Translations under genes and position numbers: made by a program | Assembly: GCA_041746655.1 (NCBI GenBank) | Contig: JBGTGR010000003.1 | Span: 36,275-100,274, forward strand | From: Elainellales cyanobacterium | GTDB lineage: Bacteria; Cyanobacteriota; Cyanobacteriia; Elainellales; Elainellaceae | Direction: 5' to 3' | DNA length: 64,000 bases | Notes under the pieces: model-generated | Told to the model about the DNA's origin: nothing | Databases searched by the model: none | Seen by the model: the letters and a program-made list of their open reading frames with translations, nothing else | Shown here: positions 1 to 64,000 of the stretch, one piece after another | Position numbering within the stretch: position 1 is the stretch's first letter | Layout of the letters: every line of letters starts with the position of its first letter

Positions 1-150
1 CGTAAAGACTCCAGCGGCGATCGCCTCTGTTTCCGACAAAATCAGTGCCAAATCTGGTGCACCCGAAGGCTTGAGTCCTGCTGCGATTCCTGCCGCTTTA
101 AATCCCTTGGGGGCTGTCACGCCACCCGGAATCACCTGCCAGTCTGCCAT
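1..150 (-). CDS. argJ: ArgJ (bifunctional ornithine acetyltransferase / N-acetylglutamate synthase), 5' part only; runs off the window edge
   Basis: Not in the ORF track. Minus-strand ATG at 148-150 is preceded by GGGAGGAG. Translation [50 protein letters not shown] matches the conserved ArgJ N-terminus as I recall it. Confidence 0.7.
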
Positions 151-194
151 TGCTCCTCCCATTTAGTGATGTTGACCGTAAATTTGAGCAAATC

Positions 195-614
195 TTAGTG
201 CTCAATTTTGACTGACAAGATTTTGTCGCCTTTTTGAATGGCATTGACAACATCCATATCTGCCGTCTGGCCAAATGTGGTGTGGACGCCATCTAGGTGC
301 GGCTGGGGAGCATGGCAAATAAAGAACTGACTGCCGCCCGTATCCTTGCCAGCATGGGCCATTGAGAGTGTTCCAGCTTTGTGTTTGTTGGAGTTGATTT
401 CACACTTGATGGTATAGCCTGGGCCAGCTGTGCCTGTGCCTTTGGGGCAGCCACCTTGAACCATAAAGTTGGGAATGACGCGGTGGAAATTGAGTCCGTC
501 GTAAAAGCCTTTTTCTGCCAGATCTACAAAGTTTTTGACCGTGTTGGGTGCATCTGCATCAAACAGATCCAGATGGATGGTGCCCTTCTCGGTTTCCATG
601 ATGGCGCGAGTCAT
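195..614 (-). CDS. Peptidyl-prolyl cis-trans isomerase, cyclophilin type
   Basis: 139 aa with cyclophilin hallmarks ([27 protein letters not shown]). AAGGAA RBS lies 7 nt upstream of the ATG. Confidence 0.9.
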
Positions 615-714
615 ATGTGTTTCCTTATGAAGAAGACGTGAAGCCTAGTTTACGTCAGCCATCGCCTGAACGACACGTTCCTGATTAATTAATTCATCTG
701 GAGTTGGAGCTAGA

Positions 715-728
715 GCGATCGCGATCGC
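715..728. repeat. Overlapping double HIP1 element (GCGATCGCGATCGC); example of the HIP1 octamer found throughout the window
   Basis: Read directly. GCGATCGC recurs across the window in genes and spacers, which is a cyanobacterial signature. Confidence 0.9.
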
Positions 729-875
729 CCCCCCAAGCACTACCAATCGCTGCCAAGTGTTACCAAATGCGGCCCAAATCTACCCCGAACGCTGAAGGAA
801 CGCTTTGCGATCGCCCCTTTGGTTAGGTTGGGTTCAGTTGAAAACGGCATTGCCCCAACCGGAGGAATCCCCCCT

Positions 876-1946
876 ATGACAACGCAAATCTTAGATCAAA
901 CCAAGGCTGAACAATTTGCAGAAGGCTTAGTTGGTATTTTGAATAGTGGCGCGATCGCCCTGATGACTTCCCTTGGCCACCGCAGTGGGCTGTTTGATAC
1001 GCTAGCAAAATTGCCTCCCGCTACCAGTCAGCAGATTGCCGACGCAGCTCATCTAAACGAACGCTATGTGCGCGAGTGGCTGGGCGCAATGGTGACGGCT
1101 CGCTTTGTTGAGTATGATCCTGCAACCTGCACCTATGCTCTGCCACCCGAACATGCGGCTTTTCTGACTCGGTCAGCCAGTCCTGACAATATTGCCGCCT
1201 TCATGCAGTACATTCCTCTGCTGGGAACTGTAGAAGACCAGATTTTGAACTGCTTTGTGAATGGCGGTGGTGTTCCTTATTCTGAATTTAAGCGGTTCCA
1301 TCAGGTGATGGCAGAAGACAGCGGCCAGACTGTCGTGGCAGGACTCGAAGACTATATTTTGCCGATGATTCCTGGCCTCACGGAGTCCCTACAGCAAGGC
1401 ATTGATGTGTTGGATTTGGGCTGTGGTAGCGGCAAAGCTCTTAACCACATGGCTACCTTATTTCCAAACAGTCGTTTTCGGGGCTATGACTTTTCACCGG
1501 AGGCGATCGCCTTCGCCCAGTCGGAGGCCCAAAGCCTTGGTCTGACCAACATTCAGTTTCAGGTTCAGGATGCGGCTTTGCTCAATGAAGTTGAGCAGTA
1601 CGATCTGGTCTGCACCTTTGATGCCATTCACGATCAGGTGCGCCCCGATGTGGTTTTACGTAATTTATATCGGGCTTTGCGTCCAGATGGCCTTTACCTA
1701 ATGCAAGACATTCGAGCCTCCAGCGATGTCAGCGGCAATCTAGAGCATCCGGTTGCGCCCCTGCTCTACACCATTTCTTGTATGCACTGCATGACCGTTT
1801 CTCTGTCGGCAGGCGGGATGGGCTTAGGCGCAATGTGGGGTGAAGAACTGGCGATTCAAATGTTAGGGGAAGCAGGCTTTAGGCAGGTAGAAGTCAAGCA
1901 GCTCAGCCACGATTTCCAAAATAACTACTACATCGTCAGAAAGTAG
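876..1946 (+). CDS. Class I SAM-dependent methyltransferase with N-terminal helical/wHTH-like domain
   Basis: Motif I VLDLGCGSGKAL. The ATG at 876 is preceded by GGAGGA at 861-866. The track ORF begins at a TTG at 819, which I consider less likely. Confidence 0.75.
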   Translation: MTTQILDQTKAEQFAEGLVGILNSGAIALMTSLGHRSGLFDTLAKLPPATSQQIADAAHLNERYVREWLGAMVTARFVEYDPATCTYALPPEHAAFLTRSASPDNIAAFMQYIPLLGTVEDQILNCFVNGGGVPYSEFKRFHQVMAEDSGQTVVAGLEDYILPMIPGLTESLQQGIDVLDLGCGSGKALNHMATLFPNSRFRGYDFSPEAIAFAQSEAQSLGLTNIQFQVQDAALLNEVEQYDLVCTFDAIHDQVRPDVVLRNLYRALRPDGLYLMQDIRASSDVSGNLEHPVAPLLYTISCMHCMTVSLSAGGMGLGAMWGEELAIQMLGEAGFRQVEVKQLSHDFQNNYYIVRK

Positions 1947-1956
1947 GAGCAGATCA

Positions 1957-2205
1957 ATGGCCCGCATCATTGTTGAAACCACCTTTGATCCAACGTCAAA
2001 TTTGGCTATGCAGTCCCTTCCTATTTATCTGATGCCCTGCTTTAGAGATCGTAGTATTCGCTGGCTGCGTACGTTGCGATCGCTCGACCACTGCCGTACC
2101 ATTTGCGAGCTAGAGGCTGCCGATGCCGAATCTGTCCGAGCCTCCTACCGCATGGCAGGCTTACCCTTTGACCGGATCTGGACCGCAGAACTGCAAGAAG
2201 ACTAA
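1957..2205 (+). CDS. DUF4242-family small protein (paralog 1)
   Basis: 82 aa. The C-terminal half (RTICELEAADAESVRASYRMAGLPFDRIWTAE) is near-identical in pattern to the ORF at 5619-5870 and fits the DUF4242 signature as I recall it. It starts 10 nt after the methyltransferase stop. Confidence 0.55.
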   Translation: MARIIVETTFDPTSNLAMQSLPIYLMPCFRDRSIRWLRTLRSLDHCRTICELEAADAESVRASYRMAGLPFDRIWTAELQED

Positions 2206-2410
2206 TCCTGGGGAAAAACTATGTGCCAACTGTGTCAAATTGCCCTCCGTTATCAGCAATCTAAGCAAGGCAGTTCTCCACTGCTGAACGCCAAACTCAC
2301 GGCTTTAGTTGTCTTAAACCAAACAAAAACAGCACCTGCGATCGCCTCCAGCTCTTCCAAATAATTTATTTGAATTGCGGGTTGTCAAGACGTACATTTG
2401 ATTCTATTGA

Positions 2411-2430
2411 TTGATCAAATGATTGATCAA
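2411..2430. promoter_or_regulatory. Two copies of the perfect palindrome TTGATCAA (2411-2418, 2423-2430), 12 bp apart, just upstream of the SARP regulator start
   Basis: Sequence ATTGATTGATCAAATGATTGATCAAAA read directly. It lies 34-53 nt upstream of the ATG at 2464. Confidence 0.3.
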
Positions 2431-2463
2431 AACTTTGTCTGGCAATCAATCCTTGAGCCAGGG

Positions 2464-5400
2464 ATGAGTTCCACGCCTCCCAGCTTGCAAATTCAGTTAC
2501 TGGGTGATTTTCGCCTGTTGGAGGGCGATCGCATTGTGGTGGGTCTCAACACCGAGCGGTTGCAATCCCTGCTAGCCTATCTGATTTTAAATCGCGAGTC
2601 TCCCCAACCTCGACAGCGGTTAGCGTTTCTGTTTTGGCCCGACTCAACCGATTCTCAGGCGCGCACCAATCTGAGGCGAGAGCTATATCATCTGCGCCGG
2701 ATTCTTCCTGATGCTGACAAGTTTTTGCAAATTGATACAAAGACCTTGCAGTGGCGAACTGAGGCCAACTGGACACTGGATGTAGTTGAGTTTGAGCAGG
2801 CGATCGCTAACCTAGAAACCGCAGACCTGGCAGCAAATCCAGACGCCATTCGAGCTGCCTTAGAACAGGCAACTTCCCTCTATCGGGGCGAGTTGTTGCC
2901 TAACTGCCACGACGACTGGATCGCTCCAGAACGTGAAAGGCTCCAGCAGCTGAATATTCAAGTTCTGGACGGGTGGATTCGGTTTGGCAAGGCATATCAG
3001 CAGAAGCCAGTATCCATTCGAGCGGCTCAGCGGCTCCTGCAACTTGATCCGTTGCGGGAGTCGGCTTACGGTGAACTGATGCAGCTTTATGCCAGCGAGG
3101 GCGATCGCGCCAGTGCATTGCGCCTCTATCACCAATGTATGACGCTGCTGCGAGATGAATTAGGACTTGATCCGAGTCCGACGACGCGATCGCTGTATGA
3201 GCGTTTGCTGCACGAAACTGATTCTCAGTTTTCATCTGCACCTGCACCTCCACCTGCACCTGTTCCGCCACTTTCTCCTCCACCTGCTGTCGAGATAGCT
3301 CGCGTTTCTTTGTCAGAACCGTCGCCTGCTCGCGTCAACACCCTGCCTTTGGTGGGCCGCGCTCAGGAATGGACCACGATTCACACCTGGCTCAACTCGG
3401 CTACGACGCCAACCGAACTGCTCTTGCTAATTGGCGAACCTGGCATTGGTAAAACTCGCCTCCTGGAGGAGTTGGCAGCGGCGACTCAGACTGTCCAGGG
3501 ACAAGTGCTATGGGGATGCGGATTTGAAGCAGAATTGTTGCGGCCCTACGGCGCTTGGACTGATGCACTGCGGGCGATCGCCATTGCAAGCACCGATCTA
3601 CCTGTGGCCTTGAGTTCGCTCTTTCCAACCCGGTCTATCCAGCTCCAGCCGCCTGTCGATCGGAGCCAGTTGTTTGAGGCGGTGGTGCAGTTGTTGGCAC
3701 AGTTGGCCGCAAGTGCGCCGCTGATCGTGATTTTGGATGACATTCAATGGCTAGACGAAGCTTCGACCGCTTTGCTGCACTATGTCACTCGGCGGTTGGG
3801 ACATGTCATTCGGGTGGCTTGTGCGGTGCGGCGGCGAGAACTGCAAGACAATCAGCCTGTGTTGAAGCTGGTGCAGGCGCTGCGGCGAGAACGCCGGATA
3901 CAAACGCTGGAGCTGCAATTGCTCAACCGAGAGCAAACAATAGAACTGGCGCAGGCGATCGCCCCCAATCTTGACGCTGAGCAGGTCTTTATTGATAGCG
4001 GCGGCAATCCTCTATTTGCCCTGGAAGTGGCGCGATCGCAGGCCACGCAGACAAGTTCAGAAACAGGCTCAGAGACAGGCTCAGAAACGGGTTCAGATGC
4101 AGATAGCTTGGAAACACTCATTCAAGACCGTCTGCGGCAGCTCCAAGAACCTGCCCGTGAGCTATTGCCTTGGGCGGCGGCATTGGGGCGGAGCTTTCAC
4201 CCCACGCGAGTGGCTCAGATTGCCGATTTTTCTCTGACCCGGTTGCTAACTGCCCTGGAAGAGCTAGAGCAGCAGGGGATTATTCGTCCGGGTGCGGCGG
4301 TGGATGGCGAAACGGGATATGACTTTGTTCATGATCTGGTGCGGCAGGTGGCCTATCAGCAAATTTCGGCTCCACGTCGGCAGTTGGTGCATCGCCATAT
4401 TGCCCAATCACTCAAAACCCTGGTCTCCGCAGAAGAGACGTTAGCCAGCGAGATTTTTCATCATGCCGCTTTGGGGGGCGATCGCTCCCTAGCAGCTCAA
4501 TCAGCCCTGACTGCCGCAGAACGCTGTCTGCGATTGTTTGCCTACACAGAAGCTGCAACCCTCGCTGAGCGAGGCATCGAGCATTGTCAGACTTTGGAGC
4601 CGACGGCTAGGCTACGACTACACCTCTCTCTGCTGAAGGTGACAATCTTGGCTGGGGTCACTCAGGCCCAGGTTTCTGCACTCGAAGCAGACCTCAATCG
4701 CTTGATGGCAGAGGCCCACAGGCTCGGACTCCAAGATGAAGAGGCGATCGGATATGAAGCCCTCATCATCTTGAACTTTGAGCATGGCAACTTCGCGCAA
4801 GTGCAGGAAAACTCCATCCAGATGGCCGAAACCTTCCGAGCGGCAAGTCCCAGCACAACGGCCCGAATGTTGGCCTACAGCGGTTCCTGTTTGGCCGAAA
4901 TCGGTCGTGAGATGTCACATGCTGAGGCTTTGTTGCTTGAGGCTCAATTTTTGGCGGCCAGGGTAGGGCTAGAAATTGCCGATATCGCCAGTGGGTTAGG
5001 CTGTATTCGGCGTCACCACGGCGACTATGCTGAAGCGCGACAATTGCTTCATCAGGCGTGGAAACTGGCCCAAGCCGAACAAGATCACTGGCGCGAATGT
5101 CTCTGCCAGACCTATTTGGCCATGACCGAACTGGAGGCTGATCAACCGGAAGCGGCGATCGCCCATTGTCATGAGCTAGCTGCTGTTGCTGCCAAAATGA
5201 GCGGGGAAGGCAGTGAAGGCGCGTTTGCTGTGGCGTTGGAAGCATTGGCGAATCATGCTTTGTCAAAAGATGCGGGAGCGTTGGAGGCGGCGATCGCCAC
5301 TCTTCGGACGCTAGACGCTAAGCGAATGCTCGCCTACGTGCTGACCTTTGCGGCTGAACTAGACTTGCAGCGAGGGGAAGTAAAACGGGCGATCGCTCGT

Positions 5401-5616
5401 GCCCAATCCGCTCTTGAAGCCGCTCAAGCCATCGATCAGCCTACGGAAATTGCCTTAGCTGGGGCGATTCTAATTCAAGCAAAATACGCATCCTCCGATC
5501 AAGCCTCTGCTTGGGAACAGCTCCAGGCATTACGGCGACAGGTCGAGGTTCACACGCTCAGTCTGCGGGCGCGTACCGCAATTCAAACGCTTCTCCACCT
5601 AACTCCTGTGAGGTAA
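2464..5616 (+). CDS. SARP/AfsR-like transcriptional regulator: OmpR-type wHTH + BTAD + P-loop NTPase (STAND) + TPR-like helical repeats
   Basis: N-terminus LQIQLLGDFRLL...RLQSLLAYLIL (wHTH). BTAD segment LYRGELLP...ALRLYHQCMTLLRDELGLDPSPTT. Walker A LLIGEPGIGKTRLLEEL and Walker B-like IVILDDIQWLD. Long Ala/Leu-rich helical C-terminus. I prefer the ATG at 2464 (MSSTPPSLQIQ); the track ORF starts at 2398. Confidence 0.85.
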   Translation: MSSTPPSLQIQLLGDFRLLEGDRIVVGLNTERLQSLLAYLILNRESPQPRQRLAFLFWPDSTDSQARTNLRRELYHLRRILPDADKFLQIDTKTLQWRTEANWTLDVVEFEQAIANLETADLAANPDAIRAALEQATSLYRGELLPNCHDDWIAPERERLQQLNIQVLDGWIRFGKAYQQKPVSIRAAQRLLQLDPLRESAYGELMQLYASEGDRASALRLYHQCMTLLRDELGLDPSPTTRSLYERLLHETDSQFSSAPAPPPAPVPPLSPPPAVEIARVSLSEPSPARVNTLPLVGRAQEWTTIHTWLNSATTPTELLLLIGEPGIGKTRLLEELAAATQTVQGQVLWGCGFEAELLRPYGAWTDALRAIAIASTDLPVALSSLFPTRSIQLQPPVDRSQLFEAVVQLLAQLAASAPLIVILDDIQWLDEASTALLHYVTRRLGHVIRVACAVRRRELQDNQPVLKLVQALRRERRIQTLELQLLNREQTIELAQAIAPNLDAEQVFIDSGGNPLFALEVARSQATQTSSETGSETGSETGSDADSLETLIQDRLRQLQEPARELLPWAAALGRSFHPTRVAQIADFSLTRLLTALEELEQQGIIRPGAAVDGETGYDFVHDLVRQVAYQQISAPRRQLVHRHIAQSLKTLVSAEETLASEIFHHAALGGDRSLAAQSALTAAERCLRLFAYTEAATLAERGIEHCQTLEPTARLRLHLSLLKVTILAGVTQAQVSALEADLNRLMAEAHRLGLQDEEAIGYEALIILNFEHGNFAQVQENSIQMAETFRAASPSTTARMLAYSGSCLAEIGREMSHAEALLLEAQFLAARVGLEIADIASGLGCIRRHHGDYAEARQLLHQAWKLAQAEQDHWRECLCQTYLAMTELEADQPEAAIAHCHELAAVAAKMSGEGSEGAFAVALEALANHALSKDAGALEAAIATLRTLDAKRMLAYVLTFAAELDLQRGEVKRAIARAQSALEAAQAIDQPTEIALAGAILIQAKYASSDQASAWEQLQALRRQVEVHTLSLRARTAIQTLLHLTPVR
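4057..4104 (+). repeat. 12-nt tandem repeat (TCAGARACRGGY x3, plus a degenerate 4th unit) encoding (SETG)3-SDAD inside the regulator
   Basis: tcagaaacaggc / tcagagacaggc / tcagaaacgggt / tcagatgcagat read directly. It encodes SETGSETGSETGSDAD. Confidence 0.8.
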
Positions 5617-5618
5617 AT

Positions 5619-5870
5619 ATGGTTCGCGTCATGATTGAAACTAGCTACGATCCGCCCTTTACTGAAGAGGACTGGGACGCCAGCAATGTCAAACTCTTCC
5701 CCTGTCTAGAAGAACGGCAGGTGCAATGGATTCGTTCGTTTGTCTCGCCCGATCATCGCCGCACGATTTGTGAGTTTGAAGCGCCCGATGCCGAAGCCTT
5801 GCGAGCAGCCTACCGCCGGGTTGGGGTTCCCTTTGATCGGATCTGGGTGGCAGAAGTGCGCGAGCCTTGA
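5619..5870 (+). CDS. DUF4242-family small protein (paralog 2), translationally coupled to the regulator
   Basis: 83 aa, MVRVMIETSYDPPF...RTICEFEAPDAEALRAAYRRVGVPFDRIWVAEV. The ATG at 5619 lies 2 nt after the regulator stop (5614-5616), with GAGG just upstream. Confidence 0.6.
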   Translation: MVRVMIETSYDPPFTEEDWDASNVKLFPCLEERQVQWIRSFVSPDHRRTICEFEAPDAEALRAAYRRVGVPFDRIWVAEVREP

Positions 5871-5880
5871 GCATTAAAAA

Positions 5881-5907
5881 AGGCGCTTCCTGATTTAGGA
5901 AACGCCT
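5881..5907. terminator. Hairpin between convergent genes, likely a bidirectional intrinsic terminator
   Basis: AGGCGCTTCC-TGATTTA-GGAAACGCCT gives a 10-bp stem with 1 mismatch. On the minus strand it is followed by TTTTTT, downstream of the 5987-6190 gene. On the plus strand it is followed by CTCTTGCCGTT. Confidence 0.5.
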
Positions 5908-5986
5908 CTTGCCGTTCATAGGACTTTCGAACAGGGAACCTTGTGACTGACAGAGTGACGATAGCGTGACTGACAGATCTGCTCAA

Positions 5987-6190
5987 CTAGCTTAGAGAGG
6001 AGTTGCTGCGATCGTAGGATGACCGAAAAGCAGGGTTGATCTTACCCTGGACGTTGCTCCAATATTCTTCGGCGGCTTCGGCAGGGAGTCCAACTTCATT
6101 TGCAGCCCGGCTCAGCATAGACTGTTGACGATTTTTGACCATGTGATGGTGGCGCATCATCAGGGCACGAGCTTGATCTTGAGCAGACAT
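5987..6190 (-). CDS. Hypothetical small protein (67 aa)
   Basis: GGAGAA RBS 8 nt upstream of the ATG, an AT-rich upstream region and a terminator-like hairpin downstream. No family recognised. Confidence 0.5.
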   Translation of the reverse strand: MSAQDQARALMMRHHHMVKNRQQSMLSRAANEVGLPAEAAEEYWSNVQGKINPAFRSSYDRSNSSLS

Positions 6191-6385
6191 AGTCGGTTCT
6201 CCTAGTTCTTATAAAAATTAGAGATGGGTAGAGAGCGGTGTAGATTTCGCCTCTCTTAATCATTATAGCGAGAAATTCTGTATCAACGACTACAAAAAGA
6301 CTTTCAATATAAAAATTTACACTTTTTCTTATGAAATCAGTTGCAAGCCAAAGGTTGATCCCCGCATAAGCAGCGGTTTGGCCGC

Positions 6386-7381
6386 TTGTCTTGCTTAGGG
6401 GTCTGCTCTGGCAGTAAGCTCAGTCAACAACGCTTTTTTACAAAGGCTGAAGTTTGTCTGGCGATTTTGGACTTTTGTAAATCGTCGGCAGGCGGTCAAT
6501 CGTTTATTTGTGGCGCAGGGAGTCAAGCAGTCGTGGCAACTCAGGAACAGCGAATTGAGGTTGGCTCGCTCCAGTGGTTTTATCGGGAAGCTGAACCCGT
6601 CAACCCGACTGATAAGCCTCCTGTGCTGTTGCTGCATGGTTTGCCGTCTCAGAGCTATGGCTGGCGGCATGTATTGCCTGCGTTGGCTGAGCAGGGATTT
6701 TGGGCGATCGCCCCTGACTGGCTAGGGTTCGGCTTTTCTGGAAAGCCTGAGCGGCGGGAGTTTGCCTATACGCCAGATGCCTATGTCGAAGCATTGGGTG
6801 ATTTCCTGCAAGCTTTAGAAATCTCTCGCTTTTCGCTGGTCGTGCAAGGATTTCTGGGTTCGGTTGGGTTGCAGTATGCGCTGCGCCACCCTGACCAAAT
6901 TGAGCGACTGGCCATCTTCAATGCTCCGGTTTCCACAACGGCGAAAGTGCCCTGGAAGATTAAGCAGCTTGGCATTCCGCTAGTGGGGGAAATGCTGACC
7001 CAAGATCCGCTCCTGGTAGACCGCACGCTGGAAGGGGGCGGACACTATCGAGTCGAGGATGACGATTTAGATGTGTATCGTCGTCCATTTTTAAAGAGTT
7101 CAGATGCGGGGCGATCGCTCTTTGCCGTCGTGCAAAAGCTTCAGCTCGCTCAGGCCATGGCTGAGATCGAGACAGGTCTCAAGTCTTGGCAGCACCCTAC
7201 CCTGTTTGCTTGGGGGTTGGAAGATCCTTGGCTACCGCTCAGCATGGCTCAGTCGTTGGTGGAAGCAATGCCCCAGGCCGAACTCAACCAGCTTGAAGAA
7301 GTAGGCCATTATCCTCAAGAAGACTGGCACGAAAAAGTAAGTGCATGTCTGTTGACTTTTTTGCGTCGCCAAGTTGTCTGA
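6386..7381 (+). CDS. Alpha/beta-hydrolase fold protein, haloalkane-dehalogenase-like, apparently lacking the nucleophile
   Basis: PVLLLHGLPSQSYGWRHV...APDWLGFGFSGKP...LVVQGFLGSVGL...EEVGHYPQED aligns with the DhlA-type pattern (LHGEPTWSY...APDFFGFGKSDKP...LVVQDWGGFLGL...AGHF). The start is uncertain; a GTG at 6533 with GGGAG upstream is a plausible alternative. Confidence 0.75.
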   Translation: MSCLGVCSGSKLSQQRFFTKAEVCLAILDFCKSSAGGQSFICGAGSQAVVATQEQRIEVGSLQWFYREAEPVNPTDKPPVLLLHGLPSQSYGWRHVLPALAEQGFWAIAPDWLGFGFSGKPERREFAYTPDAYVEALGDFLQALEISRFSLVVQGFLGSVGLQYALRHPDQIERLAIFNAPVSTTAKVPWKIKQLGIPLVGEMLTQDPLLVDRTLEGGGHYRVEDDDLDVYRRPFLKSSDAGRSLFAVVQKLQLAQAMAEIETGLKSWQHPTLFAWGLEDPWLPLSMAQSLVEAMPQAELNQLEEVGHYPQEDWHEKVSACLLTFLRRQVV

Positions 7382-7551
7382 GCCCAAGCGGCCCGATCTG
7401 GAGATTTGGGTAAGATTTGGCGAATTTCTGCCTCTAGCAGCAAGTTCTGACCAAGATTTTGAGATATATTTCTTTACAAAAGAACTTGTTGTCTGGACAG
7501 ACTTAGGCAATCTTTAGGCAATCTATATTTTGGCGTTAGAGAGGAAGGCTT

Positions 7552-8013
7552 ATGTCACGTTTTCGATCCATTTTGGCTATCTGTTTGGCCGCTATCACGA
7601 CCTTGTTGGTGAGCTGTAGCAATCCTTCTGTGACGGTCAAAGAACCAGGGTACACGGTTGCTCAATTAGAGCAAATTCAGCAATATACGACTGATGTTGA
7701 GGCGCTGCGCGATCGCCTCCAAGACATTCCCAGCTTGGTTCGCACCCAGAAATGGAATGATGTATCTAGTCTGATTCATGGGCCGCTGGGTGAGTTGCGT
7801 ACAAAAATGACTCGTTTGGCTCGCACCCTCAAGCCTGATGCGCAGAAGCAAGCTTTGACGGTCGCTCAAGATATTTTTGACCACCTGATTGCAATTGATG
7901 AGGCTTCGCGGGATGAAGACAGCCGCAGAATTTTGAGAAACTACAACGAGGCGATCGCCGACTTCGATGCTTTCTTCTTGTTGGCTCCTCAACCTTCAGC
8001 ACCTACCGCTTAG
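7552..8013 (+). CDS. psbQ: Photosystem II lipoprotein CyanoQ (PsbQ)
   Basis: 153 aa. Lipoprotein signal MSRFRSILAICLAAITTLLVSC. IHGPLGELRTKM and EAIADFDAFF resemble Synechocystis CyanoQ (sll1638) as I recall it. Confidence 0.8.
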   Translation: MSRFRSILAICLAAITTLLVSCSNPSVTVKEPGYTVAQLEQIQQYTTDVEALRDRLQDIPSLVRTQKWNDVSSLIHGPLGELRTKMTRLARTLKPDAQKQALTVAQDIFDHLIAIDEASRDEDSRRILRNYNEAIADFDAFFLLAPQPSAPTA

Positions 8014-8129
8014 CCGCTTCTTAGCTGATCAGCCTTCAGAAATAGTCGGATAGAGTGGTAGGGGAGTGAAAAATTCTCTCCTACCACTCTTTGTTTTATT
8101 TAGTCAGATATCTAATCAGAAGGTAGCTC

Positions 8130-8543
8130 ATGACGATCTTGCGGCGATTGATTCCTGCGGCGACTCCGGTTGCTGTTCTTGTAGTGTTGGGTTTTGCCTC
8201 TGCTCCAGCCCGGGCTGACTGGGTGCGGGTTGGAGAAAACCAGGCGGGCGATCGCTACCACGTTGAGATCGATCAGGTGACCGAAATTGGCGATGGGGTT
8301 GTGGTTTTCGATACGCTCATTTCTTTTGCCGAGGCTGAACCGTCAGGTGCTGTAGTGCTCATCGATCGATTTGTGGCCGATTGTCGCACCCATACGGTTA
8401 CTAATGTTTCGTGGGCGTCTTATGGCCCAGACCAAGCTTTGGTTGAAGCTGATTCGTTGCCGCTGGTTGAAACACAAGCTGCGCCAGATGGGACGCTGAT
8501 GGCGGCTGAAATTGATTTGGCTTGCGCTACGGTAGGCCATTAG
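8130..8543 (+). CDS. Hypothetical secreted protein (signal peptide ...ASAPARA/DW)
   Basis: 137 aa with an N-terminal signal-like segment and two Cys. No family recognised. Confidence 0.5.
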   Translation: MTILRRLIPAATPVAVLVVLGFASAPARADWVRVGENQAGDRYHVEIDQVTEIGDGVVVFDTLISFAEAEPSGAVVLIDRFVADCRTHTVTNVSWASYGPDQALVEADSLPLVETQAAPDGTLMAAEIDLACATVGH

Positions 8544-8566
8544 GAATGTGAAGGTCAGGTTTTGCC

Positions 8567-9670
8567 ATGAGCCAGGTTGTGGTCATTGGGTGTGGAGTGG
8601 TTGGAGCGGCGATCGCCTATGAACTCAGCCAGGTTCCAAGCTTGACGGTGACGGTGGTGGATCGTCAGCCGCCTGCTCAGGGGGCAACAGGGGCAGCTTT
8701 GGGGGTGCTGATGGGGGTGATCAGCCACAAGGTGAAGGGTAAGGCTTGGCGGATGCGGCAGACGAGTTTGCAGCAGTATGAGCGCTGGGTGCCTGAGCTG
8801 GAGGCGGTGACGGGGCGATCGCTCCCTTTTAATCGGCAGGGAATTTTAAAGCTGTGTTTTGAGGGGGAAGACCTGTCTCGCTGGGAAAAGCTGGCGGAGG
8901 TGCGGCGATCGCAAGGCTGGTCGCTGGAGGTTTGGGATCGCGATACGCTACAGGCTCGCTGTCCCTACTTGGGCGATCGCCTGATCCAGGGAGCAGTTTA
9001 TTCTCCACAAGATCGGCAGTTGGACCCGACGGCGTTGACGTTGGCGTTGGTGGAGGCGTCTCGGCAGCGAGGGGTTCGGTTTTACTTTGGGGTAGAAGTC
9101 CAAGGGATAGAAGGCAAACCTGGCGCGGCTGGGCTATGTTTGCAAGTGGCTCCTAATGCGGAGATGCAAGAGGCTCTGACTACTGACTGGGTGGTGATTT
9201 CGGCGGGGTTGGGATCGATGGGATTGACGGGGGCGATCGCTCAACCTGTGGAGATTCGTCCGGTGTTGGGGCAGGCGTTGCATTTGCGGTTACGGCAGCC
9301 GTTGGGTGATCTGGGCTTTCAGCCAGTGATCACGGGGGATGATAGTCATCTGGTGCCGTTGGGTGGGGGGGAATATTGGTTGGGGGCGACGGTTGAGTTT
9401 ATGCCGGAGCAGGGAGAATTGGTGGCGGATGGGGAGCGGTTGCGGGAGGTGTTGGAGGGAGCGATCGCCTTTTGTCCAGATCTGGCAAGGGCTGAGGTGT
9501 TGCGGTCTTGGTCGGGGATGCGTCCGCGTCCGGAGGGGCGACCTGCGCCGATTGTTGAGCGGTTGGCGGGGTGTGAGAATGTGTTGTTGGCGACGGGGCA
9601 TTATCGCAATGGGGTGTTGTTGGCTCCGGCGACGGCTTTGATGATTCGGGAGTTGATTGTTGAGAAATGA
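8567..9670 (+). CDS. FAD-dependent oxidoreductase, DAO family (glycine oxidase ThiO-like)
   Basis: N-terminal Rossmann motif VVVIGCGVVGAAIAYEL. Length of 367 aa and the C-terminal GHYRNGVLLAP motif are typical of glycine/D-amino-acid oxidases. Confidence 0.75.
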   Translation: MSQVVVIGCGVVGAAIAYELSQVPSLTVTVVDRQPPAQGATGAALGVLMGVISHKVKGKAWRMRQTSLQQYERWVPELEAVTGRSLPFNRQGILKLCFEGEDLSRWEKLAEVRRSQGWSLEVWDRDTLQARCPYLGDRLIQGAVYSPQDRQLDPTALTLALVEASRQRGVRFYFGVEVQGIEGKPGAAGLCLQVAPNAEMQEALTTDWVVISAGLGSMGLTGAIAQPVEIRPVLGQALHLRLRQPLGDLGFQPVITGDDSHLVPLGGGEYWLGATVEFMPEQGELVADGERLREVLEGAIAFCPDLARAEVLRSWSGMRPRPEGRPAPIVERLAGCENVLLATGHYRNGVLLAPATALMIRELIVEK

Positions 9671-9742
9671 TTGTTGGGGGCTGGCTGTTGGGGGACTTGA
9701 GCTTGGGAACCGAGCCTTGGGGGCGTACCCCCAAACCCCCTT

Positions 9743-9767
9743 GTGGGGGACGGGTTCCGTCCCCCAC
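9743..9767. terminator. Strong GC hairpin between convergent genes (no U-tract)
   Basis: GTGGGGGACGG-GTT-CCGTCCCCCAC is a perfect 11-bp stem. It is preceded by a second G5/C5 hairpin, TGGGGG-CGTA-CCCCCA, at about 9716-9731. Confidence 0.35.
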
Positions 9768-9933
9768 ACCCCCTCGGTAAGGGTTGATCTGTGAGGGGCA
9801 CAAATCGCTTCGCTTCGGTGGGATGCAAGGGGTTGCTAGAAGCTCTGGAAGGGATACCCAATTTACAAATGGAGCGCATCCCACAGCTTACTCAGCTTGG
9901 CATTTCTCATCGGTGCTGTCTGATTATGAGTTT

Positions 9934-10134
9934 CTACTCTCCTTCTTCTACAACCCCTTCCTCCTCTTCAAGACCTTCCTCTTCCACTTCTTCCTCAATG
10001 CCTACACCTTCCTCAATGCCTACACCTTCCTCAACGCCCTCTTCTTCCACTTCAGGGGTACAACCAACCGCAAAAGTGAGTAAAGCACCCGCAGTCATCC
10101 AACGAGCTAAATTCTTCCAAAGAGTTGTAGACAC
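9934..10134 (-). CDS. Small, extremely acidic lipoprotein (66 aa)
   Basis: GTG start at 10132-10134 with AAGGAG 8 nt upstream. Signal plus lipobox MSTTLWKNLARWMTAGALLTFAVGC. The mature part is almost only E/G/V/I (EEGVEEGVGIEEGVGIEEEVEEEGLEEEEGVVEEGE). Confidence 0.6.
   Translation of the reverse strand: MSTTLWKNLARWMTAGALLTFAVGCTPEVEEEGVEEGVGIEEGVGIEEEVEEEGLEEEEGVVEEGE
9990..10025. repeat. Exact 18-bp tandem duplication (CTTCCTCAATGCCTACAC x2) inside the acidic lipoprotein gene, plus a degenerate third unit
   Basis: Read directly. It encodes GVGIEE x2 on the minus strand. Confidence 0.85.
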
Positions 10135-10227
10135 CGAAGATTCTCCTTATGTTCAAATTTTGCGCTGATAATCAAGTTACTCGCCCACAGATTGCCTTTT
10201 ACCTAAAAGTTCAACGAAACCCCAAGA

Positions 10228-10506
10228 TTAACTAAGATAAGAAAGCATATCTAATTTCTGTATTGCTAATATTACCAACTCGGCATCACTAACGACGTTG
10301 TAGTAGTCCATCACGTCGTAACCATTATCTCGATTTGGAGAAGGGTAGAAGGGTAATAACCACAGGCAGGTGATCCCCAATCCGGAAAGATAATTTAGGC
10401 GCTGAGTCAGTCCTTGAAAGTCACCCATTCCATCCCCATCAGAGTCCATGAAGGTTTCTACATCAAGGGAGTAAACGATCGCATTTTTATACCAGAGGTC
10501 GGCCAT
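10228..10506 (-). pseudogene. Truncated N-terminal remnant of an alpha-amylase-family (GH13, trehalose-synthase-like) gene
   Basis: The first ~68 aa ([67 protein letters not shown]) match the conserved GH13/TreS N-terminus. The frame then diverges and stops at 92 aa, whereas family members exceed 500 aa. Confidence 0.7.
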
Positions 10507-10540
10507 AGGTTCTAATTACACTTCAATAAAATGCATCAAA

Positions 10541-10918
10541 TTACTCACTGCCATAAGCAACGGTGCTGAGTAGAGCATTCTCTGTCTGACGTGAATCTAA
10601 TCGGGTATGCTGGACGACGATAGGAACGTCAGATTCCAACACGCTGGCATAGTCGGTGTCGCGAGGAACGGGTTCAGGATCGGTTAAATCGTTGAATCGT
10701 AGATGCTTGGTGCGTCGGGGAGGAATGGTGACACGATATGGCCCAACTGGATCGCGATCGCTAAAATAGATCATGATTTCAACATGTGCTTCTTGCTCAG
10801 ATGTGTTGAGCAGACAAGCCGTTTCGTGACTGGTGAACTGAGGCTCAGGTCCGTTGCTGTAGGATGGAATGTAACCTTCGGCGATCGCCCAACGGGTCTG
10901 CCCAATCGGTTGACTCAT
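10541..10918 (-). CDS. Sensory rhodopsin transducer (ASRT, PF07100-like) homolog, with no rhodopsin gene in the window
   Basis: Exactly 125 aa. WAIAEGYIP, GPEPQFTSHET, PYRVTIPPRRTKHLRFNDL and PIVVQHTRLDSRQTENALLST match my recollection of Anabaena ASRT. Confidence 0.6.
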   Translation of the reverse strand: MSQPIGQTRWAIAEGYIPSYSNGPEPQFTSHETACLLNTSEQEAHVEIMIYFSDRDPVGPYRVTIPPRRTKHLRFNDLTDPEPVPRDTDYASVLESDVPIVVQHTRLDSRQTENALLSTVAYGSE

Positions 10919-10921
10919 TAC

Positions 10922-11812
10922 TTACTCTCCTACACTTAACTGACGTAGTTCAATCTGTTTGCAAAGGCTCTCAACCGCAAGGGTGAGCGATCGCATCAAC
11001 TCTGAATCTTCGCGATAGTCGGCAGGAGCAAGGTTTGTGACTCGTTGACTCTCGCTCACTTGAATTTGCTGATTCCAGTCCTGAGCATCTTTGTAAACGC
11101 CGAGAGCGATGCCACCTTCGTCATTGATCACAGAGAAACAGGGAATGTCTGATGCACCGTCGCCGATGTAAATAATTTGAGACAGCGGTACGTACAGTTC
11201 CTCTTCTGACACATCCCGGTAGGCAAAGGAACGTCCGCTTTCTTCAATGTTTTCATTGCCGCTAGCAACTTGCATCAAATATCGCGTTTTTTCGGTGTGA
11301 CTGATAACGCGCTTGATAAATTCAACTTCGCCGTTTTCATCGAAGTGAAACTGACAACCCCAGATTTTTTTGAAATGGGGTGCAATGCAGCTGTGACAGG
11401 CGATTTCTTCAATGCCCCCTGAGATCACATAAAACTCTAGTTCAATTTTTGAGTTTAGCTCGTGGACTCGCTTATGCAGTCGGGTGAACATTTCTTCTAA
11501 CCCATCAAATGGTTGAATTTTTTGTCCTAATTGATGCAGGCGATCGCGAGTAATTCGCTCGTCTGGTTTACGTTGTTTTGACTCCTGAATTAGTGCATAG
11601 GCTCGTGCAGGAACACTATCCCAACCATCATCTAGCAACGGCTGATACCGCTGTTGACGAAATTCCTGCACATCCCATCCCAAACTTTCAACCAGAAAAT
11701 CAAATGTGTCTGGAGCCAACGTATCATCAAAGTCAAATACGGCAGCAATTCGGTTACAAACGGGCTTCGTCGCTTGTGGTTTGGTAAATTGAGCGTTTTC
11801 GGTTTGGGGCAT
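10922..11812 (-). CDS. HAD-superfamily hydrolase (phosphatase-like)
   Basis: Motif I AAVFDFDDTLAP (DxDxT) and motif IV IYIGDGASDIPCF. Its stop lies 3 nt before the ASRT start, suggesting an operon. Confidence 0.7.
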   Translation of the reverse strand: MPQTENAQFTKPQATKPVCNRIAAVFDFDDTLAPDTFDFLVESLGWDVQEFRQQRYQPLLDDGWDSVPARAYALIQESKQRKPDERITRDRLHQLGQKIQPFDGLEEMFTRLHKRVHELNSKIELEFYVISGGIEEIACHSCIAPHFKKIWGCQFHFDENGEVEFIKRVISHTEKTRYLMQVASGNENIEESGRSFAYRDVSEEELYVPLSQIIYIGDGASDIPCFSVINDEGGIALGVYKDAQDWNQQIQVSESQRVTNLAPADYREDSELMRSLTLAVESLCKQIELRQLSVGE

Positions 11813-11869
11813 AGAGAGAACTCCTCAGATAATTACTACTCAGGGACAGGAATGGGGCGATCGCGCAAC

Positions 11870-13279
11870 TTAACTTCCACTTGCACTTCCAATCACGCCC
11901 GTTAGTTGTAACAGGTAGATTACTGCAAACGCCGCAAAGAATAATCCTGCTATCACTGTTCCAGCAAAAATAAACTTCGATGGACGCAACTCCTTCGGCA
12001 ACATGCGATGATTCAAGTAGAGCGTTAATCCGGTGACGATGGGAATGTGAGCGGCTTCAATAGCCCCTGCCGTTTGCAGCAAACCCACAGGTTTCCCAAA
12101 GAACAAGTAGATGGCGATCGGGAGTGCTGCTAGCAGAATTACAATGTAAAACTTACGCAGAAACTTTTCATTGACCCAGCGACCACTCACTCCAAATCCT
12201 TGCAGAATGATTTGTGTGCCATCAGCAAACATGCGTCCAAATCCATCCTGCACGGAAAGCGTCGTGCTGCAAAAGGTGATAAATACGATCGCGATCATAA
12301 ACCAGAAGCCAAACGGACCCCACAAGTCACCCAGCAGGTTTCCCAATGTTTCGGCAACCTGATCTTCTTGGGGAACAAGTCCTTGTGGACGCAACAACTC
12401 ACTCCCTAAAATCAGGAATGCTAAAGCGGCTAGCAGTGCCCCTATCACAGCCAGAGTATTTGAGAGCATCATTTGCATCGTCCACCCCTGCAAGTGCTGC
12501 CGTTCTTCACGTCCAATTTGAGAAAAATCGATGGGTTCTTCTTGCTTAAGGGCAGCGGCTCCATAGCCTCTAGCTCCAACCCAGTAGGAATACCACATTA
12601 GCCCTGCGGCACCTGCCAACATAAAACCTAGCCAGGGTAGAATCTCGTCATAGCGCACATCGGATAGAATTTGGGGCACCAATCCAGAGGTGAGTTGTCC
12701 AAGGTTGGGAAAAACAATCACAGCAGCTACTACCACGGCGATCGTCCGAGCAATACCTATATAAGATGAAATTTTCTCTACTCCTTCATATTGCCCTAGA
12801 AAAACAATCGCAGCGGTTACAAGAATAATAAGCACAGTCCAGAGTTGAACCGTTCCTCCTGTCACCAAAATCAAGGCAGTGGAAGCGGTTCCCGTGAGTC
12901 CTGCAACGGTAGAAATTGCAACGACAACTTGTGGAATTAAGATTAACCAAACTGCCCAGTTTTTAGGGCCTGGTAGCCGCCTAAAGCCTTCCAAAATCGT
13001 TGTTCCACTGCAAACAGTGAAACGTCCAATCTCACCATTGATAAACCACTTTAAAATTACGGCTGCTAGCAGTGCCCACAGAAGAGAATAGCCATAAAAA
13101 GCGGCAATTCGAGGCGTAAACAACAGTTCTCCAGATCCTGCTGCCGACAGCATCCAGATGAAGCTGGGACCTAGCCATAGAAAACGCTGCCAGCCTTGTG
13201 GAGGTTTGGGTATCCGTTGAGTATTATCCTCTTGCTGCTCGGCGGTTGGAGACGAATTGTAGTCATTTTGGCTACTCAT
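11870..13279 (-). CDS. Nramp-family-like divalent metal cation transporter (polytopic membrane protein)
   Basis: 469 aa with about 11 hydrophobic segments. The N-terminal GPSFIWMLSAAGSGELLFTPRIAAFYGYSLLWAL resembles the distant Nramp subgroup pattern, but there is no canonical DPGN motif. Confidence 0.5.
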   Translation of the reverse strand: MSSQNDYNSSPTAEQQEDNTQRIPKPPQGWQRFLWLGPSFIWMLSAAGSGELLFTPRIAAFYGYSLLWALLAAVILKWFINGEIGRFTVCSGTTILEGFRRLPGPKNWAVWLILIPQVVVAISTVAGLTGTASTALILVTGGTVQLWTVLIILVTAAIVFLGQYEGVEKISSYIGIARTIAVVVAAVIVFPNLGQLTSGLVPQILSDVRYDEILPWLGFMLAGAAGLMWYSYWVGARGYGAAALKQEEPIDFSQIGREERQHLQGWTMQMMLSNTLAVIGALLAALAFLILGSELLRPQGLVPQEDQVAETLGNLLGDLWGPFGFWFMIAIVFITFCSTTLSVQDGFGRMFADGTQIILQGFGVSGRWVNEKFLRKFYIVILLAALPIAIYLFFGKPVGLLQTAGAIEAAHIPIVTGLTLYLNHRMLPKELRPSKFIFAGTVIAGLFFAAFAVIYLLQLTGVIGSASGS

Positions 13280-13400
13280 TTTCTTGTCGCCTTAGAAAAT
13301 ATTTATTTGAGGCTTTTCTTCCGTCGTTATACTCGGTCAAGCGTATAAGTTGGAGGCGATCGCTACTTCTAGCTAACGGAGGAAGAAGGATTTCAAACTA

Positions 13401-13462
13401 TTGAATGACGAAAGTTTCATACAAATTTCATTTTTGTGTGAAATGCTCAATGTAGAGAATTA
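13401..13462 (+). promoter_or_regulatory. Promoter/operator module copy A: direct repeat TTTCAT-N5-TTTCAT (11-bp period) plus a -10-like TAGAGAAT, upstream of the response regulator and divergent from the Nramp-like gene
   Basis: ttgaatgacgaaagTTTCATacaaaTTTCATttttgtgtgaaatgctcaatgTAGAGAATt. About 75-80% identical to copy B at 14510-14572. Confidence 0.45.
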
Positions 13463-13546
13463 GTAACGTAATACACGTAATATATCCATTAACAAGTATC
13501 TATAAATAAAGAAGACAACTAACGAGTAAATGGAATATTTAGAGAA

Positions 13547-14242
13547 ATGCGACTTTTACTAATTGAAGATGAACCGGATCTAGGCGCAGCAATCAAAAAG
13601 GTGCTTAATCAGGAAACTTATGTAGTGGACTGGATTCTAGATGGAAATCAAGCCTGGAGTTACTTAGAAACTCAGTGGACAGAATATACCCTGGCGATTA
13701 TTGATTGGATGCTGCCGGGAATGTCAGGTTTGGAGTTGTGCAAGCGTTTGAGAGCAAATCACAGTTCGCTTCCAGTCTTGATGTTGACAGCAAAAGAGCG
13801 AATGGAAGAAAAGATTATTGGGCTGGATGCAGGTGCAGACGATTATTTAGTCAAACCCTTCAAAATGCCGGAACTGCTCGCCCGACTGCGGGCACTACGA
13901 CGGCGATCGCCCCAGCTTCAGCCGCCCCAACTCCAGGTTGGAAATCTCACACTTAACTACGGTACTCATTCGGTCACTCGCCAAGGTGCGACTGATAACG
14001 AAAAACAAGTTATTCCACTCACTATTAAAGAATTTCAACTGCTAGAATATTTCATGAAGCATCCCAACCAGATCGTCAACCGCGACCAGATCATGAATCA
14101 ACTCTGGGAAATAGATGAAGAACCCGTTAGTAATGTGGTTGCAGCTCAAGTGCGTTTGCTCAGACGCAAGTTAGAAGACAGCAATAATAGTTTGATTGAG
14201 ACGATTTATGGGGTAGGCTACCGCTTTAACCCAAACCTATGA
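13547..14242 (+). CDS. OmpR/PhoB-family response regulator
   Basis: Receiver domain (MRLLLIEDEPDL...IIDWMLPGMSGLELC...LMLTAK) plus a winged-helix output domain (LTIKEFQLLEYFMKHPNQIVNRDQI...IETIYGVGYRF). Confidence 0.9.
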   Translation: MRLLLIEDEPDLGAAIKKVLNQETYVVDWILDGNQAWSYLETQWTEYTLAIIDWMLPGMSGLELCKRLRANHSSLPVLMLTAKERMEEKIIGLDAGADDYLVKPFKMPELLARLRALRRRSPQLQPPQLQVGNLTLNYGTHSVTRQGATDNEKQVIPLTIKEFQLLEYFMKHPNQIVNRDQIMNQLWEIDEEPVSNVVAAQVRLLRRKLEDSNNSLIETIYGVGYRFNPNL

Positions 14243-14509
14243 TCCTTTGATTTTTGCGCCCTAAAACGATCGCAACACTTGCCAAACGTGGTGCAAAATA
14301 GTGCGAGCGTGTCTTGAGAGATCTTCAACCCTTTCATAAACTCAATTTGTCATGCTGGTGAAGTAGCGGTTAACCGTAACACTTCTCATAGGTCATCTGT
14401 TGCTTGAGTATGGTTGTCGCCGTTTCGCTGGGCTCGCATTTCAGCCAACTGCCGTAGAAAACCACTGATACTCCGAGGTTTGGGATGCACCCGATTAAAT
14501 ATCTCTATA

Positions 14510-14572
14510 TTGAAGGTTGAGAAAGTTTCATGCTGATTTCATTTTTGTATGCAATGTTCAACTTAGAAATTC
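14510..14572 (+). promoter_or_regulatory. Promoter/operator module copy B, about 500 nt upstream of the histidine kinase start
   Basis: ttgaaggttgagaaagTTTCATgctgaTTTCATttttgtatgcaatgttcaactTAGAAATt. Same architecture as copy A. Confidence 0.45.
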
Positions 14573-15074
14573 TGATGCTAATCGCGAAAGACATCGTTTA
14601 GTTGCTTCGGTTAATTGAGACGTTGCGTTGCAACCGCAAACGCAACCTACAAGATGGCAATCGCACGGAAAACTCAAGCAAATCGATGGCTGGCAATACT
14701 TTTGCCACTTCACTAATACCTCTCTACAGCCCGTTGCCGCGATGTATTAGACCTCAATAGGTACCTTAACGTTTAATACGTTCAAGCTCTTCACAAACAA
14801 ACGGTGTATCTGCGCGAACCTTTAGTGCGATCGCTCAATCTTTTAGATCATTTATGTACAACAGTCAGTATCATAGAGCAACATAAAGATTGCAAGCATC
14901 ACAAGCTTGTGTCGTCTAGGCACAGCGTTGTTGCAATTGATAAAACTCAACAATCGCACATCTGACCCTTTGATTAGAGCTTCAGCTCATCCCTTCAGAG
15001 AGAGGCAAAAAGGCGGGTTGGATTGCATACTTTGGTCGGTAGAAGTTTTTACCATTGTTCTTCGTCACCTTGGT

Positions 15075-16412
15075 ATGCAGCAAAATCACCTATTCCATCA
15101 AACTCGTCTGCGCTTAGCAGGTTGGTATGCTGGGGTGATGGGATGTACTTTGGCGCTGTTTGGGTTTGGCACCTATGGGGTGATCGCAGAAGCCTATAGC
15201 AAAACGATTGATCGGGGACTCGAATCGGTGACAGGAATTCTGGCTCAGCAAATTGAGCCAATTCTCGAGCGACCAGAGCGGTTGAGCCAACTTGCCAACT
15301 ATCTCAAGGTTTGCTTGCCCAAGGCAGAGTGCCTACCCACCATAGCAGAAACCCAACCGCCTTTAACTAATTTGACATCCCCTGCTGATTACTATATTCG
15401 CTTGCTTGACCCTGATGGAAATCCAATTATGGTTGGCGGTATTCCGCTAGACGAATTAGCAATTACTCCAGGAGATCAGCAGTGGCGAACCGTTACAGAT
15501 TCTCAAAAAAATCGTTATCGTCAGGTTTCCTTACCGCTACGTTTTCAGGATGGGATTTGGGGATATGTGCAAGTGGGGCGATCGCTTGAAGACTTGGACG
15601 AGAATTTAGAAGATTTACGCTGGATGCTGTTTCTCGGTTGCCCGATTGCAGTGGTGCTGCTTGGAGTAACCAGTTGGTGGTTGTCAGACTTGGCAATGCA
15701 GCCTGTCTATCGGTCTTACCAATATATGCAGCAATTCACTGCTGATGTTGCTCATGAGCTTCGTACCCCTCTTGCTGCAATGGAGGCAACGATTGAAGCT
15801 GATCTTCGGCTCCACCAAAAATCCGAAGGCTCTCCTTCGGTAGACCGAGAGATTGTCACCGTTTTTCAGCGACAAACTGCGCGACTCTCTCAGTTGATCA
15901 AAGACCTATTACTGTTGGCACGAATTGATCGGCGCGAACTGGCAGGACGGCACCAACTCTGTTGCTTAAACAACTTAGTAAGTGACCTTGTTGAAGAGTT
16001 GGCATTTTTAGCTGTTGAAGCAGGTGCTCAACTCTCATTGGAAATGCAGGTTCATCAACCTGTCTACGCTCTGGGAGATGAAGGGCAACTCTATCGATTA
16101 GTTTCCAATCTGATCAGTAATGCAATTCAGGCAACTGCAGAAGGCGGACAAGTCACTGTTATTCTGAATCGAATTGACCAACATGCGCTAATTCAAGTGC
16201 AAGATACAGGGGTAGGAATTGCGCTTGAAGATCAAGCTCGAATTTTCGATCGCTTTTACCGAGTAGAACAGGAGCGATCGCGCCACACAGGAGGCTCAGG
16301 TTTAGGGTTGCCCATTGCCCAGGCGATCGCTTGCATCCATCGCGGCAGCATTCAAGTCAAAAGCGAACTGGGAAAAGGCAGTGTGTTCACCTTACGCCTG
16401 CCGCTGCAATAG
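15075..16412 (+). CDS. Sensor histidine kinase (two TM segments, periplasmic sensor domain, HisKA + HATPase_c)
   Basis: H-box FTADVAHELRTPLAAM, N-box LVSNLISNAIQAT, G1 QDTGVGI and G2 GGSGLGLPIA. I prefer the ATG at 15075 (MQQNHLF...); the track ORF begins at 14907. Confidence 0.85.
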   Translation: MQQNHLFHQTRLRLAGWYAGVMGCTLALFGFGTYGVIAEAYSKTIDRGLESVTGILAQQIEPILERPERLSQLANYLKVCLPKAECLPTIAETQPPLTNLTSPADYYIRLLDPDGNPIMVGGIPLDELAITPGDQQWRTVTDSQKNRYRQVSLPLRFQDGIWGYVQVGRSLEDLDENLEDLRWMLFLGCPIAVVLLGVTSWWLSDLAMQPVYRSYQYMQQFTADVAHELRTPLAAMEATIEADLRLHQKSEGSPSVDREIVTVFQRQTARLSQLIKDLLLLARIDRRELAGRHQLCCLNNLVSDLVEELAFLAVEAGAQLSLEMQVHQPVYALGDEGQLYRLVSNLISNAIQATAEGGQVTVILNRIDQHALIQVQDTGVGIALEDQARIFDRFYRVEQERSRHTGGSGLGLPIAQAIACIHRGSIQVKSELGKGSVFTLRLPLQ

Positions 16413-16573
16413 CTTTTTGTACCGTTTTTAGCGTCCATTCACAACGCTCTTGTGTCAACCGCACTACTGATTCTAGGAATTCTGATTATCCTATAAACTT
16501 GGTGATGATTCATGTCTCTAACTGCAAAGTTGAAGGGTTGGTAGGAAATGCGGTAAATTGGCGTCTCCTCTCT

Positions 16574-18649
16574 CTAATCTTCTTCTTCTCCTACCTCTAA
16601 AACTCTCACTAAAAAGCCCCAGCGGTCGGCGACTTCTTCGATGACTTTGGTGGTGGGTTTGCCTGCTCCATGTCCGGCTTTAGTTTCGATGCGGATCAGA
16701 ACGGGGGGGGTTCCGGTGTGGGCGGTTTGGAGGGCGGCGGCAAATTTGAAGCTGTGGGCGGGGACGACGCGATCGTCGTGGTCGGCGGTGGTGACGAGGG
16801 TGGCGGGGTAGGTGATGTTGGGTTTGAGGTTGTGGAGGGGGGAGTAGGCGTGGAGGGCTTTGAATTCGTCAGGGTTTTCGGGGGAGCCGTAGTCTGAGCA
16901 CCAGGCCCAGCCAATGGTGAATTTGTGGAAGCGCAGCATGTCGAGGACGCCGACGGCGGGCAGGGTGGCGGCGAAGAGGTCGGGGCGTTGGGTCATGCAG
17001 GCTCCGACGAGGAGGCCACCGTTGCTGCCACCGCCGATCGCCAGCTTTTTGGGGGAGGTGTATTGATGCTCGATTAGCCATTCGGCGGCGGTGATGAAGT
17101 CGTCGAAGACGTTTTGTTTGTTGAGTTTGGTGCCTGCCTGGTGCCAGTCTTCGCCATATTCGCCGCCACCGCGCAGGTTGGGAACGGCAAAGATGCCGCC
17201 CATTTCCATCCAGACTAGGTTGCTAGGTGAGAAGAAGGGCGTGAGTGATATGTTGAAGCCGCCGTAGCCGTAGAGATAGGTGGGGTTGTTGCCGTCGAGG
17301 GTCAGCCCTTGTTTGTGGCTGATGAACATGGGGACGCGGGTGCCGTCTTTGCTGGTGTAGAAGACCTGCTGGGTTTGGTAATCTTCGGGGTTGAAGGCGA
17401 CGGTGGGCTGTCGGAAGAGAGTGCTTTCACCGCTGACCAGGTCGTAACGGTAGATGGTGTTGGGGGTGGTGAAGCTGGTAAAGCTGTAGAAGGTTTCTGT
17501 ATCTGCTTTTTTGCCGCCAAATCCACCTGCGGAGCCGAGTCCGGGTAGCTCGACCTGCCGCACAAAGTTGCCTTGCAGGTCAAAAATTTTGATTTCGGTA
17601 TGGGCATCTTTTAGGTAAGCGGCGACAAACTGCTGGTTGAGGGTGCCGACGTTTTCTAAGGTTTCTTCGGCTTGGGGAATAATTTCTTGCCAGTTTTTGC
17701 GTTCGGGTGCGGCTAGATCGATGGCAATGAGGCGACCACGCGGTGCGTCTAGGTCAGTTTGAAACCAGAAAACAGAGCCTTCGTTGTCTACGAGTTCAAA
17801 TCGAGCTTCAAATTCGCTGATCAACTCTACGATGGGCGCGTCAGGGGTGGACAGGTCTTTCCAAAAGAATAGGTTTTTGGGCTCTGAGCCGCGACTGACG
17901 TAGATGATGAGATAGCGTCCGTCTTCGGTGACGTCGGCGTTAAACATCCATTCTTTTTGGTCGGGGCGATCGTAGACCAAAACGTCTTCGGTTTGGGGCG
18001 TGCCGAGGCGGTGATAGTAGAGCTTTTGGAAATAGTTGATGTCTTCTAATTTGGTGTCTTCATTGGGCTGGTCGTAGCGCGAGTAGAAGAAGCCTTGATG
18101 GTCGTGAGTCCAGGCGGCACCAGAAAATTTTACCCACTGGAGATGATCGGGCAGGTCTTCGCCAGTTTCAATGTCGCGGACTTTCCACTCTTTCCAGTCT
18201 GAGCCGGAACTGGAAAGGCCATAAGCTAGTAGTTTGGCGTCTTCACTGACGGCCATGCCCGACAGCGCCACGGTGCCATCTTCGGAGAGGGTGTTGGGAT
18301 CGATTAGGACGCGAGGCTCTGCATCCAGGTGAGGGAGGGTGTAGAGAACGCTCTGGTTTTGCAGGCCGTCGTTTTTGAAGTAGAAGTAGCGATCGCCCTG
18401 CTTAAACGGCACTCCAAATTTTTCGTAGTTCCAAAGCTCTGTCGCCCGCTGTCGAATCGTTTCCCGCTCTGGAATATCGTTGAGATAGCCAAATGTCACC
18501 TGATTTTGCGCTTCAATCCAGGCTCGACTCTCGTCAGAGTCTGGATCTTCCAACCACCGATAAGGGTCCGCAATCTTGACGCCATGATAGTCATCGACCT
18601 GATCACCTTGATGACTGGCTGGATAGACAAGTGACTTCTCAATAGACAT
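16574..18649 (-). CDS. Prolyl oligopeptidase (S9A serine peptidase)
   Basis: N-terminus DDYHGVKIADPYRWLED, nucleophile elbow GGSNGGLL and C-terminal catalytic region AGHGAGKP. Start taken at the ATG at 18649 (MSIEKSLVYP). Confidence 0.9.
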   Translation of the reverse strand: MSIEKSLVYPASHQGDQVDDYHGVKIADPYRWLEDPDSDESRAWIEAQNQVTFGYLNDIPERETIRQRATELWNYEKFGVPFKQGDRYFYFKNDGLQNQSVLYTLPHLDAEPRVLIDPNTLSEDGTVALSGMAVSEDAKLLAYGLSSSGSDWKEWKVRDIETGEDLPDHLQWVKFSGAAWTHDHQGFFYSRYDQPNEDTKLEDINYFQKLYYHRLGTPQTEDVLVYDRPDQKEWMFNADVTEDGRYLIIYVSRGSEPKNLFFWKDLSTPDAPIVELISEFEARFELVDNEGSVFWFQTDLDAPRGRLIAIDLAAPERKNWQEIIPQAEETLENVGTLNQQFVAAYLKDAHTEIKIFDLQGNFVRQVELPGLGSAGGFGGKKADTETFYSFTSFTTPNTIYRYDLVSGESTLFRQPTVAFNPEDYQTQQVFYTSKDGTRVPMFISHKQGLTLDGNNPTYLYGYGGFNISLTPFFSPSNLVWMEMGGIFAVPNLRGGGEYGEDWHQAGTKLNKQNVFDDFITAAEWLIEHQYTSPKKLAIGGGSNGGLLVGACMTQRPDLFAATLPAVGVLDMLRFHKFTIGWAWCSDYGSPENPDEFKALHAYSPLHNLKPNITYPATLVTTADHDDRVVPAHSFKFAAALQTAHTGTPPVLIRIETKAGHGAGKPTTKVIEEVADRWGFLVRVLEVGEEED

Positions 18650-18798
18650 AGCACCGCATCTTAAACAAACACCTTCCAATGTATCTCGTTCGCTGAATGA
18701 GATGAGAATCAGGAGTCTGTTTCTTCTGATAGAGCAAAGCTCAAGCGGCTTTTCTCTATCCTTGGATTGAGCATTTCAATCAAGGCATAGAAATCATC

Positions 18799-19581
18799 AT
18801 GAAAGAACAAAGCCTCAAAGGAGAAGTTGCCGTTGTCACTGGCTCTGACTCTGGTATTGGGCAAGCGACTGCGATCGCATTTGCTAGAGAGGGAGCTGAT
18901 GTGGCGATCACCTATCTTGACGATCGCGATGGGGCCGATCACACCCGTAGGTTAGTTGAGGAAGTAGGACGAAAGGCGGTGGTGGTGCCGTTGGATCAGA
19001 CCCATCCGGATCAAATCGATCGCCTATTTCAGGAAACACAGCAACAGTTAGGCACCCCCACTATTTTGGTGAATAATGCCGGGATAGACTCAGCAGGTAT
19101 TCCGGTGAAAGATATGTCCTATGAACGCTTTGACAAGGCATTGAAGACCAATCTCTACGGACCGTTTCTCTGCTGTCAACACTTTATCCGGGGGTTGGAG
19201 GGCAAAGACAAGCGGGGTGTCATCATCAATATCACCAGCGTCCATCAAGAAATTCCTAGGGCAGGGGCTGCTGACTATGACATTGCAAAAGGTGGTCTGC
19301 GCAACCTGACTCGGACCTTGGCGTTAGAGGTCGCAGAAAAGGGGATTAACGTCAACAACATTGCACCGGGCATGGTGTTAACTCCTTTTAATGAATCTGC
19401 CAAAGATGATCCAGAAGTCTGGGAAAAGCAAGTACAGTCTATTCCTATGAAGCGGGCGGCTGAACCTCAAGAAATTGCCCATGCTGCTGTATTTCTTGCA
19501 TCTAGTGATGCCAAGTATATTCACGGCACTACGCTGGTTGTAGATGGTGGATTGATGCAATTTATGGGACAGGGAGCCTAA
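18799..19581 (+). CDS. Short-chain dehydrogenase/reductase (glucose 1-dehydrogenase-like)
   Basis: Cofactor motif VTGSDSGIGQA, NNAG and catalytic YDIAKGG (YxxxK). Confidence 0.85.
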   Translation: MKEQSLKGEVAVVTGSDSGIGQATAIAFAREGADVAITYLDDRDGADHTRRLVEEVGRKAVVVPLDQTHPDQIDRLFQETQQQLGTPTILVNNAGIDSAGIPVKDMSYERFDKALKTNLYGPFLCCQHFIRGLEGKDKRGVIINITSVHQEIPRAGAADYDIAKGGLRNLTRTLALEVAEKGINVNNIAPGMVLTPFNESAKDDPEVWEKQVQSIPMKRAAEPQEIAHAAVFLASSDAKYIHGTTLVVDGGLMQFMGQGA

Positions 19582-21311
19582 TGGGCGATCGCAGCTTTCC
19601 GGCCATTCGAGATTTAGCAATCATTGGCGATCGCCGTACGACTGCCTTGGTGACAAACACAGGTGCAATCGTTTGGTACTGTCCAAAACGCTTCGATTAT
19701 CCTTCCCTTTTTGCTGCGTTGCTTGATCTAGATCGGGGTGGTAGTTGGACGGTTCAAATTCCTGATGCCACTTGCGCTAGACGAAGTTATCTAGAAGATA
19801 GCGGAGTTCTAGAAACGACCCTCGTCACTCCGGCAGGCGAATTACAAGTGACAGATTGGATGCCGATGGGAGACCATACTCCTGGCGGAATTTGTCGCCA
19901 ATTTTCAGCAGCTCCCACTGACATCACGATTACATTACAGCCTGCCCCAGACTATGCGCGGCGATCGCCCCACTTCCAGTACAAAGAACAGGCCATCCAA
20001 ATCGATGAGCAACATTACTTGTATGCATCCCATCCCCTCACTCTGAAAGGAAAACAAATTGACTGCATAATCCCCCAAGGAGAAACTGGATGGAATCTTT
20101 TAGTTGATGCACCGCTGACCATTCCCATTGAAAACCAGCTCAAGCTCTGGCTGGAAGAGACTTTGCAGTGCTGGCGACAAATTACCACCCACGCGACCTA
20201 TCATGGGCCTTATGAGCGAGAAGTTGCTGCTTCAATTCGGGCACTGCGCTTACTCACCTTTGAGGATAACGGTGGCATTATCGCGGCACCCACAACATCT
20301 TTGCCCGAAGTGATCGGGGGGCAACGAAATTATGACTATCGCTATGTTTGGCTACGAGATGCAGGCATGATTGTCAGTGTGCTCACCCGTGCAGGGAGCG
20401 ATGGCACAGAAGCACGACGCTTTTTGGACTTCATCTGCGGCTATGATCGCGATTCTGGTAATCAGCCCCTCATGCCTTTTTCCACGCTTGATGGCGAAAC
20501 GGCGCTCTCTGAAGAATCCCTAGATTTGATGGGCTACTGTCACAGTAAACCTGTGATGATTGGCAATGCCGCTAAGGACCAACTACAGCTTGATGCTTAT
20601 GGCAATGTGTTGTTAGCTGCTAAGTTAATCTACAATCGCTTTGACACGCGCGAACACTGGTCACTCATTACTGAGATTGCCGACTTTCTAGTAGATCATT
20701 GGCACGATCCTGACTACGGCATTTGGGAAGAACGAGACAAACAGCAATACACTTCCAGCAAAGTTATTGCTGCCTGTGGTCTAAAATTCATTGCGGATGT
20801 TGCCCAAACTGCCGACCAAGCCCATCGTTGGCGAGCCGCAGAACAATCTATCCGCCAGTTTATTGCTCAGCACTGCCTCACCTCAGAAGGAGCCTATGCG
20901 GTGATCGCAGGTAGTGAGGCTGTTGATGTGACTGCTGCGCTGTTTCCGGTGTGGGCGTACACTGAGCCTGATACACCTGAAATGATTACAACAATGCAGG
21001 TGTTAGAACGCGATTATGCTACCGGATATCTTTATCGTCGCCATCTGCAAGACTTTGATTCTCAAATGGAAGGCGCTTTTCTGGCAGGAACTTTTTGGGT
21101 TGCCCAGTATTGGATTATGCGGCGAGACTTGCAGCGAGCCCGATCGATCATTGATGCAGCACTAGAGTTTGCGAATGACTTGGGGCTATTTGCTGAGGAA
21201 GCTGATCCAGAAACCAAACAAATGTTAGGAAACTTCCCCCAAACCTTTGTTCACGCCGCGTTCATTGGAGCAGTCATTGACCTTAAAACAGCATTAGAGC
21301 AAGAAGAATGA
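19581..21311 (+). CDS. Glycoside hydrolase family 15 protein (glucoamylase/trehalase-like)
   Basis: RNYDYRYVWLRDAG and WEER motifs. Its ATG overlaps the SDR stop (TAATG). Confidence 0.8.
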   Translation: MGDRSFPAIRDLAIIGDRRTTALVTNTGAIVWYCPKRFDYPSLFAALLDLDRGGSWTVQIPDATCARRSYLEDSGVLETTLVTPAGELQVTDWMPMGDHTPGGICRQFSAAPTDITITLQPAPDYARRSPHFQYKEQAIQIDEQHYLYASHPLTLKGKQIDCIIPQGETGWNLLVDAPLTIPIENQLKLWLEETLQCWRQITTHATYHGPYEREVAASIRALRLLTFEDNGGIIAAPTTSLPEVIGGQRNYDYRYVWLRDAGMIVSVLTRAGSDGTEARRFLDFICGYDRDSGNQPLMPFSTLDGETALSEESLDLMGYCHSKPVMIGNAAKDQLQLDAYGNVLLAAKLIYNRFDTREHWSLITEIADFLVDHWHDPDYGIWEERDKQQYTSSKVIAACGLKFIADVAQTADQAHRWRAAEQSIRQFIAQHCLTSEGAYAVIAGSEAVDVTAALFPVWAYTEPDTPEMITTMQVLERDYATGYLYRRHLQDFDSQMEGAFLAGTFWVAQYWIMRRDLQRARSIIDAALEFANDLGLFAEEADPETKQMLGNFPQTFVHAAFIGAVIDLKTALEQEE

Positions 21312-21403
21312 CCATTTCACAATTGAATACACAAAATGAATTAGGGGTTTACATCATCTTTGGCCTCCTGGTACTTATGCTGCCTGTGATTCGTCCGCCA
21401 ATA

Positions 21404-23203
21404 TTAAAAGGCGGAGGAATTAGAAATCGGTTGGGGACGAGGTGCTGAGCTGCTGCTGGCGATCCATTTTTTGGCGATCGCCATCCGCCAGCCTGTACCA
21501 AAGGCGCGATCGGTAATTTTGAGGCCGGGGGGCGCTTGTTTGCGTTTAAATTCGGCTCTAGCGACGAGACGGACGACGCGATCAACAATTGCAGGATCAT
21601 GACCTGCGGCAGCGATGTCAGCAGGAGCTTGATGTTGCAGGATGAGGCGATCGAGAATGTCGTCGAGGATGTCGTAGGAGGGCAGGGAGTCTTGATCGCG
21701 CTGGTCGGGTTTGAGTTCGGCGCTGGGAGGTTTCTCTAGAATATTGGGGGGGATGACGAAGGCTGAAGTGGGCCGCAGCATAGCTGATGGATCGAGGCTG
21801 TTGTTGGTGCAGCCTGCGGAGGTCATGGTTGCGTTGAGCCAGTGGCAGAGGGAGTAAACGCGGGTTTTGGGAACGTCGGCGATCGCAGCCAGTCCCCCAT
21901 TCATATCGCCGTAGAGGGTGCAGTAACCGACGGCCATTTCTGACTTGTTTCCGGTTGAGATCAAGAGATGGCCAAACTTATTGGATACAGCCATGAGCAA
22001 GTTGCCCCGGATGCGCGACTGGATATTTTCTTCGGCAATACCAAATTCGGTTCCGGCAAACAGCTCGGCAAAGGTTTCGTCATAGCTCTGCATCAGTTTA
22101 CCGATGGGTAAGGTGTGGGTTGCAATGCCCAAACTTTTGGCAAGTTCTAATGCATCGGTGACAGAATGGTCGGAGCTGTAGGGAGACGGCATCAGTATGC
22201 CCAGGACGTTTGCTGAGCCGAGGGCAGCGGTGGCGATCGCCCCCACCAGAGCAGAGTCAATGCCGCCGCTCAGGCCAATTACCACCTTAGAAAAGCCACA
22301 CTTTCGGGTATAGTCTCGCACGCCCGTCACCAGCGCCGACCAGATTTCGGCATCTGCACTGTCGGGTTGCGGGGCGATCGCTCCTGCCAGCAATTCACCT
22401 TGCGCCAGATCAAACTCGACCCGCAGCAAATCGGGGGCAAAGGCGCGAGCCCGACAGATCAAGTCTCCCCGACTATTGAAGCCGACGCTGCTGCCGTCAA
22501 AAATCAGATCATCGTTGCCGCCGACTTGATTGGCGTAGAGAATCGGCTGCTGATAGCGCACCGCCGCATGACGCAGCATGTCTTCCCGAATTTTTTGCTT
22601 GCCGAGGCTGTAGGGTGAAGCTGACAAGTTTACGACCAGATCAACGTCCTGATTGGCCAGATCCGCGATCGGGTTGACGGTATAGCTGCGCTTGCCCCAA
22701 AAAGCTTCATCGTTCCAGAGGTCTTCGCAGATGGTGACACCGACCTTGAGGGGAGGCTCATTTCCATCCAGCGCTGCTAGCTGAAAAGAATTGCTCTGGA
22801 GTCCGGGTTCAAAGTAACGATCTTCATCGAACACGTCATAGGAGGGTAGCAGTCGCTTGTGAAAAATCTGCTGAACCGCACCCCCATCTAGGAGGGCAAT
22901 GCTATTGAAGAGAGGATTGCCGCCGTCTTCGTGCGATCGCACATTGGGTTCTACTATCCCCACCAACACCGCAATCTGGGGCGGCAAGTCTTTTGCTAAC
23001 TGCGTCACAGTATCGGCGATCGCCCGCACAAAGCTGGGTTGCAGCAACAAATCTCGCGGCGGATAGCCACAGAGGGAAAGTTCGGGCGTCAGCAACAGTC
23101 GAACTCCCTGCTCAGCAGCAGTCTGAGCCGCTTGAAGGATTTGCTGGGCGTTGCCAGCTAGATCTCCAATGGTGGGATTGAGTTGGGCGATCGCAAGTTT
23201 CAT
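21404..23203 (-). CDS. nadE: Glutamine-dependent NAD+ synthetase (CN-hydrolase domain + NAD synthetase domain)
   Basis: N-terminal nitrilase-like domain (MKLAIAQLNPTIGD...TICEDLW) and the PP-loop GLSGGIDSA. Confidence 0.9.
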   Translation of the reverse strand: MKLAIAQLNPTIGDLAGNAQQILQAAQTAAEQGVRLLLTPELSLCGYPPRDLLLQPSFVRAIADTVTQLAKDLPPQIAVLVGIVEPNVRSHEDGGNPLFNSIALLDGGAVQQIFHKRLLPSYDVFDEDRYFEPGLQSNSFQLAALDGNEPPLKVGVTICEDLWNDEAFWGKRSYTVNPIADLANQDVDLVVNLSASPYSLGKQKIREDMLRHAAVRYQQPILYANQVGGNDDLIFDGSSVGFNSRGDLICRARAFAPDLLRVEFDLAQGELLAGAIAPQPDSADAEIWSALVTGVRDYTRKCGFSKVVIGLSGGIDSALVGAIATAALGSANVLGILMPSPYSSDHSVTDALELAKSLGIATHTLPIGKLMQSYDETFAELFAGTEFGIAEENIQSRIRGNLLMAVSNKFGHLLISTGNKSEMAVGYCTLYGDMNGGLAAIADVPKTRVYSLCHWLNATMTSAGCTNNSLDPSAMLRPTSAFVIPPNILEKPPSAELKPDQRDQDSLPSYDILDDILDRLILQHQAPADIAAAGHDPAIVDRVVRLVARAEFKRKQAPPGLKITDRAFGTGWRMAIAKKWIASSSSAPRPQPISNSSAF

Positions 23204-23205
23204 AT

Positions 23206-23952
23206 CTAGATAAAAACTAGAGGCTTGTCTTTGAGGGGGGCGAAGGCGTCGGCGTCGAAGCGGTAGAGACTGGCGGGGCGTCCGGCTCCGCGTGAGGTTT
23301 TGAGGCCTGTATCGGAGAGGAAACCGAGCTTGAGTAGGCGGGCGCGGAAGTTGGAATAGTCGGAAAAGTTTTCGCCCAAGACGGTGGTATAGAGCTGATA
23401 TAGATCGCTGAGGGTAAAGGTTTCGGGCAGGACTTCAAAGGCGATCGGGCTATATTCCAACTTGTTTCTGAGGCGGCGATAGCCATATTCCAGCAGTTGG
23501 TTGTGGTCGAAGGCGAGTTGGGGAACCTGATCCATCGGATACCAGGCAATGCCGCTGACACCGTCGGCAATCAGCTCAGCTTCGGCAAAGCGCACCAGGG
23601 CAAAATAGCTAACCGAGAGATAGCGCACCCCGTAGCTATGTTTGTCTTCCCTGGGGTCGCGTCCGGGGCCGCCGAAGGTATAAAGCTGCTCTAGATAGAG
23701 GTTTTCGACCCGAATCTTTTCGGCTAACACTCGATAGGCGGCATCTTCTAAGGATTCGCCTTTCTGGACTAGTGTGCCGGGTAGACTCCACTGCCCCAGA
23801 AAGGGATCGTCCCGGCGCATGACCAGCAGCACCAGCAGACGATTTTGAACCGTATCGACTGAAAAAATCACGCTATCAACCCCGACCTTAAAATCGGCTA
23901 GGGCCTTCGAGTTTAGTGAGTCGGCAGTTTTTTTCTGGACTCGTCCTGACAT
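23206..23952 (-). CDS. nrtR: Nudix-related transcriptional regulator of NAD metabolism (NrtR-like): Nudix fold + C-terminal winged helix
   Basis: The Nudix-box region GESLEDAAYRVLAEKIRVE is degenerate at the REUxEE positions (RVLAEK). A C-terminal ~90-aa wHTH-like domain is present. The gene is embedded in the pncB-nadD-nadE operon. Confidence 0.65.
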   Translation of the reverse strand: MSGRVQKKTADSLNSKALADFKVGVDSVIFSVDTVQNRLLVLLVMRRDDPFLGQWSLPGTLVQKGESLEDAAYRVLAEKIRVENLYLEQLYTFGGPGRDPREDKHSYGVRYLSVSYFALVRFAEAELIADGVSGIAWYPMDQVPQLAFDHNQLLEYGYRRLRNKLEYSPIAFEVLPETFTLSDLYQLYTTVLGENFSDYSNFRARLLKLGFLSDTGLKTSRGAGRPASLYRFDADAFAPLKDKPLVFI

Positions 23953-24512
23953 TCGTATAGCTGCTCCCGATGGATATAGGCCTCAATGGGAGGAGTCAGC
24001 ACTTCTGGATCTCCTTCTTCACGATACGCTGTCGAGGAGACCGCTGGAACCTCTAAATCGGCGATCGCCACTTCTGCGCCCAGTTGCCGCAGGGGATCTA
24101 AGTCGGCTTCCTGCAATGTGTAGCCGGGACGAGGAATCACCAACAGCTTCACCATTTTCAGCAAATCCTCTATCCGATACCAGCTCGGCAACTGCTCGAC
24201 CAAATCAGAGCCCACTGTGAGCGTCAGGTCGGCATCGGGCCAGCGCTGACGGGCTTGCTCGACGGTGAACAGCGTGCGGGGACTGCTTAATTCTGAATGT
24301 AGCGCAATGTTGTTGCGCGGCGGGTAGATATCTGCGATCAAGAGCCGCAACATGGCCTCCCGATGTACTAACGGCGTCTGGTGAGACTTAAAAGGATTGT
24401 CGGAGGCCCAAACCACGACTTGATCGTAGCGATAGGAGAGCCAGCTAAGGATCTTTTGGTGTCCGGCAGTGGGTGGATCAGCGCTGGTGCCAAAGAGAGC
24501 AATGGAAGTCAT
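23913..24512 (-). CDS. nadD: Nicotinate-nucleotide adenylyltransferase
   Basis: IALFGTSADPPTAGHQ (the (H/T)xGH motif). Start taken at the ATG at 24512 (MTSIALFG); the track ORF extends to 24605 and overlaps pncB. Confidence 0.8.
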   Translation of the reverse strand: MTSIALFGTSADPPTAGHQKILSWLSYRYDQVVVWASDNPFKSHQTPLVHREAMLRLLIADIYPPRNNIALHSELSSPRTLFTVEQARQRWPDADLTLTVGSDLVEQLPSWYRIEDLLKMVKLLVIPRPGYTLQEADLDPLRQLGAEVAIADLEVPAVSSTAYREEGDPEVLTPPIEAYIHREQLYECQDESRKKLPTH

Positions 24513-24576
24513 AGGGGTCGGCCATAGAGAGCGATTGAGAACAAACAGAGTTGGATTCAGCGATCTTAGCCAAACC

Positions 24577-25953
24577 CTATCCTGCGGGCTGTCCAGCATA
24601 AGCACCGTGAATTCGCTGGTGGACTTGCTCAGCTAGATTTTGCAAATCATCGGAGATTTTGGGCTCAACTGCAACCGGATGCTCTAGCCAGCGTGTCGAT
24701 TCGGGCAGGCTGACGACGGAGGCACGAGTGCGACGGGCGATCGCCTCCAAAGTCTCTGGCGGCTGCAATGCTTCTCCCTGGGCCATGACGCGCTGGAGCA
24801 GCGGTTGACCTTCCACTTGGGTTTCACCGACGAGAGCGAGGCGATCGCCCCTCATTTGCCCCGCCTCAAAGTACCGAAAAATCTGTTTACGGCCTGGATA
24901 GGTGGCCTTGCGACTCGACTCTTTCATGGTGGCAATATTGTCGATCTCAACTAGCTTATAGACGCCGTTGACGGGTTCTCCAGTCACGAGTTTGGTGCCC
25001 AGTCCGTAGCCGTCGATGCTGGCTCCAGCGGCCAAAAGTTCAGCAATCTTATATTCATCTAAGTCGCCGCTGGCAAAAATTTGGGCTTCAGGGAGGAGCG
25101 ATCGCACCTGCTTTGATAGCGCTGCTAAGTCGCCCGAATCGAGCCGCACCCCAGAAACCTGGATCTGGCCAGCCTGTTGTTGCTCGGCCAACCGTCGAGC
25201 CGCATCGACCGTATCGTAGGTGTCGATCAACAGTGTCGCAGATGGGAAATAGCGATGAAAGGCCCGGAATGCCTTGTCTTCATCGCCTTCTAGGGCGGAA
25301 AGCGCCATTACGAGAGCATGGGCCATTGTTCCACTGGGTTGTTGCCCCAGCTTGACGGCAGCCAAAACGTTGGAAGTTGCGTCCAATCCTGCCGCCAGCG
25401 CTGCCCGTGCCGCCCACATCGAACCCTGGGGACTAAAGGCTCGACGAGTGCCAAACTCCAACAGCTTGGCATCTGGCCCTGCTACATCCCGCAGACGTGC
25501 CGCACGGGTCGCCACCAACGTCTGAGAGTTGATCGCGTTTAGGATGTAGGTTTCCACAAGCTGGGCTTGCCAGAGGGGAGCCTCTATCCGCAAAAACGGT
25601 TCATTGGCAAACAGAGCGGTTCCTTCGGGCACAGCCCAAACATCGCCTGTAAAGCTGGCCTCGCTAAGCAGGTCCCAAAACCGCGACGGCACATGCTCAA
25701 ACAGTCCAGTAGCCTGTAATGCTGAAATCTGGGCCGGACCAAAGCTAAATTTCTCTAAGTAGTCCAGCACTTGAGCCAAACCCATCGCGATCAGGTAGCC
25801 GTAGCCTGTGGGCAATTTTCGGACAAACAGCTCAAAGCTTGCTCGACGTTGCTCCAACCCTTCACCCACATAGCAAGCTGCCATGGTGAGTTGGTACAGG
25901 TCAGTGAGCAGGCCATATTCTTCTGGACGAATGATGAGTTCCTGATCTGGCAT
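24577..25953 (-). CDS. pncB: Nicotinate phosphoribosyltransferase
   Basis: 458 aa. N-terminal LLTDLYQLTMAACY and overall NAPRTase-like sequence. First gene of the NAD operon. Confidence 0.85.
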   Translation of the reverse strand: MPDQELIIRPEEYGLLTDLYQLTMAACYVGEGLEQRRASFELFVRKLPTGYGYLIAMGLAQVLDYLEKFSFGPAQISALQATGLFEHVPSRFWDLLSEASFTGDVWAVPEGTALFANEPFLRIEAPLWQAQLVETYILNAINSQTLVATRAARLRDVAGPDAKLLEFGTRRAFSPQGSMWAARAALAAGLDATSNVLAAVKLGQQPSGTMAHALVMALSALEGDEDKAFRAFHRYFPSATLLIDTYDTVDAARRLAEQQQAGQIQVSGVRLDSGDLAALSKQVRSLLPEAQIFASGDLDEYKIAELLAAGASIDGYGLGTKLVTGEPVNGVYKLVEIDNIATMKESSRKATYPGRKQIFRYFEAGQMRGDRLALVGETQVEGQPLLQRVMAQGEALQPPETLEAIARRTRASVVSLPESTRWLEHPVAVEPKISDDLQNLAEQVHQRIHGAYAGQPAG

Positions 25954-25989
25954 ACAGTTTCCTGGGCGGTGCTGAAGTGATCACCTTAA

Positions 25990-26010
25990 TTATAGTGAAT
26001 TTAACTAAAA
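25990..26010. promoter_or_regulatory. Candidate NrtR operator 1 (21-mer imperfect palindrome with TAGT-N7-ACTA core), 37 nt upstream of the pncB ATG
   Basis: TTATAGTGAATTTAACTAAAA read directly. 18 of 21 positions are identical to the second site at 26144-26164. Confidence 0.4.
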
Positions 26011-26143
26011 GTAGATCGAGAAGCTCTGCTCAAGCTCTACTCGTTTCTCATTGGGAAAGATCGAACTACCCAGCCCAATCATGCTTCTCTCTAGAGATGC
26101 CGAAGCCCTTCTGATGGATCGCGTCTCCTGCTCAGGGTGGGGA

Positions 26144-26164
26144 TTATATTAGATTTAACTAAAA
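26144..26164. promoter_or_regulatory. Candidate NrtR operator 2
   Basis: TTATATTAGATTTAACTAAAA read directly, in the same intergenic region about 190 nt upstream of pncB. Confidence 0.35.
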
Positions 26165-26220
26165 CTAGCGGGAGCGATCGCCTCATTCTCAACTAGCTTG
26201 GCTTCCAGATCCCGCAACTG

Positions 26221-27135
26221 CTAATCCATGCTAATCGCAACGGTTTTGAGCAGCGCCAGCGGGCCTTGAGCTTTGATCTGGTTGAGTTGCTGTTCGTTTC
26301 GAGCCAGGAAGGTTCCGGCAAATCCCAGCGCGTTGACCGAGATCTCGCCGAAACTTTCTGCGGTACGGGGTATGACCATCATCCAGCGGCGGGTGGCGAG
26401 CAGGTTATAGGCTTTGGGCGTAGAGTCGTGCCAAAGGTGAGTTGCTTTGAGAAGGGTCTGGTAGCGATCGCAGGTGAGCTGTCCGGCCTGAGCCAGATCG
26501 TTGGCCCAGTCGGGATCGAGGGGGGCGATCGTATGTAAAAAGGGCAAATCGGGGCTAATGCCGATACCGTCTGAAAACTGAGCGGTGGCGATCGCGGCTT
26601 CAATCGGAACTGCCGGACCTTGGGGAAGCAATGGCAGGGGGACAAGCTGGAGGTGCTTGTGGCGCTGGCTCGCTCCGGCGATGGTGCCCGCATTGTAGAA
26701 GGCCAGCCCATCCATTTGAGCCAGACAGGCCCACAGGGCGGTAAAGTCTTGCAGGGTAATCAGAGAGTCCTGCGCTTCAAAGGCGCGCGTCACGATCAGC
26801 AGGTGGTGATCCATGACGTTGTATTTGTTGAGCAGGCAAACGTGGGTTTCAGACAGCTCTGCCACAAACAGTTTTTCGTCGTAGGGCAGGAACGGGTTGA
26901 AGTCTTTGCCCCTGGAAGATTTTTGCTGTTCGGCCTTGGCTTGATCTTTGCGAATCAGGCTGGGTAAAACCCGCACCAAAAAGCGAATGTTGCCGTCGTC
27001 TACATATTCAGATTCAGTGTCGATCGGTTCTAGTGCACCACAATTCAACGCCTGTTGGGTTGTTTGCCGAGCCAGATCCCAGAGCGTGCCGGGTTCTAAG
27101 AGGATTTCTGGAGTGGGAAAAAATTCTGCAGACAT
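26221..27135 (-). CDS. ATP adenylyltransferase / Ap4A phosphorylase II (Apa2-like)
   Basis: NKYNVMDHHLLIVTRAFE and the HIT-like SQRHKHLQLVPLP motif. Confidence 0.75.
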   Translation of the reverse strand: MSAEFFPTPEILLEPGTLWDLARQTTQQALNCGALEPIDTESEYVDDGNIRFLVRVLPSLIRKDQAKAEQQKSSRGKDFNPFLPYDEKLFVAELSETHVCLLNKYNVMDHHLLIVTRAFEAQDSLITLQDFTALWACLAQMDGLAFYNAGTIAGASQRHKHLQLVPLPLLPQGPAVPIEAAIATAQFSDGIGISPDLPFLHTIAPLDPDWANDLAQAGQLTCDRYQTLLKATHLWHDSTPKAYNLLATRRWMMVIPRTAESFGEISVNALGFAGTFLARNEQQLNQIKAQGPLALLKTVAISMD

Positions 27136-27164
27136 GCGGATGAAACAGTGGGGATCGGGTTCTT

Positions 27165-27863
27165 ATGATAGCGGCGTGGCTCTACTCCAGAATAGTGATC
27201 GTGAAACAAGATTTTGATATCGATCGGGCGATCGCCCAGATTCGGCAAGCGATACAGCCGTTCCCGAAGGCTGCCATGTTTGAGCTGGCCGAGCGGGGAT
27301 ATAGTTCACCGTTTGAGCAACTGGTGGGCTGTATCCTCTCCATTCGGACCTACGATGAGGTGAGTTTGCCCGTGGCCTGTCGGCTGTTGGCAGCGGCCCG
27401 GACTCCGGCGGCCATGAGTCAGCTTACGCCCACAGAAATCGAACGGCTGATCCAGGACTGCACGTTTCATGAGGGGAAAGCGCAGCAGATTCATGCGATC
27501 GCCTGCCGCGTCGTTGAAGACTATGGTGGTGAGTTGCCTTGCGAGGTTGAGACGCTGCTTTCTTTTAAGGGGGTCGGGCCAAAGTGCGCCCATCTGACGC
27601 TAGGCATTGCCTGCGGTCAGCCTTACATTAGCGTCGATATCCATGTGCATCGGGTCACAAATCGCTGGGGCTACGTGCAGACGCGATCGCCAGAGAAGAC
27701 CACCGTAGCGCTAGAGAAAAATCTGCCACAAGCTTACTGGATCGAGATCAACCAGCTATTAGTGCCATTTGGCAAACATATCTGTACGGGAACTCGGCCC
27801 CACTGTTCGACCTGCCCATTGCTGGAGATGTGTCAGCAGGTCGGTGTTGAGAGCCATCGCTAA
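27165..27863 (+). CDS. nth: Endonuclease III (HhH-GPD DNA glycosylase with 4Fe-4S cluster)
   Basis: HhH region LLSFKGVGPKCAHL and Fe-S loop CTGTRPHCSTCPLLEMC. The start is uncertain; a GTG at 27201 is possible. Confidence 0.85.
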   Translation: MIAAWLYSRIVIVKQDFDIDRAIAQIRQAIQPFPKAAMFELAERGYSSPFEQLVGCILSIRTYDEVSLPVACRLLAAARTPAAMSQLTPTEIERLIQDCTFHEGKAQQIHAIACRVVEDYGGELPCEVETLLSFKGVGPKCAHLTLGIACGQPYISVDIHVHRVTNRWGYVQTRSPEKTTVALEKNLPQAYWIEINQLLVPFGKHICTGTRPHCSTCPLLEMCQQVGVESHR

Positions 27864-27964
27864 GCGATCGCCCACTCGTTTTTGTACAATTCAAGTGCAG
27901 CCGTTCAGGTGTGCCTGTCTGGGTGTATCTGTCCGGGGGTATCTATGCAAAACGAGGGAGAACA

Positions 27965-28420
27965 ATGAGCTTAAGAAGCCAAATTGATGCCGATATCAAA
28001 ACTGCGATGAAAGCGAAGGACAAAATTCGCCTAGAAACCGTCCGCAGCATCAAAAAAGTTTTGCTAGAAAAAGAAGTGAGTCTGCGGCCTCAGGGCCAAG
28101 AGGAACTGACCGAGGCCCAAGAAATCGAGTTGCTCGCCCAGCAGGCCAAACAGCGTCGGGATTCGATTGAGCAATATCAAAAAGCAGGTCGAGAAGACTT
28201 GGCGCAGCAAGAGTCTCAAGAGCTGGAAATCATTGAATCTTACCTGCCGCAGCAGCTATCAGATCAAGAAGTCGGCACCATTATTGATGAAATCATTGCC
28301 CAAGTGGGAGCCTCTTCTGCCAAAGATATGGGCAAGGTGATGGGGCCTGCCATGCAGCGTTTGAAAGGTCGCACCGACGGGCAGAAGATTCAGGCAATGG
28401 TGAAAGAGAAATTGGGATAG
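27965..28420 (+). CDS. GatB/YqeY domain protein
   Basis: MSLRSQIDADIKTAMKAKDKIRLETVRSIK... is typical of YqeY. GAGGGAGA RBS upstream of the ATG at 27965. Confidence 0.8.
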   Translation: MSLRSQIDADIKTAMKAKDKIRLETVRSIKKVLLEKEVSLRPQGQEELTEAQEIELLAQQAKQRRDSIEQYQKAGREDLAQQESQELEIIESYLPQQLSDQEVGTIIDEIIAQVGASSAKDMGKVMGPAMQRLKGRTDGQKIQAMVKEKLG

Positions 28421-28437
28421 GAAAAATCATGCGAGAT

Positions 28438-28923
28438 TCACCACCAGCGCAATTCCAGGTAGTTGCGTTCGGGTTGGTTTAGCTCTTCTTCGGTCAGCCA
28501 TTCAACGGGTTTGTACGTACGGAAAATGTGATCCCACCAATCCACACCGAGGCCAAAGTTGTGATGCCACATGCCATATTTGTGATGGACATAGTGGACA
28601 GGCATCTTCATCCAAAAGCACTTGCGAGGGTTTTCGTGCTGAAGCTGATGGGCATAGGCCGAAAATAGCGCGTAGGCGATCGCCCCCAGCATCCATCCTA
28701 GTCCTGCCTGCCAGGACAGCAAAAAGGGAATAAACATCGCGATCGCACTGCCCTTGACGTAGTCGCGAAATTCCCACACGACACCCTGACCTTCATTGCG
28801 GCGGTGATGATCGCGATGGCGCTCCCCAATCTTTTCGGAGACATGCATGAGTCGATGCAGCCAATATTCTACAAAGCTAGCCAGAACAAATGCACTGATA
28901 AAACAGGCGATCGCCACCATCAT
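28438..28923 (-). CDS. Fatty acid hydroxylase / sterol desaturase family membrane protein
   Basis: His boxes HRLMH, HRDHHRR and HYVHHKYGMWHHNFG. Start taken at the ATG at 28923, with AGGAGA 9 nt upstream. Confidence 0.7.
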   Translation of the reverse strand: MMVAIACFISAFVLASFVEYWLHRLMHVSEKIGERHRDHHRRNEGQGVVWEFRDYVKGSAIAMFIPFLLSWQAGLGWMLGAIAYALFSAYAHQLQHENPRKCFWMKMPVHYVHHKYGMWHHNFGLGVDWWDHIFRTYKPVEWLTEEELNQPERNYLELRWW

Positions 28924-29237
28924 AAAATTTGTCTCCTGACACACCAAAATCGCTGCTAGTATTTTGACATTTTTATTTGGGTCGGGGGTAAGAGACAGAA
29001 AGATGCTTCCCCAGACGTTCTCACGACTTCCGGCTTTTTCTGAGTTACCTAGTAGTAATACTTAAATTTTTGGGGCGGACAAAGCTATTTCAAGATTTTG
29101 ACGTGGCTTTTCCGGATACTGGGCAAAGTTTCTGTACTCGTTAGATAACGGAGCTTACGTATAATCTCGGTGCAGGCAGTCTAAAGAGCGGCTACTCAAA
29201 CTCAATAATTTTTATATCTAGCGATAAACAGGATGAT

Positions 29238-29537
29238 ATGCAGGCATTGATGCGCGAGCTTTCTTTGTCAGAACATTCGGTGGTGGTGGCGGTTCAAGGA
29301 CAAGTTTCTGCTGATTTGGCTGGAGAGGCTGTAGTGCTCAATCTTCAGTCAGGCGTATATTACGGTCTCAATGAAGTTGGGGCTCGCATTTGGGAACTGA
29401 TTCAGCAGCCGACTTCTGTTGTCATGCTTTGCGAGACGTTGCTGGCTGAATATGAGGTGGAGCCAGAGCGCTGTCAACAAGATCTGTTGCAGATTTGCCA
29501 AGACCTGATTGCCTCTGGATTGGCGGAGGTCTTATGA
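29238..29537 (+). CDS. Lasso peptide biosynthesis B1 protein (PqqD-family RiPP recognition element)
   Basis: 99 aa. GEAVVLNLQSGVYYGLNEVGARIWELI is a classic PqqD/RRE signature. Its stop overlaps the next ATG (ATGA at 29534-29537). Confidence 0.85.
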   Translation: MQALMRELSLSEHSVVVAVQGQVSADLAGEAVVLNLQSGVYYGLNEVGARIWELIQQPTSVVMLCETLLAEYEVEPERCQQDLLQICQDLIASGLAEVL

Positions 29538-30001
29538 AAGATCTGATGAAAGGTCTGTATTGGGTTTGGCGTCATAGAATCTGGCACTTGTCGGCGGGCG
29601 ATCGCCTCCTATTGCTACGAGCAGTCTTACGGCTGGGCTGGGTGCGATTGGGGCTATGGCTGCTGCCGTTTTCGGTGTGGCGAAACTGGTGGTTGCGATC
29701 GCCCGCCCCCTCAACCGATCTGCGTCCGGTGGTCACGGTGGCTCAAATTGCCTGGGCTGTAGCTGCTGCTAGTCGTCTGCAACCAGGAACCGCCAAGTGT
29801 TTGGCGAGGGCCTTAACGATGCAGGCTCTGCTCAAGCAATATAGCTATGCGGCGGATCTCCATGTGGGTGTCGCGAAGGGAGACCAAGGCCAGCTAGAGG
29901 CTCATGCCTGGGTTGAGGCTGAGGGCCGAGTGGTAATAGGACAGTTAAATGATTTGACCCGCTTTGTGCCGCTGCCGTCGCTGGTTGGAGGGCGATCATG
30001 A
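29534..30001 (+). CDS. Lasso peptide biosynthesis B2 protein (transglutaminase-like cysteine protease, leader peptidase)
   Basis: Trp/Arg/Leu-rich N-terminus, then GTAKCLARAL (Cys) ... LHVGV ... EAHAWVE (His), typical of PF13471 lasso B2 proteins. ATGA overlap with the cyclase start. Confidence 0.85.
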   Translation: MKDLMKGLYWVWRHRIWHLSAGDRLLLLRAVLRLGWVRLGLWLLPFSVWRNWWLRSPAPSTDLRPVVTVAQIAWAVAAASRLQPGTAKCLARALTMQALLKQYSYAADLHVGVAKGDQGQLEAHAWVEAEGRVVIGQLNDLTRFVPLPSLVGGRS

Positions 30002-32007
30002 GCGGCATCGTTGGGATCTATGGCTGCAATAGTCAACACCTCCACCAAGCTGAGTTGCAGCGGATGGTGGAGGTGTTGGCGCATCGAGGACCCGACGGTG
30101 CAGAAATGTGGCTGGAGGGAGCAATTGGGCTGGGGCATCGCATGCTGTGGACAACGCCTGAGTCTTTGCTGGAGCGCTTGCCCTGGGTGAGTTCGGGGGG
30201 CTGTGTGATTACGGCAGATGCCCGAATTGATAACCGAGAGGAGCTGATTGCAACGCTGGCAATGGGCGATCGCCCTGCCGAAAAAATCACCGACAGTGAG
30301 CTGATTGTGGCGGCGTATGAATGTTGGGGCGATCGCTGTCTTGATCACTTGTTGGGCGATTTCGCCTTTGCAATTTGGGACCCCCACCAACAGCAGTTGT
30401 TTTGTGCAAGAGATCATTTTGGTGTCAAGCCGTTTTACTACTACGCGCAAGAGGGTCAATTTATTTTTGCCTCAGAAATGAAGGCTATCTTGGCACTGCC
30501 ACAAGTGCCTCGCCGTATCAATGAGGTGCGGATTGGCGACTACCTCAGCATGGCAATGGAAGATCAGACGATCACCACCTATCAAGACATTCTGCGGCTG
30601 CCACCTGCCCATCAGATGACGGTTAGCTCAACGGGGCTACAGCTCCAATGCTATTGGTCACTCAACCCGACACAAGAGCTTTACTTGGAGTCGGATGCAG
30701 CCTATGCAGAGGCATTTCAGCGAATCTTTACCAAAGCGGTGCGCTGTCGGTTGCGGAGTACTTTTGCAATCGGGTCTCAGCTCAGTGGTGGTCTCGATTC
30801 TTCGGCAGTGACCTGTGTGGCCCGACAGCTTCTGGTTGAAGCAGAGCAAGCGCCACTGCATACGATTTCAAATATTTTTGACACCATTACTGAGTGCGAT
30901 GAGCGTCCCTACATTCAAGCTGTCCTGGCAGAGGGAGACTTGATCCCTCACTATGTGCAAGCTGATGAAGTCGGTCCATTGACAGACGTTAAAGAGATCT
31001 GGCAGTACGAAGATGAGGCCTTTACGGGGCCAAATCATTACCTGCCCTGGGGCCTCAACCGAGCGGCACAGCAGCATGGCCTGCGCGTAGTTTTAGACGG
31101 ATTTGATGGCGACACCACCGTTTCGCACGGATTGCTCCGCCTGTTAGAACTGCTCGATCAAGGTGACTGGCAAACCTTTGTTCAAGAAGCAGAGGCGATC
31201 GCCCCCCGTTTAGATCTCTCCGCTCAAGCGGTGATTCAAAGCTATAGCGAGCTGCATCTACAGCAATTGGCCAAGCAAGGACGATGGCGAGCCTGGATAT
31301 GGGCTGCTCGTCAGCTCAACAAATATTGTCGTGGGTTGCCCCAGCACCTCCTACTCAGAACCGGGCTCAAGCCGCTGATTCCCCACCGCCTCAAGCAGCT
31401 CTGGCAACGACTTCGTTCTGGCTCTTCCAGTGCCAGATCCATGCCCTGGATCAATCCCAGCTTTGCCCGTCAGATTGGCCTAGAGCAGCGAATCCAGGCT
31501 CAAGGGCAATCTTCCGACCCGCCATTGACGGTGAGAGAAGAACAATGGCGATCGCTCACCTCTGGCGTCCGCACCTACGTGCTAGAGCAAATGGATCGCT
31601 ATGCGGCTGCCTGTGGCCTGGAGATGCGCCATCCCTTTATGGACAAACGATTGATTGAGTTTTGTCTGGCACTGCCTGCCCAGCAAAAGCTAGACCAGGG
31701 CTGGAATCGTATCGTCATGCGTCGAGCCCTGACTGGAATTTTGCCGGAGGTCATCCAGTGGCGCAGCAGTAAAACAGACATGACGCCCAATTTTGTTCAT
31801 GGCTTGCTCGACCTCGATCGTCAATCTCTGGAGGCTGCAATTCTCAACCGCTCTAGCCTCCTAGAGAAGTATATGGATGCTGACTTTTTACAAACTGTTT
31901 ATCACCAGATTTCAACAGAAGGAAAAGTCGGAAACGGCGACCTGATGATGATTTGGCGAACTGCCATCTTGGCGCTGTGGCTTCACCAAGGTCAAGCGGT
32001 ACCATGA
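29998..32007 (+). CDS. Lasso peptide cyclase (asparagine-synthetase-like C protein)
   Basis: 669 aa. The N-terminus is MSGIVGIYG, with Ser where true AsnB has the Cys2 nucleophile. PP-loop SGGLDSS is present. The context is B1/B2/precursor. Confidence 0.9.
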   Translation: MSGIVGIYGCNSQHLHQAELQRMVEVLAHRGPDGAEMWLEGAIGLGHRMLWTTPESLLERLPWVSSGGCVITADARIDNREELIATLAMGDRPAEKITDSELIVAAYECWGDRCLDHLLGDFAFAIWDPHQQQLFCARDHFGVKPFYYYAQEGQFIFASEMKAILALPQVPRRINEVRIGDYLSMAMEDQTITTYQDILRLPPAHQMTVSSTGLQLQCYWSLNPTQELYLESDAAYAEAFQRIFTKAVRCRLRSTFAIGSQLSGGLDSSAVTCVARQLLVEAEQAPLHTISNIFDTITECDERPYIQAVLAEGDLIPHYVQADEVGPLTDVKEIWQYEDEAFTGPNHYLPWGLNRAAQQHGLRVVLDGFDGDTTVSHGLLRLLELLDQGDWQTFVQEAEAIAPRLDLSAQAVIQSYSELHLQQLAKQGRWRAWIWAARQLNKYCRGLPQHLLLRTGLKPLIPHRLKQLWQRLRSGSSSARSMPWINPSFARQIGLEQRIQAQGQSSDPPLTVREEQWRSLTSGVRTYVLEQMDRYAAACGLEMRHPFMDKRLIEFCLALPAQQKLDQGWNRIVMRRALTGILPEVIQWRSSKTDMTPNFVHGLLDLDRQSLEAAILNRSSLLEKYMDADFLQTVYHQISTEGKVGNGDLMMIWRTAILALWLHQGQAVP

Positions 32008-32074
32008 CCAAAAATTAGGGCTGCAATACCAACTTCAAGACCTCACTAGAAGATTAAGAACAGGAGACTCCAGA

Positions 32075-32260
32075 ATGAAAAAGAGTTACACCCCCCCCAA
32101 AATCACAGTTCACGGCACTATTGAAGAACTCACCCAGTTCTTTGATGCCGTGTCGGCTAGAGACACACTATTTACTTCCGGAAACCCAGCAGGGATTGCT
32201 GGCGAAGGCTCGGCTGACTTCAGATGTCGAGCGGGTGGCGTCTGCGAGATTGAGCCTTAA
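32075..32260 (+). CDS. Lasso peptide precursor (A), 61 aa
   Basis: AGGAG RBS 8 nt upstream. MKKSYTPPKITVHGTIEELTQ fits the lasso leader motif YxxPx(L/I)x3Gx5Tx. Downstream sequence: FFDAVSARDTLFTSGNPAGIAGEGSADFRCRAGGVCEIEP. Confidence 0.8.
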   Translation: MKKSYTPPKITVHGTIEELTQFFDAVSARDTLFTSGNPAGIAGEGSADFRCRAGGVCEIEP

Positions 32261-32455
32261 TAACTAAGTCACACAGCTCAGACTGAGCCAACCCATTCTT
32301 TAGGCAGTGCATCTTGGGAACGTTGCTCCATCAGGCTAGCCCAGCTTTGTTCTCAACCTTTGTTCTGTTGGGAGAATTTTGCCCCACACGCAGCTCAAAG
32401 ACTTCTACCAAGCTGGGCCTACCTTTCCTCCAAATTCTTGCTTCGGCTATTGGTG

Positions 32456-33358
32456 ATGTACATCTACACGGCTTATCACCTTTGTATTCATTCCGAGTTC
32501 CCGCTCCAGGAACTGACGATTGCTGATGGGGCACCAGATGTAACGGTGCGGTTGGGCCAGATTAAAGCGTTGGCAGATGGACCGCTTAATGGTAAAAACA
32601 ATGATAAAAATCGAGTATTGGGAGAATTGTCCGGCATTGGGTGGTTCTTGATTGAGCAAGGACACACTATCACCATCGAACCTGAGCCGGGTGTTGATGA
32701 TTTAGCTTTGAGCCCTAACGTGTTGGGGCCTGCCATGTCGGTCCTCTTGCGACAAAGAGGATTATTGGTCTTACATGCCAGCAGTGTCGTGGTTGGAGGA
32801 GAGGCGATCGCCTTCCTGGGTGCCTCCGGTTGGGGTAAATCGACTCTAGCCAAAGCTTTTCACAATCAGGGCTATAGCGTTCTCACCGATGATGTGCTGG
32901 CCATTGATACCCACCCTGCTACACCTGTGGTGCTGCCAGGATTTCCTCAGCTCAAGCTCTGGCCCGATGCCGCTCTCTCATTAGGTTCCAACAATCTGCC
33001 ACCGCTCTTTCCCAATGCCTCTAAGCTTGCGTTTCGGTTTGACCAGGGCTTTCAACTGACGCCAATCCCTCTCCGGCGCATCTATGTACTGGCACGAGGA
33101 ATTGATCACAAAATTTCTCCCCTGGAGCCTCAAACAGCGCTAATCGAGCTGGTCCGCCATACTCGCATGGTCAATGTTTTAAAGGCACCCGAATTAGTGC
33201 GGGCGCACTTGCAGCAATGTGCGGATCTGGTGCAGCAGACATCAATCCGCCAGTTTACGCGGCAATTGTCACTGGCAGCCATGCCTGAATTGATTCAGCT
33301 GATCGAAGCCGATTTGGGCATCGGTAATGCGATCGCCTGCGAATCCTCACCCGGATAA
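32456..33358 (+). CDS. HPr-kinase-like (HprK C-terminal domain) protein, putative lasso peptide kinase
   Basis: LVLHASSVVVGGEAIAFLGASGWGKSTLAKAF carries the P-loop. Start taken at the ATG at 32456; the track ORF begins at a TTG at 32360. Confidence 0.7.
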   Translation: MYIYTAYHLCIHSEFPLQELTIADGAPDVTVRLGQIKALADGPLNGKNNDKNRVLGELSGIGWFLIEQGHTITIEPEPGVDDLALSPNVLGPAMSVLLRQRGLLVLHASSVVVGGEAIAFLGASGWGKSTLAKAFHNQGYSVLTDDVLAIDTHPATPVVLPGFPQLKLWPDAALSLGSNNLPPLFPNASKLAFRFDQGFQLTPIPLRRIYVLARGIDHKISPLEPQTALIELVRHTRMVNVLKAPELVRAHLQQCADLVQQTSIRQFTRQLSLAAMPELIQLIEADLGIGNAIACESSPG

Positions 33359-34508
33359 AGTCCCAACCGTAGTATTCATTTTCATCGCTGACCCGCCTCT
33401 TATGAATTTTTCGTTGGCCATTGCTCCAGAAAAAGAGCATCCAGAGGCAAGGCTGGTGCGCTGCTGCGCTCGAATGCAAATGAGTGCAGAGTGGGAAAAA
33501 GCCCTCCGCCAGACCCTCTTGCTGCCGATCGATTGGCCCCTGTTGACTCAAATTGCGCTCTGTCAGGGTATGATGCCCTTGCTCTATCGGAACTTGAAGG
33601 CCACTTGCCCTGAAGCCGTGCCCCCGGCTTGCTTGCGATCGCTCCAGCAACACTTTCAAGCCAATGCCCTGCACAGCTTGCCTTATGCACAGGAGCTATT
33701 GCACCTCTTGCGCCAGCTAGATGCCTCTCAAGTTCGCGCCATTCCTTACAAAGGCCCCATGCTAGCGGCGAAGGTTTATCACAATCTTTCACTGCGAGAG
33801 TTTTGTGATTTGGATATTTTGGTGCATGAGCAAGATGCAGCAAAGGCGATCGCCCTCCTCCAAAACGAAGGCTACGATTGCACAACTGCATCAGCCTGGG
33901 AACAAAACTTTTGCCACTATACCCGCAAAGTCAATGTTGACTTGCACTGGGGCATTACCCAGCCCTATCTCGCTTTTCCGATCGAGTTTGATCACCTATG
34001 GCAGCGACGGGAAACTGTTTTGATGTCGGGGGCCGAGGTGCCTAGCCTGTCGGCAGAAGATTTGCTAATAGTGTTGGTGGTGCAAGTTGCCAAAGATGGC
34101 TGGTGCAGACAGTCTCAGCTGATTAAAGTCTGCGATGTGGCTGAGCTGATCCATTCGCGGCCCGAGCTCAACTGGGATTGGGTAATGGCAGAGGCTCGCC
34201 GCAAGGGAAGCTTACGCATACTATTTTTGGGATTGTTAATTGCGACTGAGGTGTTGGGCGCACCCCTACCGCCAGAAATTGCTATGCAAGTCCGGGCTGA
34301 TGCCACGATTCGAGGGTTGGCCGCCAGAATCCAACAGCAACTCTTTGAGGCTCGATGGCTGACCTCAATGGCCTCTAAAGGCATCTTGCAAGTCTTGAAA
34401 GATCGGGCTGATACGGCTGTGTTCCCGCTCCAGATGAGAGAACGCTGGCAGGATCAAGTCCCTTACTTACTGCACGGCTTGAAGACTTTAGTTGCTCAGC
34501 GAGATTGA
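33327..34508 (+). CDS. Uncharacterised nucleotidyltransferase family protein (PF14907/NTP_transf_5-like), lasso-cluster-associated
   Basis: FCDLDILVHEQDAAKAIALLQNEGY is typical of this family. The start is either the ATG at 33327 (32-nt overlap with the kinase) or the ATG at 33402. Confidence 0.6.
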   Translation: MRSPANPHPDKVPTVVFIFIADPPLMNFSLAIAPEKEHPEARLVRCCARMQMSAEWEKALRQTLLLPIDWPLLTQIALCQGMMPLLYRNLKATCPEAVPPACLRSLQQHFQANALHSLPYAQELLHLLRQLDASQVRAIPYKGPMLAAKVYHNLSLREFCDLDILVHEQDAAKAIALLQNEGYDCTTASAWEQNFCHYTRKVNVDLHWGITQPYLAFPIEFDHLWQRRETVLMSGAEVPSLSAEDLLIVLVVQVAKDGWCRQSQLIKVCDVAELIHSRPELNWDWVMAEARRKGSLRILFLGLLIATEVLGAPLPPEIAMQVRADATIRGLAARIQQQLFEARWLTSMASKGILQVLKDRADTAVFPLQMRERWQDQVPYLLHGLKTLVAQRD

Positions 34509-35749
34509 GGTTGCAAGAATCCGGCTAGATTTTTGCGAAAACTTTCCCTACCGTAGGTTTCAATCACACTGGCTCGGAGCTGTTGTGGCTGGTAGAGCAA
34601 TGGGTTGGAATAGGTTTTTTGCAAGATTCCAATCAGCGCTTGAGCAATTTCGTCTACGCTGTCGGGGTCAATGAGCGCGCCAAATTTGCCCTGACAGAGC
34701 GCATCAATCGCCCCGTCCTGGTTCCCTCCCAAGGCAGGCTTACCACAGGCCAAAGCCTCTAAGTAGACAATGCCAAAGCCTTCCAGCTTGCTAGGCATGG
34801 CGAAGACATCGCAGAGGTTGTAGTAGTTGCAGAGTTCTTCGTCGGGGACAAATCCCGCCAGGGTGACGCAGTCTTGGAGGTTGTGTTGGGCGATAAACTG
34901 CTCTAGCCGGGGACGATCGTCGCCTTTTCCAGCAATGATGTAATGCACATCGGGCAAGACCTGACGGATTTGGGGCAGCGCTTCCAAAACCTTGTCATAG
35001 CCTCGGTAAGGCTCATTTGCCACCAAGCGATTGACGGTTAAGATAATGGGCTGATTGGGCTGGAGATTGTAGCGCTCCAATAGATAGGCTGGCTTGGGTG
35101 CAACCTGAAAGCGATCGCCATCCACCGTATTCGGCAAAACCACCACCTGGTCGGGCCGCAGGTTTTGTTCTTTGAGTAGGCGATCGCGCGTGTAAGAACT
35201 CACCGCCAGAATCAGATCCGCATGGTGCAATGCCTTTCGCAGAGAGGGCTTTTGGATGTCCCAGGCTTCGATACCGTGGGCGATCGCCCAAAAAGGAACA
35301 TGGGTTAATCTTTTTAGCAACGCGGCAACAGGCGTGTAGTTGAGGTGGGTGGAGATCACGAGGTTGGGACGCTGCTGCACCCCCTGACTCAAAAGCTGAG
35401 CGGCAAAGGCAGGCGTTCGCAGCCGAGCCGGAACATTGCCCGCACAGTGAAAGCGAGTCGGAGCCGCACTCTGCCAATCGATAGACGCAGGACGATCCTG
35501 TTTGAGAAACACATCGTAGCGGCTCTGGGGATAGAGACTTTGCAGCGTTTCTAGAAAAACGGCTGAAAACACCTGAATGCCACCCTTAAACTCAAAGATG
35601 TTGGGAAACCACAGGTGAAACGCTGGAGAAGGGTCAGATTTTGGCATGGCGTCCATAGGCAAATGATCTCGAACAGAGAATCCATGAGATGAATCCGTGG
35701 CAGTCCTGTCTATGCTCTCACACCGCTGTCTAGGCCTGTCTGCGGACAT
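34496..35749 (-). CDS. Glycosyltransferase family 4 (GT-B)
   Basis: C-terminal EGFGIVYLEALACGKPALGG motif. The start is uncertain (ATG at 35749, 35656 or 35647). Its 3' end overlaps the convergent nucleotidyltransferase gene by 13 nt. Confidence 0.8.
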   Translation of the reverse strand: MSADRPRQRCESIDRTATDSSHGFSVRDHLPMDAMPKSDPSPAFHLWFPNIFEFKGGIQVFSAVFLETLQSLYPQSRYDVFLKQDRPASIDWQSAAPTRFHCAGNVPARLRTPAFAAQLLSQGVQQRPNLVISTHLNYTPVAALLKRLTHVPFWAIAHGIEAWDIQKPSLRKALHHADLILAVSSYTRDRLLKEQNLRPDQVVVLPNTVDGDRFQVAPKPAYLLERYNLQPNQPIILTVNRLVANEPYRGYDKVLEALPQIRQVLPDVHYIIAGKGDDRPRLEQFIAQHNLQDCVTLAGFVPDEELCNYYNLCDVFAMPSKLEGFGIVYLEALACGKPALGGNQDGAIDALCQGKFGALIDPDSVDEIAQALIGILQKTYSNPLLYQPQQLRASVIETYGRESFRKNLAGFLQPQSR

Positions 35750-35768
35750 GCACGTTAGTAATACAGGT

Positions 35769-36545
35769 CTATTCCTCAGAACGTTTCAGCGTCTCAGCTT
35801 CGATCAGACGCAGTGAAAGGACCAACTCGGCCAACATTCGCTGAAAAGCGTAGTACCAGCCTGCCCATCCGTCGAGCACGCCACCCTTCAAGAGCAGGGC
35901 ATAAACAGGGACAGCAAAAGGAGCAACGATTTTGAGCTGCCGGATCCGATCGTTGAGGCCTAGGTCGCTCGTAGGAGTGGACTGCAACTTTTTGGCTTCG
36001 AGGATAGCGTAACGGTCTTGTGCCCACAGCCAACGCCCCAAGGGTTTACGGTCATCGTGATGAATGGGGGCCGAAAGTTGGCTTGATTGGCCGCTGACAG
36101 TCAAGAGCTGAGTATGTCCATCGTCGATGTAGGTGGCATTGGCATTGCGGAAGAGGGCCTGACGCGGAGGCAAGATGTTGTTACGTAGGGGCTTGCCAAA
36201 GACACAAAATTTGAACGGAATAAAATAGCCATCAATAGGTGTGGCAGGGTCGAGATGGGAAATTTCCGCTAGCAGTTCATCGGTCAGTACGTAGTCGGCA
36301 TCAAGGGAGAGCACCCATTCCGTCGTGACCTGCTCTAAGCCATAATTCCATTGGCAGGCGTGGGTGTCGAAGGTGCGCTGTAAGACTTCGACATTAGGAA
36401 AGGCTTTGATGATGTCTAGAGTGGTGTCCGCACTGTAGCTGTCGATAATCACAATGCGCTTAGCCCAGGTGAGACGCTGGAGGGTGCGCTCGATGTTGGG
36501 TTCTTCGTTGTAGGTGAGGATGAGCGGCGTGATGGCATCAAGCAT
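35769..36545 (-). CDS. Glycosyltransferase family 2
   Basis: ITPLILTYNEEPNIERTL ... IIDSYSADTT ... SLDADY (DxD). Confidence 0.8.
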   Translation of the reverse strand: MLDAITPLILTYNEEPNIERTLQRLTWAKRIVIIDSYSADTTLDIIKAFPNVEVLQRTFDTHACQWNYGLEQVTTEWVLSLDADYVLTDELLAEISHLDPATPIDGYFIPFKFCVFGKPLRNNILPPRQALFRNANATYIDDGHTQLLTVSGQSSQLSAPIHHDDRKPLGRWLWAQDRYAILEAKKLQSTPTSDLGLNDRIRQLKIVAPFAVPVYALLLKGGVLDGWAGWYYAFQRMLAELVLSLRLIEAETLKRSEE

Positions 36546-36586
36546 TGAACTCTATATATCAAAATGAATTACAGCAGAAAACAATA

Positions 36587-37399
36587 TCAACTAGAGTCTC
36601 CCATAACATTTATACTCTCTGAAACAGCTAGAAGAGAAAATACCTTGCCGTCTGTATTGATGAGTTGTTTGCCCTGTAGAAGAGAAAAATTATACGAGCT
36701 TAAGAAATTCAATACCTCCTTCTGGTTAGCAAATCCATCCAAGTAGACTGCTTTTATTCTCTTCTGCTGGAAGAGAGTTTCTGCTCCCTTCAATACCTTT
36801 AGCTCTTGACCTTCAACATCAATTTTTAGTATAAGAGAATTGCCTACGAAGCTAAATTGGTCTAATTTTTTGCATGGAATTCTCACAATCCTATCTTCGT
36901 AGTGATATTTGGAACTGTTCTCTACCGTTGTGAAAACATGTGAAGCTGTTCCTAAAACAAAATCAAGTTCACCTTCTTGATCGGATATAGCATAATTGAA
37001 AGGCTCAAATCCATATCTCTTTGAATTCTCCTCCAATCTTTTGTAAGTATCTGGATTCGCTTCAAAGGAATAAATATTCAAGTCTTGAAATAAATTCTTG
37101 TAACGGGAAAAAACTGATGAAAATATTCCTACGTTAGCTCCTACATCTATAAATGAATCTCCATTATTGACGAGAGCTGATAAATTTAGAAGAACTGAAA
37201 CCTCATCTCGTAATAAACTACCTCTTTCACACATGTTTGAAGCTCTCAAATATCCATTTTCTTTGATCGTGTTAATTTTCAAGTTTAAGTCGAACAGTTT
37301 GATGTCAACATCTCTATCCCCGAAGAGGACTTTTGAGATCATCCACCGCACTGCTGGCTTCTTATTGTAAAAACGGTCAATGAACCACATTAAACTCAT
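36587..37399 (-). CDS. FkbM-family methyltransferase (AT-rich gene)
   Basis: FIDVGANVGIFSSVF SAM-binding motif. The protein is K/N/I/F-rich and the DNA is markedly AT-richer than its flanks. Confidence 0.7.
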   Translation of the reverse strand: MSLMWFIDRFYNKKPAVRWMISKVLFGDRDVDIKLFDLNLKINTIKENGYLRASNMCERGSLLRDEVSVLLNLSALVNNGDSFIDVGANVGIFSSVFSRYKNLFQDLNIYSFEANPDTYKRLEENSKRYGFEPFNYAISDQEGELDFVLGTASHVFTTVENSSKYHYEDRIVRIPCKKLDQFSFVGNSLILKIDVEGQELKVLKGAETLFQQKRIKAVYLDGFANQKEVLNFLSSYNFSLLQGKQLINTDGKVFSLLAVSESINVMGDSS

Positions 37400-37535
37400 A
37401 TTGTTACTTCTCAGAAGTTCTGTTACTTTTGGGTTTAATAACTTGCTGCTTAATAAAAGAAGCTGAAGTTCTTGATGTCCTGTAGATTCAAAGTGAAGGT
37501 TTTAATCTATGATTTAACTCTGATGGAGTAATTCA

Positions 37536-38711
37536 TTAGATCCCTAAATCACTCTGTAGAATAGATTGATAGCTCTCAATCAGTTGAGTTGCAACTTTCT
37601 TCCATGTGTAGTTTTCCAAGATAAACTGGCGGGCACGTTGACCCATTGCTTTAGCATCTTCAGGATTGTTCAGACATTGGATTAATGCAGAGGCGATCGC
37701 CTCTGCCTTGGCTTCAACGGCGTAGGCAGCTTGCGCGGTTACGGCTTCAGGAAAGTTGCAGCCTGTGGTGATGACGCAGGGTAAGCCGGAGGCCATGCCT
37801 TCTAAAACAGACATGCTAAACCCTTCAGAATACGAGGGGGCAGTATAGAGGTTGGCAGCAGCAAGGGCAGCATATTTTAGTGGTCCAGTGAGCATTCCGG
37901 TAAAGGTGACGGCTTCTGGGCAGTTGGCCTGGGCAAAGTAGCTTTTGGCGGTGGGTAAGAAGTGGGTGTTGTCTGGGCCTGCCACGATTAGATGAGTATC
38001 AGGAAATTGCTGATGAGTTTGGGCAAAGGCGGGAGCTAGCAAGTCGAGTCCTTTTTTAGGGTCAATGCGCCCTAAGAAGAGAATCAAGGTTTTGCCGCGA
38101 GTCTCAGGGAACTGCTGATAAAACAGTTCTGGATCGGCTAATGGCTCAAAGTCACTGCGGTGGATGCCGTTGGGAATGATCGCTAGCGGTGGGTTGAGTC
38201 GCAGTGTTTGCACTCGTTTCGCTTCTGATGAGGCTAACATGTGCATTGCATTGGCTCGCTGGAGGGCGGGTTTTTCGAGAAGGGCAAAGTAGAAGCGTTT
38301 TTTACCTGCTTTATAGGCTAATGCCCAAGGCTCTAACATGCCGTGAGGAGTAACCATATAGGGCACATGGTGGTACTGACAAGCCCAATAAGCAGGTAAG
38401 ACTGGATAAGAAAAAATGGCATTAGTATGCACTAAGTCATAGTCTGTGACGTGCTGAAAGATCCAGTTTGTAAACCTTAGGCTAAATTTGTAGTCACCCA
38501 GGTTCCAGTAAGGAAAATACCGAATGCGATAGCTGTTCTCGGTTAGCCAAGTTTGCAACGGCACATCTAGGGTTGCATTGCCATTGGCGTTAGTGGTAAC
38601 AATATCAATCGTGATGTCATGCTGGCCGAGTGCTTCAGCTAGCTCAATAACACTTTTAGATGGACCACCATAAACGCTTCCTAAGGCTGGTATGACGAAG
38701 AGAACTTTCAT
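37536..38711 (-). CDS. Glycosyltransferase family 4
   Basis: MKVLFVIPALGSVYGGPS N-terminus and the SEGFSMSVLEGMASGLPCV motif. Confidence 0.8.
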   Translation of the reverse strand: MKVLFVIPALGSVYGGPSKSVIELAEALGQHDITIDIVTTNANGNATLDVPLQTWLTENSYRIRYFPYWNLGDYKFSLRFTNWIFQHVTDYDLVHTNAIFSYPVLPAYWACQYHHVPYMVTPHGMLEPWALAYKAGKKRFYFALLEKPALQRANAMHMLASSEAKRVQTLRLNPPLAIIPNGIHRSDFEPLADPELFYQQFPETRGKTLILFLGRIDPKKGLDLLAPAFAQTHQQFPDTHLIVAGPDNTHFLPTAKSYFAQANCPEAVTFTGMLTGPLKYAALAAANLYTAPSYSEGFSMSVLEGMASGLPCVITTGCNFPEAVTAQAAYAVEAKAEAIASALIQCLNNPEDAKAMGQRARQFILENYTWKKVATQLIESYQSILQSDLGI

Positions 38712-38717
38712 AACAAG

Positions 38718-39848
38718 TTAGCGATGCTCTACAGCATAGTTAATGGCTTTCGTTAAGCTTTGGGCAAAGTAGTCGGGCAAGAACTTTTGAATATGCTGTA
38801 GGGCGGCACTGCCCATTTTTTCTAGATCAACAGCGTCAGAACTGACTTTAATCATCAGATTGGTAAGTTGTTCTGTGTTCTCTGGATCAAAGCCAAAGCC
38901 GTTGATGCCTTCAATGACCAGATCTTCAAAGCAGCCACAGCGATTAGACACCACAACAGGTAAGCCTGCTGCCATCGCTTCATTGACTACTAGACCCCAC
39001 TGCTCTTGGGTACTGGCATGAATGAAGCCGCTAGCATGGGCGAAGTAAGGTAACAGTTGATTTTGTTGCAAAAAGCCAGGAAGGTGAACCTGTTCCTGAA
39101 GACTGTGCTCAATAATATGGCTTTGAATTTGAGGTTTGAGAGGACCATCACCACAAAGCACTAAGTCCCAGGCCCTGTTGCCTACAATCTGTCGATATGC
39201 TGTATAAGCTTGCAGCACACGTGGAAGATTCTTTTTAAGAACGAAACGATTGATAGATAGAAAATAGGGGCGTTTGAGGTGTAGAGGTAGAGTTCTAATT
39301 TGACTAGGGTCAAACGTCTTATTCTCAACTACGTCATAACCTGGAAATATGGCTTTTGGCGACATGCCTAATTTGATGAGATAACGTGCATGGGGACTGC
39401 CTCCAACTAAGGCAGCTCCGTATCCTCTTAGGAGCCAACGTTTAACTGATTCTTGCAGCCAATGACGTGGAGCGTCTTGTTCTGTAGTTTCAGACAAAAG
39501 AACAGCTGGTTTGCGGTGCCATTTGCACCACGCCAAAGCTGCAAGCATCTCGGGTCGAGCATAACCTGCGATCGCTACTACATCGGGCTGAAGATGATTT
39601 AAAGCTACGAAGAGCCCAGATAGCAAGCGGGGAAGTTTGACTTGCTCTAATGATTGGTCATTGATGATAGAAACTAGCTTAAACGGTAAGTCTTTGAGAC
39701 TAACTTGCCAAGGATACTCTTCTTCCTGTCGTGCAGTTTCCAACCCGATTGTTTCCCAGCCTTGTTCGAAGCAAGATTGGGAAAAGCGATTGACGCGGGC
39801 GAGATGATAAGGCCCGTAGTTTGTGAATAGAATGGCAACTCGGATCAC
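38718..39848 (-). CDS. Glycosyltransferase family 4
   Basis: EQWGLVVNEAMAAGLPVVVS, the E-x7-E-type GT-B motif. Confidence 0.75.
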   Translation of the reverse strand: MIRVAILFTNYGPYHLARVNRFSQSCFEQGWETIGLETARQEEEYPWQVSLKDLPFKLVSIINDQSLEQVKLPRLLSGLFVALNHLQPDVVAIAGYARPEMLAALAWCKWHRKPAVLLSETTEQDAPRHWLQESVKRWLLRGYGAALVGGSPHARYLIKLGMSPKAIFPGYDVVENKTFDPSQIRTLPLHLKRPYFLSINRFVLKKNLPRVLQAYTAYRQIVGNRAWDLVLCGDGPLKPQIQSHIIEHSLQEQVHLPGFLQQNQLLPYFAHASGFIHASTQEQWGLVVNEAMAAGLPVVVSNRCGCFEDLVIEGINGFGFDPENTEQLTNLMIKVSSDAVDLEKMGSAALQHIQKFLPDYFAQSLTKAINYAVEHR

Positions 39849-39864
39849 TGGATAGACTCCTGCA

Positions 39865-41265
39865 TCAGGGATTCTCCTGTTCTAGGGAGTAGGGGTTGCT
39901 GGAATAAACAGAGTTAACCTGTTGTAGCTTCTTTTGCTCCATCCATTCCAAGAAGCGCACTAATGTATAGCCAAAAATCATTGGCCAGAGTACTAGCAAC
40001 GTAATATCTCGCCCTAAGTTAGGTGTGATACCAAGACCCACCAGAAAAAGACAAAGTCTCAGTACGGAATAGCTTTGACTCCAAAGTCTGGCTAAAAAGG
40101 CCGCCCATAGACCCAGTAAAAATGCTGGCGCGATGGGACCAAGCCAAGGCCCAAAGTTGAGCACACCCCGACCCAGAAAACCCGCCGCGATTGTGGCGAA
40201 GACACCAATTTCGCTGCTTGCGCTGCCAAATCCCCTTAAGACGTTATATTCATAGCCAAGAATTGGTTTGCTAGGCCAAATGACGCGTGGAATGAAGTTA
40301 AGAAAGTCTGCTAAGTAGTCAAAACCATATTTAAGGGTGACAGCTCCTTGGGTGTAGAAAGTATTGACATAAAATAGCTCCTCCGCCATGTTTAGACCTA
40401 GATGCTTTGTTTCTGTTCGGGTACTTCCACCCTGATCTAGATCTAAGAGAAAGTCATCGAATCCAATATTTCGGTAGGCAATAACAATGGTGAAAATATA
40501 GTTTAGGGCGATAAGTAACAAGAAAGAAACGCCAATTTTTATCCACCATTTTTGTTTGGAAATTAAAACATAGGTGAAGAAGGCTGGCATGGCGACTGCT
40601 AAGAACTGGTTGCGAGTTCCCAGCAGAATGAAATATGGCCAAGAGATCAGAATAATAGCAAGGTTCATCACTCTGGCTTGAAATCGAGTCTGGAGGAGAA
40701 GCATTACTCCAAAAAATGCACAGAGGAGACTATAGGTATAGCCTGCCGAGGAGATAATGAATCCCATCGCACCTGCAGATGCACCACCACCCCGTCCCCA
40801 CATTTGTCTTCCGGCTCTTGCTGCTAGAGGGAAAAGTGCTTGAAAGAAATCCCAATTTAATCGGCTTGCTCCATACAAGAGCAGTAGAAACCAAAGAATT
40901 GAGATATAGGCAAGCAGTCGCGCTGGATTTAACGAAAGTCGGCTGACTATTTTGTATAGTTCAGATGGCTTTGCGATTAGTTTTTTGGTGAAAAATGGAG
41001 TGAAGATGCGGAAGAAAGTTAGGAAAATAATTACTTGAAAGTAACTCATTTCCACGACAGAGGATGAGAAGCTAAGATAGTTTTCAGGGGTATAAATAAT
41101 TTCAACAAAGTACCAAAGAGCAGTTGTGGCGTAGACAACAAGAGCCGGAATCCTCCAAACTTGCCTTCTTCTGATAAACGCTTCTAGACTAAGAAGCGCT
41201 AGCAAGATGCCAGCTAGAATATAAAGTAATGGTAGTTCTGGGCTAAATGCAGCTTCGGGACTCAT
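39865..41265 (-). CDS. Polytopic membrane protein, O-antigen polymerase/ligase-like (Wzy-like)
   Basis: 466 aa with at least 10 hydrophobic segments and one larger loop, inside a glycan cluster. There is no diagnostic motif, so the call rests on topology and context. Confidence 0.45.
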   Translation of the reverse strand: MSPEAAFSPELPLLYILAGILLALLSLEAFIRRRQVWRIPALVVYATTALWYFVEIIYTPENYLSFSSSVVEMSYFQVIIFLTFFRIFTPFFTKKLIAKPSELYKIVSRLSLNPARLLAYISILWFLLLLYGASRLNWDFFQALFPLAARAGRQMWGRGGGASAGAMGFIISSAGYTYSLLCAFFGVMLLLQTRFQARVMNLAIILISWPYFILLGTRNQFLAVAMPAFFTYVLISKQKWWIKIGVSFLLLIALNYIFTIVIAYRNIGFDDFLLDLDQGGSTRTETKHLGLNMAEELFYVNTFYTQGAVTLKYGFDYLADFLNFIPRVIWPSKPILGYEYNVLRGFGSASSEIGVFATIAAGFLGRGVLNFGPWLGPIAPAFLLGLWAAFLARLWSQSYSVLRLCLFLVGLGITPNLGRDITLLVLWPMIFGYTLVRFLEWMEQKKLQQVNSVYSSNPYSLEQENP

Positions 41266-41393
41266 GGATGCTATGGCTCAGTTCATGTCTTTGGATTAAA
41301 GCAGCCTGCTCATTTCATCTTTCATAGATGTGGTGTTGGATCGGGAAACTGCGAGTAGAAGTTTTTTGACGGCAATGAGTTGGAGTGACAACG

Positions 41394-42602
41394 CTAAATT
41401 GTCTGCAGCCTCTCGCTCAGCTGTAACAGGCTAAACTTTTTGATTGGCCATGATTGGCTGGACCATTGAGCAAGTTGCGCTGGATTCTCTAAACAGATTG
41501 TGAGAGCTTCTGCGATCGCCTCTCCTGTTACTTCTGGCAAAACCAAACCATTCACTTGATCTTTGACAACTTCGCCGCAAAACTGTGACGCGATCAGGGG
41601 CAACTTCCAAGCTTGGGCTTCGAGCTGGGTGAGGCCGAAGCCATCGGAGAGGGTGGGAAAGAGGAAAACATCCGCGTGTTGGTAGTAGTCCGCAACGGCA
41701 CTGCGCGGAACTGGACCTACCCAGCGGATGTTGGAGGAGGGCTGAGGGCTGACTTCGGAGGGGCCGACCAGCCAGAACTCAATGGGGCGATCGCCCAATA
41801 GTTGTGCAGCCCGAAGCAGGGCAGCGATGCCTTTGCGGAGAATGATCTGACCTAGAAACAAAACCCTAAGGGGTCGGTCAGCAGAAAACTGGGTCGGATA
41901 GGCTTTGTGCAGGACGGCAACCTGGGCAGAGGGTTGATAGGCCAGGGGAATAATGTGGATTTTTTGAGATGTAATGCCCGCTTGTTGGAGGGCATCCCGT
42001 GACCAGGCAGAGTTGACGATGATGTTGTCGGCCAGGTCACATTCGGCTTGCCAGCTCTGCCAGTAGCCTGGAGGGACGGGTTGCCAGCTAGGAGAAAGCT
42101 CAGGATGGTTTTGATGTTCGGCGATGACGAGGGTTTCTTCGATGGGGCCAGGGTCAATTTGGCCTAAAACTGTTTTCCACCCTCTCGCTTTGGCGTAGCG
42201 CAGCAGATCTAGGGCGGCATAGCTGTAGGTAAAAAAGAGGGGCGTTGTCTCAAACTCTGAGTCTTTGATGGCTCTGAGCTGTCGGATAACCCGCTGCTGA
42301 AACCAGTGATTGCGAGCGGCGATAACTTGCCAGTTGGAGCGATCGCCCAGTCGTTGCGCTAGCTCAAACTGAATCAGAGCGGAGGTAAAGGCTTTGACTG
42401 AGGCTGAAGCTAGATCGGGGTGAAAGCGTCCGCTGAGGTTGGCGGAGAGGGCTTTGGGCAGGCGGGTCAGCGCTGAGTGAGGTGGTACCCAGGCATCGGT
42501 AATGAGATGGGAGAGGCGATCGCTTTGATGTAGCGCTCTAGGAATGGCGTAATGTTCGCGAGCACCGAGCTGGCAGCAAATCCAAGATGAGTGATGAGCC
42601 AT
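41394..42602 (-). CDS. Glycosyltransferase family 4
   Basis: FPTLSDGFGLTQLEAQAWKLPLIAS motif. Confidence 0.75.
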   Translation of the reverse strand: MAHHSSWICCQLGAREHYAIPRALHQSDRLSHLITDAWVPPHSALTRLPKALSANLSGRFHPDLASASVKAFTSALIQFELAQRLGDRSNWQVIAARNHWFQQRVIRQLRAIKDSEFETTPLFFTYSYAALDLLRYAKARGWKTVLGQIDPGPIEETLVIAEHQNHPELSPSWQPVPPGYWQSWQAECDLADNIIVNSAWSRDALQQAGITSQKIHIIPLAYQPSAQVAVLHKAYPTQFSADRPLRVLFLGQIILRKGIAALLRAAQLLGDRPIEFWLVGPSEVSPQPSSNIRWVGPVPRSAVADYYQHADVFLFPTLSDGFGLTQLEAQAWKLPLIASQFCGEVVKDQVNGLVLPEVTGEAIAEALTICLENPAQLAQWSSQSWPIKKFSLLQLSERLQTI

Positions 42603-42625
42603 GACGACGGTTGGTTTTCGTCCGT

Positions 42626-43555
42626 CTAGTAGGGTGCTTCAGACAAATCTTTGACAGATGGTTCTGAGAATATCCCTTGTGCTGTCAGACTGCTAAGGTC
42701 AGAGATACATTCTTTTTGCAAACGCCACAGCAGCTTTTGTGTTTGCCAACGAATGGGACGGCGAAACTGAAGCGCATCGGGAATCGAAACAATTGCACTG
42801 AGCCATGCCTGCACCCAGGTGAGAAAGTAGCCCCACCGGATAAAAAGAAAGAGACTTTTAAGCCATTTTGAGGCTAGTCTAGGGGCAATCGTGTACCAGG
42901 GTTCTCGCATCAGAGTGCATAGAATCTGGCTCTTGAGTCCATAAAATTTCCAGTCTTGATCAGATCGGCCCTGCATAGTTTGGGCATGATACATCTTGAC
43001 TTGATGAAGGCACTTGATCGGTTTGCCCATATCCCAGAGGGCTGAGCAGAGATAGGTTTCGCCACTGGCCCGGAAAAAAAGATCGGGATAAAACCCCACC
43101 CATTCTGTAAACACTTGGCGCGGCATCAGCGTGAAGCCGTCTTTGAACACGTTGATATAGCGATCGCGTCCTTCAATTGGGTTTTCAAAGGGGCCTTCAA
43201 TGTTGCAGGTGACGGCTCCCAGTGCGGGTTCGTCCTCAAAGGCTTGGACTAGGTGGCTGATGGCGTTAGATTCCATGAAGTAGGCGTCATCGTCCATGAT
43301 CATGATGTAGTCGCCTGTGGTGTTGGCGATCGCCAAATTCTTGGTTGGAAATGCGCCTAAGTTGCGGTGGGTGAGAATCACCTTAGCGTGGGGAAATTCG
43401 CAACCAACGGCTTTCTCCGTGCCATCTCCGCTGGGGTTGACGACAACGACAATCTCTAGATTGGGGTAGTCTTGTTTGACGCAGGAGCGTAGGCACTGAA
43501 GCAATAGCTCTCGACGGTTGTAGGTCACGCAAACAATTGATACCTTGGGTTTCAT
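42626..43555 (-). CDS. Glycosyltransferase family 2
   Basis: MKPKVSIVCVTYNRRELLLQCL ... MDDDA. Start taken at the ATG at 43555; the track ORF extends to 43636. Confidence 0.75.
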   Translation of the reverse strand: MKPKVSIVCVTYNRRELLLQCLRSCVKQDYPNLEIVVVVNPSGDGTEKAVGCEFPHAKVILTHRNLGAFPTKNLAIANTTGDYIMIMDDDAYFMESNAISHLVQAFEDEPALGAVTCNIEGPFENPIEGRDRYINVFKDGFTLMPRQVFTEWVGFYPDLFFRASGETYLCSALWDMGKPIKCLHQVKMYHAQTMQGRSDQDWKFYGLKSQILCTLMREPWYTIAPRLASKWLKSLFLFIRWGYFLTWVQAWLSAIVSIPDALQFRRPIRWQTQKLLWRLQKECISDLSSLTAQGIFSEPSVKDLSEAPY

Positions 43556-43661
43556 TGAGTTTTGTGAGTTCAACGACAGCAGCGGACCAATACCAGCAGA
43601 ATGTATGACTTTCCACTGATTGACTTGCAGTTTCATCTGCTAGCCACCTATTCAGCACTTT

Positions 43662-44639
43662 TCAGTCACCGTCCGGACTTCCAGAGCTGTAGCGGCTGTT
43701 TTGAGTCTGGGAGTTTGGCCAACCTGTTTTAGAGGCCAGTTGCGAGAACCAGTTCAGGCTGGCGATCGCAGGAAAAGCGACCAAGTAACGAATTCGTTGA
43801 AGTTTGAGATGCCAAAAGAAGGTGTCTTGATAAAGCTTCCAACCCGCTTGCACATTGCCATTGTGTAAACAGGAAAAGCTCTTAGGCCGAATATGACGAG
43901 TCAAGATTTCCAATCGCTCTCTCTGCCGAGCTTGCTCTCCTGGATAATGTTTAGTTTTCTCCTGATGGAGAAGATGAAGTGCTCCTTCGTGACTTCTACT
44001 GTAGTTAGAAACTGCTGTGTTGGGATGTTTTCGATAAGCCAAAACATGGGGGGTTTGAATCAAGACAAATCTCTTTGCGGTTCCGAGCTTGAGCCATAAG
44101 TCAGAGTCTTCAGCATTGATCCAGCGATCGGTGAAGCCCCCAGCTTGGCGTAAGATATCTGCTCGAATAGCTGCTGCACCTGGCAAAATCCAGATGGGTT
44201 GTTGGCTAGATGCATAGTAGTCCGCAAAAAGCTGGGTGCTCAGCGGGTTACGTTTGACGGTGTGAATTTCTGCTTCGTTTTCAAAGACGACTGGAGTGCC
44301 GCTAATGAATGCAGGCGAGTCGTACGCACTAATGGCTTGCTGAAAAGTGGCAAGTGTCCAGGGAAACCAAAGATCGTCACTGTCTAGAAAGGTGATGTAT
44401 TGACCTGTAGCATGACGAATGCCTAAGTTGCGAGCTGCACCGGGACCTTTGTTGTTTTGCTGTAAGACCTTGATGCGATCGCCATACGGCGCTAATACCT
44501 CTAGCGTCCCATCTGTAGACCCATCATCCACAATAAGGATTTCATGCTCGTCGCATTCTTGTCCTAACAGCGTTTTTAGCGTAGCTTCAATGAAGCCAGC
44601 TCTATTAAACGTAGGAATGATGGTTGAGAAAACTACCAT
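43662..44639 (-). CDS. Glycosyltransferase family 2
   Basis: FSTIIPTFNRAGFIEATL ... IVDDGSTDGT ... LDSDD. Confidence 0.8.
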   Translation of the reverse strand: MVVFSTIIPTFNRAGFIEATLKTLLGQECDEHEILIVDDGSTDGTLEVLAPYGDRIKVLQQNNKGPGAARNLGIRHATGQYITFLDSDDLWFPWTLATFQQAISAYDSPAFISGTPVVFENEAEIHTVKRNPLSTQLFADYYASSQQPIWILPGAAAIRADILRQAGGFTDRWINAEDSDLWLKLGTAKRFVLIQTPHVLAYRKHPNTAVSNYSRSHEGALHLLHQEKTKHYPGEQARQRERLEILTRHIRPKSFSCLHNGNVQAGWKLYQDTFFWHLKLQRIRYLVAFPAIASLNWFSQLASKTGWPNSQTQNSRYSSGSPDGD

Positions 44640-44677
44640 AGTTTAGACAACGTGAATTGGGAATGTGAATGAGGAAT

Positions 44678-45496
44678 CTAAGGCCATAAGCCAGTGCCAT
44701 GCATAAACCGCTTCATTAAATATTTCGGAGTCGTTTCTAAGTGATTTGGAAGCTTCTCGGTGCTGATGGTGTAGTATCCAGTTTGCTCATCAAAATGTAA
44801 ATCTTGAGGATCAACAAGTTTTTTCCTCCAATCATCATCAACAGCATGTGCCCAACCAGGAAAGCCTCTATCCCTATTGCTACGACGCGTATCTAATCTT
44901 CTTTGAATCTGTTCTGGAGTTCTATATTTGTAATGTTGATACAAGATACGCTCAGGATTTGTAATACCCATATGTTTAGGCCAAGAGCCAGTATCCCAAG
45001 TCAAGCGCTCTCGGTGTCTAAAAAATCTTGGCTCAGAGTTTTCAGCTTTATAGTATCTAAGCTGTGGAAGGAGCTTTTCCATTGGCAAGCTAAAATCTAG
45101 AGAGCTAGCATCTTCAAAACTGATATAGTACTCAACAGAAACTCCCCAAACTACATGAATATGTTTTCTAACCTGGCTTAGGAATTTTTTTGGGGATTGG
45201 ACATAAAACTCATCAGAATCTAGATGACACCACCAGTCTCCAGGTTGGGCCATATGCTTGAAAGCAGAAAAAACCTCTCCTCGTAGGGATTCTTGGAAGA
45301 CTTTCCCGTCTTGCTTCCAAGGAATAATCTTTTCACTTTGCATAGACAGAACCTTTTCCCAAGTTCCATCCGTGCTCTCACCATCATAAACATAGATATA
45401 GTCTGACCACTTTGAAGCTTCACTCAAGCAATAACCAATAATATCTGCTTCATTTTTAACTACGCAAATCGAGTGAATTTTGAAGTCTTGTGTCAT
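44678..45496 (-). CDS. Glycosyltransferase family 2-like (Glyco_tranf_2_4-like)
   Basis: ICVVKNEADIIGYCL ... VYDGESTDGT ... LDSDEF. AT-rich gene. Confidence 0.55.
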   Translation of the reverse strand: MTQDFKIHSICVVKNEADIIGYCLSEASKWSDYIYVYDGESTDGTWEKVLSMQSEKIIPWKQDGKVFQESLRGEVFSAFKHMAQPGDWWCHLDSDEFYVQSPKKFLSQVRKHIHVVWGVSVEYYISFEDASSLDFSLPMEKLLPQLRYYKAENSEPRFFRHRERLTWDTGSWPKHMGITNPERILYQHYKYRTPEQIQRRLDTRRSNRDRGFPGWAHAVDDDWRKKLVDPQDLHFDEQTGYYTISTEKLPNHLETTPKYLMKRFMHGTGLWP

Positions 45497-45552
45497 GATT
45501 CTCGTTGGCTAGCATAAACTAAATTTTTCTCTCAACTGACTTAGATAATAAT

Positions 45553-46416
45553 TTAATTATCAAAGAGACCATTTTCTATATCTTTTTTGAACTGCTCCAT
45601 TTTCTCTTCTAGAGCATCTAATTTTCTTTCTAAAACCTGATCTTTGCTCAGCTGAGGTTCATTGTTTTTTAGAAGTCTCTTCAAGAAAAGAGCCATAATC
45701 TCTATCTCAACTCGTTTGTACTTTGGGAAAGACTTACTAAATCGAGAGAAGCGATATAATCTCTTAGGCTCATACTCTAGTTCTAGTGACATGCAGAAGT
45801 CTGTCCACTTTAAGTCAGGAATTCCAGCATTAGACTTAAATGAGATCCAAGGTACCCGCAAAGCGTCAGCTACGATAGCACCGTGCATTGCAGCTGTAAG
45901 TATTAATTTAGAAGAATTAATCTCTTTAAGAACTTGCTCTACTGGCCATCTAGGATCTATACAAAAAAATCCTAGTTTTTGGCATAGCTCTTGAAAGACC
46001 TCAGGTGAACTGTTCATTTCCCAAGCATAGGGAATCAGGCTAATACTATGTCTTTTCCCACAATCTTCAGGGCGATATAAGCGATTTACCCAAATTGCTG
46101 GATCTGCAATTCCAAGTTCTGGAGAAAGACTAAGTGCGTTTGTAGTTAAAGGCCCTCGAACACAGTAAATCTTCCAAGTCTCATCCATCTGAGGTGGATC
46201 ACCAAAACCATAGCCAGTACCAAAAATAATAGTTTTCTTGAATTTGGGTAGCTTATGGTTTAATAAAGTCCCAAATCCAACGAAAACTGAACTTGGGTTC
46301 TCTTCCTCTTGAAAAAAACCAGGTAGTAGCCGATCCCAAATCCAAGGGTTTAGGTCATCTCCAAAATTCCCAAAAGGAACGTAGCTGCGAGTCTTGTTAG
46401 CAAAATATAGTTTCAT
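45553..46416 (-). CDS. Polysaccharide pyruvyl transferase (ExoV-like)
   Basis: MKLYFANKTRSYVPFGNFGDDLNPWIWDRLLPG resembles the ExoV/pyruvyl-transferase N-terminus. Start taken at the ATG at 46416, which avoids overlap with the upstream GT2. Confidence 0.6.
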   Translation of the reverse strand: MKLYFANKTRSYVPFGNFGDDLNPWIWDRLLPGFFQEEENPSSVFVGFGTLLNHKLPKFKKTIIFGTGYGFGDPPQMDETWKIYCVRGPLTTNALSLSPELGIADPAIWVNRLYRPEDCGKRHSISLIPYAWEMNSSPEVFQELCQKLGFFCIDPRWPVEQVLKEINSSKLILTAAMHGAIVADALRVPWISFKSNAGIPDLKWTDFCMSLELEYEPKRLYRFSRFSKSFPKYKRVEIEIMALFLKRLLKNNEPQLSKDQVLERKLDALEEKMEQFKKDIENGLFDN

Positions 46417-46423
46417 GCACCGT

Positions 46424-47398
46424 TTAAGTATTACTAGTTCGTAAGTATGATTTTGTTGCAGAAATAAATCGTTTGAGTTTGGCAGTGCTCTCAGCGATAG
46501 AGAAGCCAAAGAACTGATATGCTAATTGATATGTTTTAGGTGCTGCTGCTCCACTGGGGATGAAATGGCGATCGCTCTCTCGAATTTGATCAATCACGTT
46601 ATTAGCCCATTGAGGATTGGATAACCAAATCATTCGAGCACATTCAAACCTAGCTTGATTGATGGCATTGAGCCTAGCCTGGGTCAACATGTTTTGTTGA
46701 CGAAGATACTGTTCTAGCCTGGACTTGATTTGCAAGCGCTGTTGATGGGTCTGTCGCTTATCTCTTTTGCAGAGCGTAGTTTCGCTCCACTGCCGATAAA
46801 CTGAGCCAGCATCACTACAATATTCAAACTGTTTGCCAGCTATCAGGAGACGCAGGTAAAGTTCATGCTCCTGACAGCAGGGCTGATCTATTTTCCATCC
46901 ACCGACATCGACGATCGCCTGTTTTCGCCAGAGGGGGCTACCTGTTTGAGGTAAAAACCAACGAGCTAATAAGATCCAGGGGTCGTGAGGTTCAGGGATG
47001 GGTAAGAGTTCTTGCCAGGTGCGATCGCCCTGATGATATTCCAGAACGCTGGGACTGTAGACTACATCAGCATGAGGGACATGAGCGAGAAACTGAACCT
47101 GCTGCTTGATCTTGTCAGGGAAGAGATAGTCGTCTGCATCCAAGTATTGCAACCACTCGCCAGTGCTAAGTTTGAGTAAGCGATCTCGGGCTGCGTTACC
47201 CCCTTTATTTGGGCCAGTTTCCCAATGGATGCGATCGCCAAAGCTTTTGATGATGTCGAGGCTGCGATCGCTCGACCCATCATTAACTACAATCACTTCC
47301 TTATTGGAATACGTCTGATTCAGCGCACTCTCAATTGCTTGAGCGATCCATTGCTCAGCGTTATAGCAGGGAACGAGGATACTGACATTATTTTGCAT
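46424..47398 (-). CDS. Glycosyltransferase family 2
   Basis: VSILVPCYNAEQWIAQAIESALNQTY ... VVNDGSSDRS ... LDADD. Confidence 0.85.
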   Translation of the reverse strand: MQNNVSILVPCYNAEQWIAQAIESALNQTYSNKEVIVVNDGSSDRSLDIIKSFGDRIHWETGPNKGGNAARDRLLKLSTGEWLQYLDADDYLFPDKIKQQVQFLAHVPHADVVYSPSVLEYHQGDRTWQELLPIPEPHDPWILLARWFLPQTGSPLWRKQAIVDVGGWKIDQPCCQEHELYLRLLIAGKQFEYCSDAGSVYRQWSETTLCKRDKRQTHQQRLQIKSRLEQYLRQQNMLTQARLNAINQARFECARMIWLSNPQWANNVIDQIRESDRHFIPSGAAAPKTYQLAYQFFGFSIAESTAKLKRFISATKSYLRTSNT

Positions 47399-47444
47399 CG
47401 AAGTAGAGTTTACAAATTCTTACAAAGACAAAACCCATAGCTGC

Positions 47445-48158
47445 TCAGGCTCCTTTTTGTATCCCTATATCTCTATACAAATAATCTCGGTGAGACAATT
47501 GTTCGCAAAATATATATCGATGAGATTCAAGAAAATCCATTATCAAAGAATTTTGTAGCGTGTCACGACACTCAATCAGTATAAATTTAGGTCTGAACTT
47601 TTCCAGGTTTAACCCCCTTAAAACCTCTAATTCTAGTCCCTCAATATCTAAAGACATAAAATCAAACTGATCAAAGCCTGATTGCTCTATTACAGATGTA
47701 AGTGATCTAGCTTCAACAGTTAGCTTTTCAAAACTGTGGAATTTCTTGATTTTATCAAGTTGAATTTCTTTTTCCTCAGGTGTCTGATATCTGCTGTCAA
47801 CAAATGACATCAAACCACCACAAACAAGCTCGATTGTTGGATAAGGATAATCAGACGGAACCAGCGCACAATTATAGACCTTAGAACGTCGTCTAATTTT
47901 CTTGCAGGCTTGATACTCGAAAGGTAGAGGCTCGACTAAAATGCCCTTCCATTTCTTAATTTTCTCAAGATAGTAGGTGTTACTTTTCGTGAAGCCATTG
48001 TTGGCTCCAGCCTCGACAAAAACACCAACCCTTGGTAAATACTTCTCTAGCTTTATGTCAATTTGATCATAGGCAGGCATAGAATATGAACTGATTCCCA
48101 AGAATTCACAAATGACCCTGCGCCAGCCAAGAAGTTTGAAATGTATTTTTTTTAACAT
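47445..48158 (-). CDS. FkbM-family methyltransferase
   Basis: FVEAGANNGFTKSNTYYLE motif. AT-rich gene. Confidence 0.65.
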   Translation of the reverse strand: MLKKIHFKLLGWRRVICEFLGISSYSMPAYDQIDIKLEKYLPRVGVFVEAGANNGFTKSNTYYLEKIKKWKGILVEPLPFEYQACKKIRRRSKVYNCALVPSDYPYPTIELVCGGLMSFVDSRYQTPEEKEIQLDKIKKFHSFEKLTVEARSLTSVIEQSGFDQFDFMSLDIEGLELEVLRGLNLEKFRPKFILIECRDTLQNSLIMDFLESHRYIFCEQLSHRDYLYRDIGIQKGA

Positions 48159-48215
48159 AATGCCTCTATAAGCGTATAGCTTGACTAGCTATTTAGATGT
48201 AGATACTCTTTCAAC

Positions 48216-48956
48216 TCAGTTGGGAGCCTTATTCGCATGAGGAAATGAGATCTCAGGTACAGGGTGCCCTAGAAAGTTGCAGATTTCTTTCCATCCATCA
48301 CCGTTTTCCCAACAAACCATTAATAGCTTTTGAGGTTTATCCGCAAAGTATCTAATTACTGACTGATAATGATCTAGATAAAATTGAATATGTTCTGCTT
48401 TATAGCCATGCGGAGTCTCATATCCGTATGCCAACCGTTTCTCTAAGTTTTCCCCACCCCTATCAAAGTGTTTGCATAAACTCTGATACCAAATCTCAGG
48501 ACTTTTCCTAGTTGTTAAAATAAAAAGACTATCTGGATATCTTCTGTCTATTTCTTGATATAAGAACGGCCAAGGAAAATCCTCACAGCTGTCTTTATTC
48601 TTAAGAACATCTAAAACTTGACTACGATCATCTTTGTATCTTAAAAAGATTGATGACTTATACCATTGATGAGAATAGCCAAGATATTTTAAACTCAAGG
48701 CTAGTGAAGTTGTTCCTGTCTTACCTAGGCCGACTCCTACTACTTTTCTCTGATAATTTTTGGAGAATCTTATTCCTACAACTTTCTCAAAGCCTTGCCC
48801 TTTAGCACCCCATCCTAATACTTCACATACTCCTGACTTATGAATTTTGGGTAAAATGCTACAATTAGCTTTTGCAACCTGAAAAGATCCAAATCCAATC
48901 CTATCTTTTACAAATGTATTAATCGTAGCCATACGTAAATATATCCTTTGGTTCAA
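48216..48956 (-). CDS. Sulfotransferase family protein
   Basis: PAPS 5'-phosphosulfate-binding-loop-like VGVGLGKTGTTSL. 4-nt start/stop overlap with the upstream GT2. Confidence 0.6.
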   Translation of the reverse strand: MNQRIYLRMATINTFVKDRIGFGSFQVAKANCSILPKIHKSGVCEVLGWGAKGQGFEKVVGIRFSKNYQRKVVGVGLGKTGTTSLALSLKYLGYSHQWYKSSIFLRYKDDRSQVLDVLKNKDSCEDFPWPFLYQEIDRRYPDSLFILTTRKSPEIWYQSLCKHFDRGGENLEKRLAYGYETPHGYKAEHIQFYLDHYQSVIRYFADKPQKLLMVCWENGDGWKEICNFLGHPVPEISFPHANKAPN

Positions 48957-49978
48957 GAAGATGTTGTTTTGTTGGTTTTCTTACTGCTTCTAAAGGGAGA
49001 AAGGATGTTTCTACAAGCCTCCAAAGTTTGTTCTGCACCAATAAAACCAACGTGATGGTGCAACCAATTATGATAGTAAGGTTGGAGCTTGGGCGGTTCT
49101 ATTTCTGCTTGCTCCCATACTTTATAGGCTGTGAGCACATAGCCTATAAATCCCTGGCGATATGCAAACATCATGTGCTTATATAATCTTTCAAAAATGA
49201 ACCTCTTGGCTTCAGGATTATCCTTGGCTTGCTTCAAGAAATATTCTGCTGATTTTTGGTAGGAAATCAGTGCCCAAGGAATTTTTTTTGTCATTCGGTT
49301 CTGTGCTGCTAAAGAATAATATCCAATTCGCTTTAGAAGCAAAACAGTGTCATTATGAAATACCGCTTTAATATTTGGATAGTGTATTAGTATTCTTGCG
49401 TTCAAACTAGATTCATTCGCACCTCCTAGCCAGGGCTCAAATCCACCTACATGTAATACAATTTCTCGCTTAAGAAGAACCTCGTTTAAGGTAAAACCGT
49501 ATTCACTGGTTAACTTGAAGTATGAATCTTCAGTAACCTGATCTAATGCAGAAAAATTCTTTTCTTGAGAAACTTCAGCTTGAACTTTTTCTAGCTCTTC
49601 ATCCCAAAAAAGAAGGATCTTTCCAATTGTAATATCAGCGTTAAAATGGATTAAACTTTGAACCTGATACTGTATAGAGTAAGGGAGTAACAAATCATCA
49701 CTATCTAAAAACTTTATGTATTCACCATTTGTAAGCCCTAATCCGTTATTTCTTGCTATACAAGGCCCCTGGTTTACAGTATGAAATATTTTGACACGAT
49801 GATCGCGCTCAGCATAGCCTTTGGCAATTGAGAGGGTTGAATCTGTTGATCCATCATCTACAACGATAATTTCTAAGTTGCTGTAAGACTGATTGAGGCA
49901 GCTTTCAAGGGTAGCTGACAAATACTCTTCTCGGTTGAAACAGGGAATAACAATAGAAACAAGAGGTTGGCTTTCCAT
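48953..49978 (-). CDS. Glycosyltransferase family 2
   Basis: VSIVIPCFNREEYLSATLESCLNQSY ... VVDDGSTDST ... LDSDD. Confidence 0.85.
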   Translation of the reverse strand: MESQPLVSIVIPCFNREEYLSATLESCLNQSYSNLEIIVVDDGSTDSTLSIAKGYAERDHRVKIFHTVNQGPCIARNNGLGLTNGEYIKFLDSDDLLLPYSIQYQVQSLIHFNADITIGKILLFWDEELEKVQAEVSQEKNFSALDQVTEDSYFKLTSEYGFTLNEVLLKREIVLHVGGFEPWLGGANESSLNARILIHYPNIKAVFHNDTVLLLKRIGYYSLAAQNRMTKKIPWALISYQKSAEYFLKQAKDNPEAKRFIFERLYKHMMFAYRQGFIGYVLTAYKVWEQAEIEPPKLQPYYHNWLHHHVGFIGAEQTLEACRNILSPFRSSKKTNKTTSS

Positions 49979-49981
49979 ACT

Positions 49982-51073
49982 TCATTTCCTAATATATGTT
50001 GATGCTGTTTTGTCAGCAATCGCTTGCCAATTCAGGCGATCGCAAGTATTTTTCATCTTTTGACTCAGTTCATCAAGGTTTAGATAAGAACTTTCTCGAA
50101 GCATATAGGCTAATCCTTGCTGATCATCAAGCTCATAAAGTAATTCGTTGACCTGTGCTAGCGTTTCTATAATGCCTTTAAACCGAGGTGCAATGATAGG
50201 TTTTCCATAAGACATAGCTAACAATAAAGTTCCAGAAGTCAAAACTTTTTCAAATGGTAAAACAACGAGATCGGCTGCGCTGAAGTAAAGATGAACCTGA
50301 TCTTCTTCGATGAATTTAGGATGTAAAATGACTCCTTTACTATCTGTAGCAAGTCGGTCTAGCTTTTGTTGATAGATCTCATCACAGGCTTGCCCTGCAA
50401 TTAATAAGGTATGGTCCGCGAAAAGGTCTTGATTTTCTTTCCAAACTTGAAGTAGCCGTTCAATACCCTTGTAGGGGCGGAGCATCCCAAAGTTGAGGTA
50501 GATGAGGCCAGTTTGAGGAAGGCCCAAACGCCGACGAGCTTCTAGTTGATCGATTGCAGGTGGATAAATGCTGCGATAGTGGCCGTGGGGAATTATGGCA
50601 ATTTTAGAGCGATCGCCCCCATAGGTATCAGCTACATAATCCCGTGCATAAGCATGATGGACGATGAGCTGGTCGGCCAACTTTGTCATGACTCGATGTA
50701 GCCAAAGCTCCAATCGGGGAAATTGGGTATCGTGAGATAGCTGGTTATGCACCGTCCACACTACTCTTACGCCCGCCCCCTTCACCATCAGGACATCAAG
50801 CCAAAATTTCAACACATAGATTAGCCTGACCAGCCAAGACTCTCCTTTGATATAAGGTGTTAGCCAGTGCAAGTGCAGCACTTGATAAAACGATTGCTTC
50901 TCAGTGGCCATCCGAAACAAGGGAAGTACCCGTCGATAGCCCCACGGGAAAAAGACTCGAACATTTTGATGTTCTAAAGCTTCTGCCAATAGTGTCTGGT
51001 AAGGATTATCTTTTCGATAGTCCGGCATCATGAGGACGTGTAACCGGGGTTTTGGAACATCTCCAGCAACCAT
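49982..51073 (-). CDS. Glycosyltransferase family 4/1 (GT-B)
   Basis: The C-terminal region FEKVLTSGTLLLAMSYGKPIIAP and the overall GT-B layout. Confidence 0.65.
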   Translation of the reverse strand: MVAGDVPKPRLHVLMMPDYRKDNPYQTLLAEALEHQNVRVFFPWGYRRVLPLFRMATEKQSFYQVLHLHWLTPYIKGESWLVRLIYVLKFWLDVLMVKGAGVRVVWTVHNQLSHDTQFPRLELWLHRVMTKLADQLIVHHAYARDYVADTYGGDRSKIAIIPHGHYRSIYPPAIDQLEARRRLGLPQTGLIYLNFGMLRPYKGIERLLQVWKENQDLFADHTLLIAGQACDEIYQQKLDRLATDSKGVILHPKFIEEDQVHLYFSAADLVVLPFEKVLTSGTLLLAMSYGKPIIAPRFKGIIETLAQVNELLYELDDQQGLAYMLRESSYLNLDELSQKMKNTCDRLNWQAIADKTASTYIRK

Positions 51074-51076
51074 TTC

Positions 51077-52051
51077 CTATACCCTCGGTAGTGAAGTTTC
51101 AGAGGCATTGAATGAGGAAGATTCTAAATACTCAAGTTGTTGGAGTAAATAACCAGCTTCGGCGTAAATCTGGTTCAGTTCGTTTGTAGAGACCTCCTTT
51201 CTCCAGTTGCCAACTGAGTCTGATTTTGCTTGACTCATTGCCTTTGAAAATAGTCTACGAGAGTGGTCATTTGAGATTTTCAAGAAGTCCAGAATAGTTT
51301 GTCCTACTTCGTCAGGATTACTGACAAGCGCCTCATAGCGAATCTGTATGTACTGCTGACTAGCTAAAGCTTCAGCAGCTTGAAGTGCCTGCTCATTGAA
51401 AACTCTCCAGTTCCAGATACATCGATGGATATCACTAGTTGTTTCAAATTCTTCTCTACGATCTGGCTCTACCCAGAAACGGGCATAAGGGCCATAGAGA
51501 TAACCTCCGGGTTCTCTTCGTCCAGAGTTAGCTGTTGCAGCCTGAAGCCAAGGCTTTTTACTATGGGATAGAGCCGCATCTCTACCATCCCGAATAATAT
51601 GAATAAACTGTGCCTGTGGAAAAGCCTCTTTCAAGAAGGGAATAATGAGAGCATTGCGAGGTGTTTTTTCGGCAAATCTCAGGTGTCCATCAAAGTAGAC
51701 TTGTAATAACAGACCATAGAAAGAGCGATAAAATCGTTGAGACTGCTCGAAACTCCAATTCGACTCATAAATGTATCGTGCCGCTGCCTTAGTCGCGACA
51801 GGTTCATGATGATAAGAAACTTCAGGTAAGACTGATAGACAATCACCTAAAAAAGTTGTTCCTGATCGAGGGGAGCCAATTAAAAAAATAGGATTGTCAA
51901 GATTGGGCTTGAGTAAACTCTGAAATCGCTTCAGTGAAAGAGTTTGATAATTGGGCTTATAGTAATAGCGATCGGCTTTTAAGGTCTTTTGAATCCACCC
52001 AGGTAAACTTTGCCATGTAATGGGAGTCGGCTCCTTTGACTGCGGATTCAT
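51077..52051 (-). CDS. Sulfotransferase
   Basis: 5'-PSB loop FLIGSPRSGTTFLGDCL and 3'-PB motif IIRDGRDAALS. Confidence 0.75.
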   Translation of the reverse strand: MNPQSKEPTPITWQSLPGWIQKTLKADRYYYKPNYQTLSLKRFQSLLKPNLDNPIFLIGSPRSGTTFLGDCLSVLPEVSYHHEPVATKAAARYIYESNWSFEQSQRFYRSFYGLLLQVYFDGHLRFAEKTPRNALIIPFLKEAFPQAQFIHIIRDGRDAALSHSKKPWLQAATANSGRREPGGYLYGPYARFWVEPDRREEFETTSDIHRCIWNWRVFNEQALQAAEALASQQYIQIRYEALVSNPDEVGQTILDFLKISNDHSRRLFSKAMSQAKSDSVGNWRKEVSTNELNQIYAEAGYLLQQLEYLESSSFNASETSLPRV

Positions 52052-52096
52052 ATTTCTCTCCTCTAATAACTTCTAAGGGATGTAGCGCAAAAGCAA

Positions 52097-53011
52097 TTAA
52101 GACTGGGGATGATTCAACTTTTGTAAGAACTTATCTTTTACAAGATGTCGTACACCTTCTCGATACATCAGGTGTCGAATTCTACCGACATAGTGGCGGC
52201 AGGGAGACCCATTTAATCCTTCTTCTCGGCGGACATTGTAAGCATCCGGTAGCAACTCGACACCATAGCGAGAACTACAGAGGGCTAATAAGGTCTGCTC
52301 AATTCTCCAAAAGTAGCCAATGATATCAGGCAGTGCTAAAAATTCTTCTAGCCAATCTAGATTTAGAGAAGCTCGATGAATCAAGCCCAACCCTGAATTA
52401 AATCGAGGACAAAGTTCAAAACCACACTTTTCTTTTACAACTGCTGGCTCAACTGTATAAGCAGTGGCAACATCCTGATTCACTGAGTTTAGACAGTATT
52501 GAGGATCTTCTACACGCTTAAGTAGTTCAGTAGGTTCAGCAAAAAAAAGAATGTCACTATCTAAAAGCAACATGCGATCGCTCTTTAAATAAGCAGCAAA
52601 GTCAAATATTTTAGGCGAGAGTTGATTGGTCTTACGAAACTCTAGACAGCGAGGATAATCAGTTAGTCTAGGTAAAACTGTTTCATCAGCCAAGAACCGA
52701 TAAATCAATCGCGCATTAGGAAAATGATGTTTAAGAATGCTGCACTGCTCTGACGTCAATGATCCATCATCATGAATGCAAAGTGCATAAGAACGACGAG
52801 AATAGTGATAAAAAGACTTAAGTGCCCAAATCAGATTGAGATAATCAGCAGCAGAAGTCAGAACATGAACTTCACAAACTGAAGAGTCTATTGTGTTAAA
52901 AATTGGTAGAGAATTAAGAATTCGATTGCGAACTGTATCTCGATAGTGAGCTGTAACTAAACCATGTTTATACTTTTGATGAAATCTTAGTGCGAGAGAT
53001 CCAAATGACAT
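52097..53011 (-). CDS. Hypothetical protein, possibly a nucleotide-diphospho-sugar transferase
   Basis: 304 aa with a DxD-like LLLDSDILFF, inside the glycan cluster. No firm family assignment. Confidence 0.35.
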   Translation of the reverse strand: MSFGSLALRFHQKYKHGLVTAHYRDTVRNRILNSLPIFNTIDSSVCEVHVLTSAADYLNLIWALKSFYHYSRRSYALCIHDDGSLTSEQCSILKHHFPNARLIYRFLADETVLPRLTDYPRCLEFRKTNQLSPKIFDFAAYLKSDRMLLLDSDILFFAEPTELLKRVEDPQYCLNSVNQDVATAYTVEPAVVKEKCGFELCPRFNSGLGLIHRASLNLDWLEEFLALPDIIGYFWRIEQTLLALCSSRYGVELLPDAYNVRREEGLNGSPCRHYVGRIRHLMYREGVRHLVKDKFLQKLNHPQS

Positions 53012-53085
53012 AATGACTCAACTCCCAAAGCTTTCATTTAGTTGCTAACACTACTCATTGCTAATGAATTCAGAAGCTTAGTTGA

Positions 53086-54156
53086 TCAACGATAAAGCCA
53101 ACTGTTTATTCGCAGACGAAATTTTGGAACTAACAAAATTTTGGGATGACGAGCGATGACACTAATAGATCTAATCCAACGAATGACTTTAGGTTCACTT
53201 TTTTGAACAGATTGCTCAACTTGCTTTAGGAAAACAGCTTGATAAAGCCATCTTCCTTGAAGTATTAGGCGTTGCTGATCAGAAAGCTGTATGCTTCGGT
53301 TCCAAATGATAGGTTTTACAACAGTGAGGAGTTCATCCGCAACAAGTTGACTTTGCTTTGACTTCTGTTGAGCCGTGAATCTGAAGCAAGAAATCTCTGA
53401 ATGAATTGACTGAACTTGGCCACCCACTTGCAGAATGCGAGTCCAGTAGTCATAGTCCATGACGAAGTTTAAGTCTTCTTTAAACCCGCCAATCCTCTCT
53501 GTAATCCTGCGTGTCCAAAATACTTCAGGCTGCACAAATTGCCGCTTGCGCCACCAAACTCTCCACAAATCAATAATTTCTTCAAAGGTTGTGATATTGC
53601 CAAACTGCTCTCCAGTCTTGGAACCGACTGCATCGACATAACGACATTTCCCATGTAGCAGATCTGCGTTAGGAGACTGACGAGCCGCGATCGCCACCCG
53701 AGCAAACGCTCCTGGTAGATAGTAATCATCACTATTGAGATAAGCCAGAATTTCGCCTGTAGCCAGATTTAGCCCTTTGTTGATTGCATGAGTTTGGCCG
53801 CGATCGCTCTCACTCACCCAGTAAGCCAACCAAGGCTCATACTTTTGGATAATCTTAACTGCTTCATCCGTACTGCCTCCATCAATGATGATGTACTCCA
53901 AATTGGGATAGCCTTGCAGCAGGATCGATCGAATTGTCTCCTCAATAAATTCTCCTTGGTTGTAGCTTGGCGTCACAATGCTAATCTGAGGCCATTCAGA
54001 ACCATCTGGCATGGTTTCAGGTAACGGCTGGCTTTCCTCCGTCCAAGGCCAGCCTGTTCTACCAGATGGAGGTAAAGGTAAATCTTTGAGAGTTGGCACA
54101 GCACAAATCGGCATTGTAAGATGAATAATGGATAGGGCGATCGCACATAATGACAA
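53086..54156 (-). CDS. Glycosyltransferase family 2
   Basis: ISIVTPSYNQGEFIEETIRSILLQGYPNLEYIIIDGGSTD ... LNSDD. The start is uncertain. Confidence 0.8.
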   Translation of the reverse strand: MSLCAIALSIIHLTMPICAVPTLKDLPLPPSGRTGWPWTEESQPLPETMPDGSEWPQISIVTPSYNQGEFIEETIRSILLQGYPNLEYIIIDGGSTDEAVKIIQKYEPWLAYWVSESDRGQTHAINKGLNLATGEILAYLNSDDYYLPGAFARVAIAARQSPNADLLHGKCRYVDAVGSKTGEQFGNITTFEEIIDLWRVWWRKRQFVQPEVFWTRRITERIGGFKEDLNFVMDYDYWTRILQVGGQVQSIHSEISCFRFTAQQKSKQSQLVADELLTVVKPIIWNRSIQLSDQQRLILQGRWLYQAVFLKQVEQSVQKSEPKVIRWIRSISVIARHPKILLVPKFRLRINSWLYR

Positions 54157-54322
54157 TCATTCCAATGTGCTAAGAAGCGATTATCTTACTGTTACTTCTT
54201 TTTACAAAAATCACCTACGAAATCAGGAAAAAACAGAAAAAGTCCTAATAAAAACGTGCCTTAATAAACAACAGCTCAACAATCAGTAATTTCGTGCAAT
54301 CTTGAGAAGTGACTGATAGATT

Positions 54323-55267
54323 CTATCTCATCCATCTAGGTTGTTTTCCCTGTTGAAGTCTAGCCCTGACCTGCTCTGGTTTCTTGGTCGCTATTAAATT
54401 AAGATAGGGATAACGAGCGCGCAAAGCCTCCGGAACTAGACTTTTTGATTTAGGATCGTAAGTAAAGAGTTGATATCCCAACTTAATGAGCTGGTGATAG
54501 AGTGCTTCACAAGAAGAGTTTGCTGCTTTGCAGTTCTTCTCTGTAAATTCGACCTGTAACACAGGAGCATCTGGGCGGGAGAGAATCTCGGTAGCACCTG
54601 ATAGAACATAAGATTCCCAACCTTCCACATCAATTTTCATCATAGTGACGTGCCCCACTAGATTATTCTCCTGGGCAAACAAGCTCCATGTTGTAGCCTT
54701 AACTGTTTCCGTCGCAAAGTCGCTACCTGCAGTAGGTTTTCCTAATGAGTTCCAGGCATCAAACCCATCTAAAGATGTGGTCATGTTTAGATCAGAAACC
54801 TGATCGGAAAGCGCAAGTTGATAGCAATCAATGTGGGTAAAGCAATTGAGGTTAACATTTTCTAGTAAGCGCTGATAGGTTTGTCCAGAAGGTTCAAATG
54901 CATAAACTTTTCCAGTTTTACCTACTAACTTCGCGGCAATTAAACTAAACAATCCAATATTGGCACCAATATCAATATAAGTGTCTCCTGGTCGTAGAAA
55001 AGCATTTAAAAATTTTCGCTCTGAATACTCAAATCTTCCTCGATAGATCAGGCGGCAAAGATCACTATCTCGATACAGCCGCATTTTTACACCTGGCTGA
55101 ATTTGAAGATCCATTATTTTCTTATAGTCAGTCTGAGCATTCCACCATTCAATCCGCTTTGGTGTAATATAGCGACGCCATTTGAATTGGAGGCGATGCT
55201 GGACATGGTTTACCAAAGTTCCGTTGCGGAAGTGAGTAATACCGTGATTAAACTTGCTCAACATCAT
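54323..55267 (-). CDS. FkbM-family methyltransferase
   Basis: YIDIGANIGLFSLIAAKLVG motif. Start taken at the ATG at 55267; the track ORF extends to 55321 and overlaps wzt. Confidence 0.7.
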   Translation of the reverse strand: MMLSKFNHGITHFRNGTLVNHVQHRLQFKWRRYITPKRIEWWNAQTDYKKIMDLQIQPGVKMRLYRDSDLCRLIYRGRFEYSERKFLNAFLRPGDTYIDIGANIGLFSLIAAKLVGKTGKVYAFEPSGQTYQRLLENVNLNCFTHIDCYQLALSDQVSDLNMTTSLDGFDAWNSLGKPTAGSDFATETVKATTWSLFAQENNLVGHVTMMKIDVEGWESYVLSGATEILSRPDAPVLQVEFTEKNCKAANSSCEALYHQLIKLGYQLFTYDPKSKSLVPEALRARYPYLNLIATKKPEQVRARLQQGKQPRWMR

Positions 55268-56567
55268 AATTTGTTTGTGCTGTAGCAACCAATTGTGTAT
55301 TCCAGGACAAAATAGGAGCAATAGCTCCTGGACGGCGGCGGCCTTGTAGGGAGTTCCAAAAGGGAGAAATGCCGTGATCTAAAACTACTTCAAACTGAAC
55401 AACCGGATCTAAATGCACAATCCAATATTGGTTGTGTATCCCAATTCGAGGTGCAAGATGATAGATACCTGCATTCAAAAGTCCGGCAGGAACATTACAA
55501 CACCAGCGATTTTTCCCTACTTGAACTGGAAGAGTTTGCTCAGGCGGTAGATCAGTTTGGTAGCTTCTCAACACAGTAAATCCATCCTGCGTTAGTAAGT
55601 CGAAGCCAATGCACAAACCAGGATGAACAGAACTAGAAACAAACTCTACTTCAAACAAGAGAGAATTTTTACTAGAGTAGACGCCGCCAGAATTACCGTC
55701 TTGAGAAGACACACGAACTGCTGTAAGCTTAAAATCCTGATTGCCCGGTGCAGACTCTTCTTTCCAAGCTATTTCACTATCAATATTACCTGTCATCGTA
55801 AGATATTGAGCTACGACAGGTTGACACTTTCCAAGACTGATCAGTTGTCCCTGCTTTAAGTAGATAGCTTTTTCACAAAGTGATTGGATCGCTTGCATGT
55901 TGTGGCTCACAAATATTACTGTGCGGCCTTCCTTGCCAACTTTCTCCATCTTGCCCAGACACTTTTTTTGAAACTGGGCATCTCCTACTGCTAAGACTTC
56001 ATCTACGATTAAAATCTCTGGCTCTAAATGGGCTGCCACTGCAAAGGCAAGGCGAACGTACATTCCAGAGGAATAGCGTTTTACAGGTGTATCAAGAAAT
56101 TTTTCTACCTCTGCAAACGCAACAATTTCATCAAACTTGCGCTTGATTTCAACCTTACTCATGCCTAAAATTGCGCCATTCAAGAAAATGTTTTCTCGTC
56201 CGGTCAACTCAGGATGAAAACCTGTCCCAACTTCCAGCAGGCTAGACACTCGTCCGCGAATCCGCACACTTCCTTGGGTGGGTTCAACAATTCGGCTTAA
56301 GACTTTCAATAGTGTCGATTTTCCGGCTCCGTTGCGACCAATGATGCCAACGCGATCGCCCTGGTTGACCTCAAACGACACATCCTTCAGTGCCCAAAAC
56401 TCCTCTCTTGTCGGATCTTCAGCCTGCTTTCGTCGGGTCAGCTTGTGACCGAGCGATCGCGTCCCGTTTGCAATCACGTCCCGCAGCGCCGTATATTTCT
56501 CTTGCTGCTGATGGCCAATGATGTATTTCTTGCTGAGGTTTTCGACTCGAATGACCGGATTCGACAC
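55248..56567 (-). CDS. wzt: Polysaccharide/O-antigen ABC exporter ATP-binding protein (Wzt) with a C-terminal extension of about 180 aa (putative glycan-cap-binding domain)
   Basis: Walker A GRNGAGKST, signature YSSGM and Walker B ILIVDE. 439 aa, against about 250 aa for an NBD-only homolog. The C-terminus is beta-rich. Confidence 0.8.
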   Translation of the reverse strand: MSNPVIRVENLSKKYIIGHQQQEKYTALRDVIANGTRSLGHKLTRRKQAEDPTREEFWALKDVSFEVNQGDRVGIIGRNGAGKSTLLKVLSRIVEPTQGSVRIRGRVSSLLEVGTGFHPELTGRENIFLNGAILGMSKVEIKRKFDEIVAFAEVEKFLDTPVKRYSSGMYVRLAFAVAAHLEPEILIVDEVLAVGDAQFQKKCLGKMEKVGKEGRTVIFVSHNMQAIQSLCEKAIYLKQGQLISLGKCQPVVAQYLTMTGNIDSEIAWKEESAPGNQDFKLTAVRVSSQDGNSGGVYSSKNSLLFEVEFVSSSVHPGLCIGFDLLTQDGFTVLRSYQTDLPPEQTLPVQVGKNRWCCNVPAGLLNAGIYHLAPRIGIHNQYWIVHLDPVVQFEVVLDHGISPFWNSLQGRRRPGAIAPILSWNTQLVATAQTNYDVEQV

Positions 56568-56722
56568 TATCTACCCCACCCTCACTATAGTTTTGACGGT
56601 TTCACAATAGAGGCGATCGCCTCAACCCAAAACCTTCTCAGATATCTTCTAACCTATTCATTGATTTCTCTCCACATCGGGACAAATCAAAGAGAAGACC
56701 TACAGGCCACCTCGACCCTCCC

Positions 56723-57565
56723 TCAAATCACATCCGCAAACTTGCGTTCCATCTTGCGAAAATACCAAATGCCACTCACAAAGAGCAGCGAAACTAGCCC
56801 CATCGACAGCAAGAAACCCGGCAAATAAAGCTTTGCCTCACCGCCCAAAATCGCCCAGCGGAAGCCATCAATTACCCCCACCATTGGATTGAGCGAATAA
56901 AGAAACCGCCATTGCTCCGGCACAATGCTGCTGCTAAAGCCGACCGGAGAAATATAGAGACCAAACTGAACAATAAACGGCACAATATAGCGAAAATCCC
57001 GATATTGCACATTTAATGACGCCAGCCACAACCCCGCACCCATTGAGGCGGCAAAGGCGATCGCAATAAATAGCGGCAATGTCAAAATTCGCCAAGTGGG
57101 CACATAGTCATACCAGATCATCAGCCCCAGCAAGATCATGCCTGAAATCAAGAAATCTACAAAGCTGACAATTACTGCACTTGCAGGCACCACCAAGCGC
57201 GGAAAATAGACCTTTGAAATCAAATTGGCATTCCCGATCAAACTGCCGCTACACTCCGACAGCGCATTGGCAAAAAATTGCCAGGGCAACATCGCCGCAA
57301 ACACCAAAATCGGATAGGGCACGCCTTCCGACGGCAAGTTGGCCAACCGCCCAAACACCACCGAAAACACTACCATCGTCAAGAACGGTCGAATCAGCGC
57401 CCAAACTACCCCAATTGCCGTCTGCTTATAGCGCACCAAAATATCGCGCCACGCCAAAAAGTAAAATAGTTCTCGATAGCGCCACAAATCTCGCCAATAT
57501 TGCCGCTCGGTCCGTCCGGCCTCAATCACCAATTCGGTCTGAGCTGCATTTGCAGAATGAGACAT
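56723..57565 (-). CDS. wzm: ABC-2 type polysaccharide exporter permease (Wzm)
   Basis: 280 aa with 6 hydrophobic segments. WRYRELFYFLAWRDILVRYKQT is a typical ABC-2/Wzm N-terminus. Confidence 0.8.
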   Translation of the reverse strand: MSHSANAAQTELVIEAGRTERQYWRDLWRYRELFYFLAWRDILVRYKQTAIGVVWALIRPFLTMVVFSVVFGRLANLPSEGVPYPILVFAAMLPWQFFANALSECSGSLIGNANLISKVYFPRLVVPASAVIVSFVDFLISGMILLGLMIWYDYVPTWRILTLPLFIAIAFAASMGAGLWLASLNVQYRDFRYIVPFIVQFGLYISPVGFSSSIVPEQWRFLYSLNPMVGVIDGFRWAILGGEAKLYLPGFLLSMGLVSLLFVSGIWYFRKMERKFADVI

Positions 57566-57583
57566 AAGTCTGCTCTCGTAGAA

Positions 57584-57970
57584 TTACCATACCCGACTTC
57601 TGGGATTGGCCCGAAGCTGCTGTAATTGTGCTGGAGGCAAACTACTCAGCAGCGATCGCGCCTCTGCAATCAGCTCAGCCAATCGCGCACAAGACACCCC
57701 ACCTGGACTTCCTTCTGCTAGGCAGTCTTCATACTGGTCATCTAGCTCCGCCAAAAGCTGCTGCGCTCGTTCTGCAACGCCTGGTGGCGCATAGATCACA
57801 TTTCCGACCACAATTGGCCCCGGCATCTCAGACACAACATTTCCGGTGATATCAGAATTGTTTGGAAAATTGTTGGCCATCGCGTCCGGCACGATGCCAA
57901 ATAGGGCGATCGCCCCGCCCATCATGGCAATTTGAGCCAGGTTAACTAAATTCCATCGATGCTGCATCAT
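57584..57970 (-). CDS. Hypothetical secreted protein
   Basis: Signal-like MMQHRWNLVNLAQIAMMGGAIALFGIVPDAMA. The start was chosen to avoid overlap with the upstream gene. No family recognised. Confidence 0.4.
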   Translation of the reverse strand: MMQHRWNLVNLAQIAMMGGAIALFGIVPDAMANNFPNNSDITGNVVSEMPGPIVVGNVIYAPPGVAERAQQLLAELDDQYEDCLAEGSPGGVSCARLAELIAEARSLLSSLPPAQLQQLRANPRSRVW

Positions 57971-58028
57971 TGAATTAGCTCCTCGGTGAATGATCTGCAT
58001 CTCCATTCCTCTCTTCAGGGCAATTTCC

Positions 58029-59237
58029 CTAAAACTGGAACGAAATCCCACTTCCCAACACAAATCGAGGCCCATCCCCCGCGCCCGCCAAATCTCGCAC
58101 CGCAGGCGTAATCACCCAAGGAATATCGGGAAACGGCGTGATCGACATCCCAACCGCCAAATCTTGCCCCGTCCATTCCACAATGGCGCTCATCGGCTGT
58201 ATGACCCGGATCGCCGCACTGCCAAACACATTAAACGAGTTCACCTCGTCTTGAATGTCTTGCTCTGAGCGAAACCGCCCATTACCCACCCCAGCCGTCA
58301 GCGCAATCCGGCTCAAGGGATTATTAATATCGGGTGTCGTCCGAATGATGTGCGTCACCGAACTGTAGAGCGTATTCTCAAAGTCGTTATCATCGCCCAG
58401 ATTGAGGAAGCCATCCCAGCCTGCGGCCACACTCCAGCTATCTGAAAGCCGACGATGCACCTTTGCATTAAAGCCACCACTACCAAAGTCGCGATTGCTG
58501 CCCAGGCTCGCCAGCGTATAAGACAACTGCACCCCCACCGACTCACGAGCATCTCCCAAGCCGATTCCAGCCCCAATCGTGGCGTCGGGCACATTAGCAT
58601 AGCGCGTGCGGGCCTGATAGCTCGCATTCACAAAGCCACGCAAATTGTCAGCACCATAGCCCGACGGATTGGAAATTGTAATAGCAGGCGACCCCGCAAA
58701 TACATCACCAAACTCTGACTCTGGCTCTACTTGCGATAGTTGAGACTGAAGATCTTCAATCTCAGTCCGGTCGGGAATAGCCACCGGAGTCGGAGCAGGC
58801 GTTTGCGCCACTATAAATTGCTCTGACTGGGCTAGCTGTTCTGGCTGGGCTGGCGGCTCAACTGGCAACACCTCAACTGGCAACACCTCAACCTTGACCG
58901 ATCGCTCTAGCTCCATCGTTTCAGGCGCGATCGCACTCACTGTAATAGCCTCGGGTGCAGCACCCCGTACAGTATCCGGTACAGACTGCAGCGCCACAGG
59001 CTCGACCTGGGTCGGTTCGACCTTGGTAGGAGTAGCGGCACTGAGAGAAGACTCCATCACCAGCTCAGGAGGGGCGATCGCCTCAACCACCTCAACCACG
59101 ACAGGTTCAGACGTGGCTACATCCCCGGCTCCGGGCATCTCAGGCTCAAAATCAACAGGTTGGGCGATCGCAGCCTGAGATAGCTCGTTGGCGGCTAGAG
59201 CCGCTAAAGTATAAATCGCAGCAGTCGAAACACGCAT
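58029..59237 (-). CDS. Putative outer-membrane beta-barrel protein with a Pro/Glu/Val-rich N-terminal region
   Basis: Signal peptide MRVSTAAIYTLAALAANELSQAAIA/Q. The acidic P/E/V-rich ~170-aa region includes (VEVLP)2. The C-terminal ~220 aa alternate hydrophobic and polar residues and end in ...GISFQF (terminal Phe). Confidence 0.45.
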   Translation of the reverse strand: MRVSTAAIYTLAALAANELSQAAIAQPVDFEPEMPGAGDVATSEPVVVEVVEAIAPPELVMESSLSAATPTKVEPTQVEPVALQSVPDTVRGAAPEAITVSAIAPETMELERSVKVEVLPVEVLPVEPPAQPEQLAQSEQFIVAQTPAPTPVAIPDRTEIEDLQSQLSQVEPESEFGDVFAGSPAITISNPSGYGADNLRGFVNASYQARTRYANVPDATIGAGIGLGDARESVGVQLSYTLASLGSNRDFGSGGFNAKVHRRLSDSWSVAAGWDGFLNLGDDNDFENTLYSSVTHIIRTTPDINNPLSRIALTAGVGNGRFRSEQDIQDEVNSFNVFGSAAIRVIQPMSAIVEWTGQDLAVGMSITPFPDIPWVITPAVRDLAGAGDGPRFVLGSGISFQF

Positions 59238-59650
59238 ATCACTACATCTAGGGGGTCTTTGGGAACACAGCCGCTCAAAGCACTAAGCCTACCTGCCTCT
59301 CTAGGTACAGCAGGCACAGCAGGCATAGCAGACTCAGAATCACAGCCTGACAAGCTTGGATCAGCCCAAGAATCTACGCAGTTAAAAATCGCTGTGATGT
59401 CTTAGCATTAACCACTGATACGGCCACCCCCCTCGGCAATCAGGACAATCCCAAGCGGAGGCCTACCCTTATATCCCCAAACCTAGATTTGGTCAGCTAT
59501 CTAGCATCAGTAAACTTCTCATAAAGCCTCGTAAAGCCCCATAACGGCAAGCTTCGCAACGGAATGATCTACATGATCTGTTTGTAGGCACCTTGCTATA
59601 AAACGGCTGCCAAACCTTGCCCTCCAGCCAACTGCTCCTCGGCCTATCCT

Positions 59651-59695
59651 CAGCCAAACCCTAGCCAAACCCCGGCCAAACCTCAGCCAATCACC
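59651..59695. repeat. Degenerate ~11-12-nt tandem repeat (AGCCAAACCYY x4) in a 570-bp intergenic region
   Basis: cagccaaaccct agccaaaccccg gccaaacctc agccaatcacc read directly. Confidence 0.7.
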
Positions 59696-59809
59696 CCATT
59701 CCCGTACGCAAAATAGTGCAGTATATTAAATAAGCATTAGAAATATTGCAGACTTTAAATCTTCGTATCTGGTCTGCTTGCGATACTCATTTCCCCTCCC
59801 TGATGGTGT

Positions 59810-60238
59810 ATGAAGCCTTCGGATCAAACCCGTGGTCAACTGGAACGGACTCTTTCCCAACGCATAGAAGCTTTCTATTTCGACGAGCTTGGACATCGGC
59901 CTAGTAAAGTGACCTGCCATATTTTCGGGCAACAGATCGCACTGCTCCTAGAAGAGGCGATTACTCAACCTGAACAAATCCTCAGCCGAGTGGGACAAGA
60001 TGAGTTGGCAGAACAGGTTCGCACCGATTTAGATAAGGCCATGCGGCCTCAGATGATTCAACTGATTGAGGAAGTCGTGGGTGTTCCAGTCACGGATGTC
60101 CTCAGCGATGCAACCCTCGAAACGGGACGCACTGGGACAATCATCGTGTTAGCCGAATCTCCTCAGCTGCGCGAAACCGGCACAAGTAGCCGTCTCAAGA
60201 AGCAGAAGGTAACAAACTCAAGTTCCGATGAACCATAG
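59810..60238 (+). CDS. DUF2294-family protein
   Basis: 142 aa. GQLERTLSQRIEAFYFDELGHRPSKVTCHIFGQQIALLLEEAITQPEQIL ... ETGRTGTIIVL fits the DUF2294 pattern as I recall it. Confidence 0.5.
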   Translation: MKPSDQTRGQLERTLSQRIEAFYFDELGHRPSKVTCHIFGQQIALLLEEAITQPEQILSRVGQDELAEQVRTDLDKAMRPQMIQLIEEVVGVPVTDVLSDATLETGRTGTIIVLAESPQLRETGTSSRLKKQKVTNSSSDEP

Positions 60239-60629
60239 CCTCTAGCTCATCTAGATTGTAGGGTTTGTTTAAATAATCTCGGCAACCCAGCGCCAGAATC
60301 TGATCTCGTTCGCTGCATTTTGCCAATGCCGTTACCGCAATAATGGGGATCTGGCAGGTTTCTGGATCTGCCTTGAGCGTCTGGATCACTTCAACGCCGC
60401 TGATGTCAGACAGCACAATATCCAGCAAAATCAAGTCAGGTTGATAGGTTCGGGCCATTCGGGGGACAGCTTTCCCTTTCAGCGTACTGACGTGCGAAAA
60501 GCCAAACAGCTCCAGCGCATGCAGCAACAGGAGCAAGTTATCTTCGTTATCATCTGCCGCCAAAACCAGAGGTCGGGCAACAACGGGCTGAAGTCCAAAG
60601 GTCGGAAAGAGTTCCAAGTCCATACTCAT
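60195..60629 (-). CDS. Single-domain response regulator (CheY-like receiver)
   Basis: LVLAADDNEDNL ... DLILLDIVLSDISGVEV ... IIAVTALA ... KP. Its 3' end overlaps the convergent DUF2294 gene by 44 nt. Confidence 0.8.
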   Translation of the reverse strand: MSMDLELFPTFGLQPVVARPLVLAADDNEDNLLLLLHALELFGFSHVSTLKGKAVPRMARTYQPDLILLDIVLSDISGVEVIQTLKADPETCQIPIIAVTALAKCSERDQILALGCRDYLNKPYNLDELEAMVHRNLSLLPSAS

Positions 60630-60882
60630 CCATAAAAGCTGTAGTCGGGTTAGTTTTTGTTGGAGAAGTGTAGACGAGGCATCTCGGGGGTGGCTGCAAT
60701 AGCTGAGGCACCCTCAGCCCGATGGCTCGCACAAACTGATCATGTTCTTCTGAAGCCAGCTTCTGATCAGCTGCGAAACAGAATTTGATTTTAATAATAA
60801 CTTAATACTTTGCTGAAATGACCATCGAGGGTAATTAATTTGTACATTAATCTACTCATTAAGTAGATGAGCTTAATTATTT

Positions 60883-60952
60883 GTAGGATGTGTTAGGCGT
60901 AGCCGTAACGCATCAAAGCCTGGGGAATGGTGCGTTACTAACAGCACCCTAC
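60883..60952. repeat. Imperfect inverted repeat element (arms GTAGGATGTGTTAGGCGTAGCCGTAACGCATC / GGTGCGTTACTAACAGCACCCTAC) immediately 3' of gcvT
   Basis: Read directly. The arms pair through GTAGG.TG..GTTAG...GTAACGCA.C. It resembles small dispersed palindromic elements of filamentous cyanobacteria. Confidence 0.5.
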
Positions 60953-60978
60953 AGCATCATTTATTTATGTCCACCTAC

Positions 60979-62124
60979 TTATGTTGCAGCTGCACGATAG
61001 AAGGGACGCTTCACCACGATCGCCCGATAGGCCGTCTCCCGGATCTCAACGGATAGCGTCTGTCCGACTTTGGCGAGGGGAGTTTCTACATAGGCCAAGG
61101 CGATCGGCTGCTGAGCACCGGGAGGCAGGGTGCCACTGGTAACTTCTCCTACCTTTTTGCTGCCTTGCAGTACTGGATAGCCGTGGCGAGCAATGTTGCG
61201 CTCCTGCATTTGCAGACCGACCAGCCGCCGCCTGACGCCCACCTGCTTTTGCTGCTCCAAAACCGCGCGACCGATGAAGTCTCCTTTGCGATCGAGGTGA
61301 ACTAGCCAGCCCAGGCCTGCTTCTAGCGGTGTTGTCGAGTCATCGATGTCTTGTCCATAGAGAGGCATGGCGGCTTCTAGGCGGAGAGTGTCGCGGGCAC
61401 CCAAACCACAGGGCGTTACATTGACGGCTAGGAGCGATCGCCACAAAGCCTGTCCCACATCGGGGGAGACCATGACTTCAAAGCCATCTTCCCCGGTGTA
61501 GCCTGTCCGGGCCAAGAAGGCGGGATATCCCAAAACAGTCCCGTTGAGGTGGCCAAACCGCTTCACCGACTGCAGATCTTCCGTCACCACCGACTGCAGC
61601 GCCTGCAAGGCCTCTGGCCCCTGCACCGCAATCAGCACCCGATCTAGGGAAAGGTCGTCAAAGTCAATCTCAAAGGTAAAGTGATTGAGCATCCAATCCA
61701 TGTCTTTCTCTGCTGTCGCCGCATTGACAATGGTGGTCACCTGCTCTTCACCAGCCGCATTCGTCCCCTGATAGTAAATGATCAGGTCGTCGATAATGCC
61801 CCCCTGCGGATTGAGCAACACGGTATATTGAGCGCTCCCCGGCTGCAACTGACTCAGATCAGAAGGCACCAGGTTTTGGAGCTGTTTGATTAGCCCTGGC
61901 CCCCGCATCTCAAACTTGCCCATATGGGAGATATCAAACATGCCAGCTTGCTGCCGCACAGCCTGATGCTCTTGGCTAATGCTGCTGTACTGCACTGGCA
62001 TTTCCCATCCCGCAAAGGGTGTCATGCGGGCTTGCAACTCCAAGTGCAGTGGATATAGTGGCGTGTGAGCCAGAGACGAAGTAGAGGATTCAGATGCGCT
62101 TGACTTAGCCACAGACCATCCCAA
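60979..62124 (-). CDS. gcvT: Glycine cleavage system T protein (aminomethyltransferase)
   Basis: TPLYPLHLELQARMTPFAGWEMPVQY ... GMFDISHMGKF ... ARTGYTGEDGFE. Confidence 0.9.
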   Translation of the reverse strand: MGWSVAKSSASESSTSSLAHTPLYPLHLELQARMTPFAGWEMPVQYSSISQEHQAVRQQAGMFDISHMGKFEMRGPGLIKQLQNLVPSDLSQLQPGSAQYTVLLNPQGGIIDDLIIYYQGTNAAGEEQVTTIVNAATAEKDMDWMLNHFTFEIDFDDLSLDRVLIAVQGPEALQALQSVVTEDLQSVKRFGHLNGTVLGYPAFLARTGYTGEDGFEVMVSPDVGQALWRSLLAVNVTPCGLGARDTLRLEAAMPLYGQDIDDSTTPLEAGLGWLVHLDRKGDFIGRAVLEQQKQVGVRRRLVGLQMQERNIARHGYPVLQGSKKVGEVTSGTLPPGAQQPIALAYVETPLAKVGQTLSVEIRETAYRAIVVKRPFYRAAAT

Positions 62125-62209
62125 GTTGAGTTCAACTCGATCCTAAATGAAAGTGGGCCAAGGGAACACGAACAATTCCCCATAACCCCTTCCTTTCAGT
62201 CTAGATCCG

Positions 62210-63769
62210 CTAACTGATCCCGAATGCCTCACTAGGATTGACGGCAGTCCGAATTTTTTTCAGGAGTTGCTCAAAGGGCTGCCAATTATCCTCTACAGTA
62301 ATGGGTTCCCAAATCGCTTCAATCTCAGGACGGACTAGCACTAGGGTCGGGTTGTGCTGACTGAGCCGCTGAGCAATCTGGGGGAGTTCAGAGTCAGGCT
62401 GGCTCGTCAGGATTTGCTGATAAAGCTGCTGCCAGCGTTCGATGCAGTTTTTGGCAGCGTCGGATGCCGCGTTAGATGCAGGGTTTGATGCAGCAGGATT
62501 AGATGCAGCGTCAGATGCAGGACTAGATATGCTGCTGGAAGACATCGCCAAAAGACTCGCTTGAAACTGGCTAGAGCCTTCTCGCCATTGCGGATCAAAT
62601 TGCTGTCGCAGCTGTAGGAAAAATTCGTGATAGCCCACCTGAGTTTCCTGCAACAGCTCAATCGTGTGGGAGAGCAAATCATCAGCTTGGTCTACAGGCA
62701 GCGACTCAAAGCCGAGTTTTTGGATCATGCGCTGTCGATAGGCGGAATAGTAAGTGTCTTCAAACTGAGCCAGTCCTGCTTCCATCTCAGCCACCGGCAT
62801 GACGAGCTGGAGTGGTACTTGCAGCATTTGGAGGTTCCAACGGCAGATTATCGGCTGATTGCCGTAGCTATAGCGTCCAAAGTAGTCAAAGTAGGCCGCC
62901 GTAAAGCGAGGGTTGTAGCGGTCGATAAAGGCGTAAGGGCCGTAGTCAAAGCTTTCTCCGGTAATCGACATGTTGTCGGTGTTGAGGACAGCATGACAAA
63001 AACCAACTGACATCCATTGGGCAACCAGTTCTGCAACGCGCTGCACTAATTCGGCGTAGAACCGGGCATAGCGATCGCCCTCATTCCATAAATGCGGATA
63101 ATATTGCTGAATCGTGTGGTCAAGCAGCTTTTGAATCAGATCGGGGCGGTTTAGCACCTGCAATCGTTCAAATGTGCCAAAGCGGATGTGAGAGCGGTTA
63201 AACCGCACCATCACCGAAGAGCGCGTTGGGGAGGGCTCGTCTCCCCGCCAGAGTCCCTCTCCGGTCTCGATCATGCTGAGACAGCGCGACGTGCGAACAC
63301 CCAAGGTATGCAGCGCTTCTGCAGCCAACACTTCCCGGACGCCGCCCTTGAGGGTGAGCCGTCCATCCCCGCCGCGAGAGTAGGGTGTTGGGCCTGTCCC
63401 TTTGGTGCCGAAGTCATATAGCTCGCCATCGACGCCGCGAACCTGCCCATACAAAAAGCCGCGACCGTCGCCCAGGTTGGGGTTGTATTCCCCAAATTGA
63501 TAACCGTGATAACGCAGGGCTAGAAAGCGATCGCGCCCCTGAAAGCGCCCAAAAGCTTGAATAAAATCGGCATCCGTCACAGCGGTTGGATCAAGTCCCA
63601 GCTTCAGCAACAGATCATCATTGCGAAACCGCAGGATATGACGGGGAAATTCGGCAGCAGCGACAACATCGTAGTAATCGTCTCCGAGGGATTCCAGCGC
63701 CGGTTCGTAATTTAGCGTCAGGAATGGATTGGGGCTATGAGTCAAGTCGGGCGCTTCAGGAAAGATCAT
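62210..63769 (-). CDS. selO: Protein adenylyltransferase SelO (YdiU/UPF0061)
   Basis: [20 protein letters not shown] ... [41 protein letters not shown] ... [23 protein letters not shown]. Start taken at the ATG at 63769 (MIFPEAPD); the track ORF extends to 63907. Confidence 0.85.
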
Positions 63770-64000
63770 CGAAGATTTAATTACCAAACGAATGCAACCA
63801 TCTTCCCTGATTCTGCCAGGATTTTCTGTCGAGTGGCTTTGCCTCTCAGTAGCTTGTCGTAACAATCTGTAAACTTTCTTAAGGTATCGGCAATCAATGC
63901 TGTTCAATTCCAGACTTTACCTCCTAATAACTCTCAACGGTTTAAAAATGAGACTTTTGAACTAAATGGCACAAAAAAAGCAATTAAGCAACGGCATGAA

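Follow-up and report, generated by a model that had tools for sequence, protein, structure and literature searches.

Is a cyanobacterial lasso-peptide cluster that carries a kinase and a nucleotidyltransferase, and lacks an exporter, an intact pathway, and what would it make? The locus that raises this question lies in a 64-kb stretch of an Elainellales genome (contig JBGTGR010000003.1; hereafter the window) and consists of six genes in the order B1-B2-C-A-K-N, all on the plus strand between 29238 and 34508, with the exporter gene D missing. We consider it probable that this is a native, intact chromosomal operon for a lasso peptide (a RiPP), that it belongs to a cyanobacterial family modelled by NCBIfam, and that it works by the route proposed below. 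The features on which this reading turns are as follows.

29238 to 29537, plus strand: B1, a PqqD-like RRE of 99 amino acids
29534 to 30001, plus strand: B2, a transglutaminase-like Cys leader peptidase of 155 amino acids
29998 to 32007, plus strand: C, an ATP-dependent, isopeptide-forming lasso cyclase homologous to AsnB, 669 amino acids
32062 to 32066, plus strand: ribosome-binding site AGGAG of the precursor gene
32075 to 32260, plus strand: A, the precursor, 61 amino acids
32138 to 32164, plus strand: predicted 9-residue macrolactam ring, F1 to D9
32207 to 32218, plus strand: G24-S25-A26-D27, the G-S-x-D tail motif and candidate phosphosite
32225 to 32245, plus strand: predicted tail disulfide loop, C30 to C36
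32456 to 33358, plus strand: K, a P-loop peptide kinase with a predicted HprK/PEPCK fold, 300 amino acids
33402 to 34508, plus strand: N, a PF14907 nucleotidyltransferase and, by family, a PsmN homologue, 368 amino acids

Every ORF is full length at these coordinates, and no frameshift or stop was seen in any of the six. The initial annotation had described six co-directional genes, the first three translationally coupled; all six are present on the plus strand, and both ATGA overlaps (B1/B2 at 29534-29537, B2/C at 29998-30001) can be read directly in the sequence. Independent gene calls for the same contig in another assembly (L014) give the same genes, including B1, with K starting at 32456 and N at 33402. 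The ORF of N is open from 33327, and the ATG at 33402 is the start called in that assembly. Searches for regulatory signals returned little. Promoter-like sites (4 in the cluster against 3.8 in shuffled sequence) and terminator-like sites (6 against 6.2) show no excess, and an Rfam search of the window found no RNA family. The spacer between A and K folds no better than its shuffles (z = -0.2), and there is thus no sign of an attenuator 3' of the precursor gene.

The cluster appears to be at home in its genome. The HIP1 sequence (GCGATCGC) occurs 112 times in the window against 1.03 expected, and this excess, together with close relatives that are all cyanobacterial, supports a cyanobacterial origin. 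Within the cluster there are 10 sites in 5.3 kb, which equals the window average and argues that the cluster is native. The lineage is thinly sampled: no relative found has a cyclase more than 58% identical to that of the window, and every protein that was checked is a singleton at 90% identity.

The three enzymes of the core machinery carry the assignment to the lasso class. The initial annotation had staked its reading on matches to the lasso B1, B2 and C families, and these were found, with B2 above the cut-off of NF033537 (lasso_biosyn_B2; 103.6 bits, cut-off 33) and C above that of NF033535 (lass_lactam_cya; 985.2 bits over residues 1-664, cut-off 525), while B1 scores 79.4 bits against NF033536 (lasso_PqqD_Bac), marginally below its cut-off of 80. 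The description of B1 as a PqqD-type RRE agrees with its match to PF05402 (72.7 bits, cut-off 23.4). B2 also matches PF13471 (83.7 bits) and contains both motifs that had been attributed to it, GTAKCL and AHAWVE; the corresponding C89 and H124 are conserved in all of 39 family B2 proteins, and D140 in 90%. The cyclase matches PF00733 (167 bits) and only narrowly exceeds the cut-off of TIGR01536 (277.9 against 267.1 bits), as against 985 bits for NF033535. Whereas glutamine-hydrolysing asparagine synthetase (AsnB) has Cys2 as its nucleophile, the window cyclase has Ser2 in an N-terminus reading MSGIVG. This substitution and the intact PP-loop had both been pointed out from the sequence, and both M1-S2-G3-I4 and the loop (LSGGLDSS; S263-G-G-L-D-S-S269) are invariant among 10 aligned cyclases.

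This type of cluster is already recognised, as NCBIfam has dedicated models for cyanobacterial lasso cyclases (NF033535) and precursors (NF033528), and the window proteins score above the cut-offs of both. More than 40 loci show the arrangement B1-B2-C-A-K-(D)-N, and homologues of K number 1,296, mostly cyanobacterial. The placement of the precursor gene after the cyclase gene, which the initial annotation had singled out, is real, but it is the norm of the family and not a peculiarity of this locus. The window shares with the NCBIfam family the order B1-B2-C-A-K...N, a leader ending in TQ, the D9 acceptor and a long tail with a G-S-x-D motif; it differs in having no exporter between K and N and in a core that starts with FFD. 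Family HMMs, catalytic residues and synteny in the related loci together bear out the proposal of a full B1-B2-C-A pathway accompanied by an HprK-like kinase and a PF14907 enzyme.

A homologue search with the 61-residue precursor returned only the precursor itself, and the family precursors (61 unique sequences) were gathered through cyclase homologues and a regular expression for the leader. The precursor had been proposed to be an ORF with a strong ribosome-binding site and a canonical lasso leader, and here AGGAG, 8 nt 5' of the ATG at 32075, NF033521 and NF033528 (lasso_cyano; 38.2 bits, cut-off 33) agree. The leader comprises residues 1-21, MKKSYTPPKITVHGTIEELTQ, and is followed by a predicted core of 40 residues, FFDAVSARDTLFTSGNPAGIAGEGSADFRCRAGGVCEIEP. 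It matches the motif Y-x-x-P-x-(L/I)-x3-G-x5-T-x with Y5, P8, I10, G14 and T20 at positions -17, -14, -12, -8 and -2, and an Asp acceptor stands at core position 9 in 58 of the 61 family cores, including that of the window. From the leader motif and this conserved Asp we predict a ring closed between F1 and D9. The start of the core is unusual in two respects: Phe is uncommon at position 1, and position 3, which is Gly in 54 of the 61 relatives, is Asp, so that FFD replaces the consensus hydrophobic-hydrophobic-Gly. This puts the efficiency of processing in doubt.

The prevalence of Gly at position 3 also raises the question of where the leader is cut. Gly is the commonest first residue of characterised lasso peptides, and a cut two residues later would make it the first residue in most relatives, closing a 7-membered ring from G3 to D9, a size that is permitted, and leaving the window peptide, with D3, as an aberrant substrate. 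The leader itself argues against such a shift. Thr would move to -4, while B2 recognition requires it at -2; the spacing Y(-17), P(-14), L(-12), G(-8), T(-2) is exact only for a cut after Q21; and the NF033521 leader domain, which covers residues 5-21 of the precursor, stops at residue 21. The ring of paeninodin, moreover, is A1-D9. We therefore regard the later cut as quite unlikely and retain cleavage after Gln21.

Beyond the predicted ring, the tail carries a motif conserved in the family. Of the 61 unique precursors, 54 have S-x-D in the tail; when the tails were shuffled 2000 times, 15.3 +/- 3.1 carried it and never more than 25. In 46 of the 54, Gly immediately precedes the motif Ser. 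In the window the motif is G24-S25-A26-D27, and its conservation makes Ser25 the predicted phosphosite. Cys residues are absent from 40 family cores and number exactly two in 20 of the 61, the window's among them, with the pair always C-terminal to the motif. C30 and C36 could thus form a disulfide, but both lie in the tail and the bond would not tie the tail to the ring. Class IV lasso peptides (LP2006 type) likewise have both Cys in the tail, although they come from another phylum, are made by other enzymes and are much shorter. Length is the other distinguishing property of these cores, with a family median of 38 residues and a span of 28-54. Solved lasso peptides have 14-33 residues, and because the 40-residue window core is longer than all of them, threading here stays a prediction.

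The HMM matches of K are weak and all below cut-off (TIGR04352, 30.5 bits; PF07475, 18.1 bits, cut-off 33.3; TIGR00679, 15.8 bits, cut-off 240), and a PDB sequence search with K gave nothing significant. Of the Pfam families that the initial annotation had named for these ORFs, PF05402, PF13471, PF00733 and PF14907 thus match, while PF07475 falls short. The AlphaFold model of K has pLDDT 90.9, and its fold resembles those of PEP carboxykinase (E 3e-8) and, with E 5.5e-6, HPr kinase/phosphatase, so the predicted fold is common to K, HprK/P and ATP-dependent PEP carboxykinase. Against the TIGR00679 model of HprK, the P-loop, His and Asp-Asp of K align gap-free over residues 106-152. K differs from HprK/P in scoring far under the family cut-offs, in having no HPr context and in its N-terminal domain. 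K also carries the His-Lys-Asp-Asp motif (H107, K128, D145, D146) that is catalytic in lasso kinases according to a review; H107, K128 and D146 are invariant in 34 homologues, and D145 is conserved in at least 90%. The modelled fold and this motif are consistent with the HprK-like P-loop protein that had been proposed. N is assigned more simply: the PF14907-like nucleotidyltransferase recognised at the outset scores 209.3 bits against that family (cut-off 31.2), and its metal-binding motif D136-x-D138 is conserved in all of 28 family members, while a PDB sequence search with N gave no match.

Similar enzymes act in paeninodin (Paenibacillus dendritiformis) and pseudomycoidin (Bacillus pseudomycoides), lasso peptides that are phosphorylated, or phosphorylated and glycosylated. 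Their clusters share with the window a split B1/B2, C, an HprK-like kinase with His-Lys-Asp-Asp and a PF14907 enzyme with DxD, and their 9-residue ring closing on Asp is the one predicted here. The functions of PsmK and PsmN are known from pseudomycoidin, and D134/D136 mutants of PsmN have been studied. The window differs in that its core is about twice as long, with a Cys pair in the tail, and in having no exporter. The kinase substrate in these systems is, according to the review, a strictly conserved C-terminal Ser, whereas the window precursor ends in ...CEIEP and only 6 of the 61 family precursors end in Ser; what the family conserves is the internal G-S-x-D. The analogy drawn in the initial annotation holds for the kinase and the PF14907 enzyme, and fails for the C-terminal phosphosite because the window precursor ends in Pro.

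It is conceivable that K and N have no part in modifying the lasso peptide and instead serve an adjoining polysaccharide pathway, phosphorylating and nucleotidylating sugars or lipid carriers. A glycosyltransferase/ABC-2 polysaccharide locus of about 25 kb adjoins the cluster, GT4, Wzc-like, Wza and WecG genes recur beside the clusters of relatives, and the chemistry of N-type enzymes is not settled even for PsmN. The arrangement of the genes speaks for a different partnership. In more than 30 loci K and N are fixed 3' of A on the lasso strand, regardless of the flanks, while the polysaccharide genes of the window lie on the opposite strand; K has the His-Lys-Asp-Asp motif that is catalytic in lasso kinases; and the Ser motif of the precursor co-occurs with K in distant phyla, as in a Rhodothermales locus (L011). 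We thus consider a role in polysaccharide synthesis highly improbable and treat K and N as lasso tailoring enzymes.

The exporter is where the window departs from its family. D lies directly 3' of K in 31 of 36 informative relatives (family order B1-B2-C-A-K-D-N); in the window K (to 33358) is followed by N (from 33402) with no D gene between them, and a tblastn search of the window with the exporter of a related locus (L001) found no remnant of one. As the initial annotation had stated for the cluster's strand, neither a lasso-type ABC exporter nor an isopeptidase accompanies the cluster, and none was found anywhere in the 64 kb. Two other genes of the window were considered for these roles and rejected. 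The only S9 peptidase lies 11 kb upstream (16574-18679, minus strand) and, with 768.6 bits to PDB 6jci, is a canonical prolyl endopeptidase. A Wzt-like ABC ATPase (55248-56567) is only 25% identical to the L001 exporter, with the similarity confined to the nucleotide-binding domain, and pairs with an ABC-2 permease within the polysaccharide cluster, which argues against lasso export.

The loss of D might mark the cluster as a remnant, silent or in decay, which after losing its exporter yields no mature product and drifts towards pseudogenisation. Three other, unrelated loci without D have each lost or split B1 or B2 (L017 has a split B2, L027 lacks B2, and L038 lacks both B1 and B2), so exporter loss may go with decay, and the rare residues at core positions 1-3 (FFD against x-x-G), like the retention of D beside K in most relatives, could be read in the same way. 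Decay has nonetheless left no mark on the rest of the locus, in which all six ORFs are full length without frameshift or stop, and the overlaps, the ribosome-binding site and the catalytic residues are intact. Transporter-free lasso clusters also exist elsewhere. The astexin-type clusters of Proteobacteria, which have an isopeptidase and no dedicated ABC exporter, are an example, and they differ from the window in that isopeptidase, in an unsplit B and in having neither the kinase nor the nucleotidyltransferase. We therefore judge a remnant unlikely and take the operon to be intact.

For an intact operon the following route can be proposed. B1 would bind the precursor leader through Y-x-x-P-x-(L/I)-x3-G-x5-T-x, and B2, with Cys89 and His124, would cleave after Gln21. 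C would then adenylate Asp9 and couple it to Phe1, the newly exposed N-terminus; the resulting 9-residue macrolactam would have a very long threaded tail, in which a Cys30-Cys36 disulfide may form. K would phosphorylate a Ser, predicted to be Ser25 of G-S-x-D rather than a C-terminal Ser; its substrate, by analogy with PadeK, is probably the precursor in linear form. N may elaborate the phosphate in the manner of PsmN, with a hexose or a nucleotide. The predicted product is an F1-D9 macrolactam with a C30-C36 disulfide, possibly bearing phospho(glycosyl)-Ser25. Its calculated mass is 4071.884 Da as the macrolactam, 4069.869 Da with the disulfide ([M+3H]3+ 1357.630) and 4149.835 Da once phosphorylated. 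Since D is absent, it may stay in the cell, leave through an unlinked export system or be produced in small amounts.

Solved lasso structures come from three phyla only, with Cyanobacteria not among them. In the literature searched, cyanobacterial lasso clusters, such as that of Cyanocohniella sp. LLY (PMC9332814), appear only as genome-mining predictions, and no paper describing the isolation of a cyanobacterial lasso peptide was found. This fits the initial claim that few or none have been characterised in the phylum. What is new here is the missing exporter, an internal G-S-x-D in place of the C-terminal Ser rule, and long cores with Cys pairs in some members.

We tentatively suggest, as a possibility of modest weight, that the cyanobacterial family is a distinct lasso subclass: long peptides (28-54 residues) with an internal phospho- or phosphoglycosyl-Ser, in which the bulky modification and, in a third of members, a disulfide may act as a steric lock on the threaded tail, and which have a cell-associated or envelope role. 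For such a subclass, polysaccharide loci as recurrent neighbours and an exporter lost more than once would favour that role over that of a secreted antibiotic.

The family is abundant in cyanobacterial genomes, although we found no isolated cyanobacterial product in the literature, and its comparison yields family-wide predictions: the cleavage site, the Asp9 ring, the internal Ser phosphosite, and a disulfide in one third of members. The locus described here, exporter-free but otherwise intact, offers six genes in a compact form suited to heterologous expression and is a natural test of whether production or immunity depends on an exporter. An internal phosphosite, if true, would break the rule of a C-terminal Ser that holds for the only lasso kinases characterised, and the predictions as a whole, if true, would widen the known chemistry and size of lasso peptides.

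Direct reading of the sequence at 29238-34508 bears out the gene layout of the initial annotation: all six co-directional forward-strand ORFs are present as described, and the claimed ATGA start/stop overlaps lie at 29534-29537 (B1/B2) and 29998-30001 (B2/C). The precursor ORF has 61 codons, with an AGGAG box (32062-32066) 8 nt 5' of its ATG. The contig is also found in an independent assembly, Logan SRR28170462 (comparison locus L014), whose gene calls fix the kinase start at 32456 and favor 33402 over 33327 for the last gene. The genes, with the product lengths called in L014, are as follows.

29238-29537 (+), B1, PqqD-type RRE, 99 aa
29534-30001 (+), B2, Cys leader peptidase, 155 aa
from 29998 (+), C, lasso cyclase, 669 aa
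32075-32260 (+), A, precursor, 61 aa
32456-33358 (+), K, putative kinase, 300 aa
33402-34508 (+), N, nucleotidyltransferase, 368 aa

Pfam matches B1 to PF05402 (PqqD; 72.7 bits), B2 to PF13471 (83.7 bits), C to PF00733 (167 bits, with GATase_7 and GATase_6 also matching) and N to PF14907 (209.3 bits). Greater specificity comes from NCBIfam: C, an AsnB homologue, has a full-length match to NF033535 (lass_lactam_cya, "lasso peptide isopeptide bond-forming cyclase") at 985.2 bits (cut-off 525), B2 matches NF033537 (lasso_biosyn_B2) at 103.6 bits (cut-off 33), and the precursor scores 38.2 bits on NF033528 (lasso_cyano; cut-off 33), its residues 5-21 matching the leader domain NF033521. B1 scores 79.4 bits against NF033536, marginally below the cut-off of 80. 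In C, the Ser2 that replaces the glutaminase Cys shows no variation across 10 cyclases, nor does the SGGLDSS PP-loop, while family alignments show 100% conservation of C89 and H124 in B2 and of D136-x-D138 in N, the latter matching the D134/D136 pair whose mutation inactivates the pseudomycoidin nucleotidyltransferase PsmN (PMC6993621). From these features of B1, B2, C and A, and from established lasso biochemistry, we infer a minimal pathway in which the leader would be bound by B1 and cleaved by B2, and the core cyclized by C.

Profile matches to K were all sub-threshold (TIGR04352 HprK_rel_A, 30.5 bits; PF07475, 18.1 bits), and its structure was therefore modelled. The model, built from 34 homologues (pLDDT 90.9, pTM 0.88), matches ATP-dependent PEP carboxykinases (E 3e-8, query-normalized TM 0.56) and the HPr kinase/phosphatase catalytic domain (E 5.5e-6, target-normalized TM 0.60) in the PDB, and the predicted fold is thus the known HprK/PEPCK P-loop fold. 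The alignment of the 34 homologues shows little or no variation at H107, K128, D145 and D146, which correspond to the His-Lys-Asp-Asp motif that mutagenesis identified as catalytic in lasso-tailoring kinases (review PMC9266682).

The precursor family comprises 61 unique sequences from loci whose cyclase has 45% identity or more. A leader spacing of Y(-17), P(-14), L/I(-12), G(-8) and T(-2) is kept throughout, and the window precursor fits it exactly, which places cleavage after Gln21. Core position 1 is then V, A, F or I, and position 9 is Asp in 58/61, pointing to a 9-residue ring, predicted to be F1-D9 in the window. The conservation of Gly at position 3 (54/61; the window has Asp, rare there) might suggest that the family ring has 7 residues (G3-D9), but this is improbable, as it clashes with the Thr(-2) rule and the leader model ends at residue 21. 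Family cores run to 28-54 aa (median 38); the window's core, at 40 aa, lies above the 14-33 aa range of lasso peptides with solved structures (PMC12214591). Of the family cores, 40 lack Cys and 20 have exactly two, which in every case lie downstream of a conserved tail motif, as do C30 and C36 in the window.

This motif, S-x-D, occurs in the tails of 54/61 precursors, against 15.3 +/- 3.1 (maximum 25) in 2000 shuffles. Gly precedes the Ser in 46 cases, a hydrophobic residue or Gly follows the motif, and the window reads G24-S25-A26-D27-F28. The motif also accompanies K in non-cyanobacterial loci, such as Rhodothermales L011 (GSFDIC), while some distant K-containing loci (L008, L063) have a C-terminal Ser instead. 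The only characterized K homologues, PadeK of paeninodin, ThcoK, SyanK and PsmK of pseudomycoidin, act on the linear precursor, phosphorylating its strictly conserved C-terminal Ser, and PsmN is needed for adding hexose to the PsmK-made phosphate. That acceptor is absent from the window precursor, which ends in Pro (Ser is C-terminal in 6/61); unlike the paeninodin type, the family's conserved Ser is internal, a feature the window shares. The best-supported reading is that K would target S25 and N would then elaborate the phosphate. It is very improbable that K and N serve the adjoining polysaccharide pathway, given that their position in the lasso operon is fixed across many genomic contexts. 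Zyubko et al. proposed phospho-hexose bulk as a possible thread lock, and we speculate that an internal position would be suited to this.

We collected 98 loci, annotated by tblastn, in which the family gene order is B1-B2-C-A(1-3 copies)-K-D-N, D being an ABC exporter with fused TMD and NBD, ~600 aa long (612 aa in L001). Among 36 informative relatives (cyclase with 45% or more identity to that of the window), D lies immediately 3' of K in 31; in the other five it is ~1 kb further on (one), upstream (one) or absent (L017, L027, L038). In many relatives the cluster is duplicated, or C and K are separated by several divergent precursor genes (two cyclase copies or tandem clusters in L003, L029 and L032; 2-3 precursor genes in L022, L023, L029, L031, L037, L048, L056, L069 and L072); the window has one precursor. 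In the window, N (from 33402) directly follows K (to 33358), and tblastn with the L001 exporter found no exporter remnant. Its sole match was the nucleotide-binding domain of a Wzt-like ATPase (55806-56390, -; 25% identity), paired with an ABC-2 permease within a polysaccharide cluster. No other exporter or isopeptidase lies within the 64-kb window. An S9 peptidase (16574-18679, -) was rejected as an isopeptidase, being a canonical prolyl endopeptidase (768.6 bits to PDB 6jci; Peptidase_S9_N 466 bits). That family includes peptide macrocyclases such as PCY1 (which matches at ~600 bits), and nothing connects the gene with the lasso cluster.

The four D-less loci are scattered on a cyclase neighbor-joining tree, so exporter loss is recurrent. 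L017 has a split B2, L027 no B2 and L038 neither B1 nor B2, and gene loss is recurrent in the family; B-less cyanobacterial clusters were noted for Stanieria by Zyubko et al. The state of these loci suggests that the window cluster, too, could be decaying after exporter loss. We consider this unlikely, since its ORFs, overlaps and catalytic residues are intact. It alone among the four retains all six remaining genes undamaged.

The window contains 112 copies of the cyanobacterial HIP1 octamer GCGATCGC, where 1.03 would be expected. The cluster's 10 sites match the window's average density, so the cluster is long resident rather than newly imported. One HIP1 site (33329-33336) is at the 3' end of the K gene, adjoining the K/N junction that is the exporter position in relatives. 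Cyclase and kinase have exclusively cyanobacterial close relatives, among them Brasilonema, Scytonema, Rhizonema, Vacuolonema, Moorena, Crinalium, Nostoc, Calothrix and Fischerella. No relative recovered exceeds 58% identity to the window cyclase, and each window protein looked up among ~15 billion, housekeeping ones included, is a singleton at 90% identity; the lineage is sparsely sampled.

The surroundings of the cluster include:

2398-5616 (+), BTAD + AAA_16 (SARP/LuxR-like STAND) regulator, 1072 aa, 24 kb upstream
21404-27135 (-), NAD salvage/synthesis block directly upstream (NadE, NUDIX/NrtR-like regulator, CTP_transf_like protein, NAPRTase, Ap4A phosphorylase), an ordinary housekeeping context
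34496-59237 (-), adjoining ~25 kb polysaccharide locus (GT4, GT2, Methyltransf_21, several further GT4/GT2, ABC-2 Wzm/Wzt pair)

Polysaccharide genes also flank L001, L002, L015, L016, L017, L020-L024, L028, L040, L069 and L094, and 91 flanking ORFs from 33 related loci include 9 GT4, 8 Wzc-like (Wzz + P-loop), 3 WecG, 2 Wza and 2 GDP-mannose dehydratases. Such a lasso-polysaccharide neighborhood seems to recur, in raw counts that ignore shared ancestry and genome background. Homologues of the window's Wzt/Wzm-like pair (55248-57565, -) flank the lasso cluster of the metagenomic locus L054 on both sides (700-2428 and 12695-13471), and at 67-78% identity they are far closer than the lasso genes (cyclase 48%).

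NCBIfam already has dedicated models for cyanobacterial lasso systems, genome-mining papers list such clusters and the kinase family counts 1,296 detectable homologues, so the cluster type is known and less rare than the initial annotation implied. In the literature searched, we found no isolated lasso peptide of cyanobacterial origin, and the only phyla with solved structures are Pseudomonadota, Actinomycetota and Bacillota (PMC12214591); the cluster thus belongs to a known, chemically unexplored family. Its one genuine architectural departure is the missing exporter, and its product may accordingly be cell-associated, leave via an unlinked exporter, or be poorly made.

What the first reader, a model, noticed from the sequence alone, without database searches (positions are those of the whole stretch)
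32075..32260. Lasso precursor with two competing leader/core registers, an exceptionally long core and a Cys pair
Seen in sequence: MKKSYTPPKITVHGTIEELTQ matches the lasso leader motif YxxPx(L/I)x3Gx5Tx exactly (Y5, P8, I10, G14, T20, then Q21). This register predicts cleavage after Q21. The resulting 40-aa core, FFDAVSARDTLFTSGNPAGIAGEGSADFRCRAGGVCEIEP, would start with Phe and close a 9-residue ring F1-D9. A second canonical site lies 14 residues downstream: ...LFTS|GNPAGIAGE... This has Thr at -2, Gly at +1 and Glu at +9. It would give a 26-aa core, GNPAGIAGEGSADFRCRAGGVCEIEP, with a G1-E9 ring. Both registers keep two Cys six residues apart (possible disulfide) and end in Pro. Established knowledge: cores are usually 13-26 aa and mostly start with Gly (also Ala/Ser/Cys, rarely Leu/Trp). 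The Thr at -2 is the key B2 determinant. The longest tail I know of is pandonodin, with a 33-aa core. Inference: either this is a record-length, Phe1 lasso peptide, or the conserved leader motif is followed by a 14-aa spacer before the true core. Either architecture would be atypical. Two products from one precursor cannot be excluded.
Basis: partly seen in the sequence, partly recalled or inferred. Interest (0 to 1): 0.85.

Follow-up and report, generated by a model that had tools for sequence, protein, structure and literature searches.

The report
Cyanobacterial long-core lasso peptide precursor
This small gene encodes the precursor of a lasso peptide from a large, catalogued but untested cyanobacterial family; comparing about 200 relatives shows that the first cut site (after Thr20-Gln21, ring Phe1-Asp9, 40-residue core) is the real one and the second "site" is a coincidence of this one sequence.

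Summary
The 61-aa ORF at 32075-32260 (+) is real. It sits in an intact cluster: B1 (PqqD), B2, C (cyclase), A, an HprK-like kinase and an NTP_transf_5 nucleotidyltransferase. It passes NCBIfam NF033528 "lasso_cyano", and the cyclase passes NF033535.

I collected 199 homologous precursors.
- Register 1: Thr-2 is kept in 198/199. The acceptor Asp is at core position 9 in 188 and at position 10 in 11.
- Register 2: Gly36 is kept in only 157/199. An acceptor at 7-9 occurs in 94 of those, and Thr-2 in just 2 (one is the window).
- A pseudo-site like register 2 arises in about 10% of shuffles of the window tail.
- Short-core relatives (16-20 aa) fit register 1 only.

So the predicted product has a 40-aa core with a Phe1-Asp9 ring. 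This is typical for the family, not exceptional: median core 40 aa, 162/199 longer than 33 aa, Phe1 in 14/199.

Family features not in the finding:
- A conserved tail motif G-S-x-D (window Ser46). I infer it is the kinase target, because the C-terminal Ser used in paeninodin-type peptides is absent.
- A Cys pair after that motif in 91/199.

Verdict: a new, divergent member of a known kind. I found no report of a characterised member. Interest is moderate.

The parts
29238..29537 (+). B1: PqqD-like RiPP recognition element (leader-binding chaperone), 99 aa
   Evidence: Pfam PqqD, 72.7 bits. NCBIfam lasso_PqqD_Bac, 79.4 bits against a cut-off of 80. Homologues sit upstream of B2 and C in L002-L015.
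29534..30001 (+). B2: transglutaminase-like leader peptidase, 155 aa from the ATG (an alternative TTG start lies at 29495)
   Evidence: Pfam Transglut_core3, 83.4 bits. NCBIfam lasso_biosyn_B2, 103 bits against a cut-off of 33. Cys89 and His124 are invariant across 12 homologues.
29998..32007 (+). C: ATP-dependent lasso cyclase (asparagine-synthetase-like lactam synthetase), 669 aa
   Evidence: NCBIfam NF033535 lass_lactam_cya, 985 bits against a cut-off of 525. Pfam Asn_synthase plus GATase_7. 46-57% identical to cyanobacterial homologues.
32062..32066 (+). Shine-Dalgarno AGGAG, 8 nt upstream of the precursor ATG
   Evidence: Read directly from the sequence.
32075..32260 (+). A: lasso precursor gene, 61 aa plus stop
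   Evidence: NF033528 lasso_cyano, 38.2 bits against a cut-off of 33. The family profile scores 68-70 bits.
32075..32137 (+). Leader, residues 1-21 (MKKSYTPPKITVHGTIEELTQ), with Y5, P8, G14 and T20
   Evidence: M1, Y5, P8, G14 and T20 are invariant in 58/58 close homologues. Thr-2 is kept in 198/199. The generic leader model NF033521 aligns to residues 5-21.
32138..32257 (+). Predicted core, residues 22-61 (40 aa): FFDAVSARDTLFTSGNPAGIAGEGSADFRCRAGGVCEIEP
   Evidence: Register 1 is supported by family conservation and by short-core homologues.
32162..32164 (+). Asp30 codon (core Asp9): predicted isopeptide acceptor for the Phe22 alpha-amine
   Evidence: Invariant in 58/58. Asp is at core position 9 or 10 in 199/199. 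It aligns with the ring Asp of the short-core Desulfobulbaceae precursors.
32210..32212 (+). Ser46 codon (core Ser25) in the conserved tail motif G-S-x-D (GEGSADF): inferred phosphorylation site
   Evidence: Ser in 54/58 aligned sequences. S-x-[DN] occurs in 181/199 tails against 79 +/- 6 in shuffles. GS-x-[DN] occurs in 143/199 against 11 +/- 3. Members without the motif are enriched for a C-terminal Ser. The assignment as kinase target is inference.
32225..32245 (+). Cys51 ... Cys57 (core Cys30 and Cys36): possible tail-tail disulfide
   Evidence: Read directly from the sequence. Exactly two Cys occur in 91/199 family members. In 79 of those 91, both lie after the S-x-D motif.
32456..33358 (+). 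K: HprK-like Ser kinase (Pfam ScmC family), 300 aa (an alternative TTG start lies at 32360)
   Evidence: Weak Hpr_kinase_C and HprK_rel_A hits. Precomputed Pfam family PF27840; homologues are annotated 'serine kinase'. The AlphaFold model has pLDDT 90.4. It matches the PEPCK and HprK/P folds at E of 1e-7 to 1e-5. H107, K128, D145 and D146 are present.
33402..34508 (+). N: NTP_transf_5 nucleotidyltransferase (same annotation as PsmN of the pseudomycoidin cluster), 368 aa (an alternative ATG lies at 33327)
   Evidence: Pfam PF14907, 209 bits. Homologues lie downstream of K in L002, L003, L005, L008, L011 and L015.

Best explanation
The ORF is the precursor (A) of a lasso peptide of the cyanobacterial 'lasso_cyano' family. 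It is made by a split-B cluster: B1-B2-C-A-K-N.

Proposed steps (all inferred from homology; nothing was tested experimentally here):
1. B1 binds the leader through the YxxP region.
2. B2 cuts after Thr20-Gln21.
3. C adenylates the Asp30 side chain and joins it to the new Phe22 alpha-amine. This gives a 9-residue macrolactam (Phe1-Asp9) around a 31-residue loop and tail, so the core is 40 aa.

The downstream 'TS|G...E' site is not used. Gly36 more likely marks a turn in the loop; this is speculation, based on the fact that most relatives have Asn-Gly there.

Tailoring (inference):
- The HprK-like kinase phosphorylates the conserved tail Ser46 (core Ser25, motif G-S-x-D). It would do so on the linear precursor, as shown for paeninodin-type systems.
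- The NTP_transf_5 enzyme further decorates the phosphate, as PsmN does in pseudomycoidin.
- Cys51 and Cys57 may form a tail-tail (class IV-like) disulfide just after that motif.
For: Cluster identity:
- B1, B2 and C match Pfam and NCBIfam models.
- The cyclase scores 985 bits against NF033535.
- The precursor passes NF033528.

Register 1:
- In 58 close homologues, M1, Y5, P8, G14, T20 and D30 are invariant.
- In 199 homologues, Thr-2 is kept in 198. Asp is at core position 9 in 188 and at position 10 in 11.
- The generic lasso leader model aligns to residues 5-21.
- Desulfobulbaceae homologues lie next to C genes that are 37% identical. Their cores are 16-20 aa (for example AAALEFRVDGTFSMGS) and allow only register 1. 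The family profile aligns through their ring Asp.
- 72/199 cores begin with Ala and have Asp9, the same ring residues as in characterised paeninodin and pseudomycoidin (PMC6993621).

Against register 2.

Tailoring:
- K has the kinase fold and the His-Lys-Asp-Asp residues. The motif is described in PMC9266682.
- The S-x-[DN] tail motif is strongly over-represented. It is anti-correlated with a C-terminal Ser (Fisher p = 2e-5).
- Phosphorylation of a non-C-terminal Ser by a lasso-cluster kinase has a precedent: BsfK acts on Ser3 (PMC10368454).
- Aromatic first residues are known: Trp1 in fusilassin and Tyr1 in halolassin (10.1101/2020.11.25.399105).
Against: - I found no report of an isolated or reconstituted member of this family. 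Cleavage site, ring and topology therefore rest on sequence comparison only.
- To my knowledge, Phe, Val or Ile at position 1 has not been shown for a natural lasso peptide.
- 11/199 homologues place the Asp at position 10. Under register 1 that requires a 10-residue ring, which to my knowledge is not known in nature, although fusilassin enzymes tolerate ring sizes of +/-1.
- Gly36 is invariant among the 58 closest relatives, and 46 of them have an acidic residue 7-9 positions after it. Register 2 is therefore formally possible in that subclade.
- One genome paper drew a homologue as a 36-residue peptide starting with Gly, in silico only (PMC9332814).
- The window's core is atypical for the family: Asp3 where 180/199 have Gly3.
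- The cluster lacks the ABC exporter that its relatives carry.
- The family sequences are phylogenetically related, so the counts are not independent events.
Confidence: 0.8

Rival explanations
1. Register 2. The true leader is 35 aa: the conserved motif plus a 14-aa spacer. B2 cuts after Thr34-Ser35, and C closes a Gly36-Glu44 ring. This gives a conventional 26-aa Gly1 core.
For: - The site is present in the window.
- Gly36 is invariant in the 58 closest homologues. 46 of the 58 have Asp or Glu 7-9 residues after it, mostly at position 9 in the Nostocales clade.
- The NCBIfam lasso_cyano profile spans 35 positions and so ends at this Gly.
- A published in-silico drawing of a homologue starts with Gly (PMC9332814).
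- Gly is by far the commonest first residue of known lasso peptides (general knowledge).
Against: - Thr at -2 of this site occurs in only 2 of the 157 homologues that keep the Gly. The usual residues there are Phe, Leu, Ile or Val.
- The Gly itself is missing in 42/199.
- 63 of the 157 have no acidic residue at positions 7-9. Some have no acidic residue anywhere downstream, for example P0048, P0051 and P0053.
- It would leave the invariant Thr20 and Asp30 unexplained.
- It would need a leader-motif-to-cleavage spacing that, to my knowledge, no characterised B1/B2 system has.
- The pattern arises by chance in 10-23% of shuffles of the window tail.
Confidence: 0.06
2. The cluster does not make a threaded lasso from this precursor in this strain. 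One possibility is a decaying or cryptic cluster. Another is a branched-cyclic or linear phosphorylated and glycosylated peptide rather than a [1]rotaxane.
For: - The window precursor is the most divergent member found. It hits only itself in a single-sequence search of 5.8 billion proteins.
- It has Asp3 where 180/199 have Gly3.
- The ABC exporter present between K and N in six relatives is missing.
- K, N and RRE modules also act on non-lasso precursors in Bacillota (PMC13381572).
- Topology cannot be read from sequence.
Against: - All six genes are full-length open reading frames.
- The catalytic residues checked are intact: B2 Cys89 and His124; K His107, Lys128, Asp145 and Asp146. The cyclase scores 985 bits.
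- The precursor keeps all the invariant leader and ring residues.
- The precursor has a good Shine-Dalgarno sequence.
- Asp3 also occurs in another family member, P0187.
Confidence: 0.1
3. Both sites are used, so one precursor gives two lasso products.
For: Only that both patterns exist in this one sequence.
Against: - The second site is not conserved.
- After cleavage at Gln21 and cyclisation, residues 22-35 would be part of the ring and loop, not a leader.
- A second cleavage would have to happen without a leader motif at the canonical distance.
Confidence: 0.02

Closest known systems
NCBIfam NF033528 'lasso_cyano' precursors with NF033535 'lass_lactam_cya' cyclases (catalogued cyanobacterial lasso clusters; I found no report of a characterised member)
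   Same: - The precursor and the cyclase both score above the curated cut-offs.
- Same gene order: B1-B2-C-A-K-...-N.
- Same invariant residues: Y5, P8, G14, T20, D30.
- Same tail S-x-D motif, and the same frequent Cys pair.
   Different: - The window precursor is a divergent member, 27-48% identical to the others.
- It has Phe1 (14/199), Asp3 instead of Gly3, and Thr-Ser-Gly instead of Leu/Phe-Asn-Gly.
- Its cluster lacks the ABC exporter gene.
Paeninodin and pseudomycoidin (Bacillota): phosphorylated, or phosphorylated and glycosylated, lasso peptides with PadeK/PsmK kinases and the PsmN nucleotidyltransferase
   Same: - Split B1/B2, a C cyclase, an HprK-like kinase with the His-Lys-Asp-Asp residues, and an NTP_transf_5-type enzyme.
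- Thr at -2.
- A 9-residue ring closed on Asp9.
   Different: - Those cores are far shorter than this 40-aa core (about 20-25 aa, from memory).
- They start with Ala and end in the Ser that is phosphorylated.
- This core starts with Phe and ends in Pro, so the kinase target must be internal (inferred to be Ser46).
- This core also has a Cys pair.
Pandonodin (class IV, Pseudomonadota): the characterised lasso peptide with the longest tail, 33 aa in total
   Same: A long C-terminal tail with a tail-tail Cys pair (PMC13352647).
   Different: - Pandonodin starts with Gly (from memory).
- I am not aware of kinase or nucleotidyltransferase tailoring for it.
- This predicted core is 40 aa, and the family reaches 77 aa.
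BsfA/BsfK of Bradymonas sediminis: a lasso precursor phosphorylated on core Ser3
   Same: It is a precedent for a lasso-cluster HprK-like kinase acting on a Ser that is not C-terminal, assisted by B1 (PMC10368454).
   Different: - The site there is Ser3 in the ring, and the leader has Ile at -2.
- Here position 3 is Asp, and the conserved Ser is in the tail.
Fusilassin, cellulassin and halolassin (Actinomycetota)
   Same: Aromatic first residues (Trp1 or Tyr1) form the macrolactam. The enzymes tolerate changes at position 1 and ring sizes of +/-1.
   Different: - Those are short cores of about 18 aa, with no kinase or nucleotidyltransferase.
- Phe1, Val1 or Ile1 has not been shown as a natural first residue, to my knowledge.

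Membership tests
Lasso peptide (RiPP class) | Precursor leader with a YxxPxL/I...G...T-x motif and Thr at -2 | tested here: met
   Y5, P8, I10, G14 and T20 are present and conserved in 58/58 close homologues. Thr-2 is kept in 198/199. The leader model NF033521 aligns to residues 5-21 at 18.6 bits, against a cut-off of 19.
Lasso peptide (RiPP class) | Adjacent B1 (PqqD-like RRE), B2 (Cys protease) and C (Asn-synthetase-like cyclase) | tested here: met
   Pfam and NCBIfam hits. B2 Cys89 and His124 are invariant. C scores 985 bits against a cut-off of 525.
Lasso peptide (RiPP class) | Asp or Glu acceptor at core position 7-9 | tested here: met
   Asp9 of the register-1 core (Asp30). It is invariant in 58/58 and lies at position 9 in 188/199.
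Lasso peptide (RiPP class) | Isopeptide ring with the tail threaded through it ([1]rotaxane) | not testable with these tools
   This needs MS/MS, carboxypeptidase or heat resistance tests, NMR or ion-mobility MS.
NCBIfam NF033528 lasso_cyano / NF033535 lass_lactam_cya | HMM score above the curated cut-off | tested here: met
   Precursor 38.2 bits against 33. Cyclase 985.2 bits against 525.
Paeninodin-like phosphorylated lasso peptides | HprK-like kinase with the conserved His-Lys-Asp-Asp residues in the cluster | tested here: met
   H107, K128, D145 and D146 are present, and invariant or nearly invariant in 36 homologues. The model matches the PEPCK and HprK/P fold. The motif is described in PMC9266682.
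Paeninodin-like phosphorylated lasso peptides | C-terminal Ser of the precursor as phospho-acceptor | tested here: not met
   The precursor ends in Pro61. Only 18/199 family members end in Ser.
Paeninodin-like phosphorylated lasso peptides | PsmN-type nucleotidyltransferase in the cluster | tested here: met
   PF14907 NTP_transf_5, 209 bits. I did not compare it directly with the PsmN sequence, which was not available.
Class IV lasso peptides (tail-tail disulfide) | Exactly two Cys, both in the tail, joined by a disulfide | tested here: inconclusive
   Two Cys lie at core positions 30 and 36. The pattern recurs in 91/199 members. Disulfide formation cannot be tested here.
Second cleavage register (Thr34-Ser35|Gly36...Glu44) | Conservation of Thr-2, Gly+1 and an acceptor at 7-9 among homologues | tested here: not met
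   Gly in 157/199. Acceptor in 94/157. Thr-2 in 2/157. Chance expectation for the pattern is 10-23%.

The most novel reading that the evidence does not exclude
The whole cyanobacterial family, including this peptide, could be a distinct and uncharacterised subclass of lasso peptides. Its features would be:
- cores well beyond the 33-aa record (median 40 aa, up to 77 aa)
- macrolactams closed on hydrophobic or aromatic first residues (Val, Ile, Phe, Ala)
- phosphorylation, and possibly glycosylation, on an internal conserved G-S-x-D serine rather than the C-terminal Ser
- a disulfide loop just after that serine, so that a modification or disulfide-based plug locks a very long tail
- about 5% of members with a 10-residue ring
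Probability: 0.35. Interest if true: 0.65.

Novelty: new member of a known kind. Interest (0 to 1): 0.45.

Why it matters
I found no report of a characterised cyanobacterial lasso peptide. Solved lasso structures come from three other phyla only and span 14-33 residues (PMC12214591).

This locus is a compact six-gene cluster, so it is a practical candidate for heterologous expression. Expression would test several points at once:
- whether cores of 40 aa or more are threaded
- whether Phe, Val or Ile can be the ring-forming N-terminus in nature
- where the HprK-like kinase acts when there is no C-terminal Ser

The comparison also fixes the leader/core boundary for several hundred database entries (552 profile hits in the representative library). 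At least one published genome paper appears to have drawn that boundary differently.

Tried and rejected
- A single-sequence search with the precursor found only itself. A profile was needed.
- I looked for a stabilising hairpin or terminator after the precursor gene. The consensus scan was at background level. The RNA fold of 32255-32460 had a z-score of -0.2. No inverted repeats were found.
- A sequence search of K against the PDB gave only P-loop noise, with E above 0.1. Fold comparison was needed.
- I tested whether the membrane protein at 39865-41265 (-) is homologous to the one next to the lasso cluster in L015. It is not. A conserved link to the neighbouring polysaccharide genes is therefore unproven.
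- I looked in the window for a dedicated ABC exporter and found none. The only ABC genes belong to an ABC-2 (Wzm/Wzt-like) pair about 21 kb away.
- The RODEO paper (PMC5391289) is not held in the library.
- Literature searches for a characterised cyanobacterial lasso peptide, and for natural Phe1, Val1 or Ile1 lassos, found none.
- No precursor was detected in loci L007, L013 and L014 within the DNA available.
- I considered and rejected two other readings: a SynChlorMet-type cassette, because there is no radical-SAM gene, and dual processing at both sites.

Full report
**Observation.** An AGGAG ribosome-binding site lies at 32062-32066, 8 nt before the ATG.
- Y5, P8, I10, G14, T20, Q21
- F22...D30
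- T34-S35-G36...E44
- C51 and C57
- Pro61 at the C-terminus

**Context.** The ORF is the fourth gene of a co-directional cluster:

| Gene | Coordinates | Evidence |
|---|---|---|
| B1 | 29238-29537 | PqqD, 72.7 bits |
| B2 | 29534-30001 | NF033537, 103 bits |
| C | 29998-32007 | NF033535 "lasso peptide isopeptide bond-forming cyclase", 985 bits vs cut-off 525 |
| A | 32075-32260 | see below |
| K | 32456-33358 | HprK-like |
| N | 33402-34508 | PF14907 NTP_transf_5, 209 bits |

- The precursor passes NCBIfam NF033528 "lasso_cyano" (38.2 bits, cut-off 33; residues 1-34 on profile positions 1-34 of 35).
- Its residues 5-21 align to the generic lasso leader model NF033521.
- The genome is cyanobacterial. 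The HIP1 octamer GCGATCGC occurs 112 times in 64 kb, against about 1 expected. The closest cyclase homologues are from Brasilonema, Scytonema, Rhizonema, Vacuolonema and Leptolyngbyaceae, at 54-57% identity.

**Homologues.**
- A single-sequence search found only the window's own peptide, so this is a divergent member.
- The cyclase retrieved 13 loci. Small ORFs with the same leader lie directly after the cyclase gene in most of them. The gene order in the cyanobacterial loci that extend far enough is B1-B2-C-A-K-(ABC exporter)-N.
- A profile of eight precursors found 61 proteins, many annotated "lasso peptide" by NCBI.
- A profile of 47 precursors, searched exhaustively against 1.84 billion representatives, found 552 proteins at E <= 1e-3.
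- I analysed 199 non-redundant precursors.

**Which register?**

| Feature | Register 1 (cut after T20-Q21) | Register 2 (cut before G36) |
|---|---|---|
| Thr at -2 | 198/199 | 2/157 (the window and P0067); usually Phe, Leu, Ile or Val |
| First residue | A72, V53, I33, F14, M7, L6, others | Gly present in 157/199 |
| Acidic acceptor | core position 9 in 188, position 10 in 11 | at 7-9 in only 94 of the 157 |

- In the 58 closest relatives, M1, Y5, P8, G14, T20, D30 and G36 are invariant.
- Several sequences have no acidic residue at all after the Gly, for example P0048, P0051 and P0053.
- A T-x-G-x5-7-[DE] pattern arises in 10% of shuffles of the window's own tail.
- Distant homologues lie next to cyclases that are 37% identical, in Desulfobulbaceae. 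Their cores are only 16-20 aa: AAALEFRVDGTFSMGS, AARNQGVKDNGSGLYHAS and ATEEGAKCDGVLFGDQPCVS. These can only be read in register 1. The family profile aligns them through the ring Asp.
- The commonest ring type in the family, Ala1...Asp9, matches the rings of characterised paeninodin and pseudomycoidin (PMC6993621).

I conclude that register 1 is the biosynthetic register. Register 2 is a coincidence in this sequence. What made it look plausible is that Gly36 is conserved in the nearer relatives. Gly36 usually follows Asn, so an Asn-Gly turn in the loop is a plausible reason for that conservation; this is speculation.

**Consequences.**
- The predicted core is 40 aa, with a Phe1-Asp9 ring.
- This exceeds the characterised record. 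A June 2026 review gives pandonodin (33 aa) the longest tail and achromonodin-1 (30 aa) the largest loop (PMC13352647). Solved structures span 14-33 aa and come from only three phyla, none cyanobacterial (PMC12214591).
- It is ordinary for this family, though. Cores run 23-77 aa with a median of 40, and 162/199 exceed 33 aa.
- Phe1 occurs in 14/199. Aromatic Trp1 and Tyr1 rings are experimentally known (10.1101/2020.11.25.399105).

**Tailoring.**
- K is widely conserved in cyanobacteria. It belongs to Pfam PF27840 (ScmC) and is often annotated "serine kinase".
- A confident model (pLDDT 90.4) matches the PEPCK and HprK/P kinase fold.
- It has the His-Lys-Asp-Asp residues reported as essential in lasso kinases: H107, K128, D145, D146 (PMC9266682).
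- Characterised kinases of this type phosphorylate the C-terminal Ser of the linear precursor (paeninodin, ThcoA, SyanA, pseudomycoidin) or Ser3 (BsfA, PMC10368454; LppA, PMC13381572).
- Here the C-terminus is Pro and position 3 is Asp.
- The family instead has a conserved tail motif, G-S-x-[D/N]-hydrophobic. In the window this is GEGS46ADF.
  - Ser46 is kept in 54/58 close relatives.
  - S-x-[DN] occurs in 181/199 tails, against 79 +/- 6 in shuffles.
  - GS-x-[DN] occurs in 143/199, against 11 +/- 3.
  - The 18 members without the motif end in Ser far more often: 8/18 against 10/181, Fisher p = 2e-5. These sequences are related, so the p-value overstates independence.
- I therefore infer that Ser46 is the kinase target, and that N then decorates the phosphate as PsmN does. 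This is inference only.
- Two Cys occur in 91/199 members. In 79 of those 91, both lie after the motif. This suggests a class IV-like tail loop. In the window it would be Cys51-Cys57.

**Caveats.**
- Nothing has been tested experimentally. I found no report of a characterised family member.
- One genome paper depicts a homologue as a 36-residue, Gly-first peptide without experimental support (PMC9332814). This looks like the register-2 reading, but I could not see the figure.
- Eleven homologues carry the Asp at position 10, for example P0013, which sits in an intact cluster (L015). Under register 1 that implies a 10-residue ring, or a cleavage site shifted by one residue. Fusilassin enzymes tolerate ring sizes of +/-1 in vitro.
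- The window's precursor has Asp3 where 180/199 have Gly3.
- Its cluster lacks the ABC exporter found in relatives.

**Verdict.**
The reading "long-core Phe1 lasso" holds. The readings "two competing registers", "14-aa spacer" and "atypical" do not hold once the family is considered.
- This is a new, divergent member of a catalogued but uncharacterised kind.
- Interest is moderate. It lies in the family-level predictions (very long cores, hydrophobic first residues, an internal phospho-site, possible 10-residue rings) rather than in a register conflict.

Noticed in passing
Family-wide (P0013, P0019, P0023, P0033, P0076, P0094, P0106, P0107, P0123, P0187, P0193); locus L015 6001-6198: 11 of 199 homologous precursors carry the otherwise invariant ring Asp at core position 10 instead of 9. 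The extra residue lies between Gly3 and the Asp. P0013 sits in an intact B1-B2-C-A-K-ABC-N cluster. This predicts a 10-residue macrolactam, or a cleavage site shifted by one residue. At least five of these sequences cannot use register 2 either.
   Followed up: partly
window 32198-32221 (GEGSADF; Ser46 codon at 32210-32212), and the tails of the family: A conserved tail motif, G-S-x-[D/N]-hydrophobic, lies at a variable distance from the ring. S-x-[DN] occurs in 181/199 tails against about 79 in shuffles. Members without it tend to end in Ser. It is a candidate internal phosphorylation site for the HprK-like kinase.
   Followed up: partly
window 33358-33402 (K/N junction), compared with L002 9893-11731 and L015 7490-9352: Related cyanobacterial clusters carry an ABC exporter of about 612-620 aa between K and N. 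The window has none there, and no dedicated exporter elsewhere in the 64 kb.
   Followed up: yes
window 34496-35749 (-) and onward to about 57565 (-): A GT4 glycosyltransferase converges on N and overlaps its 3' end. It is followed on the minus strand by GT2, an FkbM methyltransferase, two more GT4 genes, a multi-pass membrane protein and, further on, an ABC-2 transporter pair, together resembling a polysaccharide cluster. GT4-like genes also follow N in L002, L003 and L015. The membrane proteins of the window and L015 are not homologous. Whether a glycosyltransferase belongs to the lasso pathway is open.
   Followed up: partly
L008 8144-8340 and 8477-8710: Two precursor genes with the same leader type lie behind one cyclase. 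One has a canonical Gly1 core (GFDHHNDKE...) and the other an Ala1...Asp9 long core. It looks as if the same B2 handles both Gly and Ala after the Thr-Gln site.
   Followed up: no
whole window: The HIP1 palindrome GCGATCGC occurs 112 times in 64 kb, against about 1 expected. This is a cyanobacterial genome signature.
   Followed up: yes
L004 12503-13579; L009 4740-6617 and 7804-8787: A second cyclase homologue lies a few kb from the first in Rhizonema (59% identical to the window's C). In a Desulfobulbaceae MAG there are two cyclase homologues, plus two B1 genes and two precursors. These look like tandem or duplicated lasso clusters.
   Followed up: no
window 16574-18679 (-): A prolyl oligopeptidase (S9 family, 701 aa) lies about 13 kb upstream of the cluster. 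It is probably unrelated, but I note it because the precursor ends in Pro and many family tails are Pro-rich.
   Followed up: no
L007, L013, L014: No precursor ORF was detected by motif or profile near the B1-B2-C genes of two Thermosynechococcaceae loci and one Longimicrobiales locus, within the DNA available.
   Followed up: partly

Follow-up and report, generated by a model that had tools for sequence, protein, structure and literature searches.

To our knowledge, lasso peptides tailored by a kinase and a nucleotidyltransferase are represented by only a handful of examples from Bacillota and Proteobacteria. The paeninodin/pseudomycoidin type (PadeK, ThcoK, SyanK and PsmK, with PsmN) has in common with the locus studied here a split B1/B2, an Asn-synthetase-like cyclase, an HprK-like kinase and a PF14907 enzyme. 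In that type, the precursor is phosphorylated before leader removal, and a PsmN-dependent hexose is found on the phosphate (PMC6993621). A different site was reported in 2023 for the bsf cluster of Bradymonas sediminis, whose kinase BsfK phosphorylates Ser3 of a lasso precursor ending in Asp; this internal Ser lies inside the ring, the leader carries Ile at −2, and the reaction is stimulated by B1 (PMC10368454). In 2026, LppK was shown to phosphorylate Ser3 of a linear peptide (PMC13381572). It belongs to the linear polyphosphorylated peptide (LPP) systems of Bacillota (LppK, LppB, LppN), which use a non-terminal Ser acceptor and a signal-peptidase-like protease and have neither a macrolactam cyclase nor B2. 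Kinases of this class phosphorylate precursor Ser residues ahead of leader removal, with help from B1 (PMC10368454, PMC6993621, PMC13381572).

The window analysed here, a stretch of 64,000 nucleotides from an Elainellales cyanobacterium, contains an intact lasso cluster at 29238–34508 on the + strand, in the order B1-B2-C-A-K-N:

29238–29537, + strand: B1, PqqD-type RiPP recognition element and leader-binding chaperone, 99 aa (PF05402, 72.7 bits)
29495–30001, + strand: B2, transglutaminase-like leader peptidase (PF13471, 83.4 bits; start codon uncertain)
29998–32007, + strand: C, Asn-synthetase-like lasso macrolactam cyclase, 669 aa (NF033535, lass_lactam_cya)
32075–32260, + strand: A, precursor, 61 aa, ending ...GVCEIEP (NF033528, lasso_cyano, 38.2 bits, cut-off 33)
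32456–33358, + strand: K, HprK-like P-loop protein, predicted precursor-peptide Ser kinase, 300 aa (Walker A GASGWGKST)
33402–34508, + strand: N, tailoring enzyme with a nucleotidyltransferase fold, 368 aa (PF14907; reading frame open from 33327)

The cyclase scored 985 bits against NF033535 (cut-off 525), with Asn_synthase and GATase_7 domains also matched, and B2 scored 103 bits against NF033537 (lasso_biosyn_B2, cut-off 33). Together with the precursor, both were above the curated NCBIfam cut-offs, while B1 was marginal (79.4 bits against NF033536, lasso_PqqD_Bac, just below the cut-off of 80). Judged by these profiles, the operon is a complete member of the cyanobacterial lasso_cyano/lass_lactam_cya family catalogued in NCBIfam. 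This family exists as annotation models (NF033528/NF033535), and the literature searched contained no paper that describes its product, how this is modified or what K and N do.

For comparison, 79 related loci were fetched via K homologues, and precursors were collected by jackhmmer on small ORFs, giving 126 precursor ORFs, 125 of them usable, and 121 distinct cores. When the precursor itself served as query in a protein-database search, the copy from the window was the sole match, since such small ORFs seldom receive a gene call. The order B1-B2-C-A(n)-K was common to essentially all 79 loci, with B1 again 5' of K, and N was present in 47. Compared with these relatives, the window has N directly after K and lacks a dedicated exporter, whereas an ABC exporter (D) follows K in 71 of the 79. 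Compared with the paeninodin/pseudomycoidin type, the window has a different gene order, a much longer core with a hydrophobic residue at position 1, and no exporter. The bsf cluster has a lasso K and N (BsfK and BsfN) and a non-Ser C-terminus in common with the window. The LPP systems share the HprK-like kinase, a discrete RRE and the PF14907 module, whereas the window holds the full lasso machinery. An attenuator or terminator was sought between the precursor and K, and none was detected (fold z-score −0.2; pattern scans at shuffle level).

The Walker A motif of K covers residues 122–130 (nt 32819–32845). This motif, the CDLDILVHE stretch of N (nt 33804–33830) and the precursor terminus had been pointed out in an earlier note on this DNA, and all three were located where it had placed them. 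The profile matches of K were weak but specific (Hpr_kinase_C, HprK_rel_A and HprK_rel_B). His107, Gly122, Gly125, Gly127, Lys128, Ser129 and Asp145-Asp146 were invariant or at least 90% conserved among 30 homologues, and the resulting motif, His / GxxGxGKS / Asp-Asp, is that of the characterised lasso kinases, those of the paeninodin/pseudomycoidin type included. As compared by the published motif only, its spacing was identical to that of BsfK (H148-G163-G166-G168-K169-S170-D186-D187). Profile searches of PDB sequences gave P-loop-level matches for K and no matches for N; being uninformative for both, they made a fold comparison necessary. The AF2 model of K (pLDDT 86.3) matched PEPCK in Foldseek with an E-value of 1e-7 and HprK/P (3tqf, 1kkl and 1ko7) with E-values of about 1e-5. 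HprK/P of carbon catabolite control thus shares the P-loop and the PEPCK-like fold with K; however, K scored far under the curated cut-offs of the bona fide models (15.8 bits against TIGR00679, cut-off 240; 18.1 bits against PF07475, cut-off 33.3), and the context of K-type genes was always a lasso cluster. A lasso cyclase and precursors adjoined the K homologue in each of those among the 79 loci that reach 5' of K. In total, 1296 homologues of K were found, and all named matches among the best 120 of these were cyanobacterial. By profile score and gene context, K is classed as a lasso-tailoring enzyme and not as a bona fide HPr kinase/phosphorylase, in agreement with the earlier view of K and N as a lasso-tailoring pair and not housekeeping enzymes.

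The precursor ORF is preceded by an AGGAG ribosome-binding site and was called as a gene independently on a second assembly. Its parts were assigned as follows:

32075–32137, + strand: leader, residues 1–21 (lasso leader L3 motif over residues 5–21)
32138–32257, + strand: core, residues 22–61, 40 aa (set by the leader motif YxxPxLx3Gx5Tx)
32162–32164, + strand: Asp30 codon, core position 9, predicted ring-closing acceptor of a 9-residue Phe22-Asp30 macrolactam
32207–32218, + strand: G-S-A-D motif with the Ser46 codon at 32210–32212, core position 25, predicted phosphorylation site
32225–32245, + strand: Cys51 and Cys57, core positions 30 and 36 (C-RAGGV-C), probable tail disulfide

The general features of a lasso precursor were found, namely the leader with Tyr(−17), Pro(−14), Leu(−12) and Thr(−2), matched in the window by Y5, P8, I10 (with G14) and T20, and an acidic residue (Asp or Glu) within core positions 7–9, here Asp30 at position 9; threading is predicted. 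The leader pattern [YW]xxPx[L/I/M]x3Gx5Tx fitted 123 of the 125 family precursors, and core position 9 was Asp in 116 of the 121 distinct cores. A core running from G36 to E44, with Thr34 at −2, was also considered, and no conserved acidic residue lay 7–9 positions past that Gly. It was rejected because Y5, P8, I10 and T20 fit the −17/−14/−12/−2 register and Asp30 is conserved. The core of 40 aa is close to the family median of 43, and core position 1 is hydrophobic (I/A/V/F). Core position 3 is Asp in the window and Gly in 106 of 116 family cores, so this member may behave atypically.

The conserved C-terminal Ser acceptor of paeninodin and pseudomycoidin precursors is missing from the window precursor, which ends in Pro61. 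The earlier note had treated this as unusual; however, only 9 of the 121 distinct cores beside K homologues in the 79 cyanobacterial loci end in Ser, and the absence is therefore the rule in this family. It had also concluded that the acceptor must be internal and had listed S27, T31, T34, S35 and S46. The numbering of these residues is correct, and an internal acceptor does follow from the lack of a C-terminal Ser, but the five candidates fared very differently in the family alignment. The Ser46 column held Ser in 107 of 114 cores and Thr in 3, whereas the other four columns were unconserved (of 116 cores, S27: G 26, S 23, T 15; T31: F 53, V 28, T 26; T34: F 60; S35: N 63). No other hydroxyl residue of the core was conserved. 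The preceding residue was Gly in 84 cores and Asp in 24, and the residue at +2 was Asp in 77 and Asn in 15. The motif [GD]Sx[DN] occurred in 81 of 116 cores, compared with 12.4 ± 3.2 (maximum 24) in 1000 shuffles of the tails. This motif count was relied upon because the corresponding control on alignment columns did not discriminate: in shuffled tails the aligner stacked up to 98 of 116 identical residues (Gly or Pro, never Ser). The family sequences are phylogenetically related, so the conservation counts are not independent of each other. Six cores had neither Ser nor Thr in the Ser46 column; four of them came from a paralogous cluster type, three of these four end in Ser, and the partner kinase, where it lay inside the locus, was only 36–41% identical to the K of the window.

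From this conservation pattern, Ser46 is most likely the phosphoacceptor of K, in the middle of the tail instead of at a C-terminal Ser. An unlikely alternative is that K targets another hydroxyl, either ring Ser27 (core position 6), which would parallel the ring Ser3 of BsfA, or Thr31, Thr34 or Ser35 past the ring, and that Ser46 serves otherwise. The window core does offer Ser/Thr at positions 6, 10, 13 and 14, and BsfK and LppK both act near the core N-terminus, on Ser3 (PMC10368454, PMC13381572). However, these hydroxyls belong to the unconserved columns described above, and position 3 itself is Gly in most of the family and Asp in the window. In addition, K is kept in every locus, and an enzyme present throughout is unlikely to lack an equally widespread acceptor. 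The window family also differs from bsf in having Thr at −2 and in its conserved Ser, which lies some 25 residues from the start of the core. The conservation of Ser46 could also stem from a different role, such as recognition by the cyclase or peptidase, a structural turn or target binding.

The Cys residues bear on the fate of the phosphate. Exactly two Cys were found in 62 of 110 family cores, both C-terminal to the conserved Ser and none before it, and in the window Cys51 and Cys57 probably form a disulfide that would close a small C-terminal loop. This arrangement would also suit a transient phosphate on Ser46, eliminated to dehydroalanine and perhaps captured by Cys as a lanthionine-like bridge, or displaced or replaced through the action of N. 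In class III and class IV lanthipeptides, such a sequence of phosphorylation and elimination is well established. Nevertheless, the remaining 48 of the 110 cores were free of Cys and yet kept the Ser, and a domain search of the operon found neither a lyase nor a lanthipeptide-type cyclase domain. Moreover, the phosphate or polyphosphate installed by the characterised lasso kinases is stable (PMC6993621, PMC10368454). A transient phosphate is accordingly regarded as very unlikely, and a phosphate that stays on Ser46 is the preferred reading.

For N, the start codon is probably the ATG at 33402, which matches the gene call of 368 aa, and not 33327; with this start there is no overlap with K. N scored 209.3 bits against PF14907 (NTP_transf_5, cut-off 31.2), and Asp136 and Asp138 of its DLD motif were invariant in 28 homologues. 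The corresponding DxD pair is essential in PsmN, where D134A/D136A was inactive (PMC6993621). The AF2 model (pLDDT 88.4) showed a Pol-beta-type nucleotidyltransferase fold, and its nearest folds were LnuA (4fo1), TM1012 (2ewr), ANT(2'')-Ia (5cfs) and the catalytic domain of FKRP (6kak). Among the homologues sampled, those closest to N also adjoined genes for HprK-like kinases. Two of them lay in lasso clusters; the third, on an Abditibacteriales contig, was part of a K-PqqD-N module that has no cyclase and resembles the module of the LPP systems.

Two kinds of chemistry can be considered for N. The model most resembled the O-nucleotidylyltransferases LnuA and ANT(2'')-Ia, and the DxD is intact. 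This would fit a true nucleotidyltransferase that places an NMP on the hydroxyl of Ser46, in the way ANT and LnuA modify antibiotics, or on its phosphate (Ser-P-P-nucleoside), either as the final group or as an activated intermediate on which another transferase would act. Zyubko et al. (PMC6993621) and a later review likewise left open that PsmN nucleotidylylates and that a host glycosyltransferase adds the hexose. However, hexose (+162 Da) was the sole adduct seen for PsmN in E. coli, where nucleotide adducts did not appear (PMC6993621). N also resembles FKRP, which moves a phospho-alcohol from a CDP-activated donor and not an NMP. In addition, the glycosyltransferases adjoining the window cluster were not conserved neighbours of related clusters. 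Transfer of an NMP by N is thus held to be rather improbable, and the preferred product is a phosphodiester-linked group on the phosphoserine. A point against this preferred reading is that LppN showed no activity when produced in a heterologous host (PMC13381572).

The neighbouring genes were also examined for a connection with the cluster. A large glycosyltransferase/ABC-2 operon abuts the lasso genes on the opposite strand, in convergent orientation. Its glycosyltransferases were considered as cluster members and ruled out, as homologues did not occur beside related lasso loci, where only 5 weak GT4 matches were found among the 79; they are part of this convergent operon, which is of the polysaccharide type and includes an ABC-2 transporter. 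The position of this operon, the loss of exporter D and the off-pattern residue at core position 3 could indicate that K and N are relics without activity on the precursor, or serve the polysaccharide operon, and that the product is an unmodified lasso peptide. This possibility appears extremely unlikely, since neither the K nor the N ORF is truncated and both retain every catalytic residue, both genes run in the same direction as the precursor gene with little space between them, and Ser46 is kept with its surrounding motif. Furthermore, the polysaccharide genes lie on the other strand and are absent beside related lasso loci.

The gene identities, the synteny, the intact catalytic motifs, the leader/core register and the conservation of Asp30 and Ser46 are shown by the analysis, and it is on balance probable that K phosphorylates Ser46 of the precursor and that N elaborates the phosphate within a Phe22-Asp30 lasso pathway. 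In the proposed order of steps, the PqqD-type B1 would first bind the 61-aa precursor via its YxxPxL...T leader. With the leader still attached, K would use a nucleotide triphosphate to phosphorylate Ser46 (core Ser25) on its side chain. B2 would cleave after Gln21, and C would form the 9-residue macrolactam between Phe22 and Asp30 around the tail. Then, or beforehand, N would decorate the phosphoserine, and the group we infer is most likely a phosphodiester-linked hexose or similar, as reported for PsmN. Finally, Cys51 and Cys57 would probably form the small disulfide loop.

The earlier note regarded any internal modification as chemistry not yet known for this enzyme pair. This has been overtaken by the published phosphorylation of non-C-terminal Ser residues (PMC10368454, PMC13381572), and a mid-tail acceptor would be a third class of site and not new chemistry in principle. 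As a tentative and rather speculative extension, the family may represent a third acceptor class of HprK-like RiPP kinases, defined by a mid-tail G-S-x-D Ser, in which an FKRP/LicD-like N builds a phosphodiester group and this group could plug the tail. Here the Asp at +2 may mimic the carboxylate that paeninodin-type kinases see at the C-terminus. The group built by N could then act as a steric plug, a post-translational lock holding the unusually long threaded tail of about 40 residues; a lock installed post-translationally was also speculated upon by Zyubko et al. for pseudomycoidin (PMC6993621). The pathway makes three specific predictions, namely cleavage after Gln21, a ring between Phe22 and Asp30, and a phosphate on Ser46 in G-S-x-D, which define an exact set of point mutants. 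If it is true, the site repertoire of this kinase class would grow from the C-terminal Ser and the ring Ser3 to a mid-tail Ser, and the family would allow the chemistry of N to be worked out in a cyanobacterial system.

The lasso cluster consisted of six closely spaced genes in one direction (29238-34508, +). The same genes were present in a second, independent assembly, with gene calls of 61, 300 and 368 aa.

Genes of the lasso cluster
29238-29537, +, B1, PqqD-type leader-binding protein (PF05402)
29495-30001, +, B2, transglutaminase-like leader peptidase (NF033537, 103 bits)
29998-32007, +, C, Asn-synthetase-like cyclase (NF033535 "lass_lactam_cya", 985 bits against a cut-off of 525)
32075-32260, +, A, lasso precursor, 61 aa (NF033528 "lasso_cyano", 38.2 bits against a cut-off of 33)
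32456-33358, +, K, HprK-like P-loop protein, 300 aa (Walker A GASGWGKST)
33327-34508, +, N, PF14907 nucleotidyltransferase (209 bits), open from 33327, likely start ATG 33402

The strings quoted in the earlier note were recovered: GASGWGKST at residues 122-130 of K, CDLDILVHE in N, and ...GVCEIEP at the precursor end. The alignment of K was used to fetch 79 related genomic loci, and every one reaching far enough upstream had the order B1-B2-C-precursor(s)-K. The ABC exporter D was present in 71 of the 79, directly 3' of K in nearly all 71, and N followed D in 47 loci. In the window, N lay 43 nt after K with no D between, and no D-like exporter gene was found anywhere in the 64 kb. This K-N layout (32456-34508) contrasts with L017 (7988-9829) and 70 further loci, in which the exporter was present; among loci long enough to judge, only L001 and L079 had the layout of the window. 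The window cluster adds an exporter-less member to a large and uncharacterised cyanobacterial branch of kinase/nucleotidyltransferase-tailored lasso peptides. The Moorena loci carried 4-6 tandem precursor genes. Furthermore, a second K-like gene (34-36% identity) was seen some 4 kb past the lasso kinase gene, without a second cyclase, in the Moorena loci L002 (5015-5929), L007 (11040-12026) and L008 (10964-11857).

Downstream, opposite-strand genes (34496-57565, -) converged on the lasso operon.

Genes converging on the lasso operon
within 34496-57565, -, GT4 and GT2 glycosyltransferases, FkbM methyltransferase
39865-41265, -, multi-pass membrane protein with no Pfam match
55248-57565, -, ABC-2 permease/ATPase pair

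They form a long, glycosyltransferase-rich polysaccharide operon, which looks like an O-antigen or exopolysaccharide pathway, and they were not conserved beside the related lasso loci. The window also held an NAD salvage block (21404-25953, -) with NadE, a NUDIX/NrtR-type regulator, a cytidylyltransferase-like (NMNAT-type) protein and a nicotinate phosphoribosyltransferase. In addition, a 1072-aa BTAD/AAA_16 regulator (2398-5616, +) and a SelO protein adenylyltransferase (62210-63907, -, 734 bits) appeared unrelated to the lasso cluster.

K scored far below the thresholds of the HprK/P models (15.8 against 240 for TIGR00679, 18.1 against 33.3 for PF07475) and matched the HprK-related RiPP kinase models weakly. 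The database search returned 1296 homologues; the named ones among the best 120 were all cyanobacterial, with 46-58% identity, and PF27840 (named ScmC) was the pre-annotation on most. The AF2 model (pLDDT 86) matched the PEPCK and HprK/P folds. His107, Gly122, Gly125, Gly127, Lys128, Ser129 and Asp145-Asp146 were invariant or nearly so, and their spacing from His107 to Asp146 was exactly that of H148-G163-G166-G168-K169-S170-D186-D187, the motif shared among lasso kinases in the study of BsfK from Bradymonas sediminis (PMC10368454). In N, D136-x-D138 was invariant among homologues and corresponded to D134/D136, which are essential in PsmN of pseudomycoidin (PMC6993621). The closest homologues of N (42-46% identity) also accompanied HprK-like kinases, two of them in lasso clusters (in L080, B1-B2-C-A-K-D-N). 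A third belonged to a K-PqqD-N module on an Abditibacteriales MAG contig (L082, 6637-9203), which combined a PF14907 enzyme 42% identical to N with a K-like P-loop protein and a PqqD-domain protein of 161 aa. The lasso cyclase and B2 were absent from this module, which recalls the linear polyphosphorylated peptides. The refutation named in the earlier note, a phylogenetic grouping of these ORFs with housekeeping enzymes, was not borne out; K and N are tailoring enzymes.

Upstream of K, the 79 loci contained 126 precursor ORFs, 125 without ambiguous residues, and 123 of the 125 carried the leader motif [YW]xxPx[L/I/M]x3Gx5Tx. Y5, P8, I10 and T20 of the window precursor fall at -17, -14, -12 and -2, the positions named for lasso leaders (PMC10368454), so cleavage is predicted after Gln21. 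The predicted core is 40 aa long (FFDAVSARDTLFTSGNPAGIAGEGSADFRCRAGGVCEIEP), the family median being 43 aa. Position 9 was Asp in 116 of 121 distinct cores; therefore, a 9-residue macrolactam ring, Phe22-Asp30, is predicted for the window peptide. Most members had I, A, V or F at position 1. Gly occupied position 3 in 106 of 116 cores, and the window precursor has Asp24 there (FFD..., nt 32144-32146).

The earlier note had claimed that the expected C-terminal Ser was missing and that the acceptor was internal, at S27, T31, T34, S35 or S46. The core does end in Pro; only 9 of 121 distinct cores ended in Ser, so the window is not unusual and the missing Ser is characteristic of the family. When 116 cores were aligned with MAFFT, the Ser46 column had 114 occupied rows, of which 107 held Ser and 3 held Thr. 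The residue before it was Gly (84) or Asp (24), and the one at +2 was Asp (77), Ser (20) or Asn (15). The other candidate columns were not conserved (S27: G26/S23/T15; T31: F53/V28/T26; T34: F60; S35: N63). The column count by itself is not strong, since shuffled tails, once re-aligned, still gave columns with as many as 98 identical Gly or Pro residues; the sequences are also mutually related. In 81 of 116 tails the motif [GD]Sx[DN] was present, compared with 12.4 ± 3.2 in composition-preserving shuffles (maximum 24 in 1000). The conserved Ser sat at core positions 23-40 (median 27, window 25) with 5-28 residues beyond it. Exactly two Cys, both past this Ser, were present in 62 of 110 cores, the window core among them. 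Judged from the sequences, the acceptor is probably internal, and S46 is the most likely of the listed candidates.

Six cores lacked Ser/Thr in the Ser46 column. Four belonged to a second, paralogous cluster type within the same loci.

Paralogous lasso clusters (cores short)
L020, 10247-14398
L046, 8795-12952
L039, 10809-14843
L074, 11858-14834

Three of these four ended in ...TFS, ...PTS and ...VTS, a paeninodin-like pattern. Their partner kinases were 36-41% identical to K where inside the locus; that of L074 lay beyond the locus end. The fifth exception, a Nostoc precursor (L055, 6189-6386; GLDGCPDG), had Cys instead of Ser, two sibling precursors in L055 keeping Ser, and the sixth looks misaligned. 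In these few cases, kinase clade and acceptor pattern seem to co-vary in the direction of the S46 reading.

By analogy with published work on PadeK (paeninodin), PsmK (pseudomycoidin) and BsfK, from which the step order and the dependence on B1 are carried over, B1 would bind the leader and K would phosphorylate Ser46 on the precursor. B2 would then cleave, C would close the ring, and N would modify the phosphate on Ser46. PsmN was required, directly or indirectly, for the phosphate to carry one or two hexoses (PMC6993621), and LppN showed no activity in a heterologous host (PMC13381572). The model of N (pLDDT 88) resembled LnuA, ANT(2'')-Ia, TM1012 and the catalytic domain of FKRP, which forms phosphodiesters from CDP-activated donors; this fold may serve as a lead to the chemistry of N. 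Asp at Ser+2 was found in 53 of 57 precursors from N-carrying loci versus 12 of 36 from loci without N, counts that ignore kinship and include an ambiguous Moorena SSSLD alignment. There is a hint that the +2 acid may be read by N.

A C-terminal Ser as the normal acceptor was the state of knowledge until 2019. Later, BsfK was found to phosphorylate ring Ser3 of an Asp-ending lasso precursor whose cluster also has an N gene (2023; PMC10368454), and LppK to polyphosphorylate Ser3 of a linear peptide (2026; PMC13381572). Given these precedents, an internal acceptor does not amount to new chemistry in this kinase class; the observation in the earlier note held, its interpretation was supported in part, and its claim of novelty has to be reduced. 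A literature search that omits most subscription journals, and so gives no proof of absence, turned up no characterisation of a cyanobacterial lasso peptide or of its K and N enzymes; the sole cyanobacterial treatment found was a bioinformatic note dealing with a Cyanocohniella MAG. As an acceptor, a conserved Ser in the middle of the tail, set in a G-S-x-D motif, would give these kinases a third site class. The interest of the window cluster, for which a new acceptor position is predicted, lies mainly in the well-specified experimental lead that it offers.
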